57,992 nt of DNA from a virus. A model generated the notes under the pieces. The model saw only the letters and a list, made by a program, of their open reading frames with translations. It was not told the origin of the DNA and made no database searches. A program made the position numbers and the translations under genes. The stretch's first letter is position 1; every line of letters begins with the position of its first letter. Shown one piece after another: positions 1-57,992 of this stretch. The stretch lies in IMG/VR virus record IMGVR_UViG_3300033141_003442. One strand, 5' to 3'.

Positions 1-114
1 AAAATGATTGCTGGTATGTCAGAAAGAGAAAAAGAAGAGCTTGCACCAATTATTGAAGATTATGAAAGATATAAAAAATCTTTAGAACCAGGGTTAAAAT
101 CAGTTCCATTATCG
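1..114. repeat. Terminal duplication: window 1-114 is identical to 57879-57992 (circular or terminally redundant assembly overlap)
   Basis: Direct comparison of the first 114 nt with the last 114 nt; an ORF continues in frame across the junction. Confidence 0.9.
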
Positions 115-480
115 CTTGGTGGTAGATATATAGGTAGTGCTTTCCCAGCTAGAAGGGCAGATTTCTTACGCTTATTATTAGGAGAAGAAGCAAAAACCAT
201 AACACAATCTTATAATAGATTATTACAAGAAGCTCAAGAAAGAGAACGCTTAGCTGGTGCAAGATTGGGATTATTTGAATATCCTTATAGTTTGTATAAA
301 ACAATGCTTACTGCACGATATGGAGTTTCTCCAGTGCAAACGACAGGAGTATTACCAGGGCTTTTTGCAGGATTAGGAACGGCAGGAGGACAAATTTTGG
401 GACAAATTTTAACTAAAAAGCCAACTACAACAAATTTAGGGGCTAAATTCCCTACTAATTATGTGCCCTTAACTTATTAA
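1..480 (+). CDS. Virion-module hypothetical protein, C-terminal portion (ORF starts at 57573 and crosses the circular junction; about 261 aa in total)
   Basis: ORF track 4..480 is in frame with the ORF opening at ATG 57573 (SD AGGGGGTGA upstream); Gly/Ala-rich N-terminus. Confidence 0.6.
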   Translation, partial: KMIAGMSEREKEELAPIIEDYERYKKSLEPGLKSVPLSLGGRYIGSAFPARRADFLRLLLGEEAKTITQSYNRLLQEAQERERLAGARLGLFEYPYSLYKTMLTARYGVSPVQTTGVLPGLFAGLGTAGGQILGQILTKKPTTTNLGAKFPTNYVPLTY

Positions 481-490
481 GGAGGTAATA

Positions 491-2083
491 ATGGCTTTTT
501 CAGATTTTATAAAAAGTCCAGAATTTTTAGGATTACTTTTAGCAGGGTTAGGTGGAGCTTCTATGGCTAATTTGCCTCCCAGTATTGGCATTCCTGCTGC
601 CCAAAGTTTAGGAGCTGGTATAGGTGCAGGATTAGCCAAATATAGAGAAGCAAAGGATTTTAAAGAAAAGGTAAGAATTATTAGTGATGCTGTTAAAAAT
701 AAAAATATATCTATCTCTGAAATAAATGCAATGTTAAATGAAATTCCTGATGAAGATAGACGGAAAAAGATAGAACTTCTTATTAAGCCTTACTTAGAGC
801 AAAAAAAATTACAAGTAATGGATGAGATGTATAAAAGATATATAAATGGAGATATAAGTGGGGCTGAACAATTAGGGATGTTAAATGGTATTAATTTATA
901 TGATAAAGAAGTGCAAAATTATTTTGCTACAAAACATGCACTAGGGCCAGCAGGTATTACTCAAAATATATTTAGGCAGAACATCCCTCAAACGCCAATG
1001 GTTAATATAAATATTCCACAGACACGTCAAGAATTTATGAGAACTCCTGTAACTCAAGCAATAACTCCAATTGTTAGGTCAACAAGGCCATTAACATCTA
1101 TAACAGGGCAACCTACACAGCAACCGTCAATAGCAAGTATGCCTCCTAGTGGGATGGAGAGATTTCCTGCTAAAACAAGCTCTTATAATGTTCCTAGCAC
1201 AGGATTAGGGCAAGGAATTGCTAGTTATTTAAGTAGGCTTTCTGGCCCAGAATTATTATTAGCAAGCAAAAGTCCAGCTTTTCATCCTTTAGTAGATTAT
1301 CTATTTAAAGACATATTAGCAAGAGAACGATGGGTAAGAGAAAGGAAAGGAAAAGAATTAGATTGGCAAATAAAGATGCAAACTCCTAAAACAGAATTTA
1401 GAGTTATTAATAGTGAAGGTTATACAATAACTTATCTCCCAACTGGAGATATTGTGAATGTAAACAAAACAAAACTTTCAGAAGATTTAGGCAAGATTGA
1501 AAATATCATTGCTTATAATGATAAGGTTTATATTATTCCGCAAGGAAGAAAAGCTGTATCAATAAGTGATATTAAAGATAAAACACTTAAAAGAGACTAT
1601 TTAATGACAGCTCTAGGATTTGTAGATAATGAAATAAAGGCTCTTTTATCTAAAATAGGAACGGCTAAATTATCAGCTTCTGAATTGAGAAATTTAAGAA
1701 ATTTTGCTATGAGACTTAATATTAGTGATGAAGATTTAGATAAATTAATGAAAGAAGCAGAAGCACAAGGCGTTAATATAGGATTACCTAAAACAGAAGA
1801 AGTTAAAGACCCAGAAGAAATAATAAGGTATATGAATAAATTAGAAAATACAAGGCAAGTAATTTTAGATAATCTTAGTAAATTAGGAATGAAGAAAAAA
1901 GAAATAGAAAGGATTAAACGGTTAGATGCAGAAAAAATACCGCAGGGGATAGAAATTACTGAGAAAACTTCTACGCAAACCCTTAGTGATGAAGAAGTGC
2001 TTAAACGCTATCCAGATGCAAAGAAAGCACCTGATGGAAATTGGTATGTTAAAAGAAATGGGAAATGGTATAGAATTGAGTAA
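491..2083 (+). CDS. Hypothetical virion protein (530 aa) with Gly-rich hydrophobic N-terminus
   Basis: Long ORF, SD AAGGAGGT 7 nt before ATG; N-terminal GLLLAGLGGASMANLPPSIGIPAAQSLGAGIGAGLA segment; sits directly upstream of the giant ORF. Confidence 0.6.
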   Translation: MAFSDFIKSPEFLGLLLAGLGGASMANLPPSIGIPAAQSLGAGIGAGLAKYREAKDFKEKVRIISDAVKNKNISISEINAMLNEIPDEDRRKKIELLIKPYLEQKKLQVMDEMYKRYINGDISGAEQLGMLNGINLYDKEVQNYFATKHALGPAGITQNIFRQNIPQTPMVNINIPQTRQEFMRTPVTQAITPIVRSTRPLTSITGQPTQQPSIASMPPSGMERFPAKTSSYNVPSTGLGQGIASYLSRLSGPELLLASKSPAFHPLVDYLFKDILARERWVRERKGKELDWQIKMQTPKTEFRVINSEGYTITYLPTGDIVNVNKTKLSEDLGKIENIIAYNDKVYIIPQGRKAVSISDIKDKTLKRDYLMTALGFVDNEIKALLSKIGTAKLSASELRNLRNFAMRLNISDEDLDKLMKEAEAQGVNIGLPKTEEVKDPEEIIRYMNKLENTRQVILDNLSKLGMKKKEIERIKRLDAEKIPQGIEITEKTSTQTLSDEEVLKRYPDAKKAPDGNWYVKRNGKWYRIE

Positions 2084-2096
2084 ATAGGAGAAAAAC

Positions 2097-5000
2097 ATGC
2101 CATTAACCCCAGTTGACTATGACCCTTTTAAAGAAGAAAAACAATCTTCAAAAAAATTAACAAAAAAACAAAAAGCAAAATTAGTTCCCGTTGATTATGA
2201 CCCTTTTGCTTCTGAAAAAAAGCAACCAGAAATCAGTGCTGAAAAAGGTATCCCACAATACCTCATCCCTTTTAGTAAATACCTAGGTATAGAACCAACT
2301 TATGTAAAACCAGGCTCATTTCTTGGTAATTTATTGGCTGTGCCTCATGCCTTTTTTGAAGCTGGAACGACTGCATTTGAAAGCCCTTATTATATTTTAA
2401 AAGGGCTAGGGAAAATATTACGATTACCTTCTTTAGAAAAAGCTGGCGAATGGGGGATTAAAGGACTTGAACCTACAAGAAGACATCATGAATTAATGCG
2501 TAAACAATTATATGTGCCACCTACTTCACCAACAGCACGATTAGCCCATTCCATTAGTAAAAAAGTAGCAGAAGCAATAGGAAGTTTTGCCCGTCCTGAT
2601 TTGCCTGTTTTAGTAGCTAGTCCTACAGCTTATGGTTTTCTTAGTGGATTAGAAACATTAGGAGCAGGAGCTCCACCTACACAAGCTTTAACAGCAGGCA
2701 TACATGGAATGATAGCAGGTAAAACTTTTGAAGCTGTTAGAGGATTAAGTCCTATGCAGGCACTTACTAGAGCCGGGGCTGTTGGAGCTACACCTGAAGT
2801 TGCAAGAGGTCTTATTACTGGTAAACCAGAGCAAATTGGTAAAGGAATAGAGGAAGGACTAAGCCTTGGTATATTTTCTGCATTGGCTACAATAAAAACT
2901 CCCTTAGCAAGAGAAATATATAGAAATAAAGTAAAAGCAGGCGTTCCAAGAGAAAAAGCATTACAAACAGCCTCTTTAGTAGAAGAAACAATTAAATCCT
3001 TAGATATTGATAAAGCTAAAAGTCTACCTCTTAAAGAAAAAGAAATACAAAAAGTAGAGAAAATCATTAGGGAGATAAGTAAACAAATAGAAGATTTACC
3101 AGAAGTTATAAAAGGTAAACGGGGATATAAGACAGAGAAAGGAGCTAAAATAGGGTTAAGATTGTTTGCTAAAGAAAATAAATTACCAAAAGATATGGAT
3201 TTAACCCAACATTACAATTTAGAGAAGGACGAAGCAGGTAATTTTGTTTGGAGAAAGATAACTGAAAAGCCAACGGAAATTAAACCTGCAATTAAACCTA
3301 AAGAAGAAGTAAAGCCTCCAGAGGTAGAAATTCCTAAAGAAGAAAAACCTCCAGCAAAAGAAATCAAAGAAAAGGTTGAAGAAAAGCCTAAGAAAGCCAA
3401 ACCTTATGAAAGCGTTGAACCTGGCAGTGCAGAATGGATGAAAATCTGGAAAGAGCATCCAGAGCTACAAAAGGAGATGGCTGAGATACGCCAGAAACAA
3501 ATAGTTGAGGAAGGTAAGAAAGAAGAAGCTTTACCAGAGGCTAAACCTGAAAAAGAACCTCCCAAAGAAAAACCTCCAGTAGTGCCTTTAACTAAGACAC
3601 TTTATGAAAATTCCTATCCCATTGAATTAAGTAAGGCCAGTGAGGTGTTTCCTAAACATAGACTTGGCGTTGATTATGTAGTTAAGCTGGTGGATAAAAA
3701 TACAGGTAAGGTTACTTGGGCTAGTTTAAGTGAGAAAAGGGCAAGAGAGTTATTTCCACGGTCTTTTGAAGAAAAGGCTAAGGAAGTTCCTAAAGCAGAA
3801 GCTGAATGGCAACCTGTAAAGGATTACAGCAAAGAAATAACTGAAGGAACTCATGTCAAATGGAAATATAAAGGCAAAGAGGGTGAAGGAATAGCCACAG
3901 GCAAGACAGGAAGGCGTAAGACAGGATTTGTTTATCATAAAGTTAAAACTCCAGAAGGCAAAACAAAATATATGCCTTGGACACCTAAAGCAGAATATTG
4001 GATTAAGGCAGAGAAAAAAGTTAAACCTGTTAAAGAAACAAAGGCAGAGGTTAAAGAAAAAGAACCTATAATAGCTATTTCTAAACGTGAACCTAATTTA
4101 CAATTTGAAATTGACCGTATAGAAGGAAATAAATTTATTGTAAAACGTCCTGTTATTATAAGCACATTGAAAGGAGAAGAAGGGAAAATAGTAGAAACAC
4201 CTGATAAATATTTAATAGGGCGAGAATATCCCGTTGAGAATTTTAGATTTGTAACACCCAAAGAATATGTAGCAGAAGTAAAAACAAAAGAAGCAAAAAT
4301 AAAAGCAGAAAGAGAAGCACAAAGGGAAACAGAACGAAAAAAACAGGAAGAAATTAAACAAGCACTTAAAGCCAAGCCAGTTACAGATAAGTATTATATT
4401 TATTTAAAGGACAAAGGTTTTGAGGAAGTTGAGAAAGCCTATCCTGTTAAAATCTCAGGGTTTGAAAAGTATGATTTATTTGCCCATAAGGTAGGTAAAA
4501 AATGGAAAGTTTCTGAAAGTAAAACTGGTGTTGCTATAACAAAAGCCCTTCCAACCCGTAAAGAAGCAATAAAACAAGCTACTGAAATTTTAAATAGGCA
4601 TAAAGAAAAATCTGATGAAATGATAGAAGATGCTATAGCCTATGCGTTATCTCAGACAGGAATTTCTCCACGATATAAGCCTATTTCTAAAGAACCTACA
4701 ATAACTCAACCCAAAGAAAATTTATATGAAGTGCGTCATCCAGAGAAAAAGACATGGTATCAAATCAAAGAAGACCCAGAAACAGAGCAATGGAGAGTTA
4801 TAAAGTTTGAGCCTTATGAAACTATACATGAAGGACAAAAAGTAACTGTTAATAAAGCTACTGAAACAAAGTTTTTTAAAACTTTAGAAGAAGCAAAAGA
4901 TTTTGCTCAAAAAGGAATTATAGGCAAGCCAGTAGAAGTAAAAATAAGTTCTTTTGTAAAAGATGCTTATCTGGAAGAATATGGCAAAGAAAAAGGCACA

Positions 5001-8000
5001 CAAGAATTATCAAATTTAAAAAATAAAGTTCAAAAAGCATGGGATATTTTAAAAAAGAAATATCCTCAATATGCTAATAAAATTACTTCAATTACTATTC
5101 ATAGAATGTCCCCAGAAGATATAGCATTAGGTGGTGTTTCTTCTATTGGTAAGAAAGGAGATGTTATTGTTGACCCAACTCATGCTAAAACAGAGCCTAT
5201 GGAAACGCTTGCTCATGAAATGTTACATGCAACAGGAGCTACTGAAAAAGAAGCTCGTGCTTTTGAAAAAACTATATCTAAAGAAACTAAATTTTATTCT
5301 GGTATCCCTATTGATGAAATAGTTAAAACAGTCAATGAAACAACTAAGAAGGTTGTTGATTATATTAAACAAAAAAAGATTGAAAAAGTTGATAAAGCAG
5401 AAATAGAACATACAGATAGATTTCTTTCTTTTTATGCTAAACAAATACCTAAAGTATTAACTAGACTATATGAAAAAGAACACCTCAAAACAGCTCATCC
5501 AGAAACTGTTTATAGAGAGGCTTTAGGTGAATTACCTACTACTATGCCTGAAAAAGTTAAAAAGCCAATAGTTAATGCTTTGGATGCTTCAAGAGAACAC
5601 GATTATAAGCTTAGTGGTTATGAAATAAAAGTTAAAGAAAAATTATTAGGTAGTTACAATGCTATTTATAAAATATATGGCAAAAAAGGAATAAAAAGAT
5701 TTTTTGATTTACTTTCTGCTGAAGCACATAAACGCCATGCAATTAGTGAAAAACAGTTAAAAGAATTACCACCTGAGTTTCAATTAGCTTATAAAAGAAC
5801 AAAAGAATATTTATTAAACCCATTAAAAGAATATATGAAGTTTTTAGAAGAAAAATATCCTGAAGGATATAAAACAGAAGAAATGGCTAAAAAAGCATTA
5901 GCTGAAGTTGCAGAAAAGAAACAAATAGAAAATATAGAAAGCTTATATACTTTAAAACAAAATAAAGCCAACCTATTTTATTGGGAGAAAAACCCTAATG
6001 CTGAAAAAATAGCTAAAAAGAAATTACCTCAAATTATTACAAAATGGAATAAAGAATATCAAAAAGTAAAAGAGTTATTAAAACAGGCAGAAAAAGATTA
6101 TTTTTATCAACCTACTGTTAGAACTCATGAAGATATTATCCTTGTTCTTAAAAAACCTAAAAAAGAAGGTGCTAAATCTACCGTTGTAGGAGCTTTTGAA
6201 TTCCCTAATGAAAGGAAAGCTAAACAACAATACAATAGAATGCTTAAAGGTGATTATACAGCTATTCTTAATTGGTTTAGACGGGTAGGAGATTTAGAAG
6301 CTGGAAGAGATTTTGTAAATAACATTAAAAAGGGTGATTATACATTAAAGCTTATCAAATTTAAAACAGAGCCTACTTATACTCCTGAAGATATACCTCT
6401 ACAAAGTGTAATGGGCATTTTATCTAAATACAAAGGGAAACAAATCAAAGCTAAAAATCTTCAGGCTAAAGCTATTGCTGAAGATATACAGCGGTTTATT
6501 GAGAAGTTTGTTAATCCTATTAGTGTTAAAAGTTTTCATTTAGAAAAGAAGAATATCCCTGGATGGAGCTTAGACCCTCTTGATAGAAATGATATTTTAC
6601 TTAGAAGGGTGCTTTCTGAAAAATCTCTTATTGAGAAATTAAAACTTTCTGATGTTATAACTAATTCTTTTGCTCAAATAGACCCAGAACAACATCCACA
6701 ATATTATAAATGGCTTTCTGATTTTAATAAATATATGATGACGCCTAGAGAACCTGAAACTACTCGCCGTATTCTTTCTGCTTGGAGTATGTGGGGCAAT
6801 GCAATGTCTGTTATAGCTAATGCTACTCAGTCTTATATTTTAGGCCCCGCTGTAATAATAGAAAATAAATTAAATCCTGCTAAGTTTTTAAAATATGAAA
6901 CTGAGTATTTAAGAAAGTATATTGAAAGTGATTACGATAGTAAAGACTTAGCTTATCTTGAATGGGGAAAGAAAAACGGTGTATTTGCTCCTACAGCATG
7001 GAAAGAAGCTATGCTTGGTTTAACGGGAGAGAGAGGAGGAGTAATACCCAAGATAGAAGATATAGGTTATGCGGGATTTACTTTTGTTGAGTCTGTTAAA
7101 AACAGAATGAATACTTTTCTCTCTGTAGCTAAAATGCTTGAAGAAAAAGGAATGCCTTTTGAAGAAGCTATGAAAAAAGCTCGTGATATTACTTTTGATA
7201 TTCATTTTGATATGAATAAATGGAATACGTTGATTAGAAAGAAATATCCTAGATTATTTCAAACCTTAATGAGTTTTACATTTCATTCCTTTAAAACATT
7301 AAGAAGACTTATTTTTAAATCTTTTCCTTCTGCTAGAGAAAGAAAATATGCTATAGGTGCATTAGCTACTTTTTATTTAACTCATTTTTTAGTTGGCGGA
7401 ATGGCAGCTACTCCAGGCGGAGAACTTTTCTGGCAGATGGTTGATATTCCCTTTAAAAAAGTTTTTAGGCAATCTATAAAGACTTATTTAATGAATGAAT
7501 TTTCTGATAAAGAACGCAAAAAATTACGTTTGTTCATACAATATGGATTGTTGGGATTGGCAGGATTACCAAGTGTAGCAGATAGAATTGGATTTGGTTA
7601 TAGAGAAGTAAGTAAACTTAATAATTTTATAGCAGATGCAATGGCTCATTTAGCTCCTATTCCAGTAATGGTTGCTAATCAAGCTGTTAAAGCTATTAGA
7701 ATGACGCAAAAGGGATATTCTTGGCCGACTGCTATTTCTCAACAATTCTCTCCTACCGTTGTAAGGAATATTTCTAGAACGCTGTATGCAATTAAAAAAG
7801 GTTATTTGCCAACATCCTATGGTAAACCTCTGCAAGATATATATGGTAATAACTTTGTGCCTACTGGATTAGAAGAAATTGCTATGTCTTTTATTGGTGC
7901 AATTCCACCTGAACAACAAGAGATTTATGAAATTAAAGAAGCTCAAAGAAAAAAAGAAGATATAAGATTGGCTCACTTACACGATATTACTAATGATATA

Positions 8001-8324
8001 GTATTAGGATACCTTGATAAAGATTATGCACGAATAGGAAGAGGGTTTGCAAAATGGACAAAATATAATAAAGAAATAATTAAAAAGATAATTAAGGCAA
8101 AAAAAGAGAAAAGAAATGATTTAGCTCGCTTCTGGTCAACTCAGTTAATAGAGCAAAAAGCAGTTGAAACATCTATTAGAAATAGATTAGGAAGACATGA
8201 AAGTGCACCAAATTTGTTAATGATGAGCTGGTGGAAAAAAGGACAAAAAGGTTATGAAGAAGCTGTTAAAGTTATTCTCTTAAGGGAATATTTACGCAGG
8301 CTTAAACAAAGGTTAAGGAGGTAA
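2097..8324 (+). CDS. Giant protein (2075 aa): candidate tape-measure or ejected polyvalent virion protein with HExxH zincin-like motif
   Basis: Uninterrupted 6.2-kb ORF with SD; duplicated N-terminal motif PVDYDPF x2; K/E/P-rich low-complexity stretch; HEMLH motif (LAHEMLHATG); hydrophobic C-terminal segments. Confidence 0.6.
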   Translation: MPLTPVDYDPFKEEKQSSKKLTKKQKAKLVPVDYDPFASEKKQPEISAEKGIPQYLIPFSKYLGIEPTYVKPGSFLGNLLAVPHAFFEAGTTAFESPYYILKGLGKILRLPSLEKAGEWGIKGLEPTRRHHELMRKQLYVPPTSPTARLAHSISKKVAEAIGSFARPDLPVLVASPTAYGFLSGLETLGAGAPPTQALTAGIHGMIAGKTFEAVRGLSPMQALTRAGAVGATPEVARGLITGKPEQIGKGIEEGLSLGIFSALATIKTPLAREIYRNKVKAGVPREKALQTASLVEETIKSLDIDKAKSLPLKEKEIQKVEKIIREISKQIEDLPEVIKGKRGYKTEKGAKIGLRLFAKENKLPKDMDLTQHYNLEKDEAGNFVWRKITEKPTEIKPAIKPKEEVKPPEVEIPKEEKPPAKEIKEKVEEKPKKAKPYESVEPGSAEWMKIWKEHPELQKEMAEIRQKQIVEEGKKEEALPEAKPEKEPPKEKPPVVPLTKTLYENSYPIELSKASEVFPKHRLGVDYVVKLVDKNTGKVTWASLSEKRARELFPRSFEEKAKEVPKAEAEWQPVKDYSKEITEGTHVKWKYKGKEGEGIATGKTGRRKTGFVYHKVKTPEGKTKYMPWTPKAEYWIKAEKKVKPVKETKAEVKEKEPIIAISKREPNLQFEIDRIEGNKFIVKRPVIISTLKGEEGKIVETPDKYLIGREYPVENFRFVTPKEYVAEVKTKEAKIKAEREAQRETERKKQEEIKQALKAKPVTDKYYIYLKDKGFEEVEKAYPVKISGFEKYDLFAHKVGKKWKVSESKTGVAITKALPTRKEAIKQATEILNRHKEKSDEMIEDAIAYALSQTGISPRYKPISKEPTITQPKENLYEVRHPEKKTWYQIKEDPETEQWRVIKFEPYETIHEGQKVTVNKATETKFFKTLEEAKDFAQKGIIGKPVEVKISSFVKDAYLEEYGKEKGTQELSNLKNKVQKAWDILKKKYPQYANKITSITIHRMSPEDIALGGVSSIGKKGDVIVDPTHAKTEPMETLAHEMLHATGATEKEARAFEKTISKETKFYSGIPIDEIVKTVNETTKKVVDYIKQKKIEKVDKAEIEHTDRFLSFYAKQIPKVLTRLYEKEHLKTAHPETVYREALGELPTTMPEKVKKPIVNALDASREHDYKLSGYEIKVKEKLLGSYNAIYKIYGKKGIKRFFDLLSAEAHKRHAISEKQLKELPPEFQLAYKRTKEYLLNPLKEYMKFLEEKYPEGYKTEEMAKKALAEVAEKKQIENIESLYTLKQNKANLFYWEKNPNAEKIAKKKLPQIITKWNKEYQKVKELLKQAEKDYFYQPTVRTHEDIILVLKKPKKEGAKSTVVGAFEFPNERKAKQQYNRMLKGDYTAILNWFRRVGDLEAGRDFVNNIKKGDYTLKLIKFKTEPTYTPEDIPLQSVMGILSKYKGKQIKAKNLQAKAIAEDIQRFIEKFVNPISVKSFHLEKKNIPGWSLDPLDRNDILLRRVLSEKSLIEKLKLSDVITNSFAQIDPEQHPQYYKWLSDFNKYMMTPREPETTRRILSAWSMWGNAMSVIANATQSYILGPAVIIENKLNPAKFLKYETEYLRKYIESDYDSKDLAYLEWGKKNGVFAPTAWKEAMLGLTGERGGVIPKIEDIGYAGFTFVESVKNRMNTFLSVAKMLEEKGMPFEEAMKKARDITFDIHFDMNKWNTLIRKKYPRLFQTLMSFTFHSFKTLRRLIFKSFPSARERKYAIGALATFYLTHFLVGGMAATPGGELFWQMVDIPFKKVFRQSIKTYLMNEFSDKERKKLRLFIQYGLLGLAGLPSVADRIGFGYREVSKLNNFIADAMAHLAPIPVMVANQAVKAIRMTQKGYSWPTAISQQFSPTVVRNISRTLYAIKKGYLPTSYGKPLQDIYGNNFVPTGLEEIAMSFIGAIPPEQQEIYEIKEAQRKKEDIRLAHLHDITNDIVLGYLDKDYARIGRGFAKWTKYNKEIIKKIIKAKKEKRNDLARFWSTQLIEQKAVETSIRNRLGRHESAPNLLMMSWWKKGQKGYEEAVKVILLREYLRRLKQRLRR

Positions 8325-8328
8325 TATA

Positions 8329-8586
8329 ATGGGAGAGAACAAAGATAAACAGGCAGGATTACAGTGGCTTTGGCAACATGCTCTTTTCTTGCCTAAGAAT
8401 AGTGTAAGGGCAATTGCATTTCTGTTTACACTTATGCTTCTTGGTTATCTAGCATTAAATTTAAAAGGGCAAGTTCAAATGACGATTATAGGTGGACTTA
8501 TTAGCGTGCTTACAAGTGCTCTGCATTATTATTTTGGAGGAAGAGAAAAACAAGAGGAGAGAAATAATGAGCAAAGTAATAGCTGA
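8329..8586 (+). CDS. Small membrane protein with two predicted TM helices (holin-like)
   Basis: 85-aa ORF; hydrophobic stretches AIAFLFTLMLLGYLAL and MTIIGGLISVLTSALHYYF followed by a charged C-terminus. Confidence 0.35.
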   Translation: MGENKDKQAGLQWLWQHALFLPKNSVRAIAFLFTLMLLGYLALNLKGQVQMTIIGGLISVLTSALHYYFGGREKQEERNNEQSNS

Positions 8587-8884
8587 AAATGAGAATTGGA
8601 GAATAAGACAAGCAGAAGGAGACAATTATGCTCTTACTTGTGCAAAAGGCCACTTCACATTCTACATTAAGGGTAAAAATGAAAAGCTGGTATTCTATAA
8701 TACTCTTAAATCAGTAGAAGCAAAAATGAAAGAGGTAGCTTTTCTTACTTTTGGCGGATGGTTTGCTTTATGGTTAACTACAGAAGATGTAGCATTTCTT
8801 TTAGCAAATCTTCCTATGACTGATGCAGAAAAACAGGCAAGTATAAATGCTGAAGTAGTAGATGAAAAGATAACTATTCAGTAA
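8567..8884 (+). CDS. Hypothetical protein (start moved to ATG 8567, which has an SD)
   Basis: ORF track 8492..8884; an in-frame ATG at 8567 is preceded by GGAGAG and avoids most of the overlap with the holin-like ORF. Confidence 0.4.
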   Translation: MSKVIAENENWRIRQAEGDNYALTCAKGHFTFYIKGKNEKLVFYNTLKSVEAKMKEVAFLTFGGWFALWLTTEDVAFLLANLPMTDAEKQASINAEVVDEKITIQ

Positions 8885-9541
8885 ATGATGGAAAATAAAA
8901 AGATAATTTGTATCAGCGACCTTCACATTCCTTATACTAGCCGATATTTTATTCCTTTTGCTGGTTATGCTTGTAAAGCGGATAAGGTAATTTTTAATGG
9001 AGATATTCTGGATTTAGTGAGATGCAATACAAACGAAATTAAAAATAGCTATATTGGACAAAAGTTGATTAGTGCATTGAAAAAGATTGTAAAATCAACC
9101 CAAACAATGTTCATTGAGGGTAATCATGACCCAGAATTAGAAAAAAGTCTAACTGAATTATTAGGAATGGAAATTGCTACATTCCCTTTTTATCGTATAG
9201 GCAGGATAGGATTTGTGCATGGACATCAATTTGACCCCTTCTGCAAACATTGGAATTGGCAATTACTATCAAAGTTTGGGCCTTGGTTTTTTAATCCACC
9301 TTCTAGATGGAAACAGAAAGATAGAGAAAAATGGAAAGAGAAAATAGGAAAAATATATACAGAAGCATTTTCTTTCTTAGAAAAAGCTAGTTGGTGTAGA
9401 ATATTAGTTATTGGACATACTCATTATCCTTCTGTCCATAAATTGGAAACAGGACAAAAGCTAGCTGATTGTGGAGATTGGATAGATAGTAAGAGTTGGG
9501 TGGAAATTGAAAGAGGTAAAGTGGAAATTAAAACATTGTAA
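8885..9541 (+). CDS. Calcineurin-like metallophosphoesterase
   Basis: Motifs in order: ISDLH, GDILD, GNHD, GHQFD, GHTHYP. Confidence 0.75.
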   Translation: MMENKKIICISDLHIPYTSRYFIPFAGYACKADKVIFNGDILDLVRCNTNEIKNSYIGQKLISALKKIVKSTQTMFIEGNHDPELEKSLTELLGMEIATFPFYRIGRIGFVHGHQFDPFCKHWNWQLLSKFGPWFFNPPSRWKQKDREKWKEKIGKIYTEAFSFLEKASWCRILVIGHTHYPSVHKLETGQKLADCGDWIDSKSWVEIERGKVEIKTL

Positions 9542-9544
9542 GCT

Positions 9545-10815
9545 ACCCCTTTTTTACGGAAGGGGCTTTATCAGTGAGGAATAATCCTCCTGATTTAGGG
9601 CAGGCTTACAAACTGCCCAGCCCAAGAAGGAACTTTTGCCTTCAAGGGCAAAGATAGCAAGATTTTTGGAGGCATTGTAATCAGCATGGACTTGATAGCC
9701 ACAAGCCTTACAACAAAAAACAGAACCATTACGATTAGAAGATTGAATATGGCCACACTTACTACATCTTTGAGAACTGTATTTAGGGTCAACAAACCAA
9801 ACATCAATACCCTCTTCAAGTGCTTTGTATTGAATATAATTTGGGAGTTTAGAAAATGCCCAGAGAGAAACTTTATGTTTTTCAGCTTTTCTCCATTTTT
9901 TTACACTTCCTCTAATACTATTAAGATTTTCCATAGCAATTACTTGAGCACCAATCCTTTTTGCCTTCTCAACAATTTGCCGAGAAATATTATGCAAAAC
10001 CCAGTTAACAAAGCGGTTTTCTCGCCCACTCATTCTCTTAAGCAAGAGATGGGCAGAGCGAGTGCCTTTCTTTTGGATTTTGCTTCTCCGTTCGGCAAAC
10101 TGTCTTCTTTTATCATTAAGCATTCCTGCTTTAAAAAATTTGCCTATAGAGGTTACAGCAATATTCTTAACTCCCAAATCAACTCCCATAACAGTTTCAG
10201 GTTTTCTAACAAGAGCGGGTTTAATTATTGTAATATTAAGAAAGAAATCTTTGCCATTATAAGAAAGTGTAGCAGTCCTAAATTCATAATTTGTATTATC
10301 AAGTATTTTCTTTTGATAATCTCCAAGAAGATATTTGGCTTTTACTCTACCATTTACAGTAGAAAAAGTGCATTCTCTATTTTTAATAGTTACAGTTCTT
10401 TTATCAAGTTGAATTGCAGAAAAAGGCCTGAAGGTTGGTTTAGTTGCTTTTCTCTTTTTACTCCAATTGATAACACAAAGTTTAACCGCATCACAAGCTT
10501 TATTCCGAGCAGAACATATCAAATTAGCTTGAAGATTGGTTTGCTTTTTAAGTGGATAGTAAACAAGTTTATGGAGTTTAGATTTATTGATTATCTTCTT
10601 TTCAGGCTTCCATGCTTCATTTATGCAAAAATTAAGAGCAAAATTATATTGTCTAAAAGTTTCAAGAACATCTTGCTTTCTTTCTTGTGGAATATCCAGT
10701 TTTACTTTACAAGTCTTGATTATTTTTCTCATCGTGGTAAAATTATATCATGTTTATCTGAAATGTCAAGAAAGGAGTAAAAAGGCAATTCCTCCCCACC
10801 CTTACGGATGGGGTC
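9545..10815. mobile_element. Putative IS200/IS605-family (IS1341-like, tnpB-only) insertion bounded by similar subterminal hairpins
   Basis: Hairpin CCCCTTTTTTACGGAAGGGG at 9546-9565 and CCCCACCCTTACGGATGGGG at 10794-10813, same orientation, flanking tnpB; no tnpA present. Confidence 0.45.
9554..10732 (-). CDS. tnpB: TnpB-like RNA-guided endonuclease (IS200/IS605 OrfB family)
   Basis: 392 aa; RuvC-I (GVDLGVKNIAV), RuvC-II (IAMENLNS), zinc finger CSKCGH...CCKACG, RuvC-III (HADYNASKNLA). Confidence 0.85.
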   Translation of the reverse strand: MRKIIKTCKVKLDIPQERKQDVLETFRQYNFALNFCINEAWKPEKKIINKSKLHKLVYYPLKKQTNLQANLICSARNKACDAVKLCVINWSKKRKATKPTFRPFSAIQLDKRTVTIKNRECTFSTVNGRVKAKYLLGDYQKKILDNTNYEFRTATLSYNGKDFFLNITIIKPALVRKPETVMGVDLGVKNIAVTSIGKFFKAGMLNDKRRQFAERRSKIQKKGTRSAHLLLKRMSGRENRFVNWVLHNISRQIVEKAKRIGAQVIAMENLNSIRGSVKKWRKAEKHKVSLWAFSKLPNYIQYKALEEGIDVWFVDPKYSSQRCSKCGHIQSSNRNGSVFCCKACGYQVHADYNASKNLAIFALEGKSSFLGWAVCKPALNQEDYSSLIKPLP

Positions 10816-10832
10816 TCCTTGCCTAATTCTAG

Positions 10833-11018
10833 ATGAACCAGCAAGAGATAGAAGCAAGAAGACTTACTACTTTAATCAAGCAGTGGGCAATAGAAATTAG
10901 GACTAGATGTTCTGAAACAGAAGACCCAGAAGAGTGCAAAAGACTTATAGAACAATTACTTAAAGCATGTGAAAAGTTTGAACGGTTGATAAATTTAATT
11001 GGATATTTTAAAAATTAA
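10833..11018 (+). CDS. Hypothetical protein (61 aa)
   Basis: ORF immediately after the putative IS left end; no clear SD. Confidence 0.3.
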   Translation: MNQQEIEARRLTTLIKQWAIEIRTRCSETEDPEECKRLIEQLLKACEKFERLINLIGYFKN

Positions 11019-11031
11019 GCAGGAGGCAAAA

Positions 11032-11406
11032 ATGAAGAAATTACCTATTATTTTTCTCTGCTTTATATTTTTGGGTTGTGCTGGGCATACAGGTAAGCTT
11101 GTCAAGAATTATGATGATTTTATGAAACAGGCTAATGAGTTGGCCATTGTTCTTTGCACACATAGTGAATTCTCCACTTGTTATTGGCAGGCTGCACTAG
11201 GAGATGATATAAACAAACTGCCTGCTGAAGCTTTAAACATTCTGGATGAGATTGAACAAACAGTTAAAGGTAAAACGGTAGATGAACTAACGGAATGTGA
11301 AAAAGGGAAGTTATTAGGTTTATGGCAGAGATTTACTTATCTTGTAGGCAAGGATATAATAGAGAAGGTCGTGCCTTATATGATTAAGTTTGTAGGGGCT
11401 TTGTAA
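11032..11406 (+). CDS. Putative lipoprotein (signal peptide plus Cys)
   Basis: In-frame ATG at 11032 preceded by AGGAGG; N-terminus MKKLPIIFLCFIFLGCAG has a lipobox-like FLGC. Confidence 0.5.
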   Translation: MKKLPIIFLCFIFLGCAGHTGKLVKNYDDFMKQANELAIVLCTHSEFSTCYWQAALGDDINKLPAEALNILDEIEQTVKGKTVDELTECEKGKLLGLWQRFTYLVGKDIIEKVVPYMIKFVGAL

Positions 11407-11567
11407 TGACATGGAAAGAATTTAAAGAGAAAGTTGATAAAGAATTAAAAGAGCTTGAGATTAATGAGGATACTAATATTTGTTGGATTGATGTTACCTT
11501 TTATATTTCTACGGAAGTGAAAATTAGATATGACCGTGGTGGGAAGTGTTTAATAATTGAAAATTGA
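11406..11567 (+). CDS. Small hypothetical protein (about 53 aa, below the ORF-track cutoff)
   Basis: ATG overlaps the upstream stop (TAATG) and its stop overlaps the next start; fills a gap that would otherwise be non-coding. Confidence 0.3.
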   Translation: MTWKEFKEKVDKELKELEINEDTNICWIDVTFYISTEVKIRYDRGGKCLIIEN

Positions 11568-11752
11568 GATGGAAAATAGAGAAACATGCTGACGAATGGT
11601 GGATTAGAATTAAATATAACATGTTTCAGTTAAGGGAAACAGAGATAGTAGTTATAGAAATAGAGGACTTGCTTTATGCTGGCCCAAATAAAAAGATAAA
11701 AAATAAAATGGTTAGATTATTTAGGAAATTATATGGGAAGGAGGTTCGGTAA
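11564..11752 (+). CDS. Hypothetical protein (62 aa, TTG start)
   Basis: ORF track; tightly packed with neighbours. Confidence 0.35.
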   Translation: MRWKIEKHADEWWIRIKYNMFQLRETEIVVIEIEDLLYAGPNKKIKNKMVRLFRKLYGKEVR

Positions 11753-12270
11753 TGCCTGCTGAATTGCTTATAAAGGCTTGTGATGCAACCCACAGTAATG
11801 AGGTAAAAGACCTGCGGGGTTGTTATAAAAAAGGTTATGTGGTTGTAATTAAGCCTGATGGTTGGAAATGGGGCAAAGAAGAACTAAACAAGGAAAAGTT
11901 TTACATTGTCCGAGTTAAGGATGCTAATCCTGAAGACTTGCAACATCTAATACAATTCCATGAAATAAGCCTTGGAACTAGATACCATGCTATGTCAGAT
12001 AAACTCGGTGTTTTTGTTAGCAGTCCAGACAAGGATGCTGCCGAGAGTGAGTGTTTGAAGAAATGTCAACTTGTGGCTCAAGAGTTAACTCGCTTTGGGA
12101 TTAATGTAGGTGAAGAAGACTATAATATTAAAATTAAAGAAGAACCAGAAATCCATACAATAGCACGGAGGCGGTATAAAATTGATATTAGTGGAATGGA
12201 AGATAGTTTAAAGAAAGGCATAATTGAGGTAAATGCAAAAGATTTAAAAATCATTGACCAGAGACAATAA
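11752..12270 (+). CDS. Hypothetical protein (172 aa)
   Basis: ORF with SD GGAAGGAGG; start overlaps the upstream stop. Confidence 0.5.
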   Translation: MPAELLIKACDATHSNEVKDLRGCYKKGYVVVIKPDGWKWGKEELNKEKFYIVRVKDANPEDLQHLIQFHEISLGTRYHAMSDKLGVFVSSPDKDAAESECLKKCQLVAQELTRFGINVGEEDYNIKIKEEPEIHTIARRRYKIDISGMEDSLKKGIIEVNAKDLKIIDQRQ

Positions 12271-13868
12271 TGGCAACTGAAGTAGTAAAAGTGATTGACC
12301 CAGACAATGGCACGGGAGCGGATTATACCTCTCTTTCTGCTTGGGAAGCAGGAGAGGAGAAAGATTTACAACAGGCAGATGAGATAGCTGTTGCCAAGTG
12401 CCGATGCACAGGTGGAAGTGCAGATACTGATGCTGTGGTTATTGATGGTAGTTGGAATCCAGATGCTACTCGTTACATTAAAATCTGGACTGACCCAAGT
12501 GAAGGATATAGGCATGATGGGAAATGGAATGACAGTAAATACAGGTTAGTTAATAATGCTGATTCTTATGCACTTGATGTTAATGAGCCTTATACGAAAA
12601 TTGAGGGACTTCAAATCAGACAAACAGGGCCTGGTGATTACAATCACGCTTTGGATGTTAGGAATGCTTCTTATTTTGAAGTTTCATATACTATCGTTCG
12701 TGGATGCAACGGAAATAATGCAAAGGGGATTTATGGAAGTGTATCTGAAGGTCCTGTAAAACTTTGGAATAACATTGTTTATGATTTTAATAGCTCAGAT
12801 GGAATAGTATTAAGTATATCCACGGCAGGACAAAAAGCTTATGTTTATAACAACACAGTTTATAATTGCAATATAGGTATTTATTCAGGAGGATACCAAG
12901 ATATTGTAGCTAAAAATAACCTCGTTCAAGACTGCACTGATGGATATGAAGGTGATTTTGACTCTGATTCTGATTACAACATCTCAGACATCTCTGGCGA
13001 CGCACCAGGTGCAAATAGTAAGACCTGCACAGTTTCCTTTGTTGATGAAGCTAATGATGATTTCCATCTTGCATCCAGTGATACTTGTGCAAAGGATTCA
13101 GGTGTAGATTTATCCTCTGACACAAACTTGGCCTTTTCAGATGACATAGATGGCGAGACACGGAGCGGGACTTGGGATATTGGAGCGGATGAGTATGTAG
13201 TGGCTGGAGGCTTAATCAAAATAATGGATGAGACTGTTTCAATATCAGAGACTTTAATAAGAAGACTTTATGCAAATCGTTTTATCGGAGAGACAGTTGC
13301 AATTACTGAAACTATGCCAAGGAGAGGATATTCAAATCGTTTAATAAACGAGACAATTACTATATCTGAAGGAATATTAAGAAGGTTAAGGTCAAATAGG
13401 ATTATAAACGAGACAATATCAATTGCTGAGGCAATATCTCGTAGAGCATTCTCAAGTAGAGTTATAAATGAAACATTAAGCATAGCTGAAGCAGTGCTTA
13501 AGCGATTAAGGGCTGTAAGGATTATCAGTGAGACTGTATCTGTATCTGAAAGCTTAGTAAGAAGATTACGGTCGATAAGGATAATTAGTGAGACAATTGG
13601 TATAACAGAGAACTTTGTCCGTTCATGTGTTGCTACATTAGTAAAAATAATGAATGAAGTCATATCAATTACAGAAAATTTAGTTAAAATTAAAACTTTT
13701 ATTGAAACAGTAAGTGAAGTAACAATAGGTAAAATAATTTTTCATGCTCATCGTGCATCTATAGGGTTTAAAAATTTTTATTCATCTATAGAATTTAAGA
13801 AGTTTTGTTCGTCTATAAGTTTTAAAAAGTTTATGGCTAAAATAAGCTTTAAAAGAAAAGGAGATTAA
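12270..13868 (+). CDS. Beta-helix (pectin-lyase-fold-like) protein with C-terminal array of 20-aa tandem repeats; candidate receptor-binding or depolymerase protein
   Basis: NN/N-x-G-rich beta-helix-like middle region (YNNTVYNCNIGIYSGG); nine imperfect 20-aa repeats ET-x-SI-x-E...RR...R-I-N. Confidence 0.5.
   Translation: MATEVVKVIDPDNGTGADYTSLSAWEAGEEKDLQQADEIAVAKCRCTGGSADTDAVVIDGSWNPDATRYIKIWTDPSEGYRHDGKWNDSKYRLVNNADSYALDVNEPYTKIEGLQIRQTGPGDYNHALDVRNASYFEVSYTIVRGCNGNNAKGIYGSVSEGPVKLWNNIVYDFNSSDGIVLSISTAGQKAYVYNNTVYNCNIGIYSGGYQDIVAKNNLVQDCTDGYEGDFDSDSDYNISDISGDAPGANSKTCTVSFVDEANDDFHLASSDTCAKDSGVDLSSDTNLAFSDDIDGETRSGTWDIGADEYVVAGGLIKIMDETVSISETLIRRLYANRFIGETVAITETMPRRGYSNRLINETITISEGILRRLRSNRIINETISIAEAISRRAFSSRVINETLSIAEAVLKRLRAVRIISETVSVSESLVRRLRSIRIISETIGITENFVRSCVATLVKIMNEVISITENLVKIKTFIETVSEVTIGKIIFHAHRASIGFKNFYSSIEFKKFCSSISFKKFMAKISFKRKGD
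13229..13710 (+). repeat. About nine imperfect 60-nt tandem repeats inside CDS 12270..13868
   Basis: Periodic repetition in both nucleotide and protein sequence; also generates the spurious antisense ORF 13268..13663. Confidence 0.7.
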
Positions 13869-13988
13869 ATGTTTAAAAAATTACTTAGAAAAATCTTACG
13901 ATATGTAAGAGAGAAAATGATAAGAGAAAAGATTGATATTTCAGATAATATGATTGTAGTTTTTAAATCTAAAGAAAAGAGGTGAAAC

Positions 13989-14240
13989 ATGAATGAATTA
14001 AATGATTTTTTTAAATTTTTGGAAGAAAAAGAAGAGAATAAGTCTGTATTTAGTTTTGAAGCTCTTAAACTTATTTTTATGAAACTAGTAGCTCAAGAGA
14101 TTAAGGATAGTGGTTTTGACAGTTCAGTAGCATTTGAGGGTGATTTAGTAAAATGCAAACAGGTAGGCCATGACCAATTTCTTATGTTATTGAATGGAAA
14201 ACAATTAGACAGAATATTTAAAATGATTAAGGAGAAATGA
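13989..14240 (+). CDS. Hypothetical protein (83 aa)
   Basis: ORF with SD AGAGGTGA. Confidence 0.45.
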   Translation: MNELNDFFKFLEEKEENKSVFSFEALKLIFMKLVAQEIKDSGFDSSVAFEGDLVKCKQVGHDQFLMLLNGKQLDRIFKMIKEK

Positions 14241-14273
14241 AATTAAAATTATTTTAGAAGGAGGGAAAGAAGA

Positions 14274-14846
14274 ATGTTACTCGGTAAGAAAATTAAGTTA
14301 GGTAGGTTTGGAAAAATTTGGGTGCCGTTAAGGGTAATGTTTAATGAAGACTTAGCTTTACTGTCTGATGCTCTAGTTGTTCTTGTAAATGAAAAAACAG
14401 CAGACCGCATAATTATCCCTGGACGCAATATTGTAACTGATGAGGGTGATAAATATTATGCTCAAAAGGCTTGTGGTGAAACTCCAGATAATGACTTTAA
14501 TTCTCTTTATCTAGCGACGGCAGGTCCTGACCCTGTTGGTAAATCAGATAATTATGGCAGTTTTACTGTAGCTAGCGGTAGCGAAAAAGCCGTAAGTTCG
14601 GGTTATCCCAAGACCAATGACAGTGATAGTGATAATACAGGTGCTGGTGTTGATGTAATAACTTGGTTATTTCAATATTCAACCAGTGATGGGCCTTTTA
14701 GTAATATAACTCATTCATTTATTTCAATAGCTAGTGCTAGTGGCACTGACCCGATATTGAATAGTTACAAATGGGCATCTAGTTGGGATAAGGACGGCTC
14801 AACCTCTTGTAAAATATTTGCAAACCATACTGAAAATGGGACATAA
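14274..14846 (+). CDS. Hypothetical protein (190 aa), Ser/Thr/Asp-rich
   Basis: ORF with SD GGAGGG. Confidence 0.5.
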   Translation: MLLGKKIKLGRFGKIWVPLRVMFNEDLALLSDALVVLVNEKTADRIIIPGRNIVTDEGDKYYAQKACGETPDNDFNSLYLATAGPDPVGKSDNYGSFTVASGSEKAVSSGYPKTNDSDSDNTGAGVDVITWLFQYSTSDGPFSNITHSFISIASASGTDPILNSYKWASSWDKDGSTSCKIFANHTENGT

Positions 14847-14849
14847 AAG

Positions 14850-15203
14850 ATGCCGATAGATTTAAGTTTTAATATTACAGAGCAAAGCGGTGTAGTTATT
14901 GAAGCTAATTTTATGGATGTGGATGGTTCTACTATTCCTGTGGCTAATATCAAATCTATAAAGTGGACGTTGAAGGATGTGCTTACTGGTAATATTGTAA
15001 ATAATAGAGAAGATGTATCTGAAGATATAGATAATCCTGTTTATATTTTTCTGTCTGATGATGATTTAGCGATTGTTGATAGAACAAACAAATCAGAAAA
15101 GAAAGAGCTAATAGTAACTGTAATTTATGATAGTAAATATAAGACAAACGCAAAGCTTAATGAGTCATGTTTATTTAAAGTTGATAGGCTAACTTCTGGT
15201 TAA
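14850..15203 (+). CDS. Hypothetical protein (117 aa)
   Basis: ORF packed tightly against neighbours. Confidence 0.45.
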   Translation: MPIDLSFNITEQSGVVIEANFMDVDGSTIPVANIKSIKWTLKDVLTGNIVNNREDVSEDIDNPVYIFLSDDDLAIVDRTNKSEKKELIVTVIYDSKYKTNAKLNESCLFKVDRLTSG

Positions 15204-15212
15204 AGAGATTGG

Positions 15213-15704
15213 ATGATTAAATTTCTTGCATACAAAGGCACTGATTGGCTGGCTAAAGTAATTAAGTGGGAAACTCAGTCAGATTATTCCCACATAGCAT
15301 ATCTTTATGATGACAACCATATAATAGAATGTTGGCCTGAGCATTGGTATCAATTGTTGAATGTAAGGTGGAATATCAGGCCAATGTTTAAAGGATACAA
15401 AAAGGGTGATGAATACGAGATATGGGGCTTAGAGGTTTCGGACGGACAAGCTTGTGTTATTCATAATTTCTTTCTAGGGCTTGTAGAGAAGAAAGCCAAA
15501 TTTGATTATGTAGCTGGATTTGGATTATTTACAAAATGGAAGAAAGAAAAAATAGGACAATATTTTTGCAGTGAAGGATGTATTACTCCACTTGTAAGAA
15601 TATTTGATTGGACACATATTAAGCCTTGGAAAGTAACGCCTGAAAATTTCATACAAATTATTCAGGCTTGTGGTGGGAAGTTAATAGAAAAAGGTAAAGT
15701 TTAA
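15213..15704 (+). CDS. Putative permuted papain-fold hydrolase (YiiX/YaeF-like); assignment tentative
   Basis: His-containing motif (SHIAYLYDD) precedes a Cys motif (QYFCSEGC), consistent with permuted NlpC/P60-like enzymes. Confidence 0.35.
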   Translation: MIKFLAYKGTDWLAKVIKWETQSDYSHIAYLYDDNHIIECWPEHWYQLLNVRWNIRPMFKGYKKGDEYEIWGLEVSDGQACVIHNFFLGLVEKKAKFDYVAGFGLFTKWKKEKIGQYFCSEGCITPLVRIFDWTHIKPWKVTPENFIQIIQACGGKLIEKGKV

Positions 15705-16405
15705 TGTCAAATTCTAACAAGCCATATAGAGTTGTCTATTTTTCTGGTGGTAAAGATAGCACTGCCATGTTAATAGTGTTATTGGAAAACCAAATACCTT
15801 TTGATGAAATAATTTTTAATGATACTGAGGTAGAATTTCCAGAAATATACACACATATAAATTTAGTTCAAAAGAAGCTTGAGGTTAAAATAACATATTT
15901 AAAACCTAAGAAACATTTTGAATACTGGATGTGTGAACACAGAACTAGAAAAGGGAATATTGGTTATGGATGGCCTCGGATAAAATTGCGATGGTGCACT
16001 AAACTTTTTAAGCAACGAGCAGAAAGTTCATACTTTAAGAAAAAACAATTAAAAAATATCCGTAAACTAATAGGAATAAGTACAAGTGAAATAAATAGAA
16101 TGAAAAAATATTATAAGCAAGAAATTTATCCTCTTGTAAAATTTGGAATTGACAGCCAAGAAGCGTTAAAAATATGTTATCGTTATGGTTTTGATTGGAA
16201 TGGATTATATGAGAAATTAAGCCATACAGGCTGTTTTTGGTGTCCATTTCGGAGACTGAGAGAATTAGAAAATATTTATCGTTTTTATCCTCATTTATGG
16301 GTAAAAATGATGGAACTAGATGGTAAGTGTTGGAATAAATTTAGAGAAAATTGGACTTTGAAAGAATTAGAAAAACGATTTAAAAACACAGTTTATCTTT
16401 TTTAA
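15704..16405 (+). CDS. PP-loop ATP-pyrophosphatase family protein (PAPS reductase-like)
   Basis: N-terminal PP-loop SGGKDS (VVYFSGGKDSTAM); C-terminal Cys cluster; about 230 aa. Confidence 0.6.
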   Translation: MSNSNKPYRVVYFSGGKDSTAMLIVLLENQIPFDEIIFNDTEVEFPEIYTHINLVQKKLEVKITYLKPKKHFEYWMCEHRTRKGNIGYGWPRIKLRWCTKLFKQRAESSYFKKKQLKNIRKLIGISTSEINRMKKYYKQEIYPLVKFGIDSQEALKICYRYGFDWNGLYEKLSHTGCFWCPFRRLRELENIYRFYPHLWVKMMELDGKCWNKFRENWTLKELEKRFKNTVYLF

Positions 16406-16505
16406 GGCAATAAACTGCCACATATTTAGCCTCTGAGGCAGGTTTGAATTGAAACAGGATGTTTGATATGGGTAAGGCCGAGAAAATGCAATACGGGGCA
16501 ATCTC

Positions 16506-17075
16506 GTGCAAAAAACAGCTTTAGGAGAAAAAATTACACAACAAGACCATAATTTAAAAGTTAAGATTTATAAATATTTACTTTCTCTGCCTTTTGATGT
16601 TGTTCCTACTTCAGCAGAGATTGCAGAAAAGTTCCAGGTAGATGTTAAGGATGTTGAGAGGGTTCTTGGTTTATTATTGGAACGACTTTACGAATATAGA
16701 AGTAAGCATGTTAATAGAGTTCTGCTTATGCTTGAAAGCAAGTTACTTGAAAAAGCTATGGAAGGCAAACTTGGTGCTATTGAATTAGGATTAAAAATAT
16801 ATAATAAATTAAAAGAAACTTTAGAAATCAGACATAATATAAATGTTGATACTCCTTTATCTCAATACAATATAAATATTTTTACAGAGCAAGATAAGAA
16901 TTTAATAGATAGAATAAACAGAGCATTAAGTTCCATTCCTTCTCTATCTGATAAAGAGAAAGATAAAGGAGTAATTGATGCAGAAGTGGTTAAAGAAGAG
17001 GGGGGGAATATAAAATTTCCAGAGCGTCAATTTGTTAAAAATTTGATTAAGAAGGACAAAAAGAAAAAGAAATAA
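16506..17075 (+). CDS. Hypothetical protein (189 aa, GTG start), possible DNA-binding
   Basis: ORF track; convergent with terL; no ATG in frame upstream. Confidence 0.4.
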   Translation: MQKTALGEKITQQDHNLKVKIYKYLLSLPFDVVPTSAEIAEKFQVDVKDVERVLGLLLERLYEYRSKHVNRVLLMLESKLLEKAMEGKLGAIELGLKIYNKLKETLEIRHNINVDTPLSQYNINIFTEQDKNLIDRINRALSSIPSLSDKEKDKGVIDAEVVKEEGGNIKFPERQFVKNLIKKDKKKKK

Positions 17076-18764
17076 TTATTTACCTATCCAATGTCTTCTC
17101 TCTTTTTCTTGGTTTTGTAATTCTCTCCATCTATCTTTTCTTTTTTTAGCCATTTCACGGCGTTCAAAATAAGGGAATAAATATAAAATTATATATCCAA
17201 TACAATCCATGCCATGAGCTAAATATTCATCTCTTTCCCAAGTTAATTCATTAGTCTTTTTAGTTTTAAGATATTGGAAACATCTATGAATATAAGCACA
17301 ACTTTCTGTTGAAATAAAATTTTCTACAGGGTTATCAGGAATTTCATCATTTATCAAAAGCCCAGGTTTCCCATTATATTCATCAGTTAATTTATTTCTT
17401 ATTTGCACGGTCATCCGTTCTTTTCTGTTAGGAATAGGTATAACAGGAGATAAGCCAGCAGCTATTAAAGCTTCTACACTCATTCCTTTATCGGTTCTTT
17501 GTTGTCCTGCTTCATCTGCAAGATAAATAAATGATGCTGCTTTTCCAAACCATTGTTTTAATTTACTTTTTACATATTTAGCAAAGGGAAATATATCTAT
17601 TTGTTTACCAAGAATACATTTTAAAATAAGAAGACAATCATCATCATCTACTTGAGCACATACCACGCAGGGATGTAGAAAGCCATAATCTATGCCTACA
17701 TATACAGGTTTTTCTTTAATATATGTAAGCTGTCTTATATGCTTAAATTTATCATATTGGGGAAAATGTTTGCCTGATTGTGGAATATCAAAAGTTCCTA
17801 ATACATTTATAGCAAAGTCAATAGCTCCTCTTTGTTGTTTTTCTCTTTCCACATCCTTTTTAGACATCTCATCATCATATCTCCAATCAAACTCATAAAT
17901 ACTAGGTAACTTTAAATTTGGATTTGTCCTTAACGGTTGTCTTTTACTGAATAATTGATAGAAATAATAAGAAGTATAATCATTATCAGCAGGTATAAGT
18001 CTTTCTCTAGCAGGAGTTCCACAAGCTATTCTACATGATACTGTATCAGTTAATGTTGACCATGCTGCGGCGTCTGTATGATACCATAAAGTATATTCAT
18101 CTAAAAAGGCTGCTCTTGCTCTACCACCAGCTCCAAAATCTGCTGTATTTGCCTTTCCTCTAATAGATACTCCAGTTTCAGGATTGATTAAAAGGCGTGT
18201 CCTGTCATGTTCTCTCCATTTAAATCCTTTAGGTAATAACCAATCAGGTAGTGATTTCAATAAATATCTTACTTTTTCAAAAAGACTATCCATATCTCCT
18301 CTTCTATCTACTGTTTCTTCATTCACTGAACCAAGAAGAAAATCACTAGGAAAGAATGGATTAAGAAAAAAGAAAAGAAAAACTCCTGCTACTGTAAAAG
18401 TAAATCCGATACTTCTTTTTTTAAGAGCTATTAAATCGCCTCCATATAATATTCTTTCAACAATAGCTGGGACTAATATTTCTCTTTGATATTTCCATAA
18501 AATATATGGTCTATGAGGACTATTAGGATGTCTTACTGGACAATATATATAAAGAAAACAATCAAAGAAAAAGATTATATCTTTAAAAGTATATAATTTA
18601 ATATCCTGTCTGAATTTACTATCTTTCCTTGCTTTTTTGAGAAGTTCTCTTCTAAATTCTAAATTTGCCTTATATTCTATTGGATATTTTATCTTATTTT
18701 TAGGAAAAACAGCATTTAAATGTTCAATAGAGGGTGCAAACTCAGAGAATTTTTGGGATTTCAT
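17076..18764 (-). CDS. terL: Terminase large subunit
   Basis: 562 aa; ATPase motifs (LWKYQREIL, GGDLIALKKRSIGFT, Walker B-like AAFLDEYTLW); nuclease-domain acidic motifs (VGIDYG, LADEAG, HGMDCIGY). Confidence 0.75.
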   Translation of the reverse strand: MKSQKFSEFAPSIEHLNAVFPKNKIKYPIEYKANLEFRRELLKKARKDSKFRQDIKLYTFKDIIFFFDCFLYIYCPVRHPNSPHRPYILWKYQREILVPAIVERILYGGDLIALKKRSIGFTFTVAGVFLFFFLNPFFPSDFLLGSVNEETVDRRGDMDSLFEKVRYLLKSLPDWLLPKGFKWREHDRTRLLINPETGVSIRGKANTADFGAGGRARAAFLDEYTLWYHTDAAAWSTLTDTVSCRIACGTPARERLIPADNDYTSYYFYQLFSKRQPLRTNPNLKLPSIYEFDWRYDDEMSKKDVEREKQQRGAIDFAINVLGTFDIPQSGKHFPQYDKFKHIRQLTYIKEKPVYVGIDYGFLHPCVVCAQVDDDDCLLILKCILGKQIDIFPFAKYVKSKLKQWFGKAASFIYLADEAGQQRTDKGMSVEALIAAGLSPVIPIPNRKERMTVQIRNKLTDEYNGKPGLLINDEIPDNPVENFISTESCAYIHRCFQYLKTKKTNELTWERDEYLAHGMDCIGYIILYLFPYFERREMAKKRKDRWRELQNQEKERRHWIGK

Positions 18765-18811
18765 ATATATTTTTTATATTAAATCGTTCTTTTTGTCAAT
18801 TTACCATTGCC

Positions 18812-18840
18812 TTGACAAAATTATGATTATAATTTATCAT
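18812..18840 (+). promoter_or_regulatory. Sigma70-like promoter TTGACA-N17-TATCAT upstream of the portal gene
   Basis: TTGACA at 18812-18817, 17-nt spacer, TATCAT at 18835-18840; lies in the divergent terL/portal intergenic region. Confidence 0.4.
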
Positions 18841-18857
18841 ATCCATAATAAATTCTT

Positions 18858-20774
18858 ATGAGAAAAAAGAAAGAAATAGATGTTATTTTAGAACGATATG
18901 AAGAAACAAAGTCTGCCTATAAGGATTTTTGGAAAAAGGCTGAAGAAAGCTACGGCTTTGTTTATGGCAACAAATATCAATGGTATGTAGATGGAAGCGA
19001 CAAATACTATAAAGATTTAAAAGATGCAGAGCGCCCTACTTTATCTATAAATAGAATACAGGCCAAATTAAATCTCCTTGATGGTTATTTTCTTACTACC
19101 AGATATGATATTAAATTCCGTCCACAACAAAAGAAAGACCAAGAAATAGTTGATATAGCTAATCAATTATATAAATTAGTTTGGTATCAAATAAAAGGCG
19201 ATGCGATTGAAGGAGAAGTTTTTTATAATGGCATAATTTCAGGAGAGCATTATTTTTATATTTATCCTGATTATTCTAAAGATATTATTCGTGGTGATGT
19301 AGGTCTTTGTGCTTGTTCTCCATGGGAGATAATGTTTGACCCACGAGCAAAACGATATGATAAAACAGATGCTGAATATGTCTTTAGGTCTGTATGGCTT
19401 CCCATAGAAACAATTAAACGAAGATGGCCTCAAAAAGCCAGACAAATAGATAAATTAGTTAAAGTTTTAACTATTATCTCTACTGAAGGATTTGAAGCTC
19501 TTAAACAAAGCGTTCATATTACACATCCTTACGATAGATGGAGAGATGCTTTATCACGGCCTTATAATATTAAAGCAAATGAAGGAAGAATAGATGAGTA
19601 TTGGTATAAAACTTGGGAAAAAGTTGAAATTATTGTTGATGCTATTACAAAAAAAGTCATTGATGAAAGTGAAATAGACAAAGAAACCTTGGAAATTAGG
19701 AAAAAAGCTGGAGATATAGAAGTTTTAACCAGATATATTCCTAAAGTAAGAGTTAAATATTTGTTTGGAGATATAGAGCTTAGTGATGAACCTTCTCCTT
19801 GGACAAAAGGAGAATTAGCAAAGAATTTCCCTTTTGTTCCTTTTACAATATATAAAATATATTTACCTACAGAAAAGAAATATTTAATCTGGGGTGCTGT
19901 AGAAGTTCTTAAAGATGTTCAAAGAGAGATAAATAAAAGGCATAGTTATCTTGTAGAGGCTATGCTTAATGCTCCTTATAGTGTTTTAATATATGAAGAC
20001 CAAACTTTTACTCCTGAAAGTGAAGAAGCTTTAAGCAAAAAAGGTTTCCGCCCAGGTATGTCTTTAAAAACTTATCCAGGGAAAATAAATAGTTATAAAA
20101 TTGAAAACACTGTGCAATTCCCTGTAGGTTTATTGGAATTAGAAAATTTAGCTCTTAAAGACGCTGATATAGTTTCTCCTATTATTCCGCCTTCTGGTAA
20201 AGTTAAATCTGGTTCTGCAATGCTTCAAGAAGAAAGAATTATGCTTACAGATAAAGCAAGAATATTTAATAATTTCAAAGATACAAAAATACTTTTAGCT
20301 AGATATTTATTTAATGCTATTCAGCAAACTTATGATTATGAGAAAACTTTTAAGGCTGTTGACAGCGATGAAGAATATACTATAAATCAAGTAGTTTTTG
20401 CTACCAAAACAGAGCCTCATCCACTTACTGGTTCTCCTGTTGAAACTGTTGTTAGAGATAAATTTGGCAGGCCTGTAATAGAAAAAATAGTAAATGATAT
20501 TACAAATGAAGCTCTTGATTTTGATATTATTGCTACTGAAGTTAATGCTTCACCAAGTTATAGATTAGCAGTAGCCAATGATTTATTAAAAATAATTCAG
20601 ACAACGCCAAATCCGATTTTTATTAAAATGTTGTTTGAATATCTAGATTTACCTTCCCATATTAAAAAAGAATTAGAGCAACAAATGAATGCTCAAACGC
20701 AGCAAGCATTACAACAACAAAATTTGCCACAAAATATAAGACAGTTACAAACCCCATTCAAGCAAGGAGGATAA
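18858..20774 (+). CDS. Probable portal protein
   Basis: 638 aa, size and position next to terL; general resemblance to portal proteins; not verified by search. Confidence 0.5.
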   Translation: MRKKKEIDVILERYEETKSAYKDFWKKAEESYGFVYGNKYQWYVDGSDKYYKDLKDAERPTLSINRIQAKLNLLDGYFLTTRYDIKFRPQQKKDQEIVDIANQLYKLVWYQIKGDAIEGEVFYNGIISGEHYFYIYPDYSKDIIRGDVGLCACSPWEIMFDPRAKRYDKTDAEYVFRSVWLPIETIKRRWPQKARQIDKLVKVLTIISTEGFEALKQSVHITHPYDRWRDALSRPYNIKANEGRIDEYWYKTWEKVEIIVDAITKKVIDESEIDKETLEIRKKAGDIEVLTRYIPKVRVKYLFGDIELSDEPSPWTKGELAKNFPFVPFTIYKIYLPTEKKYLIWGAVEVLKDVQREINKRHSYLVEAMLNAPYSVLIYEDQTFTPESEEALSKKGFRPGMSLKTYPGKINSYKIENTVQFPVGLLELENLALKDADIVSPIIPPSGKVKSGSAMLQEERIMLTDKARIFNNFKDTKILLARYLFNAIQQTYDYEKTFKAVDSDEEYTINQVVFATKTEPHPLTGSPVETVVRDKFGRPVIEKIVNDITNEALDFDIIATEVNASPSYRLAVANDLLKIIQTTPNPIFIKMLFEYLDLPSHIKKELEQQMNAQTQQALQQQNLPQNIRQLQTPFKQGG

Positions 20775-20777
20775 GGC

Positions 20778-21752
20778 ATGGGTGAAGAAGAAACCAAAGA
20801 AACAATAGAAAACCCTGAGGAAACTTTATCTCCAGAAGGAACTGAAGAAACTACAAAGCCACAAGTATCTTCTGAAGAAACTGAAAAAGAACCTGAAACA
20901 CCGCCAGAGAAAAAAGATAAAGAATATAATTTTAAAGTTTTAAGAAATGAATTAGAAAAACAGAAGAAGTTAGTTGATTATTATGCTAATCTAGCAAAAC
21001 AAACACAAACTCAGCCAGTTCAACCACCTTATGATATTCCTAAGCAACCATTTCCACAGAATATTCCACAAACTCCTCTTATTCCTACACCAACAATGCC
21101 TACTTCTTTTAGTCCTGTGCCACCTAATGTTACTCCAACTTCGCCTACTTTATCTAAAGATATAACTGAGTTTAGCCCTGAAGAAGAAACACAAATAGCT
21201 GAAGCAGATGATCCTGCTGCTAAAGCAAAAGAAATTTTACAAAATAAAATTCGTGCTTATACTGATTATATTTATCAAGCACAAGCCCTACAGCAACCAC
21301 AAATCTCTCCAACAGATATTGCTCGTTTAATAGATGAAAAGGTAAATGAAAAATTAGAAATGGATAGAGTGCAAAGAGGATTAGAAGAAGTAAGCCAAAA
21401 CCCAGAATTTATTGAACTTGTTAAGAAACATGTAGAACCTACTAAAGATAGATTAGCATCTTTCTGGAATAGTTTTTATGTATTTGGAGAAAATGCAGGT
21501 AAGGTTTTGTATGAAGTTTTAAAGGCTTTAGATAAAAGTGAGCCAGAGGTAGCTAAGGAAGCTTTTAAAGCTGGGCAAAAACAAATTGTTGAAAAGTTAC
21601 AGCAAAGAGCAACAGCTCCAACTCCACCTATGGGTAGAGTATCTACAAAAACAGAATATACAGCAGAAGATTTAGAAAATATGTCTGTTGATGAGATAAT
21701 GAATGTTCCACCTGAAATAATAGAGAAATGGAGAAAAGGAGAATTGGATTAA
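20778..21752 (+). CDS. Hypothetical protein, acidic N-terminus and Pro/Gln-rich (scaffold-like?)
   Basis: 324 aa directly after the putative portal; low-complexity P/Q/T-rich region. Confidence 0.3.
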   Translation: MGEEETKETIENPEETLSPEGTEETTKPQVSSEETEKEPETPPEKKDKEYNFKVLRNELEKQKKLVDYYANLAKQTQTQPVQPPYDIPKQPFPQNIPQTPLIPTPTMPTSFSPVPPNVTPTSPTLSKDITEFSPEEETQIAEADDPAAKAKEILQNKIRAYTDYIYQAQALQQPQISPTDIARLIDEKVNEKLEMDRVQRGLEEVSQNPEFIELVKKHVEPTKDRLASFWNSFYVFGENAGKVLYEVLKALDKSEPEVAKEAFKAGQKQIVEKLQQRATAPTPPMGRVSTKTEYTAEDLENMSVDEIMNVPPEIIEKWRKGELD

Positions 21753-22183
21753 TCTTTTTTTGCTAAGTTTTTAAGTTGTTTTAATTTTCTCATAAGTTGT
21801 ATTTCTTTTTTTCTTTCTAACTGTATCATTTTATACATTTCCTGTTTGCTTAAACGGGCTTTTTCTTTTTCTTGTTCTATTTCTTTCACTCTCTTTTTCA
21901 CATCCATCTTAGCCAATTCCATTAATTCTAATACTTTTAAAAGAGGATTACCAAATTCTTTTGGATACAGCCAACATAATCTACTAACTCCTGTTACTTG
22001 TTCTAGCTTTTTTGCTAATTCTAAAGAAGGTCTTGTATCCTGATGAGCCCATCTACATAAAGAGCCAAATGAGGCCCCAGTTGCCTGAGACAACTTCTTT
22101 AAAATTTCATAATATTGCTTTCTTAGTTTGCGGTATCGTCTTTTTGGTTTTTCTATTGGTTCGTCAAACCACTTATTCTTCAT
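21749..22183 (-). CDS. HTH DNA-binding protein with coiled-coil, basic C-terminus
   Basis: Predicted HTH (SLELAKKLEQVTGVSRLCW); last gene of the minus-strand block; its stop overlaps the stop of the convergent plus gene. Confidence 0.5.
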   Translation of the reverse strand: MKNKWFDEPIEKPKRRYRKLRKQYYEILKKLSQATGASFGSLCRWAHQDTRPSLELAKKLEQVTGVSRLCWLYPKEFGNPLLKVLELMELAKMDVKKRVKEIEQEKEKARLSKQEMYKMIQLERKKEIQLMRKLKQLKNLAKKD

Positions 22184-22322
22184 TAGCAGTGCAACAGATT
22201 ATATATACTTGCCCATCAATAGTGCACATTCCTGATGGGAATGTCCCAATAGGACATATTTCACCTGCTGGCACTATAATACAAAAATAAAGAGCAAATA
22301 AAAGTGCAAGTATTCTTTTCAT
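22173..22322 (-). CDS. Small Cys-rich protein with signal peptide (49 aa, below ORF-track cutoff); possible lysis accessory
   Basis: Strong SD AGGAGG 6 nt before ATG; MKRILALLFALYFCIIVPAG hydrophobic N-terminus; next to the amidase. Confidence 0.5.
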   Translation of the reverse strand: MKRILALLFALYFCIIVPAGEICPIGTFPSGMCTIDGQVYIICCTANEE

Positions 22323-22337
22323 TTTTAACCTCCTAAT

Positions 22338-22565
22338 TTAATATTCTACTTCTTCTTTTTCCATCCAAATTCTAAATTTCCAACCACATTCGCTACAATT
22401 GAAGTTAATTGCATTGTCAGAAATATTTTTTTTATTTGGGCAAGAAAATATTATTTTAAGTTCTTCTCCTTCTGGCCAATGCCCAAATGTATATATTTTA
22501 CCACAATTTGGACACTGCCAAATAAGTTTACAAAGTTTTTCTTTCATTTTTTTCTCCTTATTCAA
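22338..22565 (-). CDS. Small Zn-ribbon protein
   Basis: CxxC pairs (CPNCGK, CSECG). Confidence 0.5.
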   Translation of the reverse strand: MNKEKKMKEKLCKLIWQCPNCGKIYTFGHWPEGEELKIIFSCPNKKNISDNAINFNCSECGWKFRIWMEKEEVEY

Positions 22566-23094
22566 TATTTAACAAATATCTTTTAATCCCATTATTAATT
22601 AAAAATGCTGCTTTTATTTGGGCATCGGAAGAATGTAATGGGAGAAGGGGATTATCTATAAAACCTACTTCAATTAAAACAGCAGGCATTTTGGTTTTCC
22701 TTAATACATAAAAATTTCCTTCTTTAATTCCTCTGAACTTGCCTGGGACAATCTCATCAATAAATGTAGCAATATTATCTGCTAGTTTAGCACTTTTAAT
22801 TGAACCAGGATAAATCCAGATTTCCTCTCCCTTAGCATTATGTTTAGGAGAAGCATTAACATGAATACTAACAAAGGCATCTGCTTTTACACTATTTGCA
22901 ATAAAAACCCTATCTCGCAATGGCACATATATATCAGCCGTTCTGGTATAAATACAGTTTACCATATTGGATAAAAAACCACCCAAATATAATGCAATAG
23001 GCAAAACTATATCTTTTTCTTTGTATCCTGCATAAACAGCCCCTGGGTCTTTACCTCCATGCCCTGGGTCAATTACTATGGTGTATTTTTTCAT
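22558..23094 (-). CDS. N-acetylmuramoyl-L-alanine amidase (Amidase_3-type endolysin)
   Basis: N-terminal IVIDPGHGGKDPGA and downstream Zn-ligand pattern typical of Amidase_3 / CwlV-like enzymes. Confidence 0.8.
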   Translation of the reverse strand: MKKYTIVIDPGHGGKDPGAVYAGYKEKDIVLPIALYLGGFLSNMVNCIYTRTADIYVPLRDRVFIANSVKADAFVSIHVNASPKHNAKGEEIWIYPGSIKSAKLADNIATFIDEIVPGKFRGIKEGNFYVLRKTKMPAVLIEVGFIDNPLLPLHSSDAQIKAAFLINNGIKRYLLNIE

Positions 23095-23282
23095 ATCTTT
23101 TCTACCTCACTTAACAACAAATAAAACTTCCCTCTATTTGGCACTTCAACCCTTACTTGTTTAGGCTCGTCATTGCATATATGCACTACAGTGGCCTCCT
23201 CTCCACATATATTAAGCTCCTTAGTGTAAAAATTAGGTAAAATCCTTACTTTATCACCTATTTTAAAGCTGGTTTGACTCAT
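23091..23282 (-). CDS. Hypothetical protein (start moved to ATG 23282)
   Basis: ORF track 23091..23345, but the first 21 codons overlap the neighbouring gene in another frame; the in-frame ATG at 23282 has an SD-like GGAGA..AAAGG. Confidence 0.4.
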   Translation of the reverse strand: MSQTSFKIGDKVRILPNFYTKELNICGEEATVVHICNDEPKQVRVEVPNRGKFYLLLSEVEKI

Positions 23283-23466
23283 TACCTTTCTCCATCTCCA
23301 ATTCAGGAATATAATTAGAACAATACTCAATAAAAGGCCCTCCATTTTTTGTCCCAGCTGAACAATTTTGACTAAAAAGATTATTCCAATATTTACATTT
23401 TGTATTAATACAGGGGGTTTCAGCAGATTTTGCTCTTTCCACTAATTCCATCTTTTTACCTTTCAT
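23263..23466 (-). CDS. Small Cys-rich hypothetical protein
   Basis: 67-aa ORF with several Cys (CINTKCKYW, CSAG, YCSNY). Confidence 0.4.
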   Translation of the reverse strand: MKGKKMELVERAKSAETPCINTKCKYWNNLFSQNCSAGTKNGGPFIEYCSNYIPELEMEKGNESNQL

Positions 23467-23995
23467 TACTTATTTCCTCCATCTCCAAAATTTTATCTGC
23501 AATTATCTTAGCAGTTTCTTTTGGCTTATTTTCAATAATATACACTTCCTCATAAGGCAATGTAAACCGCACTAACACTTTCCTAACTGCCTCGGTTACT
23601 TCAGCGTCCTCTCTTTCCTTAGACCTCATAAAGAAAGTATATAAATTAACTCCATGAAAATCCAATAAATGAATTGTATTTAATGGCAACTTGGCTAATA
23701 AACGGTAAGCACACATATCAACTATGCTTCTGTCTGCTACAATTATCTTGTCTCTATGAACCAAATAGCTACTAATAGTGCAAAAATCTAATGCATTTTC
23801 AAAGTAATTGTAAGCTGGACGGTTAGTAAAAATCTTTTCTTTCCAAGTATCCCTTATTCCCATTTGCACCAATATCCAATGAGCAAACTCACCTACAAAG
23901 GCAAACTTTTCAGGTGGCAATAGCTTTTCAAGATAGACAAATGTCATTGTCTTGCCAATACCGTGACTTCCGCTTAATGCGTAAACTTTAATCAT
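23456..23995 (-). CDS. P-loop kinase, deoxynucleoside/nucleotide kinase-like
   Basis: Walker A SGSHGIGKT; DRS-type motif (IVADRSIVD) as in dNK-family kinases. Confidence 0.5.
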   Translation of the reverse strand: MIKVYALSGSHGIGKTMTFVYLEKLLPPEKFAFVGEFAHWILVQMGIRDTWKEKIFTNRPAYNYFENALDFCTISSYLVHRDKIIVADRSIVDMCAYRLLAKLPLNTIHLLDFHGVNLYTFFMRSKEREDAEVTEAVRKVLVRFTLPYEEVYIIENKPKETAKIIADKILEMEEISNER

Positions 23996-24007
23996 AATTT
24001 AGCTCCT

Positions 24008-24232
24008 TTACCATTTAAAAGCATTCTCTATTATTCTTACCCGTGTTACCAATCTAGGATAATCTTCCTTAAACAACTCCAGTGCTTCTTGGCTCATTAA
24101 AAATCGGTTAAATCTCTCCACATCCTCCAATTCAATAGAGCTACGCACAAGAGAAATAATTGAATCTACCTGCAATGCAATGCGTAACCAATAGTCTATG
24201 TCTGGTTTTAATTGAGTTACTTTGTTTGGCAT
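24008..24232 (-). CDS. Hypothetical protein (74 aa)
   Basis: ORF in co-directional minus-strand block. Confidence 0.4.
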   Translation of the reverse strand: MPNKVTQLKPDIDYWLRIALQVDSIISLVRSSIELEDVERFNRFLMSQEALELFKEDYPRLVTRVRIIENAFKW

Positions 24233-24235
24233 AGT

Positions 24236-24493
24236 TTACTCCTTTTTAAATAAATTTCTTACCGAATTTGATATAAATAGTTTTTTACACTCTTCTTCAG
24301 CTTTCGTGTAAAATTTAGCTACCAATTCTATTTTCTCTAATTCTCTTTCATGCTCAAATCCATAATCTTTTATATCTAAGAAATCCCGATAAGTTTGATA
24401 AGCATCATCCAAATTATCAGATATTACATATACAGTCTTATATTGACTACCAAACCCTTTAACTGTTACTTTAAAAAGACAAAGTGTATTCAT
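24236..24493 (-). CDS. Hypothetical protein (85 aa)
   Basis: ORF in co-directional block. Confidence 0.4.
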   Translation of the reverse strand: MNTLCLFKVTVKGFGSQYKTVYVISDNLDDAYQTYRDFLDIKDYGFEHERELEKIELVAKFYTKAEEECKKLFISNSVRNLFKKE

Positions 24494-24809
24494 TTATTTC
24501 CTCCTTTTTTAAATATTCTAATGTAAACAATTTTGCACAATCAGGGCATAAAATCATAACTGGCATATCCAAGGAAAATAAATCACCCTCTTCAAATGCT
24601 TGATCAAATTCTTCTTCAGTTAATTCCCATGTTACGTAAAAACATTGTTCGATAGGATACCAAAGCCGTCTAGGATGTAAAATATGGTCATTATCACAAC
24701 GTAACTTTTTAGGCAATTTACCTTCCTTATATTCTTTCGTTTCTGTTACTGGTTTGGGTTTGCTCCACCTACCACGCCTTGGACCGCAAATGAAGCCTTT
24801 AATCTCCAT
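24471..24809 (-). CDS. Zn-ribbon-containing hypothetical protein
   Basis: CGPRRG ... CPDC cysteine pairs. Confidence 0.4.
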   Translation of the reverse strand: MEIKGFICGPRRGRWSKPKPVTETKEYKEGKLPKKLRCDNDHILHPRRLWYPIEQCFYVTWELTEEEFDQAFEEGDLFSLDMPVMILCPDCAKLFTLEYLKKEEINEYTLSF

Positions 24810-25353
24810 TTACTTTTCCTCCTTTAACTTTCCATTTTCCCTCTTTTCTATCATAATAATATCCCTGTTTTTTTAGATAAATTGCCAAATTAATAGAATG
24901 AACTTTACAAACTTTACTGAATTTTGCCATGCTTCCAAATTGTTTCAAAACTGCTTCTATTCCGCCATATTTTTCAAATGCTTCGCTAGCTAAACCATGT
25001 GGAGCGTTATTATATATTGGCGGTTTGATTTTAATACCCATTTTTTTAAGTCCTTCCTGTATTGTATGATAATCAAATCCCCATAATTTCCCCATTTCTA
25101 TCGTGCCTTTTTCTTTGTATTGCTTCCTTAATTCTTCCCTTACCTTTTCTGCATCACACTCATAATGATAAAATGCGTTCCAAAGAAAAGATCCTCTGGA
25201 ATATCCAGATAAAGCACAAGCAAGGGCATCTTTGACTTTTTTAGCAAGAGTAGGATTAAGCTTGTCAGCCCACTTAAATAATTCCTTGCCTTCTTGATTT
25301 GAGATATTTAGTTTAAGTTGTTTCCACATTTTTTCTCCTCTCCCAATCTTCAT
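24799..25353 (-). CDS. Hypothetical protein (184 aa)
   Basis: ORF in co-directional block. Confidence 0.45.
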   Translation of the reverse strand: MKIGRGEKMWKQLKLNISNQEGKELFKWADKLNPTLAKKVKDALACALSGYSRGSFLWNAFYHYECDAEKVREELRKQYKEKGTIEMGKLWGFDYHTIQEGLKKMGIKIKPPIYNNAPHGLASEAFEKYGGIEAVLKQFGSMAKFSKVCKVHSINLAIYLKKQGYYYDRKEGKWKVKGGKVNGD

Positions 25354-25561
25354 TTACAAGCAACTGCAACATTTTAACGGTTCTTGAATTTTTAAACTTT
25401 ACAGGCTTTTTCCTTCTACTAGCATACCTTATATACTGGTTTAACCAACATCCAACACAATACCTTCCCTTTGGAATAGCTGGCTTTCCACAGAGGATAC
25501 ATCTACCCTCTTCCATCATTTTCCTCTGCCATTTTAACTGTCTTGATATAATTTCTTTCAT
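25313..25561 (-). CDS. Zn-ribbon protein; N-terminus paralogous to the adjacent 25564..25755 gene
   Basis: CILCGK...CVGCW; N-terminus MKEIISRQLKW resembles MKEIISSQIKW of the neighbouring ORF. Confidence 0.45.
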   Translation of the reverse strand: MKEIISRQLKWQRKMMEEGRCILCGKPAIPKGRYCVGCWLNQYIRYASRRKKPVKFKNSRTVKMLQLLVNEDWERRKNVETT

Positions 25562-25563
25562 AA

Positions 25564-25755
25564 TTACCTCCTATAATATTCTCTCTTAGCAAGTTCAATC
25601 ACTAATTGGGTAAATTTCTTTTCAAAATTCTCAATAAAATTCTTTATTTCAAACATATCTTTTTTAAGCTCTTCAAGCTCTTTTTTTATTTCTTCTTTAG
25701 ATTCTTGCTCTATCTTCTTCGGCCATTTAATTTGGCTTGAGATAATTTCCTTCAT
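25564..25755 (-). CDS. Small coiled-coil protein; N-terminus paralogous to 25313..25561
   Basis: Shared N-terminal motif MKEIIS-Q-KW. Confidence 0.4.
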   Translation of the reverse strand: MKEIISSQIKWPKKIEQESKEEIKKELEELKKDMFEIKNFIENFEKKFTQLVIELAKREYYRR

Positions 25756-25777
25756 GATTGTCCTCCATTTAATTTAT

Positions 25778-26083
25778 TTACCATTTCATCCAACTCTCTA
25801 TTACTAACTGGATTCTTCTCAATACTGCCTTTCTACAATCATTCCAACCATCTTTGTATGCACGAAGTTCGTTTTCAGGAATTTTCCAATCTTTTTTCAT
25901 TTCTTTAAGATGTGCTTCAGGGGGCAGGAAGTCAAAAAAACAGCAATGTGCATAAACATTCATTATTTCTCTTACAAATGCTTCCCAACTAAAATTTCTA
26001 CTCCAAATTTTTCTTAATTCTTCTTCAAAATCCATTGATGTCTTTACTACAATAATCTTTCCTTCATTAACTTCTTGTCCCAT
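25778..26083 (-). CDS. Hypothetical protein (101 aa)
   Basis: ORF with SD. Confidence 0.45.
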   Translation of the reverse strand: MGQEVNEGKIIVVKTSMDFEEELRKIWSRNFSWEAFVREIMNVYAHCCFFDFLPPEAHLKEMKKDWKIPENELRAYKDGWNDCRKAVLRRIQLVIESWMKW

Positions 26084-26159
26084 TTTTTCCTCCTAGGCTC
26101 AAGACAAATAGTTATCTTTTTTCCTTAATAATATCCCAATCTCGCTTATACTCATCATA

Positions 26160-26423
26160 CTAAGCAAATATGAGGGTTGAGATATCATCAATTTTCTTAT
26201 ATCTCTTTTGTAAATACTTCTGTATTTTTTCAAATACAAACGGATAAAATAATCTTTCTTTGTCTTTATTCGTTAATTTTCTAAATTCTTTTTTGGAATA
26301 AGTTGAATTAATGATTATTATTCTTTTATGAGTTCTAACAGTATCATAAATAAATGATGGATTTTGTAAGTAATTTTTTTGACCAGCAACTCTAACTTTT
26401 ATTCCGAAAGTAATTCGCATCAT
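26160..26423 (-). CDS. Hypothetical protein (87 aa)
   Basis: ORF in co-directional block. Confidence 0.35.
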   Translation of the reverse strand: MMRITFGIKVRVAGQKNYLQNPSFIYDTVRTHKRIIIINSTYSKKEFRKLTNKDKERLFYPFVFEKIQKYLQKRYKKIDDISTLIFA

Positions 26424-27057
26424 GGCCTCCTATAATCATTAATAATTTAATTACCAATAACTCAATATACCTATCCCACTCTTTCTTTCTTCTAAGATGG
26501 TGATAACAAACTGTGCATAAACCTGCACTATGGTGTTTTCTCAATCTTTTACAATGGGTGCAAATTATCTTATTACCTCTTGTTACCTCTCTTATTCCAT
26601 ATCTTATTTTTTTATCCCGCTTGAGATATCCATAACAATGGACGCACATCCCTTTGCTTTTATGAATACGCAGTTGCCCACATCTCTTACAGATAATAAA
26701 ACGGATATGCCTTCTTCTGGGGTCATTAAAAAGAATTTCTTTGAAGTAATACTGAGGCTCGCCTAATAATATGGCAAAAAGGTATGTATCATCCTCAATT
26801 ATTTTGGGTATTAATGCTAATTTATCATCAAAAGTCATTTTCTTAATCTTAGCAACCATTTTTTCTATCAGCTTCATTTTGTTATTTTTTCTGGTGTTCA
26901 TTCCAACAAATTTAATCCTCGTCCATAACTCCATAATTTCTCCACTAACTCTTTTCTCTAATATCCAATCTAGTTGTCTCTCCGTAAAACATGCCTTTGC
27001 CGTGCTTAAATCAATAGGTGCATCAAGTTGTATTGATGGCTGTGGGCAAATCATCAC
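26392..27057 (-). CDS. Multi-Zn-ribbon protein
   Basis: Repeated CxxC...CxxC units (CKRCGQ...CVHCYGY; CTHCKR...CTVCYHH). Confidence 0.5.
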   Translation of the reverse strand: MMICPQPSIQLDAPIDLSTAKACFTERQLDWILEKRVSGEIMELWTRIKFVGMNTRKNNKMKLIEKMVAKIKKMTFDDKLALIPKIIEDDTYLFAILLGEPQYYFKEILFNDPRRRHIRFIICKRCGQLRIHKSKGMCVHCYGYLKRDKKIRYGIREVTRGNKIICTHCKRLRKHHSAGLCTVCYHHLRRKKEWDRYIELLVIKLLMIIGGHDANYFRNKS

Positions 27058-27441
27058 TCACCAGATATATTTACCTGCTATATCTACCAAAGCAAGAAAC
27101 ACATCATCCTTCACCTTTTCTCTTGGGTCTAATTTTTCATAGGGAACAAGGTCTGGATGTATTTTCCTATCTGGGTCATAAACTTTGCCATACTTCCATC
27201 CCATTTCCTTATACTTTCTCATCCAAGAGTCATGAGCAGTTTTGGGGTCAGAAAATGCCCGTTTCCCTGTAATTAAATCATCAACAAGCTCAATAAATTG
27301 TGATTTAAACTCACCTTCTCGTTCATTCCAAGGTTTAGGGATTACTGGGCAATTAAGCATCCTTGCATGTAGTCTTGCTCCTTCATAAACAAAGATTGCC
27401 CTACGAATTGCCTTACTCATTTCTAATGCATCTTTTTTCAT
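27058..27441 (-). CDS. RyR-domain (ryanodine-receptor-like domain) protein
   Basis: Motif AHDSWMRKYKEMGWKYGKVYDPDRKIHPDLVPYEKL fits the RyR-domain pattern known from phage proteins. Confidence 0.45.
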   Translation of the reverse strand: MKKDALEMSKAIRRAIFVYEGARLHARMLNCPVIPKPWNEREGEFKSQFIELVDDLITGKRAFSDPKTAHDSWMRKYKEMGWKYGKVYDPDRKIHPDLVPYEKLDPREKVKDDVFLALVDIAGKYIW

Positions 27442-27489
27442 TTGTTCCTCCTTATACTCGTTGTCTTAATTGCTTAACTTTTCTTGCAT

Positions 27490-27750
27490 TCATTTTTTGT
27501 CCTCTCCAATTTTGTATTTTGGCTCAGTAATTTCCAACCCTCTTTCAAGGCTAACTTCTATCCATGCCCTCTTTGCTTCTTGCAATCTTTTTAGAGCTTC
27601 TTCTCTAGTCTTGCCCTCAGCTCCACAACCAGGTAATTCAGGTATTTCTGCACCAAAATATTTCTCGCCATTGTATTCAGTGTATTTGAATATTCTGATA
27701 GTATAAGGCAAATTTAAATAATATTTTAAATCTTTCTTTAAAACTCCCAT
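27490..27750 (-). CDS. HicB-like (UPF0150 family) protein, orphan antitoxin-type domain
   Basis: YTEYNGEKYFGAEIPELPGCGAEGKTREEALKRLQEAKRAWIE matches the HicB/UPF0150 signature; no HicA partner seen. Confidence 0.6.
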   Translation of the reverse strand: MGVLKKDLKYYLNLPYTIRIFKYTEYNGEKYFGAEIPELPGCGAEGKTREEALKRLQEAKRAWIEVSLERGLEITEPKYKIGEDKK

Positions 27751-28169
27751 ACCACATATTCTCCTTTATAAAACTTCCTTCTAATTATTTTTCCAATCAA
27801 ATGTAAACTATCACATCCCAGCATAAAAATATCCACATGCCCATCTTCTCTTTTAACCCATATTTGCACCATGTCCTCTTTGCCCCAAGGCACTGTTTGC
27901 AAGGCTTTCTTTTTTTCTCCTAGACCTGTATGTAGTGTAGCTTGTATCCATAAAGTAGGCTTATTCTCTTTTTTAGCAATTAAATCCACACAACCAAATA
28001 CATCGTTTCGTTGGCTAATATAGATTTGTTTCTTTTTACCAAACTTATCTTTTGTAACAATCATCCGTCCCACAGGTTTCTGGTTATGAATAATCCACCC
28101 TAATTCCTCAAGCCATTTTTTAATCCAGTCTTGAAAGGCTAGTCCTTTTTTTCTGCGAGTGTCTTTCAT
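27738..28169 (-). CDS. Hypothetical protein (143 aa); possible nuclease-like fold, unassigned
   Basis: Start-overlap coupled to the HicB-like gene. Confidence 0.45.
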   Translation of the reverse strand: MKDTRRKKGLAFQDWIKKWLEELGWIIHNQKPVGRMIVTKDKFGKKKQIYISQRNDVFGCVDLIAKKENKPTLWIQATLHTGLGEKKKALQTVPWGKEDMVQIWVKREDGHVDIFMLGCDSLHLIGKIIRRKFYKGEYVVWEF

Positions 28170-28712
28170 TTATTTCTCCCTACACAATTTTTCTTTCAAA
28201 GCTTTATAATCTTCATCAGATACTTCAATTTCTATACCATCAATAATTATTGTATGCTTTTTAGGAATGGGGCGGGCATACTCATAAAATACACAGTCAA
28301 AACTCTTACCTTCTCTAAATCTATTCTCATCAAGTGAGTGCACGCATACATAAGGACGACTACTTCCATCAGCATAAGCTACATAAATTCTTTTTTTCCA
28401 TTCTCCATCAGGCTGAGTAATTTCAATACCAGACCGACTAACTTCAATAAGTTCTCCAAATTTAAAGGCGTAACCTTCAAACATTTCATCAATCCAACAG
28501 CACCGCCCATTGTCTTCTTCAATATGATAATAGTCGTCCCTGACTTCTCTTATAGTTACAACTTGTCCGCAAAATTTCCTGTTCGTCTTGAGAAATAGGA
28601 ATGATTTCCCAAGAAAGCTAATGTTATCACATACCAATTTATTTCCTCTTAACATTGCTTTCCACTGACGAACCCTTACTCTATTTCCTACTTTATAACG
28701 CATTCTATTCAT
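28170..28712 (-). CDS. Hypothetical protein (180 aa)
   Basis: ORF in co-directional block. Confidence 0.45.
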   Translation of the reverse strand: MNRMRYKVGNRVRVRQWKAMLRGNKLVCDNISFLGKSFLFLKTNRKFCGQVVTIREVRDDYYHIEEDNGRCCWIDEMFEGYAFKFGELIEVSRSGIEITQPDGEWKKRIYVAYADGSSRPYVCVHSLDENRFREGKSFDCVFYEYARPIPKKHTIIIDGIEIEVSDEDYKALKEKLCREK

Positions 28713-29640
28713 CCTCCTTCTCTCTTAATATTTCTTTTAATTGTCCTCTATGATGACAATCCTCTAAATGAACTAAACGACCATTCTCTTCAAACTGCAA
28801 GTAAATTTCTTTACCCTCTGTATAATATTCGCTCTGCCTAACCTTTGTAAATTGCAGGATAGGATATTCTTTCCGTTTATCTTCGCCGTCATACAGAATT
28901 TCAAAACCATAGGCAGGCCGCTGCAATGAGCTTTCCCTGCCATAAGGTTTTAACTTCCCATATTCTTCTTTGGCCTGCCAGAATAAAAAGATTAAACTTC
29001 TATGTCCTTCCTGTAACTTACGAATAAACTTATTTACTCTATCATACCTGCCAGTTAAATCTGCCCAGTCCCAAATGATTATGCTGTTTTTACTTATTGC
29101 TAAAGGTTTCATGAAAGGGTCTGTAATGGGAATAAATCTAACTTTTCCTTGTTCTTCCCATTCAATCATTTGTTCTACATCAACCAGTTTAGCAAATCTG
29201 TAAGCGATATTTTCCTTACATTCAGAATAATAGTAATGGACGGTCAATCCTCTTTGTAAATAAAAAAGAGCTATGTTAATAGCAAAGTAACTCTTTCCCT
29301 GTCCATAACTCGCATAAATCAAAATGATGTCTGAAGGAAACAATAAACATTTATATCTAATGCCAAACGGTAAGGGTATCTTAAGCTCTGGCTTTAACAT
29401 ATCTTGGAAAGAAGTGGGCGTGGTATGCTTGATGATGCGGTAATCTCTTGAATTGACTTTCTCTACCTTGCCAAATTCAACAGCCTTGTTCAATATTTTA
29501 TATGCCGTTGAATATTGACTGCTGTTTAGTCCTAAAGTTTGCATCATCTCTTTTATAGTAAAAACAAATTCACCGTCATAGTCTTGGAAACTGTCTAAAT
29601 ACTCCAAGACCAACTTTAAAACAGAACCTTTCTGCGTCAT
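28705..29640 (-). CDS. RecA-superfamily P-loop ATPase (DnaB-C/KaiC-like) with N-terminal wHTH-like region; putative replication protein
   Basis: Walker A ASYGQGKSYF; Walker B-like IIIWDWADL. Confidence 0.5.
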   Translation of the reverse strand: MTQKGSVLKLVLEYLDSFQDYDGEFVFTIKEMMQTLGLNSSQYSTAYKILNKAVEFGKVEKVNSRDYRIIKHTTPTSFQDMLKPELKIPLPFGIRYKCLLFPSDIILIYASYGQGKSYFAINIALFYLQRGLTVHYYYSECKENIAYRFAKLVDVEQMIEWEEQGKVRFIPITDPFMKPLAISKNSIIIWDWADLTGRYDRVNKFIRKLQEGHRSLIFLFWQAKEEYGKLKPYGRESSLQRPAYGFEILYDGEDKRKEYPILQFTKVRQSEYYTEGKEIYLQFEENGRLVHLEDCHHRGQLKEILREKEDE

Positions 29641-29663
29641 TCAGCTCAAGTCCAGATGCCACT

Positions 29664-29816
29664 TTAGTCTTTGATTTTAAAATATTGCTTCAATGCCTGC
29701 CTTATTATATAGCTCCGATTGACATCTTTTTTCTCGCATTCTTTATCAATCCTTACCAAATAATCAAGAGGTAAAGAAACAGTTACCGTGGTATTTCTTC
29801 CTCGTTGCATTTTCAT
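29664..29816 (-). CDS. Ribbon-helix-helix (CopG/Arc-like) DNA-binding protein (50 aa, missed by ORF track)
   Basis: Manual translation gives MKMQRGRNTTVTVSLPLDYLVRIDKECEKKDVNRSYIIRQALKQYFKIKD; ATGA overlap with the upstream stop. Confidence 0.5.
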   Translation of the reverse strand: MKMQRGRNTTVTVSLPLDYLVRIDKECEKKDVNRSYIIRQALKQYFKIKD

Positions 29817-30454
29817 TTTGTTTTGTCCTCCTTATCAATTTTAATATATTCTTTTAAAGCCTGTCTTGTTAATTGTTCAATTAACATTCTTCCAACTGGC
29901 ATTCTGATAGGATGTGGTATCACAAAAGTTTCTTGATATATATCAAGGGCTACAGTAAGAGCCTGTCTTAATTCAAAAGGAGTAAGTGAACAATCCAAAA
30001 TAAGATTTAACATAAAATCAACCACTTCTTTAAATTCATCATCATAAAGATACCTTTCTCTTGGATTATCCTTTCTAATTGCATTTCTTTCATTATTAAA
30101 TTGTTTTATACAAAATGAGCTAAAATTATATGTATGTCTTATATCTTCTAATTGCTTTTCATCCAATACCATCAAATACTTTTCTGTATCTATATCAAAC
30201 ATCATACTTTTCAATGTTTCGCCTGCAACTTCCAATGCTCCAAATCCATTTTCTTCTATTTCTTGAGCGATTAATTTCATAATCTCACGCAGTATTCTCA
30301 CTCTTGACCTACGCTTTATTTCTTCTTCAAATTGTGCATACTCATATTTATTAAATGTTTCTATTATTTTAAGAGCAAATATTCTTTCAATACTAACACC
30401 AAAACTTTCATTTCTAATTCTTAAATCCAAATAATCATCTATTTTCTTACTCAT
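29813..30454 (-). CDS. Hypothetical protein (213 aa)
   Basis: ORF in co-directional block. Confidence 0.45.
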   Translation of the reverse strand: MSKKIDDYLDLRIRNESFGVSIERIFALKIIETFNKYEYAQFEEEIKRRSRVRILREIMKLIAQEIEENGFGALEVAGETLKSMMFDIDTEKYLMVLDEKQLEDIRHTYNFSSFCIKQFNNERNAIRKDNPRERYLYDDEFKEVVDFMLNLILDCSLTPFELRQALTVALDIYQETFVIPHPIRMPVGRMLIEQLTRQALKEYIKIDKEDKTK

Positions 30455-30713
30455 AAGCTTTCCTTTATTAAAATAAGTTTTTCTTTTATTTCAAGTTTGC
30501 TTAATAAATTGAAATAATGTTTATTCTTCATTTCCTCCTTTAATCTTCTTTAATTCCATTGGGTGCAAATAAAAAATGTTATCACCTATCTTTACTTTAA
30601 TTTTGACTATTGTGTTGAAAAAGGAAATACCTCCAATTACTTTCGCCGTCTTCCCTATATGGGCAGGGCAAAACTTCAACAATGTCTCCTATTTCAAAAG
30701 GGTGTTCCATTTT

Positions 30714-31130
30714 TTAAAGCCCTTCAAAACTACTTGGTATGTCATTCTCTGTTACAATTGGATTTATGGTCTTTTCTGGCAAAGATTTAACCCACTTTAT
30801 AAATTTTTTTCTTAAAGTATTAGGTATCCCAAACCAATTATCCTTATCACTCCACCCGTAAGTTGCTATTCCAAAAAGTTTTTTACTAGTGTTTGGGTCA
30901 TCAACAATTACAAATATAGCATCGTAAGACAATTTAAAGCGTTCTATATATAAATAAAAAGAGTTACCTTCTAATTCTCCATTATAAACAGAAATTGTTT
31001 TGCCTTCAATTCTCAAATAAATCCGATTTTTATATAATTCTATTAATGTGCCATCTAAGCATTTGATAATCGGCACGGTATTCTTCCCATTTTCATCCCA
31101 TGCCATATAGTCCCAATTAAAAGAAGACAT
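30714..31130 (-). CDS. Hypothetical protein (138 aa)
   Basis: ORF with SD AAGGAGGA. Confidence 0.5.
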   Translation of the reverse strand: MSSFNWDYMAWDENGKNTVPIIKCLDGTLIELYKNRIYLRIEGKTISVYNGELEGNSFYLYIERFKLSYDAIFVIVDDPNTSKKLFGIATYGWSDKDNWFGIPNTLRKKFIKWVKSLPEKTINPIVTENDIPSSFEGL

Positions 31131-31228
31131 TTTATCCTCCTTAATACAATAATTTAATTTCGTGAAAAAGTTTGAATTTGCTAACTTCTCTATAATCCAT
31201 TAAAAACTTAACCAATTTTACCTCGTTA

Positions 31229-31241
31229 TTCAAACTTTGAA
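31229..31241. promoter_or_regulatory. Perfect 13-bp palindrome TTCAAACTTTGAA (operator-like) upstream of gene 30714..31130
   Basis: Palindrome read directly; related half-site AGTTTGAATTT at 31168-31179; overlaps a candidate minus-strand -35 (TTGAAT). Confidence 0.4.
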
Positions 31242-31354
31242 TTTCACCACTTTAGCTAAATATCCAATATATCATTCTTAAAAGCACCTTTTAAAATTTT
31301 GCTCAAAATGTATGAGGGTAATAGTAATAAATAATAAATATATATAATAACTTA

Positions 31355-31537
31355 CTATGTTTCATCCTTTTCAAGCTCGTCAATAATTCTTTTAATATCA
31401 AGTAATGTATCTGCACAAATATTTACTACTCCATTACCTTGGTATGTAGCTGTATAAGTTGCACTACTTGCTGTTAATTCTCTATTGTCTTCTAGATAGA
31501 TATGATAGCCTTTATAAACTTCTATAAAGGTTTTCAT
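31355..31537 (-). CDS. Hypothetical protein (60 aa)
   Basis: ORF track. Confidence 0.35.
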   Translation of the reverse strand: MKTFIEVYKGYHIYLEDNRELTASSATYTATYQGNGVVNICADTLLDIKRIIDELEKDET

Positions 31538-31878
31538 TTAAAAGCTCCTTTATATTTGCTTTCAATTAGTAATATTTCCTCATAAGTTTCTATTGCAACC
31601 TTAAAATAATCTTCTATCTTTTGAATGTTCTCATATCTCGTTTTAAAATTACTTATTATTCTTGTAAGGTCTTCAGAGCTAAATGGTGTTGACTTTGGAC
31701 TATGTTTAAGTTCTATTTTAATAAGACCAAGAGAAGTTGGAATTATTTGTGTTTTAATTCTCATCTCCCATATTTTATCTTGCATTTCTTCAACAAATAT
31801 ATCTACATTGGCTTTTATCCATTGTTCTTTTGCATTATAATTACCTACACTATCAATCAAGTCCTTTGTTATTTTCAT
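31534..31878 (-). CDS. Hypothetical protein (114 aa)
   Basis: ORF with SD GGAGGAG; preceded by a roughly 150-nt structured leader. Confidence 0.5.
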   Translation of the reverse strand: MKITKDLIDSVGNYNAKEQWIKANVDIFVEEMQDKIWEMRIKTQIIPTSLGLIKIELKHSPKSTPFSSEDLTRIISNFKTRYENIQKIEDYFKVAIETYEEILLIESKYKGAFK

Positions 31879-32044
31879 TTATTAAACTCCTCCATATTTT
31901 GTTTCTGAGCGAGGTTTAATGGCTTAGACAATGTTTTTATATGTCTTTTGGGTTGAAACTAGCTCAGCGGTTAAATATGTGCGTCTGAGAGCGGATGAGA
32001 TGTTGTTTAGATACCCGATTTTAAATTGGCTTTTCATTATCTTA

Positions 32045-32073
32045 ATGATAAAACAAGTAATTTATTTTGTCAA
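32045..32073 (-). promoter_or_regulatory. Sigma70-like promoter TTGACA-N17-TATCAT (minus strand)
   Basis: Plus-strand tgtcaa 32068-32073 and atgata 32045-32050, 17-nt spacer; part of a 35-bp element also present at 39935-39965. Confidence 0.45.
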
Positions 32074-32607
32074 GGGTCTAATTTTTTTAAGTATAATTTT
32101 TTTCCCTTCCTGTGTTGTCCTGATGCCTGTGATAAAGTAATTAACCTTTCTTAACTGTTTCCACCATTTCGTTGCTATTTCACTGTCTGCCATGGTTATT
32201 GAATGAACCTTATTGCTGTCATAGGCACTTATCACTCGCAATAGTGCATTATATTCCATATCATTAGGGTTAGGTAGTTTGCAATTTTTTACTTTAAATC
32301 TATTATAAGGGTTTGGCTGAGGTTCTTCTGGATGTTTGTGGTGATATTTAATTCTAATTTTATTTATGACTTGTTGTGAGGATAATATACCTTTTTTTAA
32401 CTTATCATATAAAAACAAACAGAAAGCTGCAAAACAATTTTTCTTGGCTCTAAGCTTGCAAAGGTTTTCCACTGCCTCAATGAATTGCAGGTCTGTATAA
32501 TCATCACTAATAGTAATCAACCTTATCATTTCTTTCTCATGAACCACTACATCATTTTTTTTGGCAATATCCTTAAAAATTTCAAGCCTGCTGTCTGAGT
32601 TAGTCAT
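32062..32607 (-). CDS. Hypothetical protein (181 aa)
   Basis: ORF with SD GGAGG. Confidence 0.5.
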   Translation of the reverse strand: MTNSDSRLEIFKDIAKKNDVVVHEKEMIRLITISDDYTDLQFIEAVENLCKLRAKKNCFAAFCLFLYDKLKKGILSSQQVINKIRIKYHHKHPEEPQPNPYNRFKVKNCKLPNPNDMEYNALLRVISAYDSNKVHSITMADSEIATKWWKQLRKVNYFITGIRTTQEGKKIILKKIRPLTK

Positions 32608-32610
32608 TAT

Positions 32611-33039
32611 TCAGCCTCCTTGGTTGAAGGTTATGTATCCATTTTCTCTTAACCAAATTGCCATTTTGGCTCGTGCATTAGCTTCAATTTTTTCTATAGC
32701 ATACCATTCTGTAATATTTAATCTATCATAGTAATAATCGAAACCATCTTCATTTTTTTCTATTCTTAAAAATCCCAGTTCTGGCAAATAAAATGGCAAC
32801 CATTCACCCAATTCTGAGTTAGTAGGAGCTTTAATTACTTCTCTATAACTAGGGTTGCAATTTCTTAGCATCTGCCAAAACTTTTTGTCCCGTTCTCTTT
32901 CAAGCAGCAATTGGACTCTATCCCCATCTTTATCATGATAAACTACCCAAAACCAGCCTGGCTCTTTTTGAGGAAACCCTAATTCTTTTAGCCTCCTACT
33001 TAATTCCAAACTAGTTACTTCTTTTTCTGCCCAATGCAT
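32611..33039 (-). CDS. Hypothetical protein (142 aa)
   Basis: ORF in co-directional block. Confidence 0.5.
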   Translation of the reverse strand: MHWAEKEVTSLELSRRLKELGFPQKEPGWFWVVYHDKDGDRVQLLLERERDKKFWQMLRNCNPSYREVIKAPTNSELGEWLPFYLPELGFLRIEKNEDGFDYYYDRLNITEWYAIEKIEANARAKMAIWLRENGYITFNQGG

Positions 33040-33040
33040 T

Positions 33041-33316
33041 TTATCCCTCCTTATTAGGGTATAAATTATTCATAAGATTTAATCCGGGATATGTTTCAAG
33101 TTCTTTATATGTAGGTTCTTTTCCTTCCGCAATTCTGTTCATGATTGCATATATTTCATCATATTTTCGGCGTGCTTCTGCTGTTTGCTTCCTTAATGTT
33201 TCATATTTTTTGATATTCCGTTCTTTTAACAACTCAGCTCTTAATTTTTGCCAAGCTTCTCGGTATTTTTGCATAATAGTATGTGCTTGTTTAAAACTTA
33301 TTTCATTTTCTTTCAT
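33041..33316 (-). CDS. Hypothetical coiled-coil protein (91 aa)
   Basis: ORF with SD AAAGGAGG. Confidence 0.5.
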   Translation of the reverse strand: MKENEISFKQAHTIMQKYREAWQKLRAELLKERNIKKYETLRKQTAEARRKYDEIYAIMNRIAEGKEPTYKELETYPGLNLMNNLYPNKEG

Positions 33317-33368
33317 ATTTGCCTCCTTTATTCAAAAAAATTTCAAGTCTGCTGTCTGGATTGGTTAT
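33306..33368 (-). pseudogene. Vestigial duplicated gene start (paralogous to the 5' end of gene 32062..32607, ATG replaced by ATA)
   Basis: About 47 nt including GGAGG and the first 11 codons (ITNPDSRLEIF vs MTNSDSRLEIF) are about 80% identical to 32571-32620. Confidence 0.3.
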
Positions 33369-33652
33369 TGTTTATCCTCCTTATCCTTCATTTGTTTTCT
33401 ACATTCCAAATAAGATTGGCAAAAGAGTTCTAAAGTAAATTTATCTTGCTCGCTTAAAAAATCTACTTGTGCCAAATCCCGCCCAAATTTTTGGTAGCTT
33501 AATTGAGTAAAACTATTATCAAGATGTCTTCTACTATTTAAATTGCTAGTAATAGAAAATATTGGTCTCCCATTTCCATCCCTGTGAAACTGTAAGGACA
33601 AAAGTGCATCGGTATGTGCTTTGTGTTTGTATTTATATTTTGGCCATTTCAT
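33365..33652 (-). CDS. Hypothetical protein (95 aa)
   Basis: ORF track. Confidence 0.45.
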   Translation of the reverse strand: MKWPKYKYKHKAHTDALLSLQFHRDGNGRPIFSITSNLNSRRHLDNSFTQLSYQKFGRDLAQVDFLSEQDKFTLELFCQSYLECRKQMKDKEDKQ

Positions 33653-33855
33653 TATTTACTCCTTTCATTATAAATTGAATATATTGTTTCAGGTGGGGTT
33701 GCAGTTGAATTTTGGCGTCCCATTAATGGACGAATAAGAATTTCAAACAAAGGAGCAAGCAGGGGCATTTCCTTTTTTAATTCTATCCATGCAGTGCTCT
33801 GTAAATTTCCTGAAGAAGATATTAGTTTTGCTATCTCTCTTTTAATTTCTTTCAT
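33652..33855 (-). CDS. Hypothetical protein (67 aa)
   Basis: ORF track. Confidence 0.35.
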   Translation of the reverse strand: MKEIKREIAKLISSSGNLQSTAWIELKKEMPLLAPLFEILIRPLMGRQNSTATPPETIYSIYNERSK

Positions 33856-34036
33856 AATTGTCTCCTTTGCTTAAACTTAAATAAGCCCTTCGGAGAAGCT
33901 TTAAATCTTGGATATATTCTGGGCAGTAGTTGTTGTTTTTTAAGGCTTCATTGTAACTAGCTTCGTTTGTAATATCTTTATAAACCTCGTGATGAAGCCA
34001 TCTTAAAGCAGCTTCAAAAGCTATTTTGTAATCCAT
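33842..34036 (-). CDS. Hypothetical protein (64 aa)
   Basis: ORF track. Confidence 0.35.
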   Translation of the reverse strand: MDYKIAFEAALRWLHHEVYKDITNEASYNEALKNNNYCPEYIQDLKLLRRAYLSLSKGDNYERN

Positions 34037-34045
34037 TTTTACCTC

Positions 34046-35173
34046 CTATATATCCTTTAAAATGCCTGAAATGACAGGTTTAATATAGCTATCGTATAAA
34101 CCGTCTCTTTCTTCTTCAGTAGTCGTCCAGACTTTTTCAGGTTTGGGATATTGAACGCCTGGCTTATCCTCCCACCGCCGTTGAGCAAGGAATGTGCTGG
34201 GATATATAATATATTCTAGTTCCATATTAGGCCATTCATACTTTATGTAATTATCTAAGCCTTCCATTATTTGGTTAAATAAAGCTTCATCAGGATTTAT
34301 TTTTAACCACTCTGCTAAAGCTCCTACTTTGTTTACTTTTCTGGGATAGTTTAGCCAAAACTTCTCAAATAGAATTCGTTGCTTTTTAATATTTTGTAGT
34401 AGTAAATTATCTGGTGGTTTATAGGGCGGAAAAGGTTGTTGTTTTTCTTTTCCACTGATGAATTCACTTTTCTTATTTGAATCTTTAGAGCTATATAGAT
34501 TATTATTTATATATTTTTTATTATTTTCTTTAAAAGAGTTATTTAAAGAAGATTTTATATCTGTAGTATTCTTTGTAGTATTCTTTGTATTTGTCCTAAC
34601 TTCAGGAGAAGGAGGTGGTAACTTTGAAGTAGGGGGGTGGTTACTTTGAAGTAAAGAGGTATTTACTTCGGAATTAGGAGGTGGTGATTCTGAAGTAGGA
34701 AGGTGGTTATCTTGAGGTAAAGAGGGGGTTTTTTTAGATTTGCGTTGGTCGTATGTAATTTTAAGGACATTGTCAATAATTGGTTCTATAAACATGACAT
34801 TTGAAAGTTTTAAACCTTCGTTAGTTTCTATTGTTTTAAATTCTCTTTTAACAAGTTTTAATCTTATCAAATCATCAAAAGCTCTTTTAACCTGTATTTT
34901 TGTGAAACCAAATAAATCCACATAAGACTGGTAATTCTTTTGTAATCTATCAGCTTTAAACTTTTGTCTATAACCAATTACTTCGCCTGTTTCTGGATTT
35001 CTTTCTTCAACTGGCCTATACCAAAAAACAATGTCCGCCAATAATGTTATAGCTACATGATTCACTGTTCCGTTTTGAGTTTTTATATATCTATACCAAC
35101 TTAAGGGGACAGTATTACCAGAAAATTCAACGCCAATTAGTTTTTTACATTGTTCATTTATTTCATTTCTCAT
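34046..35173 (-). CDS. Putative replication initiator / replisome organiser (DnaD-like C-terminal region) with internal low-complexity linker
   Basis: 375 aa; N- and C-terminal globular parts separated by a P/S/T-rich linker encoded by iteron-like DNA repeats; C-terminal F..FW..YP...A.WLK pattern. Confidence 0.45.
   Translation of the reverse strand: MRNEINEQCKKLIGVEFSGNTVPLSWYRYIKTQNGTVNHVAITLLADIVFWYRPVEERNPETGEVIGYRQKFKADRLQKNYQSYVDLFGFTKIQVKRAFDDLIRLKLVKREFKTIETNEGLKLSNVMFIEPIIDNVLKITYDQRKSKKTPSLPQDNHLPTSESPPPNSEVNTSLLQSNHPPTSKLPPPSPEVRTNTKNTTKNTTDIKSSLNNSFKENNKKYINNNLYSSKDSNKKSEFISGKEKQQPFPPYKPPDNLLLQNIKKQRILFEKFWLNYPRKVNKVGALAEWLKINPDEALFNQIMEGLDNYIKYEWPNMELEYIIYPSTFLAQRRWEDKPGVQYPKPEKVWTTTEEERDGLYDSYIKPVISGILKDI
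34611..34722. repeat. Five imperfect roughly 22-bp direct repeats (iteron-like) inside the replication gene; adjacent 12-bp tandem repeat at 34564-34587
   Basis: ggaggtggtaactttgaagtagg / ggggtggttactttgaagtaaag / aggtatttacttcggaattagg / aggtggtgattctgaagtagg / aaggtggttatcttgaggtaaag. Confidence 0.6.
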
Positions 35174-35243
35174 TTAACTCCTCCTGAAATATATTATGGA
35201 ATTTTTTATGGCAATTATCACATAGCACTATTAAATCTTCTTT

Positions 35244-35777
35244 TCATGTTAAATATTCTCTTCCTCTATTTTCATAGGTTTTATGGTGAACATTTAAATT
35301 TTGGTTTGAACCACATAATGAGCAAGTAGGGTTTTTCCATTTGACATATCTAGATACAACTCGCCAATAAAGGGTCTGGAGAAAATCTTTATAATTCATA
35401 CTAGATAGGATTTCTATATCCTCTTTAGTTATTAAATCAAATAATAAATAAAAATCACAAGCTGGAGTATTTTTGCCTGTCCCAAAATTTGCTAGTTTTC
35501 TCTGTTGTCTTTCTTTTTCTCTTTTCTGGCGTTCTAATTCGGCTTTTTCTTCTCTTTCTTTGCGTTTTTCGTATCGTATTCTTTTACATTCAGGGCAAAT
35601 TGCATTTTTGAAATCCCATTTATTATTTACAATTATAGTTTTCCCACAAATTGAACAAGCGATTTTATATTGTCTTAGTTTTAAAAATTCTCTTACTTTA
35701 TTAAAAACTTCTGTTTGATTTACTTCAATAGGCACTAATAAACAGGCTTCTTTTAATGCCTCTTCCCATTTCTCCAT
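35244..35777 (-). CDS. Zn-ribbon protein with C-terminal HNH-like motif
   Basis: CSICGK...CPECK and C-terminal CSLCGSNQNLNVHHK; coiled-coil K/E/R-rich middle. Confidence 0.4.
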   Translation of the reverse strand: MEKWEEALKEACLLVPIEVNQTEVFNKVREFLKLRQYKIACSICGKTIIVNNKWDFKNAICPECKRIRYEKRKEREEKAELERQKREKERQQRKLANFGTGKNTPACDFYLLFDLITKEDIEILSSMNYKDFLQTLYWRVVSRYVKWKNPTCSLCGSNQNLNVHHKTYENRGREYLT

Positions 35778-35828
35778 TTTAATTCCCTAAAAATAAAAAA
35801 CCCACACAGACAGAACAAGACTTTTTTG

Positions 35829-35894
35829 ACATGGTGAAAGGCCAAGGTGTCTTGCTTGTCCGTGCGGGCTTGGTTTCAAAATGCCTTTCACCAT
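35829..35894. promoter_or_regulatory. 12-bp perfect inverted repeat (ATGGTGAAAGGC ... GCCTTTCACCAT) with 40-nt GC-rich spacer, just downstream of a candidate minus-strand promoter
   Basis: Arms at 35831-35842 and 35883-35894; candidate promoter TTGACA-N17-TAAGAA at 35904-35932 (minus); related GC-rich motifs CCGTGCGGGC / CCCGTGCAGGC. Confidence 0.45.
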
Positions 35895-36012
35895 ATTGAT
35901 TTATTCTTACCAGATTATTTTTAACTTGTCAATATCAAAAATGCCTACACAAGCAAACAGGTGAGAAAGGGAGGAGAAAAGGTGGGACCTGTCTGCCCGT
36001 GCAGGCTGTGAT

Positions 36013-37260
36013 TTAAAATAATTCTTCTAATTCTTTTGCTTTGGTGTCAATCATCAAGTAGATTTCTGTAGCTTCCGCCTCATCCGAAATATCATAAATA
36101 CTATTATAACCCTTTTCTTTCAAAACCTCATTCACTAGTTCACGGTCATAATTTGACAATTGCTCTTCTAATTCCACAAGCCATTGTGCGGGAGGTTGAG
36201 CTTTCTTTTCTGGTTTAGCCTTTTTAGGTTTTGGAGGAGAAGTAGCAGGCTTATTCTTTGCTTCCCATTCCTTAAATTTTTCTACAAACCTATCTATTTT
36301 CTTTGTAGCTTTTTCTTTTACATATTCCATCGAGCAATTAACACTCTTTGCTACTGTTTCAATGTATTCTTCTACTCTTTCTTTATCTAATTTTTTTTTA
36401 GCAATCACATCATCAAAAAATATTATTCGTTCAGGTTCAGGAGCTTGGTCTTCAATTTGTTTGGGTTTGTCGTCCTTTTTTTCTTTTCCAGCCTCCATAT
36501 CCTTTATATCAATCACTTTACCTTGGAAAGTTACTTCTTCCTTTTTAGGTTCTTCTTCAATTGTAGACAATACAATGTCCTCTTCTTCCTCAGAAATTGC
36601 TATATCTAATTCAGGTGTTTTGCGTTTCATTTTAAGCATTTTCAAAACTGCACTCTTTCTCATCATAGCTTCAGGCCATAAATGCCAAGGACTATCTTTA
36701 GTTCCAGCTTGTTCAGCCTTTCTCCATGAAAGAGACATTTTTCTTCTTTTTTCAATTTCTTCCATTCTGATTATATCGAAATCCACTCTATCATCCTTTT
36801 TCCAAAGAGCGTAAGCACAAACAGCTTTCCCTCTGTCTTTTAATGCAATTTTATGGTGCAAATAAGCATCAGTGCCCAATTGATAATTAAACTCATCATT
36901 CTCATAAACTACATGGGCTTCCACTTCAGCATCTGTTACTCTGTTTACCAACTCAATAAGACCTTGATAACCAATTTGGGCATTGCATTCTATTGGATGT
37001 CCTTGTTTTCTATTATTACGCCTAGGTATCAAATAAACATTATCTCCGCCTGGTAGTAATCCCCACTCTGCACATTTCAATAATGCACTGAGCAAACTTT
37101 CAGGAGTGCATTGTTGCAATTGAGGGTTTTTGAAAAGAGCGTTCCAAAAGGCTGCAATCAGGACATCTTTCTTCATTCCTTTAGGTAGCACTTTTAACTT
37201 CTCACTTGTTTCAGGAGAAACTAATTTGGCCTTGATTTCTGCTAGTTGATTTTTTTTCAT
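36013..37260 (-). CDS. recT: RecT-family single-strand annealing recombinase
   Basis: N-terminal region (TPESLLSALLKCAEWGLLPGGDNVYLIPRRN) fits the RecT family; acidic/basic C-terminal tail. Confidence 0.65.
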   Translation of the reverse strand: MKKNQLAEIKAKLVSPETSEKLKVLPKGMKKDVLIAAFWNALFKNPQLQQCTPESLLSALLKCAEWGLLPGGDNVYLIPRRNNRKQGHPIECNAQIGYQGLIELVNRVTDAEVEAHVVYENDEFNYQLGTDAYLHHKIALKDRGKAVCAYALWKKDDRVDFDIIRMEEIEKRRKMSLSWRKAEQAGTKDSPWHLWPEAMMRKSAVLKMLKMKRKTPELDIAISEEEEDIVLSTIEEEPKKEEVTFQGKVIDIKDMEAGKEKKDDKPKQIEDQAPEPERIIFFDDVIAKKKLDKERVEEYIETVAKSVNCSMEYVKEKATKKIDRFVEKFKEWEAKNKPATSPPKPKKAKPEKKAQPPAQWLVELEEQLSNYDRELVNEVLKEKGYNSIYDISDEAEATEIYLMIDTKAKELEELF

Positions 37261-37263
37261 TGC

Positions 37264-37458
37264 CTATCCTCCTACATTTATTATTTTAAAAACTAAATCT
37301 ATTGCTACGACAATACAAGAAAAAAGGATAATAGAAAATAATACCATACCAAGAAAGAAAAAAGGTGGACTTAGTTCTTCAAATTTTGTTTCTATTTTAA
37401 GCCCAATATTATTAAGCAAGATAAAAAATATAACTACAAAATAACAAAATGTTTTCAT
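37264..37458 (-). CDS. Small membrane protein (two TM segments)
   Basis: Two hydrophobic segments in 64 aa. Confidence 0.4.
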   Translation of the reverse strand: MKTFCYFVVIFFILLNNIGLKIETKFEELSPPFFFLGMVLFSIILFSCIVVAIDLVFKIINVGG

Positions 37459-37667
37459 TATTTTTCTCCTTTATTTATTAAATCTTCAAGAGCTTCTCTT
37501 TCTTTCACATAGTCTATCCATAGTTTAACTTCATCAACAGTCTTTCCATAGATATTTGTAAATTTTGGTTTTGGCACAGCTATATATTCATTGCCTTCCA
37601 AATAAATTGCATAATTCCGATACTTTTCTATAAATCTTTTTCCTTCTTTGGTTTTTATTTTCCCCAT
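37458..37667 (-). CDS. Hypothetical protein (69 aa)
   Basis: ORF track. Confidence 0.4.
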   Translation of the reverse strand: MGKIKTKEGKRFIEKYRNYAIYLEGNEYIAVPKPKFTNIYGKTVDEVKLWIDYVKEREALEDLINKGEK

Positions 37668-38342
37668 TCAAATCCTCCTTGTTGCTATTTCTACTTCTTG
37701 ATATATTTCAAGGCCATCAATATTTCTTACTCCTGCCCTAATAGCTGCATTAACTTTTTTGTTATCTACCATTAAATATTCTTTTGGTATTTTGTCAAAG
37801 TCCACTATTTTAAATGTCCAATATTTTCTTTCATATACAGTGCCATTGTCCGTGCTTACTTTTAATTTTTCTTTAGGCATAGCAATTTCAGGTAGCTTGA
37901 CTGGTTCAATACCTTTTTCTTTAGCTTCCTTATCCAGTTGCTCTTGTAATTTTTTCCTTTCTTCTTCAGCTTTCTTTTCCATTTCTCTGCGTTCCATTTC
38001 AAGACGAGTTTTGTAATTTTTTAACTTCAATTTTACTATTTTCTTTGAATTAGAAAGAGGTTTAACTACTTCATTAACCCTAGCTTTCACCTTTTTTATA
38101 AATGTTTTAGGGACAATTATTCTTTTCTCACACTCTTCATTAATTCGTTTTTCGTATTTTGCTATTGTAGCCAATAGCTCAGCAGCCTTTTGGCAATTTT
38201 CTTCATTTGTTATTTCTAGCATCTTTACTTCTTTTTCTAACTGAGTAAATCTTTTCTTCCAAACCAAAAAGGCATTTTGTGCCTCTATTAAAGCTAAATT
38301 AGCCTTGAATTCCGTAAATACTCCATTACTTTTCTCCATCAT
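37668..38342 (-). CDS. Coiled-coil protein associated with the recombination module
   Basis: 224 aa, heptad-like K/E-rich sequence, adjacent to recT. Confidence 0.45.
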   Translation of the reverse strand: MMEKSNGVFTEFKANLALIEAQNAFLVWKKRFTQLEKEVKMLEITNEENCQKAAELLATIAKYEKRINEECEKRIIVPKTFIKKVKARVNEVVKPLSNSKKIVKLKLKNYKTRLEMERREMEKKAEEERKKLQEQLDKEAKEKGIEPVKLPEIAMPKEKLKVSTDNGTVYERKYWTFKIVDFDKIPKEYLMVDNKKVNAAIRAGVRNIDGLEIYQEVEIATRRI

Positions 38343-38689
38343 TTATCTCCTTTTAATAAATTTGGATTTTCCCATACATTTCCTATTACTTCTAAATCAT
38401 ACCAATTTATTATCTCGCTTGATAAATCCATATAACTGCTGGTTATGGGATTTTTTAAATAAAAAGAACCGTTCCCAAAGCTAACTATCCATTTATCATA
38501 AAAAGAAGATATAATATCTTCTTCATAAATTTCTTTGCCGTTTATATCGGTCAATCCAGTAAATAGCATAAGAATAACATTTTTATAAAAACAACCTTCT
38601 ATACTTATTTCTTGATGTTTTAACCATATAGCATCAGGGTATAACATTTTTCTATTCTTTTTATCCCAAGCCCTAACTTTAATCTGCAT
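38339..38689 (-). CDS. YopX-family protein
   Basis: N-terminus MQIKVRAWDKKNRKMLYPD and C-terminus EVIGNVWENPNLL match the YopX pattern. Confidence 0.65.
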   Translation of the reverse strand: MQIKVRAWDKKNRKMLYPDAIWLKHQEISIEGCFYKNVILMLFTGLTDINGKEIYEEDIISSFYDKWIVSFGNGSFYLKNPITSSYMDLSSEIINWYDLEVIGNVWENPNLLKGDK

Positions 38690-39203
38690 TTAAATACCTC
38701 CATCCATTCAAAAAATTTAAAAATGCCTGAAAGCCCTTATTCAGGTCATCAATAAAAATAGTGTCAACAATAGCAGGTTTCCCGTCTTTTTTAAGCCTTA
38801 CCGCCGCCACTTTATTAGGTTTCAATTCTTCAGGCAGAGCATAATAATAAGCACTTAACTGCATTATCCATGCCTTGTTAGCTACCTCAGAGGTTTTTAA
38901 ATCCCATAGCCATTTTTCACCTTTCCATTCAACCAACATATCTGGATGCCCGATGTAGCCAAACTGCTTATGTTTAACTTCAAATTCAGCCTTGATTAGT
39001 TTCACAGGTAACAAGTTTCTAAAGGATTGAATATATCCTTCCAACTCTCCATATTCAGGCACAAACAAATTTTCAAGTTCAGCTACACAATACTTATGAA
39101 TTAGCTTGCCTCTTTCACAAGCTAGCTCTAGCGTATTGCTTGAAACAGGAAATTCTAGGAAAGGTGATATTACTTCTGTAACTCTGGGATAACGCATAAT
39201 CAC
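38679..39203 (-). CDS. PD-(D/E)xK-family nuclease (recombination exonuclease-like)
   Basis: Motif GHPDMLV...LWDLKTS (D...D-x-K) ; co-located with recT. Confidence 0.45.
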   Translation of the reverse strand: MIMRYPRVTEVISPFLEFPVSSNTLELACERGKLIHKYCVAELENLFVPEYGELEGYIQSFRNLLPVKLIKAEFEVKHKQFGYIGHPDMLVEWKGEKWLWDLKTSEVANKAWIMQLSAYYYALPEELKPNKVAAVRLKKDGKPAIVDTIFIDDLNKGFQAFLNFLNGWRYLNAD

Positions 39204-39208
39204 TCCTT

Positions 39209-39409
39209 TTAAGCTAAGTCTCTTATTCTTCCTTCTTCTTCTGAAACTTCGTGCAGAAAAGAACTAATCCTTTCAATTTCTGTATCAGAAAGCCGTTTTT
39301 CTATAGGCAAAAGATTATTTAAGGCGTAAAGGAAATTATGAACTCTACGTTTGTGGTCAAGTGGAATGTATTTTCCATTTTTTTCTTTGTAATTAATTTC
39401 GTAATTCAT
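39209..39409 (-). CDS. Hypothetical protein (66 aa)
   Basis: ORF track. Confidence 0.35.
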   Translation of the reverse strand: MNYEINYKEKNGKYIPLDHKRRVHNFLYALNNLLPIEKRLSDTEIERISSFLHEVSEEEGRIRDLA

Positions 39410-39424
39410 ATTTGCCTCCTTTTT

Positions 39425-39652
39425 TTATTCTACAAATGAATGATTACAAATAATACATCCTGTAATCCGTTTATTTGACACAATGAAAGCTCCACAAATA
39501 GGACAGCTATCCCAGTTAAACAAATCCCACTTCTGTTGCACTTTTTCTAAATGCCCTGTTTCCCATAACTCTACCACTTCAGAAGCCTCTTTTTCAGTAA
39601 AGCCTTCAAAGTGGTAATTTGACCGTCTTGCTACAATCTTTCTTCCATTCAT
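39425..39652 (-). CDS. Zn-ribbon protein
   Basis: CPICGAF...CIICNH. Confidence 0.45.
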   Translation of the reverse strand: MNGRKIVARRSNYHFEGFTEKEASEVVELWETGHLEKVQQKWDLFNWDSCPICGAFIVSNKRITGCIICNHSFVE

Positions 39653-39665
39653 TCCGACCTCCCTC

Positions 39666-39911
39666 TTATATAAAAACTTTCAATCTAATTCCATCCGTTC
39701 CATATTTTGAATACCTAAAATTTTTACACCAAATAATTCCTGATTCCATAATTCCAATAAAGTCTTCAATACCATCCTCATCTAAAGCAAAAATAAAAAC
39801 AGGGATTACAGTGTAGGATACTGGGATAATGAAGAATTCTTTAGAAAGAGCTGGATAATAATGACAAAATACGCCTTCCTCATTAATTGTAATCAATTTT
39901 AATTCATCCAT
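39666..39911 (-). CDS. Hypothetical protein (81 aa), first gene downstream of promoter 39935-39963
   Basis: ORF with SD GGGAGGAG; consensus promoter immediately upstream. Confidence 0.5.
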   Translation of the reverse strand: MDELKLITINEEGVFCHYYPALSKEFFIIPVSYTVIPVFIFALDEDGIEDFIGIMESGIIWCKNFRYSKYGTDGIRLKVFI

Positions 39912-39934
39912 CTTTCTCCTCCCTTTTTTTCTTT

Positions 39935-39963
39935 ATTATAAAACAGTTAAATTATTTTGTCAA
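39935..39963 (-). promoter_or_regulatory. Consensus sigma70 promoter TTGACA-N17-TATAAT (minus strand)
   Basis: Plus-strand tgtcaa 39958-39963 and attata 39935-39940 with exact 17-nt spacer. Confidence 0.6.
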
Positions 39964-39996
39964 GGGTAAATTTAAATTAAATCCCCAAAAACTATC

Positions 39997-40025
39997 TTGC
40001 ACCTTGTATGCTGTTAGGTTATAAT
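39997..40025 (+). promoter_or_regulatory. Divergent plus-strand promoter TTGCAC-N17-TATAAT driving gene 40075..40350
   Basis: TTGCAC 39997-40002, 17-nt spacer, TATAAT 40020-40025; back-to-back with the minus-strand promoter. Confidence 0.5.
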
Positions 40026-40074
40026 CTTCTTTTAAGTATTCTACTGTATGCTTCTTATGGAGGGATAGTAAATC

Positions 40075-40350
40075 ATGCCAAAACGGCTTGTTTACCACAC
40101 CAAAACAGAAGAAAATAAAATCGTAACCCTCTATCCGCCAAGGCTTCATTCTTTTGAACAGATTTTGAATTACATTGCATTCATTTGCAAAGGAGTAGAG
40201 AAAGGTTTGATTTCTGAAACTCAAGCCACCACAGTTAAGGAGTTGATTAGCATTGCAATAGAGGCCGTCCGTAAGAAACAAGAATTTGAGAAGTATGATG
40301 AAGTAGTAAGGTTCAGAGAGAAAGATGAAGAGGAAGACGAGGAAGAATAA
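40075..40350 (+). CDS. Small protein with acidic C-terminal tail (EEEDEEE); lone plus-strand gene inside the minus-strand block
   Basis: SD GGAGGG 9 nt before ATG; own promoter; the antisense minus ORF 39952..40374 looks spurious. Confidence 0.5.
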   Translation: MPKRLVYHTKTEENKIVTLYPPRLHSFEQILNYIAFICKGVEKGLISETQATTVKELISIAIEAVRKKQEFEKYDEVVRFREKDEEEDEEE

Positions 40351-40373
40351 ATTTATATTGGCACTATTTAGCA

Positions 40374-40706
40374 TTATTTATCTTCCCTCCAAATTACCCA
40401 AACATTTGTTTTGACTGTATATAAAATAGTAATTCGCTTTATCTTAGCCGTTTTACATCTCTGCTTAACAAAATATTGTGCTATTTTTATTGCATCAATA
40501 GGAGAAAGGTTAGGTTTAAGGGAAATAGAAGTTTTATAAGTGTTTCTGGTAATTTTTCTAGTGGAAACCCAGTTTGCAGGCTCACTATTTACTATTTGGT
40601 CTTGGGATGGAAAGTTATGGGGCAATTCTATTTCTTGCCAGATATGGTAACCTATAGCAACTGAGGCAATCCAGAGAGCAATTAGTAAGATAATTAAGTC
40701 TTTCAT
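40374..40706 (-). CDS. Membrane-anchored hypothetical protein (N-terminal TM helix)
   Basis: N-terminus MKDLIILLIALWIASVAIGY. Confidence 0.45.
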   Translation of the reverse strand: MKDLIILLIALWIASVAIGYHIWQEIELPHNFPSQDQIVNSEPANWVSTRKITRNTYKTSISLKPNLSPIDAIKIAQYFVKQRCKTAKIKRITILYTVKTNVWVIWREDK

Positions 40707-40969
40707 TAATCAACTCCTAGAATTGCTTTTAAACATTCAACCTCAGTTTCTACTTGGCAGACAATACATAATTTGCCAAGGTGAAGACCATATCGCCATT
40801 CAGTACACCATACTCCACCTTTCTCTAAGTCTCCGATATAGACTAAACTATTATACATTTCCACTTTCAATGGCGAAAAAGAGAGAGGCACGCCTATAAT
40901 TTTATCTTCACAAAAATATAAAATAGTTTCATTTTTTGTTACATGAATATTGTAAGGTGGCAATTTCAT
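40706..40969 (-). CDS. Hypothetical protein (87 aa)
   Basis: ORF track; ATGA overlap with the upstream small ORF. Confidence 0.45.
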   Translation of the reverse strand: MKLPPYNIHVTKNETILYFCEDKIIGVPLSFSPLKVEMYNSLVYIGDLEKGGVWCTEWRYGLHLGKLCIVCQVETEVECLKAILGVD

Positions 40970-41142
40970 TTAACAAGCTCCTTTTCCAGTCTTTTGCATT
41001 GATTATGTAGGGCACTTTCAATTACTTTCCTAAACGATTTATTTGCCATTATCCGTCTTGTGCCTTTTACATGCGACCTATGTCCATAACGGCTAAACCC
41101 CACCTTGGGCAATTTCTTCTTGAGTATTTTTTCTTTAAACAT
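40966..41142 (-). CDS. Small basic protein (about 58 aa, below ORF-track cutoff)
   Basis: SD GGAGG 6 nt before ATG at 41142; stop overlaps the next start. Confidence 0.45.
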   Translation of the reverse strand: MFKEKILKKKLPKVGFSRYGHRSHVKGTRRIMANKSFRKVIESALHNQCKRLEKELVK

Positions 41143-41144
41143 TG

Positions 41145-41765
41145 CTAGCCTCCTTTTTCATCTAAGCAAACTAATAAACCTTTCATTTTTTGCTCCGTTA
41201 TAGTGTTAACGACTTCAAACTTAATAAATTTGTTATATTCATCTTGATAAATAGAAATAGTAACGGGTTTATTTTTCTCATCATTAAATTTTTCAACTTG
41301 AGTGGCTATTTCTTTTAAGAGCTTTGCATTTACAGTTAGTGTTATAATTGGATTTTCTTTAGGATATGCTTTATCTGTATCAGGATATGAAATATCTTTG
41401 TTTTTTATGGACATTGTAAAGACATTATCTAAATCTGTTGTTACCAAGATTGTCTTATCTTCTTTTTGAGATACCATGACATTTTCAAGAATAGGAAGAG
41501 GGCTTTTAGGGATTAACTTTCGAATTTTTGTTACTTCATTTTTGCTAAGATAGAAATCTCGCTCTTGTTTATATTCAAGCCCAGTTTCAGGATATTCCTC
41601 ATAAGGTAAATTTGGCCTTGTTACTTCTATTAATAAATACCTATCAGTAACAACTGTTTTTTCTTTAGTCACTTTAATAACTTGTGAAATATCAAAGTCA
41701 TCTGAACTGTAATCACTTTCCTTTTCAAGTAAATTTGCTATTTGAAGATTGTATTTATTTAGCAT
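41145..41765 (-). CDS. Hypothetical protein (206 aa)
   Basis: ORF with SD. Confidence 0.5.
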   Translation of the reverse strand: MLNKYNLQIANLLEKESDYSSDDFDISQVIKVTKEKTVVTDRYLLIEVTRPNLPYEEYPETGLEYKQERDFYLSKNEVTKIRKLIPKSPLPILENVMVSQKEDKTILVTTDLDNVFTMSIKNKDISYPDTDKAYPKENPIITLTVNAKLLKEIATQVEKFNDEKNKPVTISIYQDEYNKFIKFEVVNTITEQKMKGLLVCLDEKGG

Positions 41766-41789
41766 TTTTATTACCTCCTTCTCTTTTTT

Positions 41790-42311
41790 TTATAAATAAA
41801 ATTCTTTTCCCAAAACATACTGCAATGCTTCAGCAATATGGGTTGTCTTGATATTATCTTCTTTGTCTATTTCGCTAATAGTTTTAGCAACTCTTAAAGT
41901 TGTCTCTAATTCAGAAGGAAGCATCCCTTTGGTTTTATATGCAGTTTCCAGAAGATTTAACCCTTCTTTATCTATTTTGCTTTTATCAAATTCAAGATAC
42001 TCAAAGTTAAAGCAGTTAATTGCTGTAAAAGTCATATCCGTTTGAGGAAGATTTATTTGATACTTTTTAATTTCTTCTGGCGTGCATTTACATATTCTAT
42101 TTGTGGAATTGAAGTTACCGCAAGGGCAAGGTTTTTTGACATAAATGATTTCTTCCAAAAGGTATCTTTGTTCTTCAGGAATGGTCTTTTTTAATCCGAA
42201 TACTACTTGTTGAATGAAATATACATCACTCGTAATAATCAATAATGAATGTTTGCCATTTAAAGCAACATCTAAAACTCTTAAAAAATGTGGTGAATTA
42301 AATTTAATCAT
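41790..42311 (-). CDS. ComM/YifB (Mg-chelatase-like AAA+) C-terminal-domain-like protein; tentative
   Basis: CPCGNFNSTNRICKCT Zn-binding-like motif and C-terminal helix TTHIAEALQYVLG. Confidence 0.35.
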   Translation of the reverse strand: MIKFNSPHFLRVLDVALNGKHSLLIITSDVYFIQQVVFGLKKTIPEEQRYLLEEIIYVKKPCPCGNFNSTNRICKCTPEEIKKYQINLPQTDMTFTAINCFNFEYLEFDKSKIDKEGLNLLETAYKTKGMLPSELETTLRVAKTISEIDKEDNIKTTHIAEALQYVLGKEFYL

Positions 42312-42396
42312 TTTAGCCTCCTTTCTTAATCATTTATCCATTTACAAATAATCCATCCTGTTAACCAAAACGCTATTAAATAACCAAAAAAATCAA

Positions 42397-42588
42397 TCAT
42401 CTTTGCTTCCTCCTTGTTTCTTTTGCAATTTTGTTTCTTCTTCTTCGTTTTAGAAATGTCTTTATAAGATGTCCTCTTTTTCTAGTAGAAGGCCTTTTAC
42501 CAGTAAGATTGAATTTATTTTGGCCAAATAAAATGTCATGATATTCAAAGAATTTTGTTAATAGTTGTTGGTATGTTTTATAATTCAT
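42397..42588 (-). CDS. Small basic protein (63 aa)
   Basis: ORF track; Arg/Lys-rich C-terminus. Confidence 0.35.
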   Translation of the reverse strand: MNYKTYQQLLTKFFEYHDILFGQNKFNLTGKRPSTRKRGHLIKTFLKRRRRNKIAKETRRKQR

Positions 42589-42857
42589 TTTGTTCTCCTT
42601 TTCACAAGCAATTTAGTCAAGCCGTCCTCTGCACCATCAACTTGCTTTCTTCTTTGTTCTTCCCTAATTTCTGCCTGTAAATAATAAATAGCACTTTCAA
42701 TATTATTTAATTCTCTTTGTTTAGCTACCTCAGTCATCATAGTATGCGATTTTTCTAATATTTCTTTTGTTTTTAGCAATCTTTGTAAAGTTTCTAATTT
42801 CCCCATTTCAAGCCCTCCTTTCAAAATAAAAAAGCCCGATGCTCCATAAAGGAACAC
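42585..42857 (-). CDS. Hypothetical protein (90 aa)
   Basis: ORF track. Confidence 0.4.
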   Translation of the reverse strand: MFLYGASGFFILKGGLEMGKLETLQRLLKTKEILEKSHTMMTEVAKQRELNNIESAIYYLQAEIREEQRRKQVDGAEDGLTKLLVKRRTK

Positions 42858-42893
42858 CGAGCCTAAATTTTTAGGGTGGGTGCTTAATTATTC

Positions 42894-43082
42894 TTATAAA
42901 TCAACTTCTGAATGCTTCCCGCAATACTCTTTTTCCATTTCCTCCCATTTTTGTTTTTCTTTATAATAGCAATCTTCACAAAGTCCGTGTGCCCATTCTG
43001 CTTGAGGTGGAAAAATCCTTCCACATCTTTTACAAGTAAAAGTTTCTTCTTCCCATCCTATTTCTTCTTTTTCTTTTGTCAT
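42894..43082 (-). CDS. Zn-ribbon protein
   Basis: CKRCGR...CEDCY. Confidence 0.45.
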   Translation of the reverse strand: MTKEKEEIGWEEETFTCKRCGRIFPPQAEWAHGLCEDCYYKEKQKWEEMEKEYCGKHSEVDL

Positions 43083-43262
43083 TTACTTTACCTCCTTTCT
43101 CTTAAATTCTTAGATATTCAACGCTTCTTTTATTTTTGCTATTTTCTCTGCTTCAGTTTCAAATGTTTTCATTTTTGAGATATTTTCAAGAAACTCTTCA
43201 AGTGCGACGCTGGCATCCTTTATATTGATATATGTCAGTTCAATAATATATACAGGCACAAC

Positions 43263-43526
43263 TCAATCTGATATTTCAATCACCGCTTTACCATTTCTCA
43301 AGGCGAAATTAGCCTCCCCACCACAATTATTATGCCAATTATGTCCATCCCAGTAGTCATATTTAACAATGAATTTCTGCTTTGTATCATATCCTGTTAC
43401 AGCATCAGGCACTTGCTTAGACACCCAATCCAATATTGCTTGGATATCTTCTTTAGCCTTTTTGGTTGCTCTTTCCCTTCTTTTCATTCTTTCAATTATC
43501 CCTGTAATTCTTTCTATTTCTTGCAT
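43263..43526 (-). CDS. Hypothetical protein (87 aa)
   Basis: ORF track. Confidence 0.4.
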   Translation of the reverse strand: MQEIERITGIIERMKRRERATKKAKEDIQAILDWVSKQVPDAVTGYDTKQKFIVKYDYWDGHNWHNNCGGEANFALRNGKAVIEISD

Positions 43527-43541
43527 TGTTACTTACCTCCT

Positions 43542-43790
43542 TTAAATAAATTTAGCTAAATTATTTACTTCTTTGGCAAAAGGTGAAAATAAAGGCGGTT
43601 TATAAGGTCTTTTTCTACACCAAATGTCAATTATGGCCTTAGCTAATAAATAGTTGTCTTCTAGCATGTCATTTGAACAAGCTCCGCTATTTAGTGCTTG
43701 CTGAGCCATTTCATACATTGTTTGTTTAGAGTTTTCTAGCATTTCATTTATTTGCTCTTTAACTTGTTTGAGTTTTTGTTCTTCAGTCAT
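43542..43790 (-). CDS. Hypothetical protein (82 aa)
   Basis: ORF track. Confidence 0.4.
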   Translation of the reverse strand: MTEEQKLKQVKEQINEMLENSKQTMYEMAQQALNSGACSNDMLEDNYLLAKAIIDIWCRKRPYKPPLFSPFAKEVNNLAKFI

Positions 43791-43809
43791 TTTTACTTAC
43801 CTCCTTTCT

Positions 43810-44040
43810 TTATATAGTATTATTTAATGCATTTTTAATAGCTTGTATCTTGCCTCTTTCATAATCATTGTAAGGTTTATGCTTTACAACTTTCTTTAAA
43901 ATATTCATAGATGCTCTTTTAGCGATTTGACAGCCATGATAATACCCCAATTTATACGTTTTTTCCCCATCGTTGTTTGTTACAAACTCTCCATTATGAT
44001 AATAGCCTTTTCCTATATAATGTTTACCATTTTGATACAT
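43810..44040 (-). CDS. Hypothetical protein (76 aa)
   Basis: ORF track. Confidence 0.4.
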   Translation of the reverse strand: MYQNGKHYIGKGYYHNGEFVTNNDGEKTYKLGYYHGCQIAKRASMNILKKVVKHKPYNDYERGKIQAIKNALNNTI

Positions 44041-44042
44041 CG

Positions 44043-44255
44043 TTACTCCTCTCCTTTCTTCAAAATTTTCTCCGTCACCCGCTCAGTACCAATAAGATGC
44101 CGACGGAGAGTAGTTATTTCAGCCTGCAATTTGGCAAGGCATTGAGGGCAAATTCCATGTGTTACGCCCGTGCCTTGCTTTTGCCCTATTACCTTTTTGC
44201 ACCAAGCACAGATGATAGTCATAGTATCACCTCCCTTCAAAATATTCCTTTTCAC
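44043..44255 (-). CDS. Zn-ribbon protein
   Basis: CAWCKK...CPQC. Confidence 0.45.
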   Translation of the reverse strand: MKRNILKGGDTMTIICAWCKKVIGQKQGTGVTHGICPQCLAKLQAEITTLRRHLIGTERVTEKILKKGEE

Positions 44256-44430
44256 AATGCCTAGAGCAGAAAACTAAATGCAAATCCGTTTCAAAAGCAC
44301 GCCGTATTTTTACGGGATAGCGTGCTTTCTTTTCATAGCAATTAGAACAAACATCAGGATAGTTTCCCTTTTTGAGCCAGTCCCGATGAGGATGAAATAC
44401 TTCCCAGTTTTCAGGATATTTGATTTTCAT
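44227..44430 (-). CDS. Zn-ribbon protein
   Basis: CSNCYEKK...CSRHCEKE. Confidence 0.4.
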   Translation of the reverse strand: MKIKYPENWEVFHPHRDWLKKGNYPDVCSNCYEKKARYPVKIRRAFETDLHLVFCSRHCEKEYFEGR

Positions 44431-44447
44431 TTTATCACCTCCTTTTT

Positions 44448-44744
44448 TTATTTCAACGGGATAACTATCCCGTCATACCGCCAGTATTTCAATTTATCTT
44501 TGTCAGAATGCAAACAAAGAGGCATTCCTCTAGGGTCTGAGCAAATATCAACATGAAGTCCCCATTTCTTGGCTATTTCCTTAACTTTCTTTTCAAGTTT
44601 TATTACTCTTTTTTCTTGTCTAGGAGTTAGGCCGTAATTGCAATGCTGTGTGTATAGATTGTGTAGAGAGCGAGCCAACCTTTTCAATTCTTCATAATCT
44701 GCTAGAAACTCTTTTAAATCCTCAATGTTTTTGATGTTTTTCAT
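44448..44744 (-). CDS. Hypothetical protein (start placed at ATG 44744, which has an SD)
   Basis: GGGAGG 6-7 nt upstream of ATG at 44742-44744; the ORF track used an upstream TTG. Confidence 0.45.
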   Translation of the reverse strand: MKNIKNIEDLKEFLADYEELKRLARSLHNLYTQHCNYGLTPRQEKRVIKLEKKVKEIAKKWGLHVDICSDPRGMPLCLHSDKDKLKYWRYDGIVIPLK

Positions 44745-44757
44745 TTTCAAACCTCCC

Positions 44758-44889
44758 TTATTGTTCTTTCTTTAAAAAGCTTACGATTAATATTTTCCTG
44801 TCTTCAAAGCACCACCACATTAAAAAGTGTAATCTTTCAAGCCTTAGTCCTTTTGTTACCTTTACCACTTCTTTGATTTTTTCTAACAT
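44758..44889 (-). CDS. Small hypothetical protein (43 aa), first ORF of the leftward early transcript
   Basis: SD GGAGGTGA 7 nt before ATG; lies just downstream of promoter 44922-44951. Confidence 0.4.
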   Translation of the reverse strand: MLEKIKEVVKVTKGLRLERLHFLMWWCFEDRKILIVSFLKKEQ

Positions 44890-44921
44890 TTTTTAATCAC
44901 CTCCCTTTCTCATGATACCCT

Positions 44922-44951
44922 ATTTTAGCATAATTAAATTTTGTTTGTCAA
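44922..44951 (-). promoter_or_regulatory. Sigma70-like promoter TTGACA-N18-TAAAAT (leftward, early)
   Basis: Plus-strand tgtcaa 44946-44951 and atttta 44922-44927. Confidence 0.45.
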
Positions 44952-45172
44952 GCCCTATTTTAAATTTCTTTGAAAACCACATTAGACAAGGCTTTGAAAA
45001 GAATTTGCACATAACTAGCCTGTAAGCTTGATTAAAACTTATATACCTTAGCCTTCAACCCTTGCTCACAATTGAAATATGACAATATATGTCAATATAT
45101 TTATTTGCTGACCTGCTTAGCTTGCTTATGTCTTCTGCTTCCTTTTATTTTGTCTTGCCTAAATAAATTAAA

Positions 45173-45235
45173 ACCATTCCTAGTCTAAAATAATTCCTAA
45201 TTTAGAACCATTCTAAACTAACACTCATTCTAAAT
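45173..45235. promoter_or_regulatory. Cluster of four ATTC(C)TAA(A/T) half-sites (operator-like) in the early control region
   Basis: aaccattcctag, aattcctaattt, gaaccattctaaac, ctcattctaaat; same half-site forms a perfect palindrome at 46142-46160. Confidence 0.45.
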
Positions 45236-45323
45236 AATATGTTTCCTTTGTTTCTGTAGAAATGATGCGTGTTTTATAAGATATGGCTGACTTAAAAAGT
45301 GTGGGAAAGGATGTCTTGCCCGC

Positions 45324-45351
45324 GTTAACCTCGTTAACTCACTTGGTTAAC
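45324..45351. promoter_or_regulatory. Three GTTAAC palindromic hexamers within 28 bp
   Basis: GTTAAC at 45324-45329, 45333-45338, 45346-45351, upstream of the HNH gene. Confidence 0.3.
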
Positions 45352-45420
45352 CAGTTTAGTCTAGTAAAATTGCCTAATTATATTGATTAAATAAGGGTTT
45401 TAGGGTATTATAATAGTATT

Positions 45421-45936
45421 ATGAAGCAAGGATATAAAGTAAAAAAGGAAGAAATTAGAGAAATTGTAAGACTTTATGTTAAAGAGCATTTGTCTTGTGG
45501 GAAGATTGCCAAAAAGATAGGAAAGATTAGCAGACAACAAGTATGGAATGTATTGAAAAGTTATGGAGTAAATACAACTAAAAAAGATAATGCAGAAGTT
45601 GAGGTTAGATGTGAGTATTGTGGCCAAGTTTTTAAACGGAAACGCTATATTTATTTGAAAAGTCATAAACATTTCTGTTCTTTATCATGTTACCACAAAT
45701 ATTTAAAATTGTCTTCTTATTTTGAGTGGAGACAAGGCCAAAGGATTGCTAGAAAAGTAATTCAATCACACTTTCCTGAAATTGATAGTTTATATCCTAA
45801 TTGGGTAGCCCATCACATTGACGGTGATTGCACTAACAATCATATTTCTAATCTTATGGCTTTTAAATGCCAAGGAGACCATATTAAATGGCATCGTTCC
45901 AAAAATAAACCTAAGCCAATTTGGCCAAAGCAATAG
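45421..45936 (+). CDS. HNH endonuclease with N-terminal HTH and Zn-finger
   Basis: HTH-like SCGKIAKKIGKISRQQVWNVL; CEYCGQ...CSLSC; HNH motif WVAHHIDGDCTNNHISNLMAFKCQGDHIKWH. Confidence 0.7.
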   Translation: MKQGYKVKKEEIREIVRLYVKEHLSCGKIAKKIGKISRQQVWNVLKSYGVNTTKKDNAEVEVRCEYCGQVFKRKRYIYLKSHKHFCSLSCYHKYLKLSSYFEWRQGQRIARKVIQSHFPEIDSLYPNWVAHHIDGDCTNNHISNLMAFKCQGDHIKWHRSKNKPKPIWPKQ

Positions 45937-46059
45937 CCTGCCTTTTTAATTCCTGTCAAACTGTGCCCATGTGCCCTATTTTACTTTGCTTTTCACAACC
46001 AGAGCATTGCCCTTATGCGTTCTAGTTTACTTTGTTGCTTGATTGCTTGGCTGTTTTTT

Positions 46060-46125
46060 TAGGCAGATGGGGGGGTAGGAAAAGGCAGGGGTGAGGGGCG
46101 TTATGAGGGGGTTATATTCCCACCT
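46060..46125. other. G-rich tract cluster followed by a C-rich partially complementary segment (potential G-quadruplex or strong hairpin)
   Basis: gatgggggggtaggaaaaggcaggggtgaggggcgttatgagggggttat then tcccacctcactctccacgcc; stands out in an AT-rich genome. Confidence 0.4.
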
Positions 46126-46141
46126 CACTCTCCACGCCATG

Positions 46142-46160
46142 ATTTAGAATAATTCTAAAT
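46142..46160. promoter_or_regulatory. Perfect 19-bp palindrome ATTTAGAAT-A-ATTCTAAAT immediately upstream of the late-operon -35
   Basis: Read directly; followed by taagaatggttc and TTGACA at 46173-46178. Confidence 0.55.
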
Positions 46161-46172
46161 TAAGAATGGTTC

Positions 46173-46201
46173 TTGACAAACAGTTACAAATGTGTTATAG
46201 G
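46173..46201 (+). promoter_or_regulatory. Candidate late promoter TTGACA-N17-TATAGG (TG at -15/-14) upstream of the capsid gene
   Basis: TTGACA 46173-46178, 17-nt spacer, TATAGG 46196-46201; capsid gene follows with a strong SD. Confidence 0.4.
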
Positions 46202-46347
46202 ATATATATCTGGCAGTATAGGAGTTCGCCACTCCGTTCTTTTATTTCTTAGTTTTCCTATTATTGGCTGTAGTAGGTTTCGCCAGCCTAAAGATAAATG
46301 GGTTTACGTGTAAACGTATAATAAATTTATATAGGAGGTAAAGAAAG

Positions 46348-47352
46348 ATGGCAGATTGGAAACCTGGGAGTTCAATGTATGCAAAGAGGTATGCCACATC
46401 TACCTTTATTGAATATAAGACTGGTATTTGGTGGGACAAGCATGGATATGTGGGGAAGGATGAGAACAATGTAATACAGTTAATAGAGGATTTCACGAGG
46501 GAACCTGGTAATAGTATGAGGTTTTATTTGACTATGGTGCCTGAAGGAGACCCGATTGTTGATGATGATACCTTAGAAGGCAACGAGATGAATATTACCA
46601 ATTACTATCAGGACGTAACGCTTCATGAGTATCGTGGTGGTATTCGTCTTTATGGTAATATGGAAGAGAAGGCGGTTGCCTTTAATATGAGGGAGACAGC
46701 GAGGAGAGTATTAGGAATTTGGAAGAGGCAGGAAACGGGTGATGCTATATTTAGTGCATTAGCCAGTTCTCCGACCAAGGTTATATATGGTGGGGATGCT
46801 ACTTCTACTTCTACTTTAGAGTCTAGTGATTTATGCAATCTTAAGCTTTTATTGCATGCTGCTACTTATGCGGAAAGTGTAGCTGACCCTCGTATTCCTC
46901 CGTTAATAATAGATGGTGAGGAGAAGTATATAGTTATTTTGCACAAGCATTGTTTATCTGATATGCAGTTATATGATAGTGATTTTCGTGCATTAGGGCA
47001 GAGTGTATATCAGAGAAATAGTGATAATCCTTTGATTAAGAGGGCTGCTTTTGTTTACAATAATCTTATTGTTTATTCTACTGATAAGATACCCACTGCT
47101 GATAATTGGGGTTCTGGCGGTGATGTTCATGGAGCTACCAATTTATTGCTTGGTGCTCAAGCAGCTCTTTTAGGTAGGGGCAAGACCAAAGGTGGAGTTA
47201 TTCCTCAATTTGATTGGAGAGAGCAGACTTGGGATTATGGGCATAAATATGGTATTGCTGTTGGTGAAACCAGAGCATTAGCCAAGACTGTTTTTAATTC
47301 CAAGGACTTTTCTACTGTAGCTATTAGGACTGCTGCTAATAGTTATGCTTAA
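46348..47352 (+). CDS. Probable major capsid protein
   Basis: 334 aa; very strong SD (TATAGGAGGTAAAGAAAG-ATG); first gene after the late promoter; size typical of capsid proteins; not verified by search. Confidence 0.45.
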   Translation: MADWKPGSSMYAKRYATSTFIEYKTGIWWDKHGYVGKDENNVIQLIEDFTREPGNSMRFYLTMVPEGDPIVDDDTLEGNEMNITNYYQDVTLHEYRGGIRLYGNMEEKAVAFNMRETARRVLGIWKRQETGDAIFSALASSPTKVIYGGDATSTSTLESSDLCNLKLLLHAATYAESVADPRIPPLIIDGEEKYIVILHKHCLSDMQLYDSDFRALGQSVYQRNSDNPLIKRAAFVYNNLIVYSTDKIPTADNWGSGGDVHGATNLLLGAQAALLGRGKTKGGVIPQFDWREQTWDYGHKYGIAVGETRALAKTVFNSKDFSTVAIRTAANSYA

Positions 47353-47369
47353 TAAACAAGGAGGATTTT

Positions 47370-47906
47370 ATGCCAAAAAGTAAATTATCCGAGGAAGAAT
47401 TGGAAAAGATTAAGGAAGAAGTAATAAAGGAAGCTTCTCCTTATTCTGAAGGTAATCTTATAATTAAGGCAAAAAAACTGCGTGAGCCAGCTCCTCCACT
47501 TGAAAAATTAGGAATAAAAGCTTCTGATGTAATTAAATGGGTTGGTCCCGTTTCAGAGGATTATCAAAATTATCCATCTATACCTGTTAAGATAAGAGGC
47601 AGGTTTGTAGATGTGGTTTTTGATAGAGTTTATAAAGGATATAAGTATTGTGCTCATGTTCCTAATGATGTTATTAAGGCTGAAATATTTTGTAAATTCT
47701 TTTTTAATCCAGCGACAGATAGGACTGAGGTAGTTGTTAATAAGGATGTAGCTTTTGTTCTTCCCAAAGCTCAGGCAAAACAAAAGATTAGGCAGTTAAA
47801 GAGCATTTTTCTTAAAAGACATCGCAATTCTCCTGAAGCTTATGATATAGCAGACCATGTGGTGACTGTAGCTGATGTTGCAGCAGCCTTAGGGGAGGGT
47901 TTGTGA
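47370..47906 (+). CDS. Hypothetical structural-module protein (178 aa)
   Basis: ORF with SD AAGGAGGA. Confidence 0.5.
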   Translation: MPKSKLSEEELEKIKEEVIKEASPYSEGNLIIKAKKLREPAPPLEKLGIKASDVIKWVGPVSEDYQNYPSIPVKIRGRFVDVVFDRVYKGYKYCAHVPNDVIKAEIFCKFFFNPATDRTEVVVNKDVAFVLPKAQAKQKIRQLKSIFLKRHRNSPEAYDIADHVVTVADVAAALGEGL

Positions 47907-48223
47907 TGGCTAGGGCTAAAAAGAAAAAGAAGGTTAAAGAAGGCCCTTTTTTACAAACGCCAAGAGCTAAAAAAAGACCTGGGAAGACAGTTGCTCCTAG
48001 TGGAATACAGGTAATTAAGCCTGTTAAAAAAGGGCAGAAGCCTATTGCTTTTAAAAAAGGAGCATTAACAAAACAGGCTGCCAAATATGGTATGACGCCT
48101 AGAGAGTTTTGCCAGAGCAAAAAAGGAGATTCTCCTTTAAAACGCAAGAGATGCACTCTTGCCTTTAAGGGAGCATTAGCTGCGGGAAGAAAAACATTAG
48201 CTGCTAAAAGGAAGAAAAAATAG
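47903..48223 (+). CDS. Highly basic Lys/Ala-rich protein (histone- or protamine-like; candidate DNA-binding internal protein)
   Basis: 106 aa with KKKKK runs throughout; no hydrophobic core; embedded in the structural module. Confidence 0.5.
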   Translation: MMARAKKKKKVKEGPFLQTPRAKKRPGKTVAPSGIQVIKPVKKGQKPIAFKKGALTKQAAKYGMTPREFCQSKKGDSPLKRKRCTLAFKGALAAGRKTLAAKRKKK

Positions 48224-48237
48224 GGGAGGTTAAGGTT

Positions 48238-48699
48238 ATGGGAATAGAAAAATATATTATCAGTCCATATGAGCCTGCTTCTGCATGGGCTGGTTTAATC
48301 TGGGTGGATACTTCTGCTACTCCTTATATAGTGAAGATGAGAAATAGCACTAATACAGCTTGGATTAATATATTTGGTAAAGCTAGAATAGTGGATAAGA
48401 CAAGTAATTACACTGTTACTAAAGAGGATTCGTTTACTGTTTTTACCAATAAAGGTGCTACCAGCACAGTTACATTTACATTGCCTGCTGCTGAAGCTGG
48501 ATTGAAATATACTTTTGTTAGAATAGCAAGCCAAGAAGTTCGTATTGACCCTAATGGAAGTGAAACTATTGCTGGTGGTAGTGCTGGTAAATATGCTATT
48601 TTGGATGCTGACTATGAAAGTATTACTGTTCAAGCTACCCAGACAGGCAAATGGGAAGTTGTGGCTTATTATGGCTGGGGAGGAACTTTTGAATCTTAA
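48238..48699 (+). CDS. Hypothetical structural-module protein (153 aa)
   Basis: ORF with SD GGGGAGG. Confidence 0.5.
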   Translation: MGIEKYIISPYEPASAWAGLIWVDTSATPYIVKMRNSTNTAWINIFGKARIVDKTSNYTVTKEDSFTVFTNKGATSTVTFTLPAAEAGLKYTFVRIASQEVRIDPNGSETIAGGSAGKYAILDADYESITVQATQTGKWEVVAYYGWGGTFES

Positions 48700-48729
48700 T
48701 TAAAATAAAAATAAAGGAGGAAATAGCAA

Positions 48730-49149
48730 ATGGCAACTGATAGTTATTTTTTAAAACATTGCAGGACAAATTTACAAGTAGGGGCAGTTGAGGGTAATTG
48801 TCTTTGTTATGTAGATACCAGTGAACATAATCTTGCCAGTGGAGATACCTGCCCAGTGCTTTATATTCCTGAGAATTGTCTTGTTAGGCGTGTTACTGTG
48901 ATAAATGTTACTGCTGAAGGTGCGGCTGCTACCCTTAAAGTAGGTGATGGTAGCGATGATGATGGTTGGGATACCGATGCTAATGTGAACTCTGCTGGAA
49001 CGATTACCATTGGTGATGGTGCTTATGCCAGTGCTAATGGGAAAATATATGCTTCAGCGGATACAATTGATGTTATTCCAAGCACTGATTTAGACCAAGC
49101 TACTTTTTGGGTAATAGCAGAATTTTTCAAACTGCCTGATAATGATTAA
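48730..49149 (+). CDS. Hypothetical structural-module protein (139 aa)
   Basis: ORF with SD AAAGGAGG. Confidence 0.5.
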   Translation: MATDSYFLKHCRTNLQVGAVEGNCLCYVDTSEHNLASGDTCPVLYIPENCLVRRVTVINVTAEGAAATLKVGDGSDDDGWDTDANVNSAGTITIGDGAYASANGKIYASADTIDVIPSTDLDQATFWVIAEFFKLPDND

Positions 49150-49155
49150 GTTTTG

Positions 49156-49216
49156 TTGGGGAATAAGGTATAAAAAGTGTTGATTTTTACCCATTAACTT
49201 CTGCCTTATTCCCCAA
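49156..49216. other. 13-bp perfect inverted repeat (TTGGGGAATAAGG ... CCTTATTCCCCAA) with 35-nt loop inside the late operon
   Basis: Arms 49156-49168 and 49204-49216, followed by TTTTAAAAT; candidate attenuator, terminator or RNA element. Confidence 0.45.
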
Positions 49217-49237
49217 TTTTAAAATAGGAGAAGTTAA

Positions 49238-49882
49238 TTGTCTCAAGTATCTACTATAATTCAATATATTGGGGATGAATTAGGGCAGGGTATAACAATA
49301 ACTTCTACTTCAAGACCTTCTACCGCAGAGATTATAAGGCGGATAAATAGAACAACCAAAACTTTTGCTAAAATTCTTGCTCAATACCAGAGTGATTTAT
49401 CTAGAGAAGAAGGCACTATAACAACTATTGCTGGCACGGCAGAATATGCTGATTTAGCAAGTGAAATGTTAACTCCAGATGACACAGCTTATTATATAGA
49501 TGGAGATAGTAAAGTTCCTATTTATAAAAAAAATTACCAAGAAATTCTTTATTTACCAACTGATTCTGCTGCACCTTATTACTTTTATGTAACTAAAAAC
49601 AATCATATAGGATTTTATCCTACTCCAGATGATACTTATACAATAAAAGTGCCGTATTGGCATATTGGAAAAGAAGTTTCAAGTGAGAATGATGATATGC
49701 CATTTAAAGGAATGTTAGATGATATTTATGTGGAAGCTATTGTAAGACGGCTTTTGAATAGAGATGAATTTAATGTTGATTTTGAAAGTAAATGGTTACA
49801 GTTTGTAACTATGAATATATTAAGCACACTTAACTTAAGGAGAGAAAATTTAACACAATTAGGGAAGAATGACTACTTATGA
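49238..49882 (+). CDS. Hypothetical structural protein (214 aa, TTG start)
   Basis: ORF with SD GGAGAAG before TTG. Confidence 0.45.
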   Translation: MSQVSTIIQYIGDELGQGITITSTSRPSTAEIIRRINRTTKTFAKILAQYQSDLSREEGTITTIAGTAEYADLASEMLTPDDTAYYIDGDSKVPIYKKNYQEILYLPTDSAAPYYFYVTKNNHIGFYPTPDDTYTIKVPYWHIGKEVSSENDDMPFKGMLDDIYVEAIVRRLLNRDEFNVDFESKWLQFVTMNILSTLNLRRENLTQLGKNDYL

Positions 49883-51483
49883 GCATACGGTCTTCTAAAC
49901 ATCAAGGACAAACATATATATTTATTAAAAAATTTAAAGGAGTAAATATTGCCAATAGTCCTTGGTATGTAAGTGAAGAAGATGTTGGTTCTCTTTCAGT
50001 AGGAACTAATGTTATTTTTGATAGAAATGGGGTTTTAAGAACTCGCTACGGTTTAACTCAAAAAACTTCCACTGCTTTATCAAATCCGATAGATTGTATT
50101 CATTATTTTATATATGATAAAGTAAATAATAAAAAACAATATTTAGTTACTTCAGGACATAAATTATATAAAGTCGTTCAAGGCACTACAGATTGGTCAT
50201 TTACTTCAATAGGAAATTTAACAGGAACTAATCGCCCTACTATATTTTCTTCAGAAGCTTTATTTAATGGCAAAGCTATTATAGCTTCTGGAGGTAAATT
50301 ACAATCTTATGATTATACTAATTTAGAGACTATAACAGGTGTGAGTTTACCAGAGTTTACCAGTGGTGATGGAACGCTGGACGATTTAAGTGCTCAGGGA
50401 ACTTATACAGGCTCTGCTGATTATACAGATTATGTAGTTAAAATAGATGCTAAGGGTAGTCCTGATACTTTTAAATGGTCTGATGATGGTGGTGATACTT
50501 GGGAAGCTACAGGAGTAAGTATTACTGGTGATTGGCAGGATTTAAATAATGGTATTCAAATTAAATTTGATAACACTACTGGGCATGAAGTAGATGATTA
50601 TTGGACTTTTAGGGCTTATTACGCTCCTAAAGCAAAATGGGTAATAATGCAAACAGCCTCTTTAATTGTTTCTGGAGATTCAAATAATCCAAGTTATGTA
50701 TATGCCAGTGGAGTAGGAGATGAAACAGGATGGTATACAGATAATCCAGTTAACTGGGCAAAGCGTATAGATACAGGAAATGTTATTGGATTAACTTCAG
50801 TTGGTGATTATGTTATTGCTTTTTGCCGAGACCCAGAAGAAATAAATTTATTAGATTTTATTGATTGTAAATTACGCCAGTTAGTTAAAGGTGTATCTGC
50901 AATAAATCATTATTCTATTGTTACTATTGGCTCGTTTGTTTTTATTATTGATAATGATGGAATAAAACAAATTGCTTTAGGACGGTCAACAGGTAAAGGT
51001 AGATTAAGTGACCCTATAGGAGAAAATTTTGTTTCTCCAGATGAAGACCATGCTTTTGCTTTTTATTATCCTCCACATGCCCAATTATGGTTTATTTTTG
51101 AAAACTCAAATTATGCTTGGTGTTATCATGTTATACATAAAGCTTGGACTAAATTAGTTTTCCCAATTACTATAACATCAGCTTATTACAATCCAGATGC
51201 CCAAGAGCTTATTTTAGGTGGGAATGATGGGCATCTTTATTTATATGACCCTGATAATTTTATAGAAAGTTTTGATGTAGAAATAATTACCAAATTCTTT
51301 GAAGCAGACCCTCTTAATGAGGCTTTATATGATGTATTGGAATATACATTTGAAAAATTAAGACCAGGAACTATTACAGCTTATGCTGTTGATGAATTAG
51401 AAAATGAAACTGAAATCGGCTCTACTACATTTGGTGGTTATGGTAGAGGAACTTATGGAAGTAGTAATTATGGAGAAGGATAG
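49879..51483 (+). CDS. Hypothetical tail/baseplate-like structural protein (534 aa)
   Basis: Long ORF with start/stop overlap to neighbours; Gly/Thr/Ser-rich. Confidence 0.5.
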   Translation: MSIRSSKHQGQTYIFIKKFKGVNIANSPWYVSEEDVGSLSVGTNVIFDRNGVLRTRYGLTQKTSTALSNPIDCIHYFIYDKVNNKKQYLVTSGHKLYKVVQGTTDWSFTSIGNLTGTNRPTIFSSEALFNGKAIIASGGKLQSYDYTNLETITGVSLPEFTSGDGTLDDLSAQGTYTGSADYTDYVVKIDAKGSPDTFKWSDDGGDTWEATGVSITGDWQDLNNGIQIKFDNTTGHEVDDYWTFRAYYAPKAKWVIMQTASLIVSGDSNNPSYVYASGVGDETGWYTDNPVNWAKRIDTGNVIGLTSVGDYVIAFCRDPEEINLLDFIDCKLRQLVKGVSAINHYSIVTIGSFVFIIDNDGIKQIALGRSTGKGRLSDPIGENFVSPDEDHAFAFYYPPHAQLWFIFENSNYAWCYHVIHKAWTKLVFPITITSAYYNPDAQELILGGNDGHLYLYDPDNFIESFDVEIITKFFEADPLNEALYDVLEYTFEKLRPGTITAYAVDELENETEIGSTTFGGYGRGTYGSSNYGEG

Positions 51484-51498
51484 TTAGGAGGTTTAAAT

Positions 51499-53004
51499 AT
51501 GGCAAGGTTACCAGTAATTGGTCAAGATGAAGATAGCTGGGGTGGTATTTTAAATGAGTTTTTACAAGTAGGACATTATGAAGATGGAACATTAAAGAGT
51601 GGATTAGGAGCATATTCAGCAATTGTTTATATTGATGGTAGTTCTGTAATTGCAAGGGATTATAAAGGCGATTTGATTGCTTCAGGCACAGCAGGCACAG
51701 ATGATTACTCTGTATTACAGGCTGCTATAAACAATCAATCAGGTCTAATCAAAGTTATAAGTGATTTGACTTTGACTAATAAAGTAGAACCTGCAAGCAA
51801 TATAATTTTAGATTTCCGTGGGCAGACTATAAAATCTGCCTTTACTAATGCCATCATTCAAAAAACAACTACGGGTAATGATATTACTATAATTGGAGGG
51901 ATTTTTGATTCTCAAAACAGCTATGCCACTCCAATTGCCTTTTACAATATAACTAATTTGAGAATAATTGATGTAGAGGTTAAAGATGTCAATGTTACAG
52001 ATGGTGGATATGGGATATACATTGAGGATTGTGATTATGTTTGGATAATAAATCCAAAAATCTCAAATATAACTTCAAGAGATGGATTACAATTCAAGGG
52101 CGTGCATAATGGTTGGATTATCAATCCTTATGTGAATTCGGCTTCTATTTATGGGATTGATTGCCATGCTTCCACAACTCCAAGATATTGTGAGGATATT
52201 TATATTGTTAATCCTAAAGTTTATAACTCTCAGAATGGAATTCATCTTGCTGATACATCCTTTCATTTAATTAATCCCCGAATTACTGGGTCATCTGCTA
52301 ATGGATTGACCATTGATGGTGATGGAACTGTAGTATATATAATTTCTCCTTACATTTATAATTCGGGTCAAAATGGTATTAATACTTACGATGCTACTAG
52401 TATAAGCTTTCTTCAGGTGATAGGTGGTGAAATAGATACGACGGGAGCAGATAAGGATGGAATGTATCTTAAGAACATAACTAAGACAAAAATTGAGAAT
52501 ATTTTTATTCATAATGCAGGAAGATATGGAGTGAATGTTCAGAGTGATAATATTGATATTAGTTTTGCTGAAATAAAAGATTGTGGTAATCATGGTATTT
52601 TCATTGGAGGAAAAAGTCATACTCGTATAATCAACAATGTCATTAAAAATAATGGAGGATATGGCATTCTTGAATACACTGGTAGCGATAATAATGTGAT
52701 AGAATTGAATGAATTTAGCGGTAATACTTCTGGTGCTGTTTCTAAGGTTGGCAGTAATACTAAAGTGCAAAATAATATTGGTTATGTTACCGAAAATGAA
52801 AGTTCAGCTACAATCACTAATGGCAATACCTCTGTAACGGTAAATCATGGCCTTGTTGATACTCCTACTAATATTCAGTTGACTGGCACTCATAGCGAAG
52901 TAAAAGATGCTTATGTTACAAACCCGGGTGCTACGAGTTTTGATATTACTGTAGATGCTGCAGTAACAGCAGACAGAACAGTTTATTGGAAAGCTAAGGT
53001 ATGA
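51499..53004 (+). CDS. Tailspike / tail fibre with right-handed beta-helix (pectate-lyase-like) repeats
   Basis: Recurrent beta-helix motifs (GGYGIYIED, NGIHLAD, NGLTIDG, NGINTYD, GRYGVNVQ, NHGIFIGG, GGYGILEYTG). Confidence 0.6.
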   Translation: MARLPVIGQDEDSWGGILNEFLQVGHYEDGTLKSGLGAYSAIVYIDGSSVIARDYKGDLIASGTAGTDDYSVLQAAINNQSGLIKVISDLTLTNKVEPASNIILDFRGQTIKSAFTNAIIQKTTTGNDITIIGGIFDSQNSYATPIAFYNITNLRIIDVEVKDVNVTDGGYGIYIEDCDYVWIINPKISNITSRDGLQFKGVHNGWIINPYVNSASIYGIDCHASTTPRYCEDIYIVNPKVYNSQNGIHLADTSFHLINPRITGSSANGLTIDGDGTVVYIISPYIYNSGQNGINTYDATSISFLQVIGGEIDTTGADKDGMYLKNITKTKIENIFIHNAGRYGVNVQSDNIDISFAEIKDCGNHGIFIGGKSHTRIINNVIKNNGGYGILEYTGSDNNVIELNEFSGNTSGAVSKVGSNTKVQNNIGYVTENESSATITNGNTSVTVNHGLVDTPTNIQLTGTHSEVKDAYVTNPGATSFDITVDAAVTADRTVYWKAKV

Positions 53005-53143
53005 AATTAACAAGATGGAGAATATTTCCACCTACTTTATTAAGAGATAGAAGTTATAAATTTAAAATAACCAGTAGTGGAATTATGTTTAAATTATATT
53101 CTTTAAGTATAAGTATTAAAACAGTTAAAAAGGTAGGAAATTA

Positions 53144-54331
53144 ATGACTATTACGGACGGGAAAGGTGATTTAATTTATTCCAGTAGAGATTTAAAAAGA
53201 AAATTTCCAGAACAAGGTTTTTATAACCATATCAAAATTGATACTAGTGGTATAGTTTTAAGTAATAGTTGCCGTCCTTTTTTAGATATAGATGGGAATG
53301 CTATAAATGATGGTAGTATTCCTGATAGTAAAATAATAGATGTAGATTTTGCCAAAATAAAAAATGTTTTAATAGATACAGCACAAATTAAAGATGCTGC
53401 CATTACAACTGCTAAGATAGCCGACCTTGCCGTAACAAATGCCAAAATAGCAAATGCTGCTATTACTAATGCCAAAATAGCTAATTTAGCCGTAACAAAT
53501 GCTAAAATAGCTGACTTATCTGCTTCAAAAATCAATGCAGGATATATTGTTACTACTCAATTAGAGGCAGGTTCTAATCCTTCCACTGGATGTATTTTGG
53601 ACGGTAATGGTTTACGAGCCTATAAATCAGGCACAAAGATGGTGGATATAAGCGAAGACCCATTTTTTAGAGGTGTAGGGCATTTTGGGGATGATAATTT
53701 TTTTATAGAAATAGGGAATGATACTTATCCAGGATATATTTTGTTTGAAAAAGATAGTGAATACAAAACGCAGATTTATATAGCAGGGACAAATTATAAT
53801 GAGTTATATATTACTGCAAAAAGTAGAATACACTTTTTCCCTGGAAGCGCAGTGCGGTTTAGGGTCACTGATACAGAAAATATTTCAATCACTCTTCGTC
53901 CTTGGTCAGATGCCGCTTCTGACCTTGGAACATCCTCTTATGCATGGAACAATGTTTATTATTGTGTGGCAAATGATGTTTGCTCGCTTGGAGTAGTAGA
54001 AGAAATATCAAATCCACTTGAACTGCTTAAAAATATTAAGGTCAGTAAAGACAAATATACCCCAAAAGAAATCCCTAAGGCAGATTACAAAACTCTACCC
54101 AAATTTATTAAAACGGTAAAGTATAGTGATTTAAAAAAGAGTAAGAAAAACTTTAAAGAACATTTACAAAGCGTTTTATCTAAAAATGCAGAAGTAACTT
54201 ATGAGGATGATAAAAAAGTAACTGTAAAAATAGAGGCATTAGATATAACAGCAACAATAAGTCTATTATTAGGGGCTATAAGACAATTAAGTGAGAAGAT
54301 AGAAGCATTAGAAAGGGGTAATATACAATGA
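53144..54331 (+). CDS. Tail fibre protein with tandem A/T-K-I-A repeats
   Basis: Repeats AAITTAKIADLAVTNAKIANAAITNAKIANLAVTNAKIADL; C-terminal coiled-coil-like region. Confidence 0.55.
   Translation: MTITDGKGDLIYSSRDLKRKFPEQGFYNHIKIDTSGIVLSNSCRPFLDIDGNAINDGSIPDSKIIDVDFAKIKNVLIDTAQIKDAAITTAKIADLAVTNAKIANAAITNAKIANLAVTNAKIADLSASKINAGYIVTTQLEAGSNPSTGCILDGNGLRAYKSGTKMVDISEDPFFRGVGHFGDDNFFIEIGNDTYPGYILFEKDSEYKTQIYIAGTNYNELYITAKSRIHFFPGSAVRFRVTDTENISITLRPWSDAASDLGTSSYAWNNVYYCVANDVCSLGVVEEISNPLELLKNIKVSKDKYTPKEIPKADYKTLPKFIKTVKYSDLKKSKKNFKEHLQSVLSKNAEVTYEDDKKVTVKIEALDITATISLLLGAIRQLSEKIEALERGNIQ
53389..53520 (+). repeat. Tandem roughly 30-nt coding repeats in the tail fibre gene
   Basis: Repeated gccgtaacaaatgccaaaatagc-like units; these create the spurious antisense ORF 53221..53535. 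Confidence 0.65.
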
Positions 54332-54516
54332 AAGAATTAAAACAAAAAATTATGGAAATACTTGCTGTATTTAAACAAGAAGAATTAGGTAATAGGCTTT
54401 CTCAATTTTCTATAAATGGTCTAATTATAGCAATTGATAATGTATTTGAGGAAGAAATGAAGAAAGATAAAAAGGAGGAAAAGATAAATGGCAAAGATGT
54501 TCAAAAGAACAAGTGA
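54328..54516 (+). CDS. Hypothetical protein (62 aa)
   Basis: ORF track; stop/start overlaps. Confidence 0.35.
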   Translation: MKELKQKIMEILAVFKQEELGNRLSQFSINGLIIAIDNVFEEEMKKDKKEEKINGKDVQKNK

Positions 54517-55099
54517 TACTGATATGGTAGGAACTTTTCTTGCACTGCAAAAAGTAAGTGATAAGTATCCCTGGGGTAATGGTTTTACTTATCTTTTAAT
54601 GCTTAATCCTTCTCCTTCAGATTTGGATGGTGATGATACATTGGATTATGAAGAAAAAACAAATATTACTGATACTTCTGAAGCATTACAAATTGGTAAG
54701 ACTTTTGTATTTGCAGATTTATTACCTGCAGATGGTAATTTACCAAGAGTTGCACGTGGCGGTTATGTTAGGGCTGTGGTGCAGGCTGGCATTGCAAGAA
54801 CAGGTAGCACTGATGGAAATGTTTATCTGACTAAAATCACTTTTGACCTGGGCTATGTAGATTCCAGCAGCAACTTTATTTCTAAATCTAGTGCAAACGC
54901 AACACCTAATTTTCACACAAATGAGACGGATTATCAGCTTTGTAGTAGCCAAGTTTGGCTTGATTATAATTTTGATATACCTAGCGGGTATATGCTTGCT
55001 CTGCGAGTAAGGCTTTATGGTTATATTGCTACAACTGAAAGTGGTAAGATGAAATTGTGTTGTAGTAGGGGCTCTTCCGACAGTTATCTGGAGTTTTAG
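54488..55099 (+). CDS. Hypothetical structural protein (203 aa)
   Basis: ORF with SD AAAAGGAGGAAAAG. Confidence 0.5.
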   Translation: MAKMFKRTSDTDMVGTFLALQKVSDKYPWGNGFTYLLMLNPSPSDLDGDDTLDYEEKTNITDTSEALQIGKTFVFADLLPADGNLPRVARGGYVRAVVQAGIARTGSTDGNVYLTKITFDLGYVDSSSNFISKSSANATPNFHTNETDYQLCSSQVWLDYNFDIPSGYMLALRVRLYGYIATTESGKMKLCCSRGSSDSYLEF

Positions 55100-55102
55100 G
55101 AG

Positions 55103-55291
55103 GTGAATATGAAAGTTTTGGGCTTGTCATATTATCCACTGGATTGCAGGTTAGGAAAATGGTCGCCAGATGAAGTCCGTGAAAACATGTATCGCTCACC
55201 AATTTACAGAATGTTGCGAAGCTTGCCACACAGCATGATATATACGAGAGTGCCTTGGAAACAGATACAAGGAGGAAATTGTGCCAAGTAG
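55103..55291 (+). CDS. Hypothetical protein (62 aa)
   Basis: ORF with SD AGGAGGTGAATATG. Confidence 0.4.
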   Translation: MNMKVLGLSYYPLDCRLGKWSPDEVRENMYRSPIYRMLRSLPHSMIYTRVPWKQIQGGNCAK

Positions 55292-55487
55292 AAGTAGGGC
55301 TCAACACCGTTTAATGAGTATGGCTTATTGTTATAAGAAAGGACAATGCAAATTATCAAATTTTCCTATAGGTGTAAGAAAGAAAATACAAAAAATAGCT
55401 AAGAATATGACTTTGAGCCAATTAAGAGATTTTGCTAAGACAAAAGAAACTGGATTGCCATATAGAAAGAAAAAACGGAGGAAATGA
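55281..55487 (+). CDS. Small basic protein (68 aa)
   Basis: ORF track; Lys/Arg-rich C-terminus. Confidence 0.35.
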   Translation: MPSRSRAQHRLMSMAYCYKKGQCKLSNFPIGVRKKIQKIAKNMTLSQLRDFAKTKETGLPYRKKKRRK

Positions 55488-55708
55488 AAATGCCATCTAA
55501 CAGTAATAATCTTATTGGGATTATTAACAGAGAGACATTTGAAACATTAGATACTGAACAAAAGTTGCAATTGATTTATGGAATTTTACTTGAGATACAA
55601 AAAGAAATGAAAACAAAAAAGCGAGCAGATAAATTTTTTAGTTTTGTTGGCGGAGTTATAGGTGGCATTCTTTTTTGGTTAGGCATAAAAATAAATAAAG
55701 GAGGATAG
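55484..55708 (+). CDS. Small protein with C-terminal TM helix
   Basis: C-terminus FFSFVGGVIGGILFWLGIKI. Confidence 0.4.
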   Translation: MKMPSNSNNLIGIINRETFETLDTEQKLQLIYGILLEIQKEMKTKKRADKFFSFVGGVIGGILFWLGIKINKGG

Positions 55709-55716
55709 AATATATT

Positions 55717-56688
55717 ATGTATCAGGCAAGTGGTTATTTAGAAGTAAATGGCACTAAATTTCCTGTTGTTATGGATAATGGTATTTATTATTTAATGGAC
55801 CCAAATACAGAACAAGCCATTGCTTATTTTAATCCTAGCGACCCTAATTTACAAATTATGGATTATAATACAAATCAACCTATAGGAGTATTTGACTATA
55901 ATAATAACAGAGTAATTGGTATTGGTGCTTATGAAGGGATTGTAGGTTCTTATAGACCTTTTACATCTGCAACAATAAATGAAGTTTTTACTCCTATTGG
56001 AGAAACTGTTATAGGCAATACTCAATATTTTGTTGCTCCATATCAAGGTAAGAATTGGCTTATAAATCCACAAACAGGTGAAGCTCCTTTTTATGCAGAT
56101 GATAATGGGAATATTTATGATGCTGTAACAGGCCAAATAGTGGGGAAAGGACAACCAGACCCAACTTCACCTACTGGTGCATGGACTGTTACTATTGGTA
56201 ATGCCATAGGTGCTTATCAGCCTTATCAAGCAGGATTTAATATTCCTACTAATTTATTTCCTTTTACCACAAGAGAGCAAGAAGAGCAAAGTTGGCAAGA
56301 AAGTCAAAGCCGTCAATATTTGCCTGAATGGGCAGCTAAATTATTAGAAGAAATAGTAACTACTTTAAAAAATCCATCTGCTTTTGCTTATTCTGTTAAA
56401 CCTGCAATAAATCAAGCATTTACTAGAACATTAGGAGAGTTAGCTAAAAGAGGAGTGATAGGTGGACGTGCTGGCGGTAGTAGTGTTGTTTCTAAAGCGT
56501 TAGGAGAAGTAGGTAGAGCTATACCTCAAGCATGGGGACAAACATTAATAGGTGCAGGAGGGTTGTTAGGGCAGGCAAGAGAAGCTACTGCACAAAGTAG
56601 TGGTGGTGGTTGGGGACGGTCTTATACTTACCAGGCCAATCCTTTAGCACCATATACTTTAATGGGAAGTTTATTAGACTTATTATAG
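55717..56688 (+). CDS. Hypothetical virion protein (323 aa), Gly-rich C-terminus
   Basis: ORF with SD AAAGGAGGATAG. Confidence 0.5.
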   Translation: MYQASGYLEVNGTKFPVVMDNGIYYLMDPNTEQAIAYFNPSDPNLQIMDYNTNQPIGVFDYNNNRVIGIGAYEGIVGSYRPFTSATINEVFTPIGETVIGNTQYFVAPYQGKNWLINPQTGEAPFYADDNGNIYDAVTGQIVGKGQPDPTSPTGAWTVTIGNAIGAYQPYQAGFNIPTNLFPFTTREQEEQSWQESQSRQYLPEWAAKLLEEIVTTLKNPSAFAYSVKPAINQAFTRTLGELAKRGVIGGRAGGSSVVSKALGEVGRAIPQAWGQTLIGAGGLLGQAREATAQSSGGGWGRSYTYQANPLAPYTLMGSLLDLL

Positions 56689-56698
56689 GAGGCTAAAG

Positions 56699-57097
56699 AT
56701 GGATTATATTAAAATTAAAGCTATATTAACAAATGCTTTAATGAATGGAGATATGCAAACTACTGCAGCTATTCTTGCTCAATTAGGTATTGACCCTAAT
56801 ATTGCTTTAACATATATGAATGCTATTACTCCAAGGATACCAGGTGAAGTTCCAGCAAATAGTTTATTTGATTTATTAGGAGCAACTCCTAGAATGTCTC
56901 AATTACAGCCTCCCCCTGCTACTACTCAGCAACAACAACCACAAATTCCTACTCTTCCTCAATCTCAATTTAAATTAAATCTTAAATCTTCTACTCCTGA
57001 TATAAATAAGAATTTGTATTGGCAACCTGGGCAAACGCCTAATACTACAACTACTACCAGTCGTAAGAAAGACCTTATTTCTTTATTAGGGCTATAA
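56699..57097 (+). CDS. Hypothetical protein (132 aa), Gln/Pro/Thr-rich
   Basis: ORF with SD GGAGG. Confidence 0.45.
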   Translation: MDYIKIKAILTNALMNGDMQTTAAILAQLGIDPNIALTYMNAITPRIPGEVPANSLFDLLGATPRMSQLQPPPATTQQQQPQIPTLPQSQFKLNLKSSTPDINKNLYWQPGQTPNTTTTTSRKKDLISLLGL

Positions 57098-57099
57098 AA

Positions 57100-57558
57100 A
57101 TGAAAGGCATTTTAATTGCAAATGATGCTATTTGGCAAAAGTATAAAGAGCAATTACTTCCCTTAATGGAAGATTATAATAAAAGAGCTAAAAAGCATTG
57201 TGTATTTAATGATTATAAAGATTGGGATATGGTAGAGTGGATAGATAATTTTATAAATTATCCACAAATTATGATGTGTGCTATTTGGGATGAAGAAAAA
57301 GATAAATTTATTGGATTTGTTGTTTTTGAGATAGTAAATTTCGTAGATATGATAATCTTATTCTGGAGACAAACTTATGTTATTCCTGAAATAAACTTTT
57401 CAAAAATTATTGGGAATATAATAGAAATTATAACGCCAATTTCTTTATTTTTAGGAATAAATTTATGGATAACTTTAAGTTTGAGTGATTCAATAAATAA
57501 AGTTTTAAAGAAATATGATGTTACTCATAGTGGATATTTTTGGAAGATAAAAATATAG
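57100..57558 (+). CDS. Membrane protein (hydrophobic C-terminal segments)
   Basis: IITPISLFLGINLWITLSL segment. Confidence 0.4.
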   Translation: MKGILIANDAIWQKYKEQLLPLMEDYNKRAKKHCVFNDYKDWDMVEWIDNFINYPQIMMCAIWDEEKDKFIGFVVFEIVNFVDMIILFWRQTYVIPEINFSKIIGNIIEIITPISLFLGINLWITLSLSDSINKVLKKYDVTHSGYFWKIKI

Positions 57559-57572
57559 TAAGGGGGTGAATT

Positions 57573-57992
57573 ATGCCAGCACCAGTAGCTGCAGCAGGAA
57601 TAATTGGAGCGAGCACTTTAGGTGCAGCAGCTTTGAGTAAAGGAGGCCAAAAAGCAGGTAAAGTTCCTAGACCTTCAGCAGAAGAAAGGTCACTTCAAAA
57701 AGCTTTATTACCTTTATTATTATCTTCTTTATATGAAAAACCTGAAGATGCTTTACGTGCTCCTAAAAGTTGGACACAAGAAGAATGGGAAGCTTATTTA
57801 AGGGAAACAGGTATCCCTGTTGATTTAGTTAAATCAGGTATTTTAAGTAAGTATAAAAAAACAATTGATGAGATTGAGAAAATGATTGCTGGTATGTCAG
57901 AAAGAGAAAAAGAAGAGCTTGCACCAATTATTGAAGATTATGAAAGATATAAAAAATCTTTAGAACCAGGGTTAAAATCAGTTCCATTATCG
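57573..57992 (+). CDS. N-terminal portion of the junction-spanning ORF (continues at window position 115-480)
   Basis: ATG 57573 with SD AGGGGGTGA; open to the window end, in frame with ORF 4..480 through the duplicated 114 bp. Confidence 0.6.
   Translation, partial: MPAPVAAAGIIGASTLGAAALSKGGQKAGKVPRPSAEERSLQKALLPLLLSSLYEKPEDALRAPKSWTQEEWEAYLRETGIPVDLVKSGILSKYKKTIDEIEKMIAGMSEREKEELAPIIEDYERYKKSLEPGLKSVPLS

What the first reader, a model, noticed from the sequence alone, without database searches (positions are those of the whole stretch)
49156..49216. 13-bp perfect inverted repeat with 35-nt loop between late genes
TTGGGGAATAAGG and its exact complement flank a 35-nt AT-rich loop and are followed by TTTTAAAAT. 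The element is intergenic within the late operon, so it could be an attenuator or terminator setting the head-to-tail protein ratio, an RNase processing site, or a small RNA. It is structurally similar to the 12-bp repeat at 35831-35894.
Basis: seen in the sequence. Interest (0 to 1): 0.4.

Follow-up and report, generated by a model that had tools for sequence, protein, structure and literature searches.

The report
Leaky terminator-like hairpin after capsid genes
A conserved RNA hairpin sits between a phage's capsid-cement gene and its first tail gene, and most likely cuts down or stabilises transcripts there so that more head than tail protein is made; this is an ordinary kind of phage control element.

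Summary
Perfect 13-bp arms (49156-49168 / 49204-49216) flank a 35-nt loop and are followed by TTTTAAAAT.

The element fills the 88-nt gap between a 139-aa gene and the SU10-type head-to-tail adaptor gene. I show that the 139-aa protein has a jelly-roll capsid cement/decoration fold.

As RNA, the + strand folds into a 16-bp lower stem plus a 6-bp inner hairpin (-28.7 kcal/mol, z = -4.1). Only the + strand has a U run after the stem.

In six natural variants (92-99% identical around it), the 12 core base pairs never change. By comparison, 23% of neighbouring 4-fold sites and 10 of 17 loop columns vary. Edge pairs change compatibly (U-A to G-C, G-U to A-U, U-G to U-A).

Across unrelated phages, 84% of gaps after homologous cement genes hold a stable hairpin, against 40% of other gaps.

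Best reading: a leaky intrinsic terminator and/or 3'-end stabiliser that sets the head:tail mRNA ratio. It is atypical for a terminator, with a large loop, only four U's and a negative classical score. RNase processing remains a live rival.

It is not a demonstrable member of the int-alpA-like RNA that follows the capsid gene in distant relatives. Interest is low to moderate.

The parts
48730..49149 (+). Upstream gene, 139 aa: predicted jelly-roll capsid cement/decoration protein. Stop codon TAA at 49147-49149, 6 nt before the stem.
   Evidence: ORF list. Large family, 428 hits. AlphaFold model with alignment, pLDDT 94.5. Foldseek PDB hits to GP4 capsid chain, KHP30/KHP40 cement protein and Pam1 capsid chain. 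Homologues lie 10-60 nt after a major capsid gene in other phages.
49155..49170 (+). 5' arm of the lower stem. Core perfect repeat is 49156-49168 (TTGGGGAATAAGG). In RNA it extends by G49155-U49217, U49169-G49203 and A49170-U49202.
49171..49178 (+). Variable 5' side of the internal loop (substitutions and 3-5-nt indels among relatives).
   Evidence: Alignments A3 and A12. 10 of 17 unpaired columns vary.
49179..49198 (+). Inner hairpin: 6-bp stem GUUGAU/AUUAAC with 8-nt loop UUUUACCC. The stem is invariant in all six variants.
49202..49217 (+). 3' arm of the lower stem. Core is 49204-49216 (CCTTATTCCCCAA).
49217..49225 (+). U4 tract (49217-49220) followed by AAAAT. The U4 is present in all variants and becomes U5 in L013.
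   Evidence: Tail score 3.17.
49226..49240 (+). Shine-Dalgarno AGGAG (49226-49230) and TTG start codon (49238-49240) of the adaptor gene. Only 9 nt separate the hairpin from the SD, with no room for a promoter.
   Evidence: Conserved in relatives.
49238..49882 (+). Downstream gene, 214 aa: head-to-tail adaptor (Pfam SU10_adaptor PF24175, E 2e-14).
49267..49288 (+). Sequence inside the adaptor ORF (ATTGGGGATGAATTAGGGCAG) that resembles the 5' arm. It pairs with the 3' arm when the 5' arm is blocked. Possible alternative pairing; significance unknown.
   Evidence: Constrained fold.

Best explanation
The element is an intercistronic RNA hairpin of the late (+ strand) operon. It most likely acts as a leaky intrinsic terminator whose product also carries a protective 3' hairpin. 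Its effect would be to lower tail-gene mRNA relative to capsid-gene mRNA.

Proposed sequence of events:
1. RNA polymerase transcribes the major capsid gene, three small genes and the cement gene. It is presumably the host enzyme: the phage shows sigma70-like promoters and a canonical intrinsic terminator, and no RNA polymerase gene was detected.
2. Six nt after the cement gene's UAA, the 5' arm emerges, then a 6-bp inner hairpin that pre-organises the 35-nt loop, then the 3' arm.
3. The 14-16-bp lower stem closes directly against U49217-U49220, and a fraction of complexes release.
4. Termination should be partial, for three reasons. The U tract is only four residues. The stem has to close over a long loop. 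A ribosome stopping at the UAA would cover the first bases of the 5' arm.
5. Read-through transcripts carry the adaptor and tail genes, which have no promoter of their own in the 21 nt between the stem and the start codon.
6. Terminated (or processed) head transcripts end in a stable hairpin that resists 3' exonucleases.

Shown here: the structure, its stability, its strand specificity, its position between a high-copy head gene and a 12-copy adaptor gene, selection on the stem, and recurrence of hairpins at this position in other phages.

Inferred: that termination occurs, that it is partial, and which polymerase is involved.
For: Structure and stability:
- The + strand folds at -28.7 kcal/mol, z = -4.08, 0 of 200 shuffles as good.
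- The minus strand is weaker (-22.2) and is followed by CAAAAC rather than a U run.
- In a genome-wide scan for a hairpin plus U tail, it ranks 7th of 437. It is the only strong intergenic candidate on the + strand and gives the most stable hairpin of all + strand late-operon gaps.

Position:
- The upstream gene has a capsid cement-protein fold and the downstream gene is the adaptor.

Conservation in six natural variants (window, L205, L003, L011, L012, L013):
- 0 of 24 core stem columns vary, against 23% of 4-fold sites in the adjacent gene (P about 0.002).
- 5 of 48 paired columns vary against 10 of 17 unpaired columns (Fisher P = 1.7e-4).
- Changes at the stem ends keep or improve RNA pairing. 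U-A becomes G-C in L003. G-U becomes A-U in L013 and L205. U-G becomes U-A in L013.
- The U4 tract is kept in all variants.

Positional analogues:
- After homologous cement genes, 41 of 49 gaps of 30 nt or more hold a hairpin of -15 kcal/mol or better. For other same-strand gaps the figure is 34 of 85 (P = 7e-7).
- Strict terminator-like sites: 22 of 66 against 37 of 256 (P = 0.001).
- U-rich tails: 13 of 39 distinct hairpins, against about 10% expected.

Host-type transcription signals in this genome:
- A canonical terminator on the minus strand at 42832-42864.
- A TTGACA-N17-TAAGAAT promoter-like site.
- No RNA polymerase gene found by Pfam or PHROGs among the 28 ORFs scanned (the structural block and the largest ORFs), so most of the roughly 90 ORFs were not checked.

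Established knowledge: leaky terminators with stepwise read-through shape structural operons of N4-like phage LUZ7, where more than 60% of terminators are under 50% efficient. The same paper states that inefficient terminators are known to balance expression in T7 (PMC9163698).
Against: It is not a textbook terminator.
- The loop is 35 nt. The promoter/terminator scanner, which allows loops of 3-8 nt, did not call it.
- There are only four U's before an A run.
- Energy density is 0.39 kcal/mol per nt, against 0.66 for the canonical terminator in the same genome.
- The classical d-score is about -22, against +25 for that canonical terminator. The formula was recalled from memory.

Covariation alone is not significant. 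There is one double change among six very close sequences, and 192 of 500 shuffles do as well.

L012 has a G.A mismatch at the outermost pair.

Many hairpins after cement genes in other phages lack a clear U tract. The conserved requirement may therefore be a 3' hairpin rather than termination as such.

The comparison loci are not phylogenetically independent.

There are no RNA data, and the host and the polymerase are unknown.
Confidence: 0.5

Rival explanations
1. RNase III (or RNase E/Y) processing site and 3' stabiliser, without termination. The polycistronic late mRNA is cut in or next to the long irregular hairpin. The head segment keeps a protective 3' stem and decays more slowly than the tail segment.
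For: The fold is a quasi-continuous helix of 16 + 2 + 6 bp interrupted by internal loops. This resembles the intercistronic RNase III sites of T7 (own knowledge). The U tract is short and the terminator score is negative. Many equivalent hairpins in other phages have no U tract. The stem is conserved while the loop drifts.
Against: U4 follows the stem directly and is kept in every variant. One third of positional analogues do have U-rich tails, well above expectation. No cleavage data exist. The host RNase repertoire is unknown.
Confidence: 0.2
2. Translational device for the adaptor gene. The hairpin brings the cement gene's stop codon (6 nt before the stem) next to the adaptor SD (9 nt after it), which would allow termination-reinitiation coupling. 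Alternatively, it switches with a second pairing (3' arm with 49267-49288) that changes access to the start region.
For: The geometry is visible in the sequence. A constrained fold shows the 3' arm re-pairing with a 5'-arm-like sequence inside the adaptor ORF when the 5' arm is blocked. SD accessibility is only about 0.4-0.5 in both states.
Against: The SD is not sequestered by the main hairpin. The accessibility change between the two states is small (0.47 vs 0.38). The alternative partner is coding sequence, so its conservation is uninformative. No comparable arrangement was looked for in other phages.
Confidence: 0.08
3. A reduced relative of the pseudoknotted three-way-junction RNA (int-alpA-like, Rfam RF02996) that follows the capsid gene in the nearest, still distant, relatives. 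On this reading its role goes beyond simple termination.
For: My covariance models of that motif give the element as the top hit in the window. Model R1 scores 12.8 bits, E 0.034 in 14 kb. Model R2 scores 14.4 bits, E 0.12 in 58 kb. The outer stem (UUGGGGAAUA / UUCCCCAA against consensus ugGGcGGaUA / uCCgCCca) and the tail (…AUAGG) align. 'UAAAAAG' before the inner hairpin and 'CUG' after it recall the family's CGAAAAG and CUG.
Against: E-values are not significant, and only the outer stem and tail align; the interior is skipped. The Rfam model gives no hit even at E <= 10 on 251 nt. There is no P2 hairpin with a CUGGCY loop. No convincing pseudoknot partner exists, and the loop U-to-C change in relatives does not covary. 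The homologous slot (after the capsid gene, before the 178-aa gene that weakly matches the gene following the motif in L015) is a 17-nt gap in the window.
Confidence: 0.07
4. DNA-level element: a palindromic binding site for a phage or host protein, a recombination hotspot at a module boundary, or a miniature inverted-repeat insertion.
For: The arms are perfect and invariant. In L011 nucleotide identity jumps from 75-86% (cement gene) to 97-98% exactly at the element. This is compatible with a recombination junction.
Against: The arm sequence occurs nowhere else in the window beyond chance. It occurs only on the same phage lineage in IMG/VR and not in 185,579 species genomes, so it is not a mobile repeat or a regulon operator. 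There is no target-site duplication. Two of the changes (G-U to A-U, U-G to U-A) make sense only at the RNA level. The strand-specific U run points the same way.
Confidence: 0.05
5. Chance inverted repeat with no function.
For: 17.5% of shuffled windows contain a 13-bp perfect inverted repeat with a spacer of 60 nt or less. The relatives are very close, so conservation has limited power.
Against: Fold z = -4.1. The location is intergenic in a 92% coding genome. No core stem column varies against 23% at neutral sites, while the loop varies freely. Hairpins recur at the same gene boundary in unrelated phages.
Confidence: 0.05

Closest known systems
Leaky intrinsic (Rho-independent) terminators inside phage structural operons, for example the stepwise terminators of N4-like phage LUZ7 (PMC9163698) and T7 T-phi after capsid gene 10 (own knowledge)
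   Same: A stem-loop followed by U's, in the sense orientation, directly after abundantly needed capsid genes. Downstream genes depend on read-through. The presumed role is to balance transcript levels.
   Different: The loop is far larger (35 nt, partly folded into an inner hairpin) and the U tract shorter (4). The classical score is negative. There is no experimental 3' end. The polymerase is unknown.
Intercistronic RNase III sites of phage T7 and intercistronic stabiliser hairpins of bacterial operons (own knowledge)
   Same: A long irregular helix with internal loops between cistrons of a polycistronic mRNA. A 3' hairpin is left on the upstream segment.
   Different: No cleavage evidence. 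The continuous lower stem is 16 bp, shorter than a typical two-turn RNase III substrate unless it stacks on the inner hairpin.
Rfam RF02996 int-alpA RNA, and the related pseudoknotted motif found here directly after N4-gp56-type capsid genes (L015, L018, L100, L101, L103, L106, L107, L118)
   Same: It lies in the gap after a head gene, a few nt past the stop codon and just before the next gene's ribosome-binding site. It has an outer stem of similar sequence enclosing an inner hairpin with a C-rich loop.
   Different: It lacks the P2 hairpin and the loop-tail pseudoknot. It fails the Rfam model and scores only E 0.03-0.12 with my models. It follows the cement gene, not the capsid gene.
Hairpins after capsid cement/decoration genes in other phages
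   Same: Same gene family upstream, a gap of similar size (median 57 nt), and a stable hairpin starting a few nt after the stop. 84% of such gaps have one.
   Different: Most of those are short GC-rich stems with tetraloops (for example GGGGGGCUUCGGCCCCCC). The window's version is AT-richer, longer and large-looped, as might be expected in a 33% GC genome. There is no sequence homology between them.

Membership tests
Intrinsic (Rho-independent) terminator | Stable stem-loop in the nascent RNA, in the sense orientation downstream of a gene | tested here: met
   -23.5 kcal/mol for the 61-nt domain, 13 perfect pairs including four consecutive G-C pairs near the base, 6 nt after the stop codon.
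Intrinsic (Rho-independent) terminator | Short loop (about 3-10 nt) | tested here: not met
   The loop is 35 nt. An inner 6-bp hairpin leaves an 8-nt apical loop but with internal loops. The scanner that allows loops of 3-8 nt does not call it.
Intrinsic (Rho-independent) terminator | U-rich tract immediately 3' of the stem | tested here: inconclusive
   UUUU then AAAAU. Tail score is 3.17 against 4.31 for the canonical terminator at 42832-42864. U4 is kept in all six variants.
Intrinsic (Rho-independent) terminator | Passes a terminator discriminant (d'Aubenton-Carafa type) | tested here: not met
   d is about -22, against +25 for the canonical site. The formula was recalled from memory. TransTermHP, RNIE and ARNold were not available.
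Intrinsic (Rho-independent) terminator | RNA 3' ends at the U tract and reduced downstream transcription | not testable with these tools
   No transcript data for this uncultured phage.
Rfam RF02996 int-alpA / post-capsid pseudoknotted motif | Scores at or above the Rfam gathering threshold (35.8 bits) | tested here: not met
   No int-alpA hit at E <= 10 on window 49050-49300. For comparison, L015 scores 39 bits.
Rfam RF02996 int-alpA / post-capsid pseudoknotted motif | Three-way junction with a P2 hairpin (CUGGCY loop), CGAAAAG linker and a P3 whose C-rich loop pairs with a downstream GGG | tested here: not met
   The covariance models align only the outer stem and tail and skip the interior. 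There is no P2. A loop-tail pairing is not supported by the variants.
Rfam RF02996 int-alpA / post-capsid pseudoknotted motif | Position 3-8 nt after the stop of the major capsid gene | tested here: not met
   The window's capsid gene is followed by a 17-nt gap with no motif. The element lies four genes further on.
RNase III processing site (T7 type) | About two turns of mostly double-stranded RNA with an internal loop, between cistrons | tested here: inconclusive
   16 + 2 + 6 bp separated by small internal loops, intercistronic.
RNase III processing site (T7 type) | Cleavage by RNase III | not testable with these tools
   Needs enzyme assays or end mapping.
Miniature inverted-repeat mobile element | Multiple copies and a target-site duplication | tested here: not met
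   Single copy in the window. In IMG/VR the pattern hits only an identical copy of this phage. Absent from species genomes. No flanking direct repeat.

The most novel reading that the evidence does not exclude
The hairpin may be a stripped-down member of an undescribed class of 'post-capsid' structured RNAs. This class would include the pseudoknotted int-alpA-like three-way junction that starts 3-8 nt after the capsid stop codon in the nearest relatives. On this reading its job is not plain termination. It might, for example, bind polymerase, ribosome or a capsid protein to couple capsid output to tail-gene expression.
Probability: 0.08. Interest if true: 0.6.

Novelty: new member of a known kind. 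Interest (0 to 1): 0.25.

Why it matters
If correct, this is one more example of how a phage with a single long late operon makes hundreds of capsid and cement subunits but only a dozen adaptor subunits per virion. It would do so with a weak terminator or stabilising hairpin placed exactly at the head/tail boundary.

A stable hairpin follows the capsid cement gene in about 84% of phages that carry this gene family. A subset of N4-type-capsid podophages instead carries a conserved pseudoknotted RNA (an int-alpA relative) right after the capsid gene. Both could serve as annotation landmarks and as parts for tuning expression in engineered phages.

Tried and rejected
Searches that found nothing useful:
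- blastn of 47-52 kb against 50,697 phage records: no match. tblastn with the portal protein: best cultured relatives only about 23% identical. No annotated relative can therefore be consulted.
- Rfam at gathering thresholds on the whole window: nothing. tRNA scan: nothing.
- Rfam in E-value mode on the element: only meaningless eukaryotic hits.
- Arm sequence elsewhere in the window: chance level.
- Pattern scan of IMG/VR: only an identical copy of the same phage. Pattern scan of species genomes: none.
- Adaptor protein search: only one 94%-identical cluster.
- PDB sequence searches with the flanking proteins and with the cement-family profile: nothing.
- Single-sequence AlphaFold model of the 139-aa protein: useless, pLDDT 45. 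The alignment-based model worked.
- Exact look-up of the window's 139-aa protein: not on record.

Ideas considered and rejected:
- A promoter inside or after the hairpin. TAAAAT at 49220-49225 has no acceptable -35 and would start transcription downstream of the SD.
- Stop-codon read-through or frameshifting stimulated by the hairpin. Read-through adds only 7 codons, and there is no slippery site.
- Mobile inverted-repeat element. The element is single-copy with no target-site duplication.
- Homology to the int-alpA-like motif. It was tested with two covariance models and rejected as a membership claim.

A MAFFT alignment of L015 and L018 misaligned the 3' half of the motif. I therefore built the model from one sequence and realigned with Infernal.

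Full report
**Observation.** The sequence is as described. TTGGGGAATAAGG lies at 49156-49168 and its exact complement at 49204-49216. The loop is 35 nt (26% GC) and TTTTAAAAT follows. The repeat finder reports it as the second-longest short-range inverted repeat of the window. It is the only perfect 13-bp inverted repeat with a spacer of 60 nt or less. However, 17.5% of dinucleotide shuffles of the window contain such a repeat. The repeat alone is therefore not strong evidence, and the case rests on what follows.

**Context.** The window is a complete 57,992-bp contig of an uncultured podophage (NCBI GCA_054384015.1).
- It has no nucleotide match among 50,697 phage records.
- Its portal protein is only about 23% identical to those of cultured phages.
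- The + strand from about 45.4 kb onwards is a structural operon. It contains the major capsid protein (46348-47352; Pfam Phage_capsid_3 and PHROG major head protein) and four small ORFs. These are followed by the SU10-type adaptor (49238-49882, PF24175), a 534-aa ORF (49879-51483), a beta-helix tailspike-like protein (51499-53004) and a fibre-like protein (53144-54331).
- The element fills the 88-nt gap between the fourth small ORF (48730-49149) and the adaptor gene. The adaptor gene starts with TTG, 7 nt after an AGGAG.
- No RNA polymerase gene was found among the 28 ORFs scanned, which were the structural block and the largest ORFs. Most small ORFs were not scanned.
- The genome contains a sigma70-like promoter-like site and a canonical intrinsic terminator on the minus strand at 42832-42864. 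Host-type transcription signals are therefore plausible.

**The upstream gene.** The 139-aa protein belongs to a large family of about 140-aa proteins, with 428 hits at E <= 1e-3.
- Pfam and PDB sequence searches see nothing.
- An AlphaFold model built with 35 family members is confident (pLDDT 94.5).
- Its best PDB matches are capsid-bound chains. These are a Ralstonia phage GP4 capsid chain (E 4e-5), the Helicobacter phage KHP30/KHP40 trimeric cement protein, and a cyanophage Pam1 capsid chain.
- In 80 IMG/VR loci the family gene lies 10-60 nt downstream of a 300-350-aa ORF. That ORF is a capsid protein by Pfam in 7 of 10 tested.
- The gene is therefore a capsid cement/decoration gene, needed in hundreds of copies per virion, whereas adaptors are present in about 12 copies. 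The element sits exactly at the high-copy/low-copy boundary.

**Structure.**
- As RNA, the + strand folds into a lower stem of 16 pairs: the 13 perfect pairs plus G49155-U49217, U49169-G49203 and A49170-U49202.
- Above it are two A-U pairs and an inner hairpin with a 6-bp stem (GUUGAU/AUUAAC) and an 8-nt loop.
- The energy is -28.7 kcal/mol for 101 nt, z = -4.08, and no shuffle folds as well.
- The minus strand folds less well (-22.2) and is followed by CAAAAC, not U's.
- In my genome-wide scan for a hairpin plus U tail, the element ranks 7th of 437. It is the only strong intergenic candidate on the + strand and gives the most stable hairpin of all + strand late-operon gaps.

**Relatives.** Only close relatives carry the element: L003, L011, L012 and L013 from JGI metagenomes and L205 from ENA. 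They are 92-99% identical around it.
- The 12 core pairs are invariant in all six sequences.
- The outermost pair is U-A in four variants, G-C in L003 (both sides changed) and G.A in L012.
- The G-U below the outermost pair becomes A-U in L013 and L205. The U-G above the core becomes U-A in L013.
- The inner hairpin stem never changes. The 5' side of the internal loop carries substitutions and 3-5-nt indels.
- Quantitatively, 0 of 24 core stem columns vary, against 23% of 4-fold sites in the adjacent adaptor gene (P about 0.002). Also, 5 of 48 paired columns vary against 10 of 17 unpaired columns (Fisher P = 1.7e-4).
- The formal covariation test is not significant with so few, so similar sequences (192 of 500 shuffles).
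- In L011 identity to the window jumps from 75-86% in the cement gene to 97-98% from the element onwards. In that lineage the stem's conservation is therefore tied to the downstream block.

**Positional analogues.** Across unrelated phages that carry the cement family (L125-L204):
- Gaps of 30 nt or more after that gene contain a hairpin of -15 kcal/mol or better in 41 of 49 cases. For other same-strand gaps of similar size in the same loci the figure is 34 of 85 (P = 7e-7). Median energy is -20.4 against -13.3 kcal/mol.
- Strictly terminator-like sites (hairpin plus U tail within 110 nt of the stop) occur after 22 of 66 cement genes, against 37 of 256 other genes (P = 0.001).
- Of 39 distinct hairpins, 13 have 4 or more T in the next 8 nt, against about 10% expected. 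Many others have no clear U tract.
- The loci are not independent and gene calls are crude, but the effect is large. A 3' hairpin after the capsid/cement block is a recurrent feature, and at least a third look like canonical terminators.

**Mechanism.** I commit to a leaky intrinsic terminator that also leaves a protective 3' hairpin (confidence 0.5).
- Arguments for: strand-specific U4 directly after the stem, the position, selection on pairing, the analogues above, and the absence of any promoter in the 21 nt before the adaptor start. That absence forces read-through.
- Established practice in phages points the same way. In N4-like LUZ7, more than 60% of mapped terminators are under 50% efficient and produce stepwise read-through in the structural genes. 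The same paper states that weak terminators are known to balance expression in T7 (PMC9163698).
- Arguments against: the 35-nt loop, only four U's, low energy density (0.39 against 0.66 kcal/mol per nt) and a negative classical score (about -22 against +25, formula from memory).
- The main rival (0.2) is an RNase III-type processing and stabilising site without termination. It predicts the same outcome for head/tail mRNA levels.
- Lesser rivals: a translational coupling or switching device, a DNA-level site, and chance.

**The int-alpA lead.**
- In the nearest distant relatives (capsid protein 32-36% identical), the gap right after the capsid gene holds an outer stem enclosing inner hairpins.
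- Rfam identifies L015's copy as int-alpA RNA (RF02996, 39 bits, above the 35.8 threshold). L018, L100 and L101 score about 29.5 bits.
- I built covariance models (R1, R2) and collected eight distinct copies. All start 3-8 nt after an N4-gp56-type capsid stop codon. Where the next start codon is clear, the modelled stretch ends 17-25 nt before it.
- They share the layout P1-UA-P2 (loop CUGGCY)-CGAAAAG-P3-CUU-P1'. The C-rich P3 loop is complementary to a downstream GGG-containing tail, with some covariation (UCCCG:CGGGA, CCCUC:GAGGG, CCCGG:CCGGG; read).
- The window's element is the top hit of both models in the window, but at E 0.034 and 0.12, and only the outer stem and tail align.
- Rfam's model does not hit it at all. 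It has no P2.
- The homologous slot in the window, before the 178-aa gene that weakly matches the gene after the motif in L015, is a 17-nt gap.
- Membership is therefore not met. I keep a reduced-relative reading at 0.07-0.08.

**Verdict.** This is a real, conserved, strand-specific RNA hairpin at the head/tail boundary of a late operon. It is most likely an attenuating terminator and/or 3' stabiliser, and so a new member of a known kind. Interest is 0.25.

Noticed in passing
L015:6462-6538, L018:6997-7068, L100:2763-2840(-), L101:813-893(-), L103:7096-7178, L106:9546-9624(-), L107:4206-4283, L118:1411-1496(-): A conserved three-way-junction RNA with a probable loop-tail pseudoknot starts 3-8 nt after the stop codon of N4-gp56-type major capsid genes. 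Where the next start codon is clear, it ends 17-25 nt before it. One copy passes the Rfam int-alpA (RF02996) threshold and three more score about 29.5 bits. That family is described as an sRNA near integrase/alpA genes, so a post-capsid location in lytic-looking podophages is unexpected. Most copies lack a U run, so it is not simply a terminator.
   Followed up: partly
L125-L204 (IMG/VR loci with homologues of window 48730-49149): The ~140-aa capsid cement/decoration family has no Pfam model hit. It sits directly after the capsid gene in many phages. It is followed by a stable hairpin in 84% of gaps of 30 nt or more, often GGGGGGCUUCGGCCCCCC. Other gaps show 40%.
   Followed up: yes
window 35778-36012 (minus strand): The intergenic region after the RecT-like gene holds several features:
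- A 20-bp stem with a 24-nt loop followed by AUUUUUGA (36006-35943).
- A TTGACA-N17-TAAGAAT promoter-like site.
- A -36 kcal/mol hairpin followed by UUUAUUUU (35871-35798), just upstream of the next gene's SD.

This could be an antiterminator/terminator leader or a small RNA. The two long hairpins share an imperfect direct repeat (AGCCTGCACGGGCAGACAGG / AGCCCGCACGGACAAGCAAG).
   Followed up: partly
window 48730-49160 vs L011: Identity to relative L011 is 75-86% across the cement gene and 97-98% from the hairpin onwards. This is a sharp mosaic boundary at the element. The cement gene is either exchanged by recombination or evolving fast.
   Followed up: partly
window 49200-49217 with 49267-49288: The 3' arm can alternatively pair with a 5'-arm-like sequence (ATTGGGGATGAATTAGGGCAG) inside the adaptor ORF when the 5' arm is blocked. 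That pairing encloses the SD and start codon in a loop.
   Followed up: partly
window 46062-46138 (+), in the 411-nt gap before the capsid gene: A G-rich -24 kcal/mol hairpin (GGCAGATGGGGGGGTAGG...) lies upstream of the major capsid gene. The surrounding 45.3-46.1 kb is the least conserved stretch against relative L005 (50-72% identity).
   Followed up: no
window 2097-8324 (+): A 2075-aa ORF in the structural block has no Pfam hit and only one weak PHROG hit. No RNA polymerase gene was detected among the 28 ORFs scanned, although the capsid is of the N4 gp56 type.
   Followed up: no
window 42832-42864 (minus strand): A textbook intrinsic terminator: 14-bp stem, 5-nt loop, UUUUAUUUU, d-score +25. 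It shows that host-type terminators are used in this genome.
   Followed up: partly
L016:1864-3546 and L017:1864-3546: Distant relatives with an N4-type capsid carry an Avd-like gene (PF22296) next to a reverse transcriptase (RVT_1). This is the signature of a diversity-generating retroelement, located a few kb upstream of the capsid gene.
   Followed up: no
window 9554-10855: Two long ORFs overlap on opposite strands (9554-10732 minus, 9686-10780 plus), so the gene call is ambiguous. A GC-rich hairpin (CCCCAUCCGUAAGGGUGGGG) with a U run lies at 10756-10855 on the minus strand.
   Followed up: no
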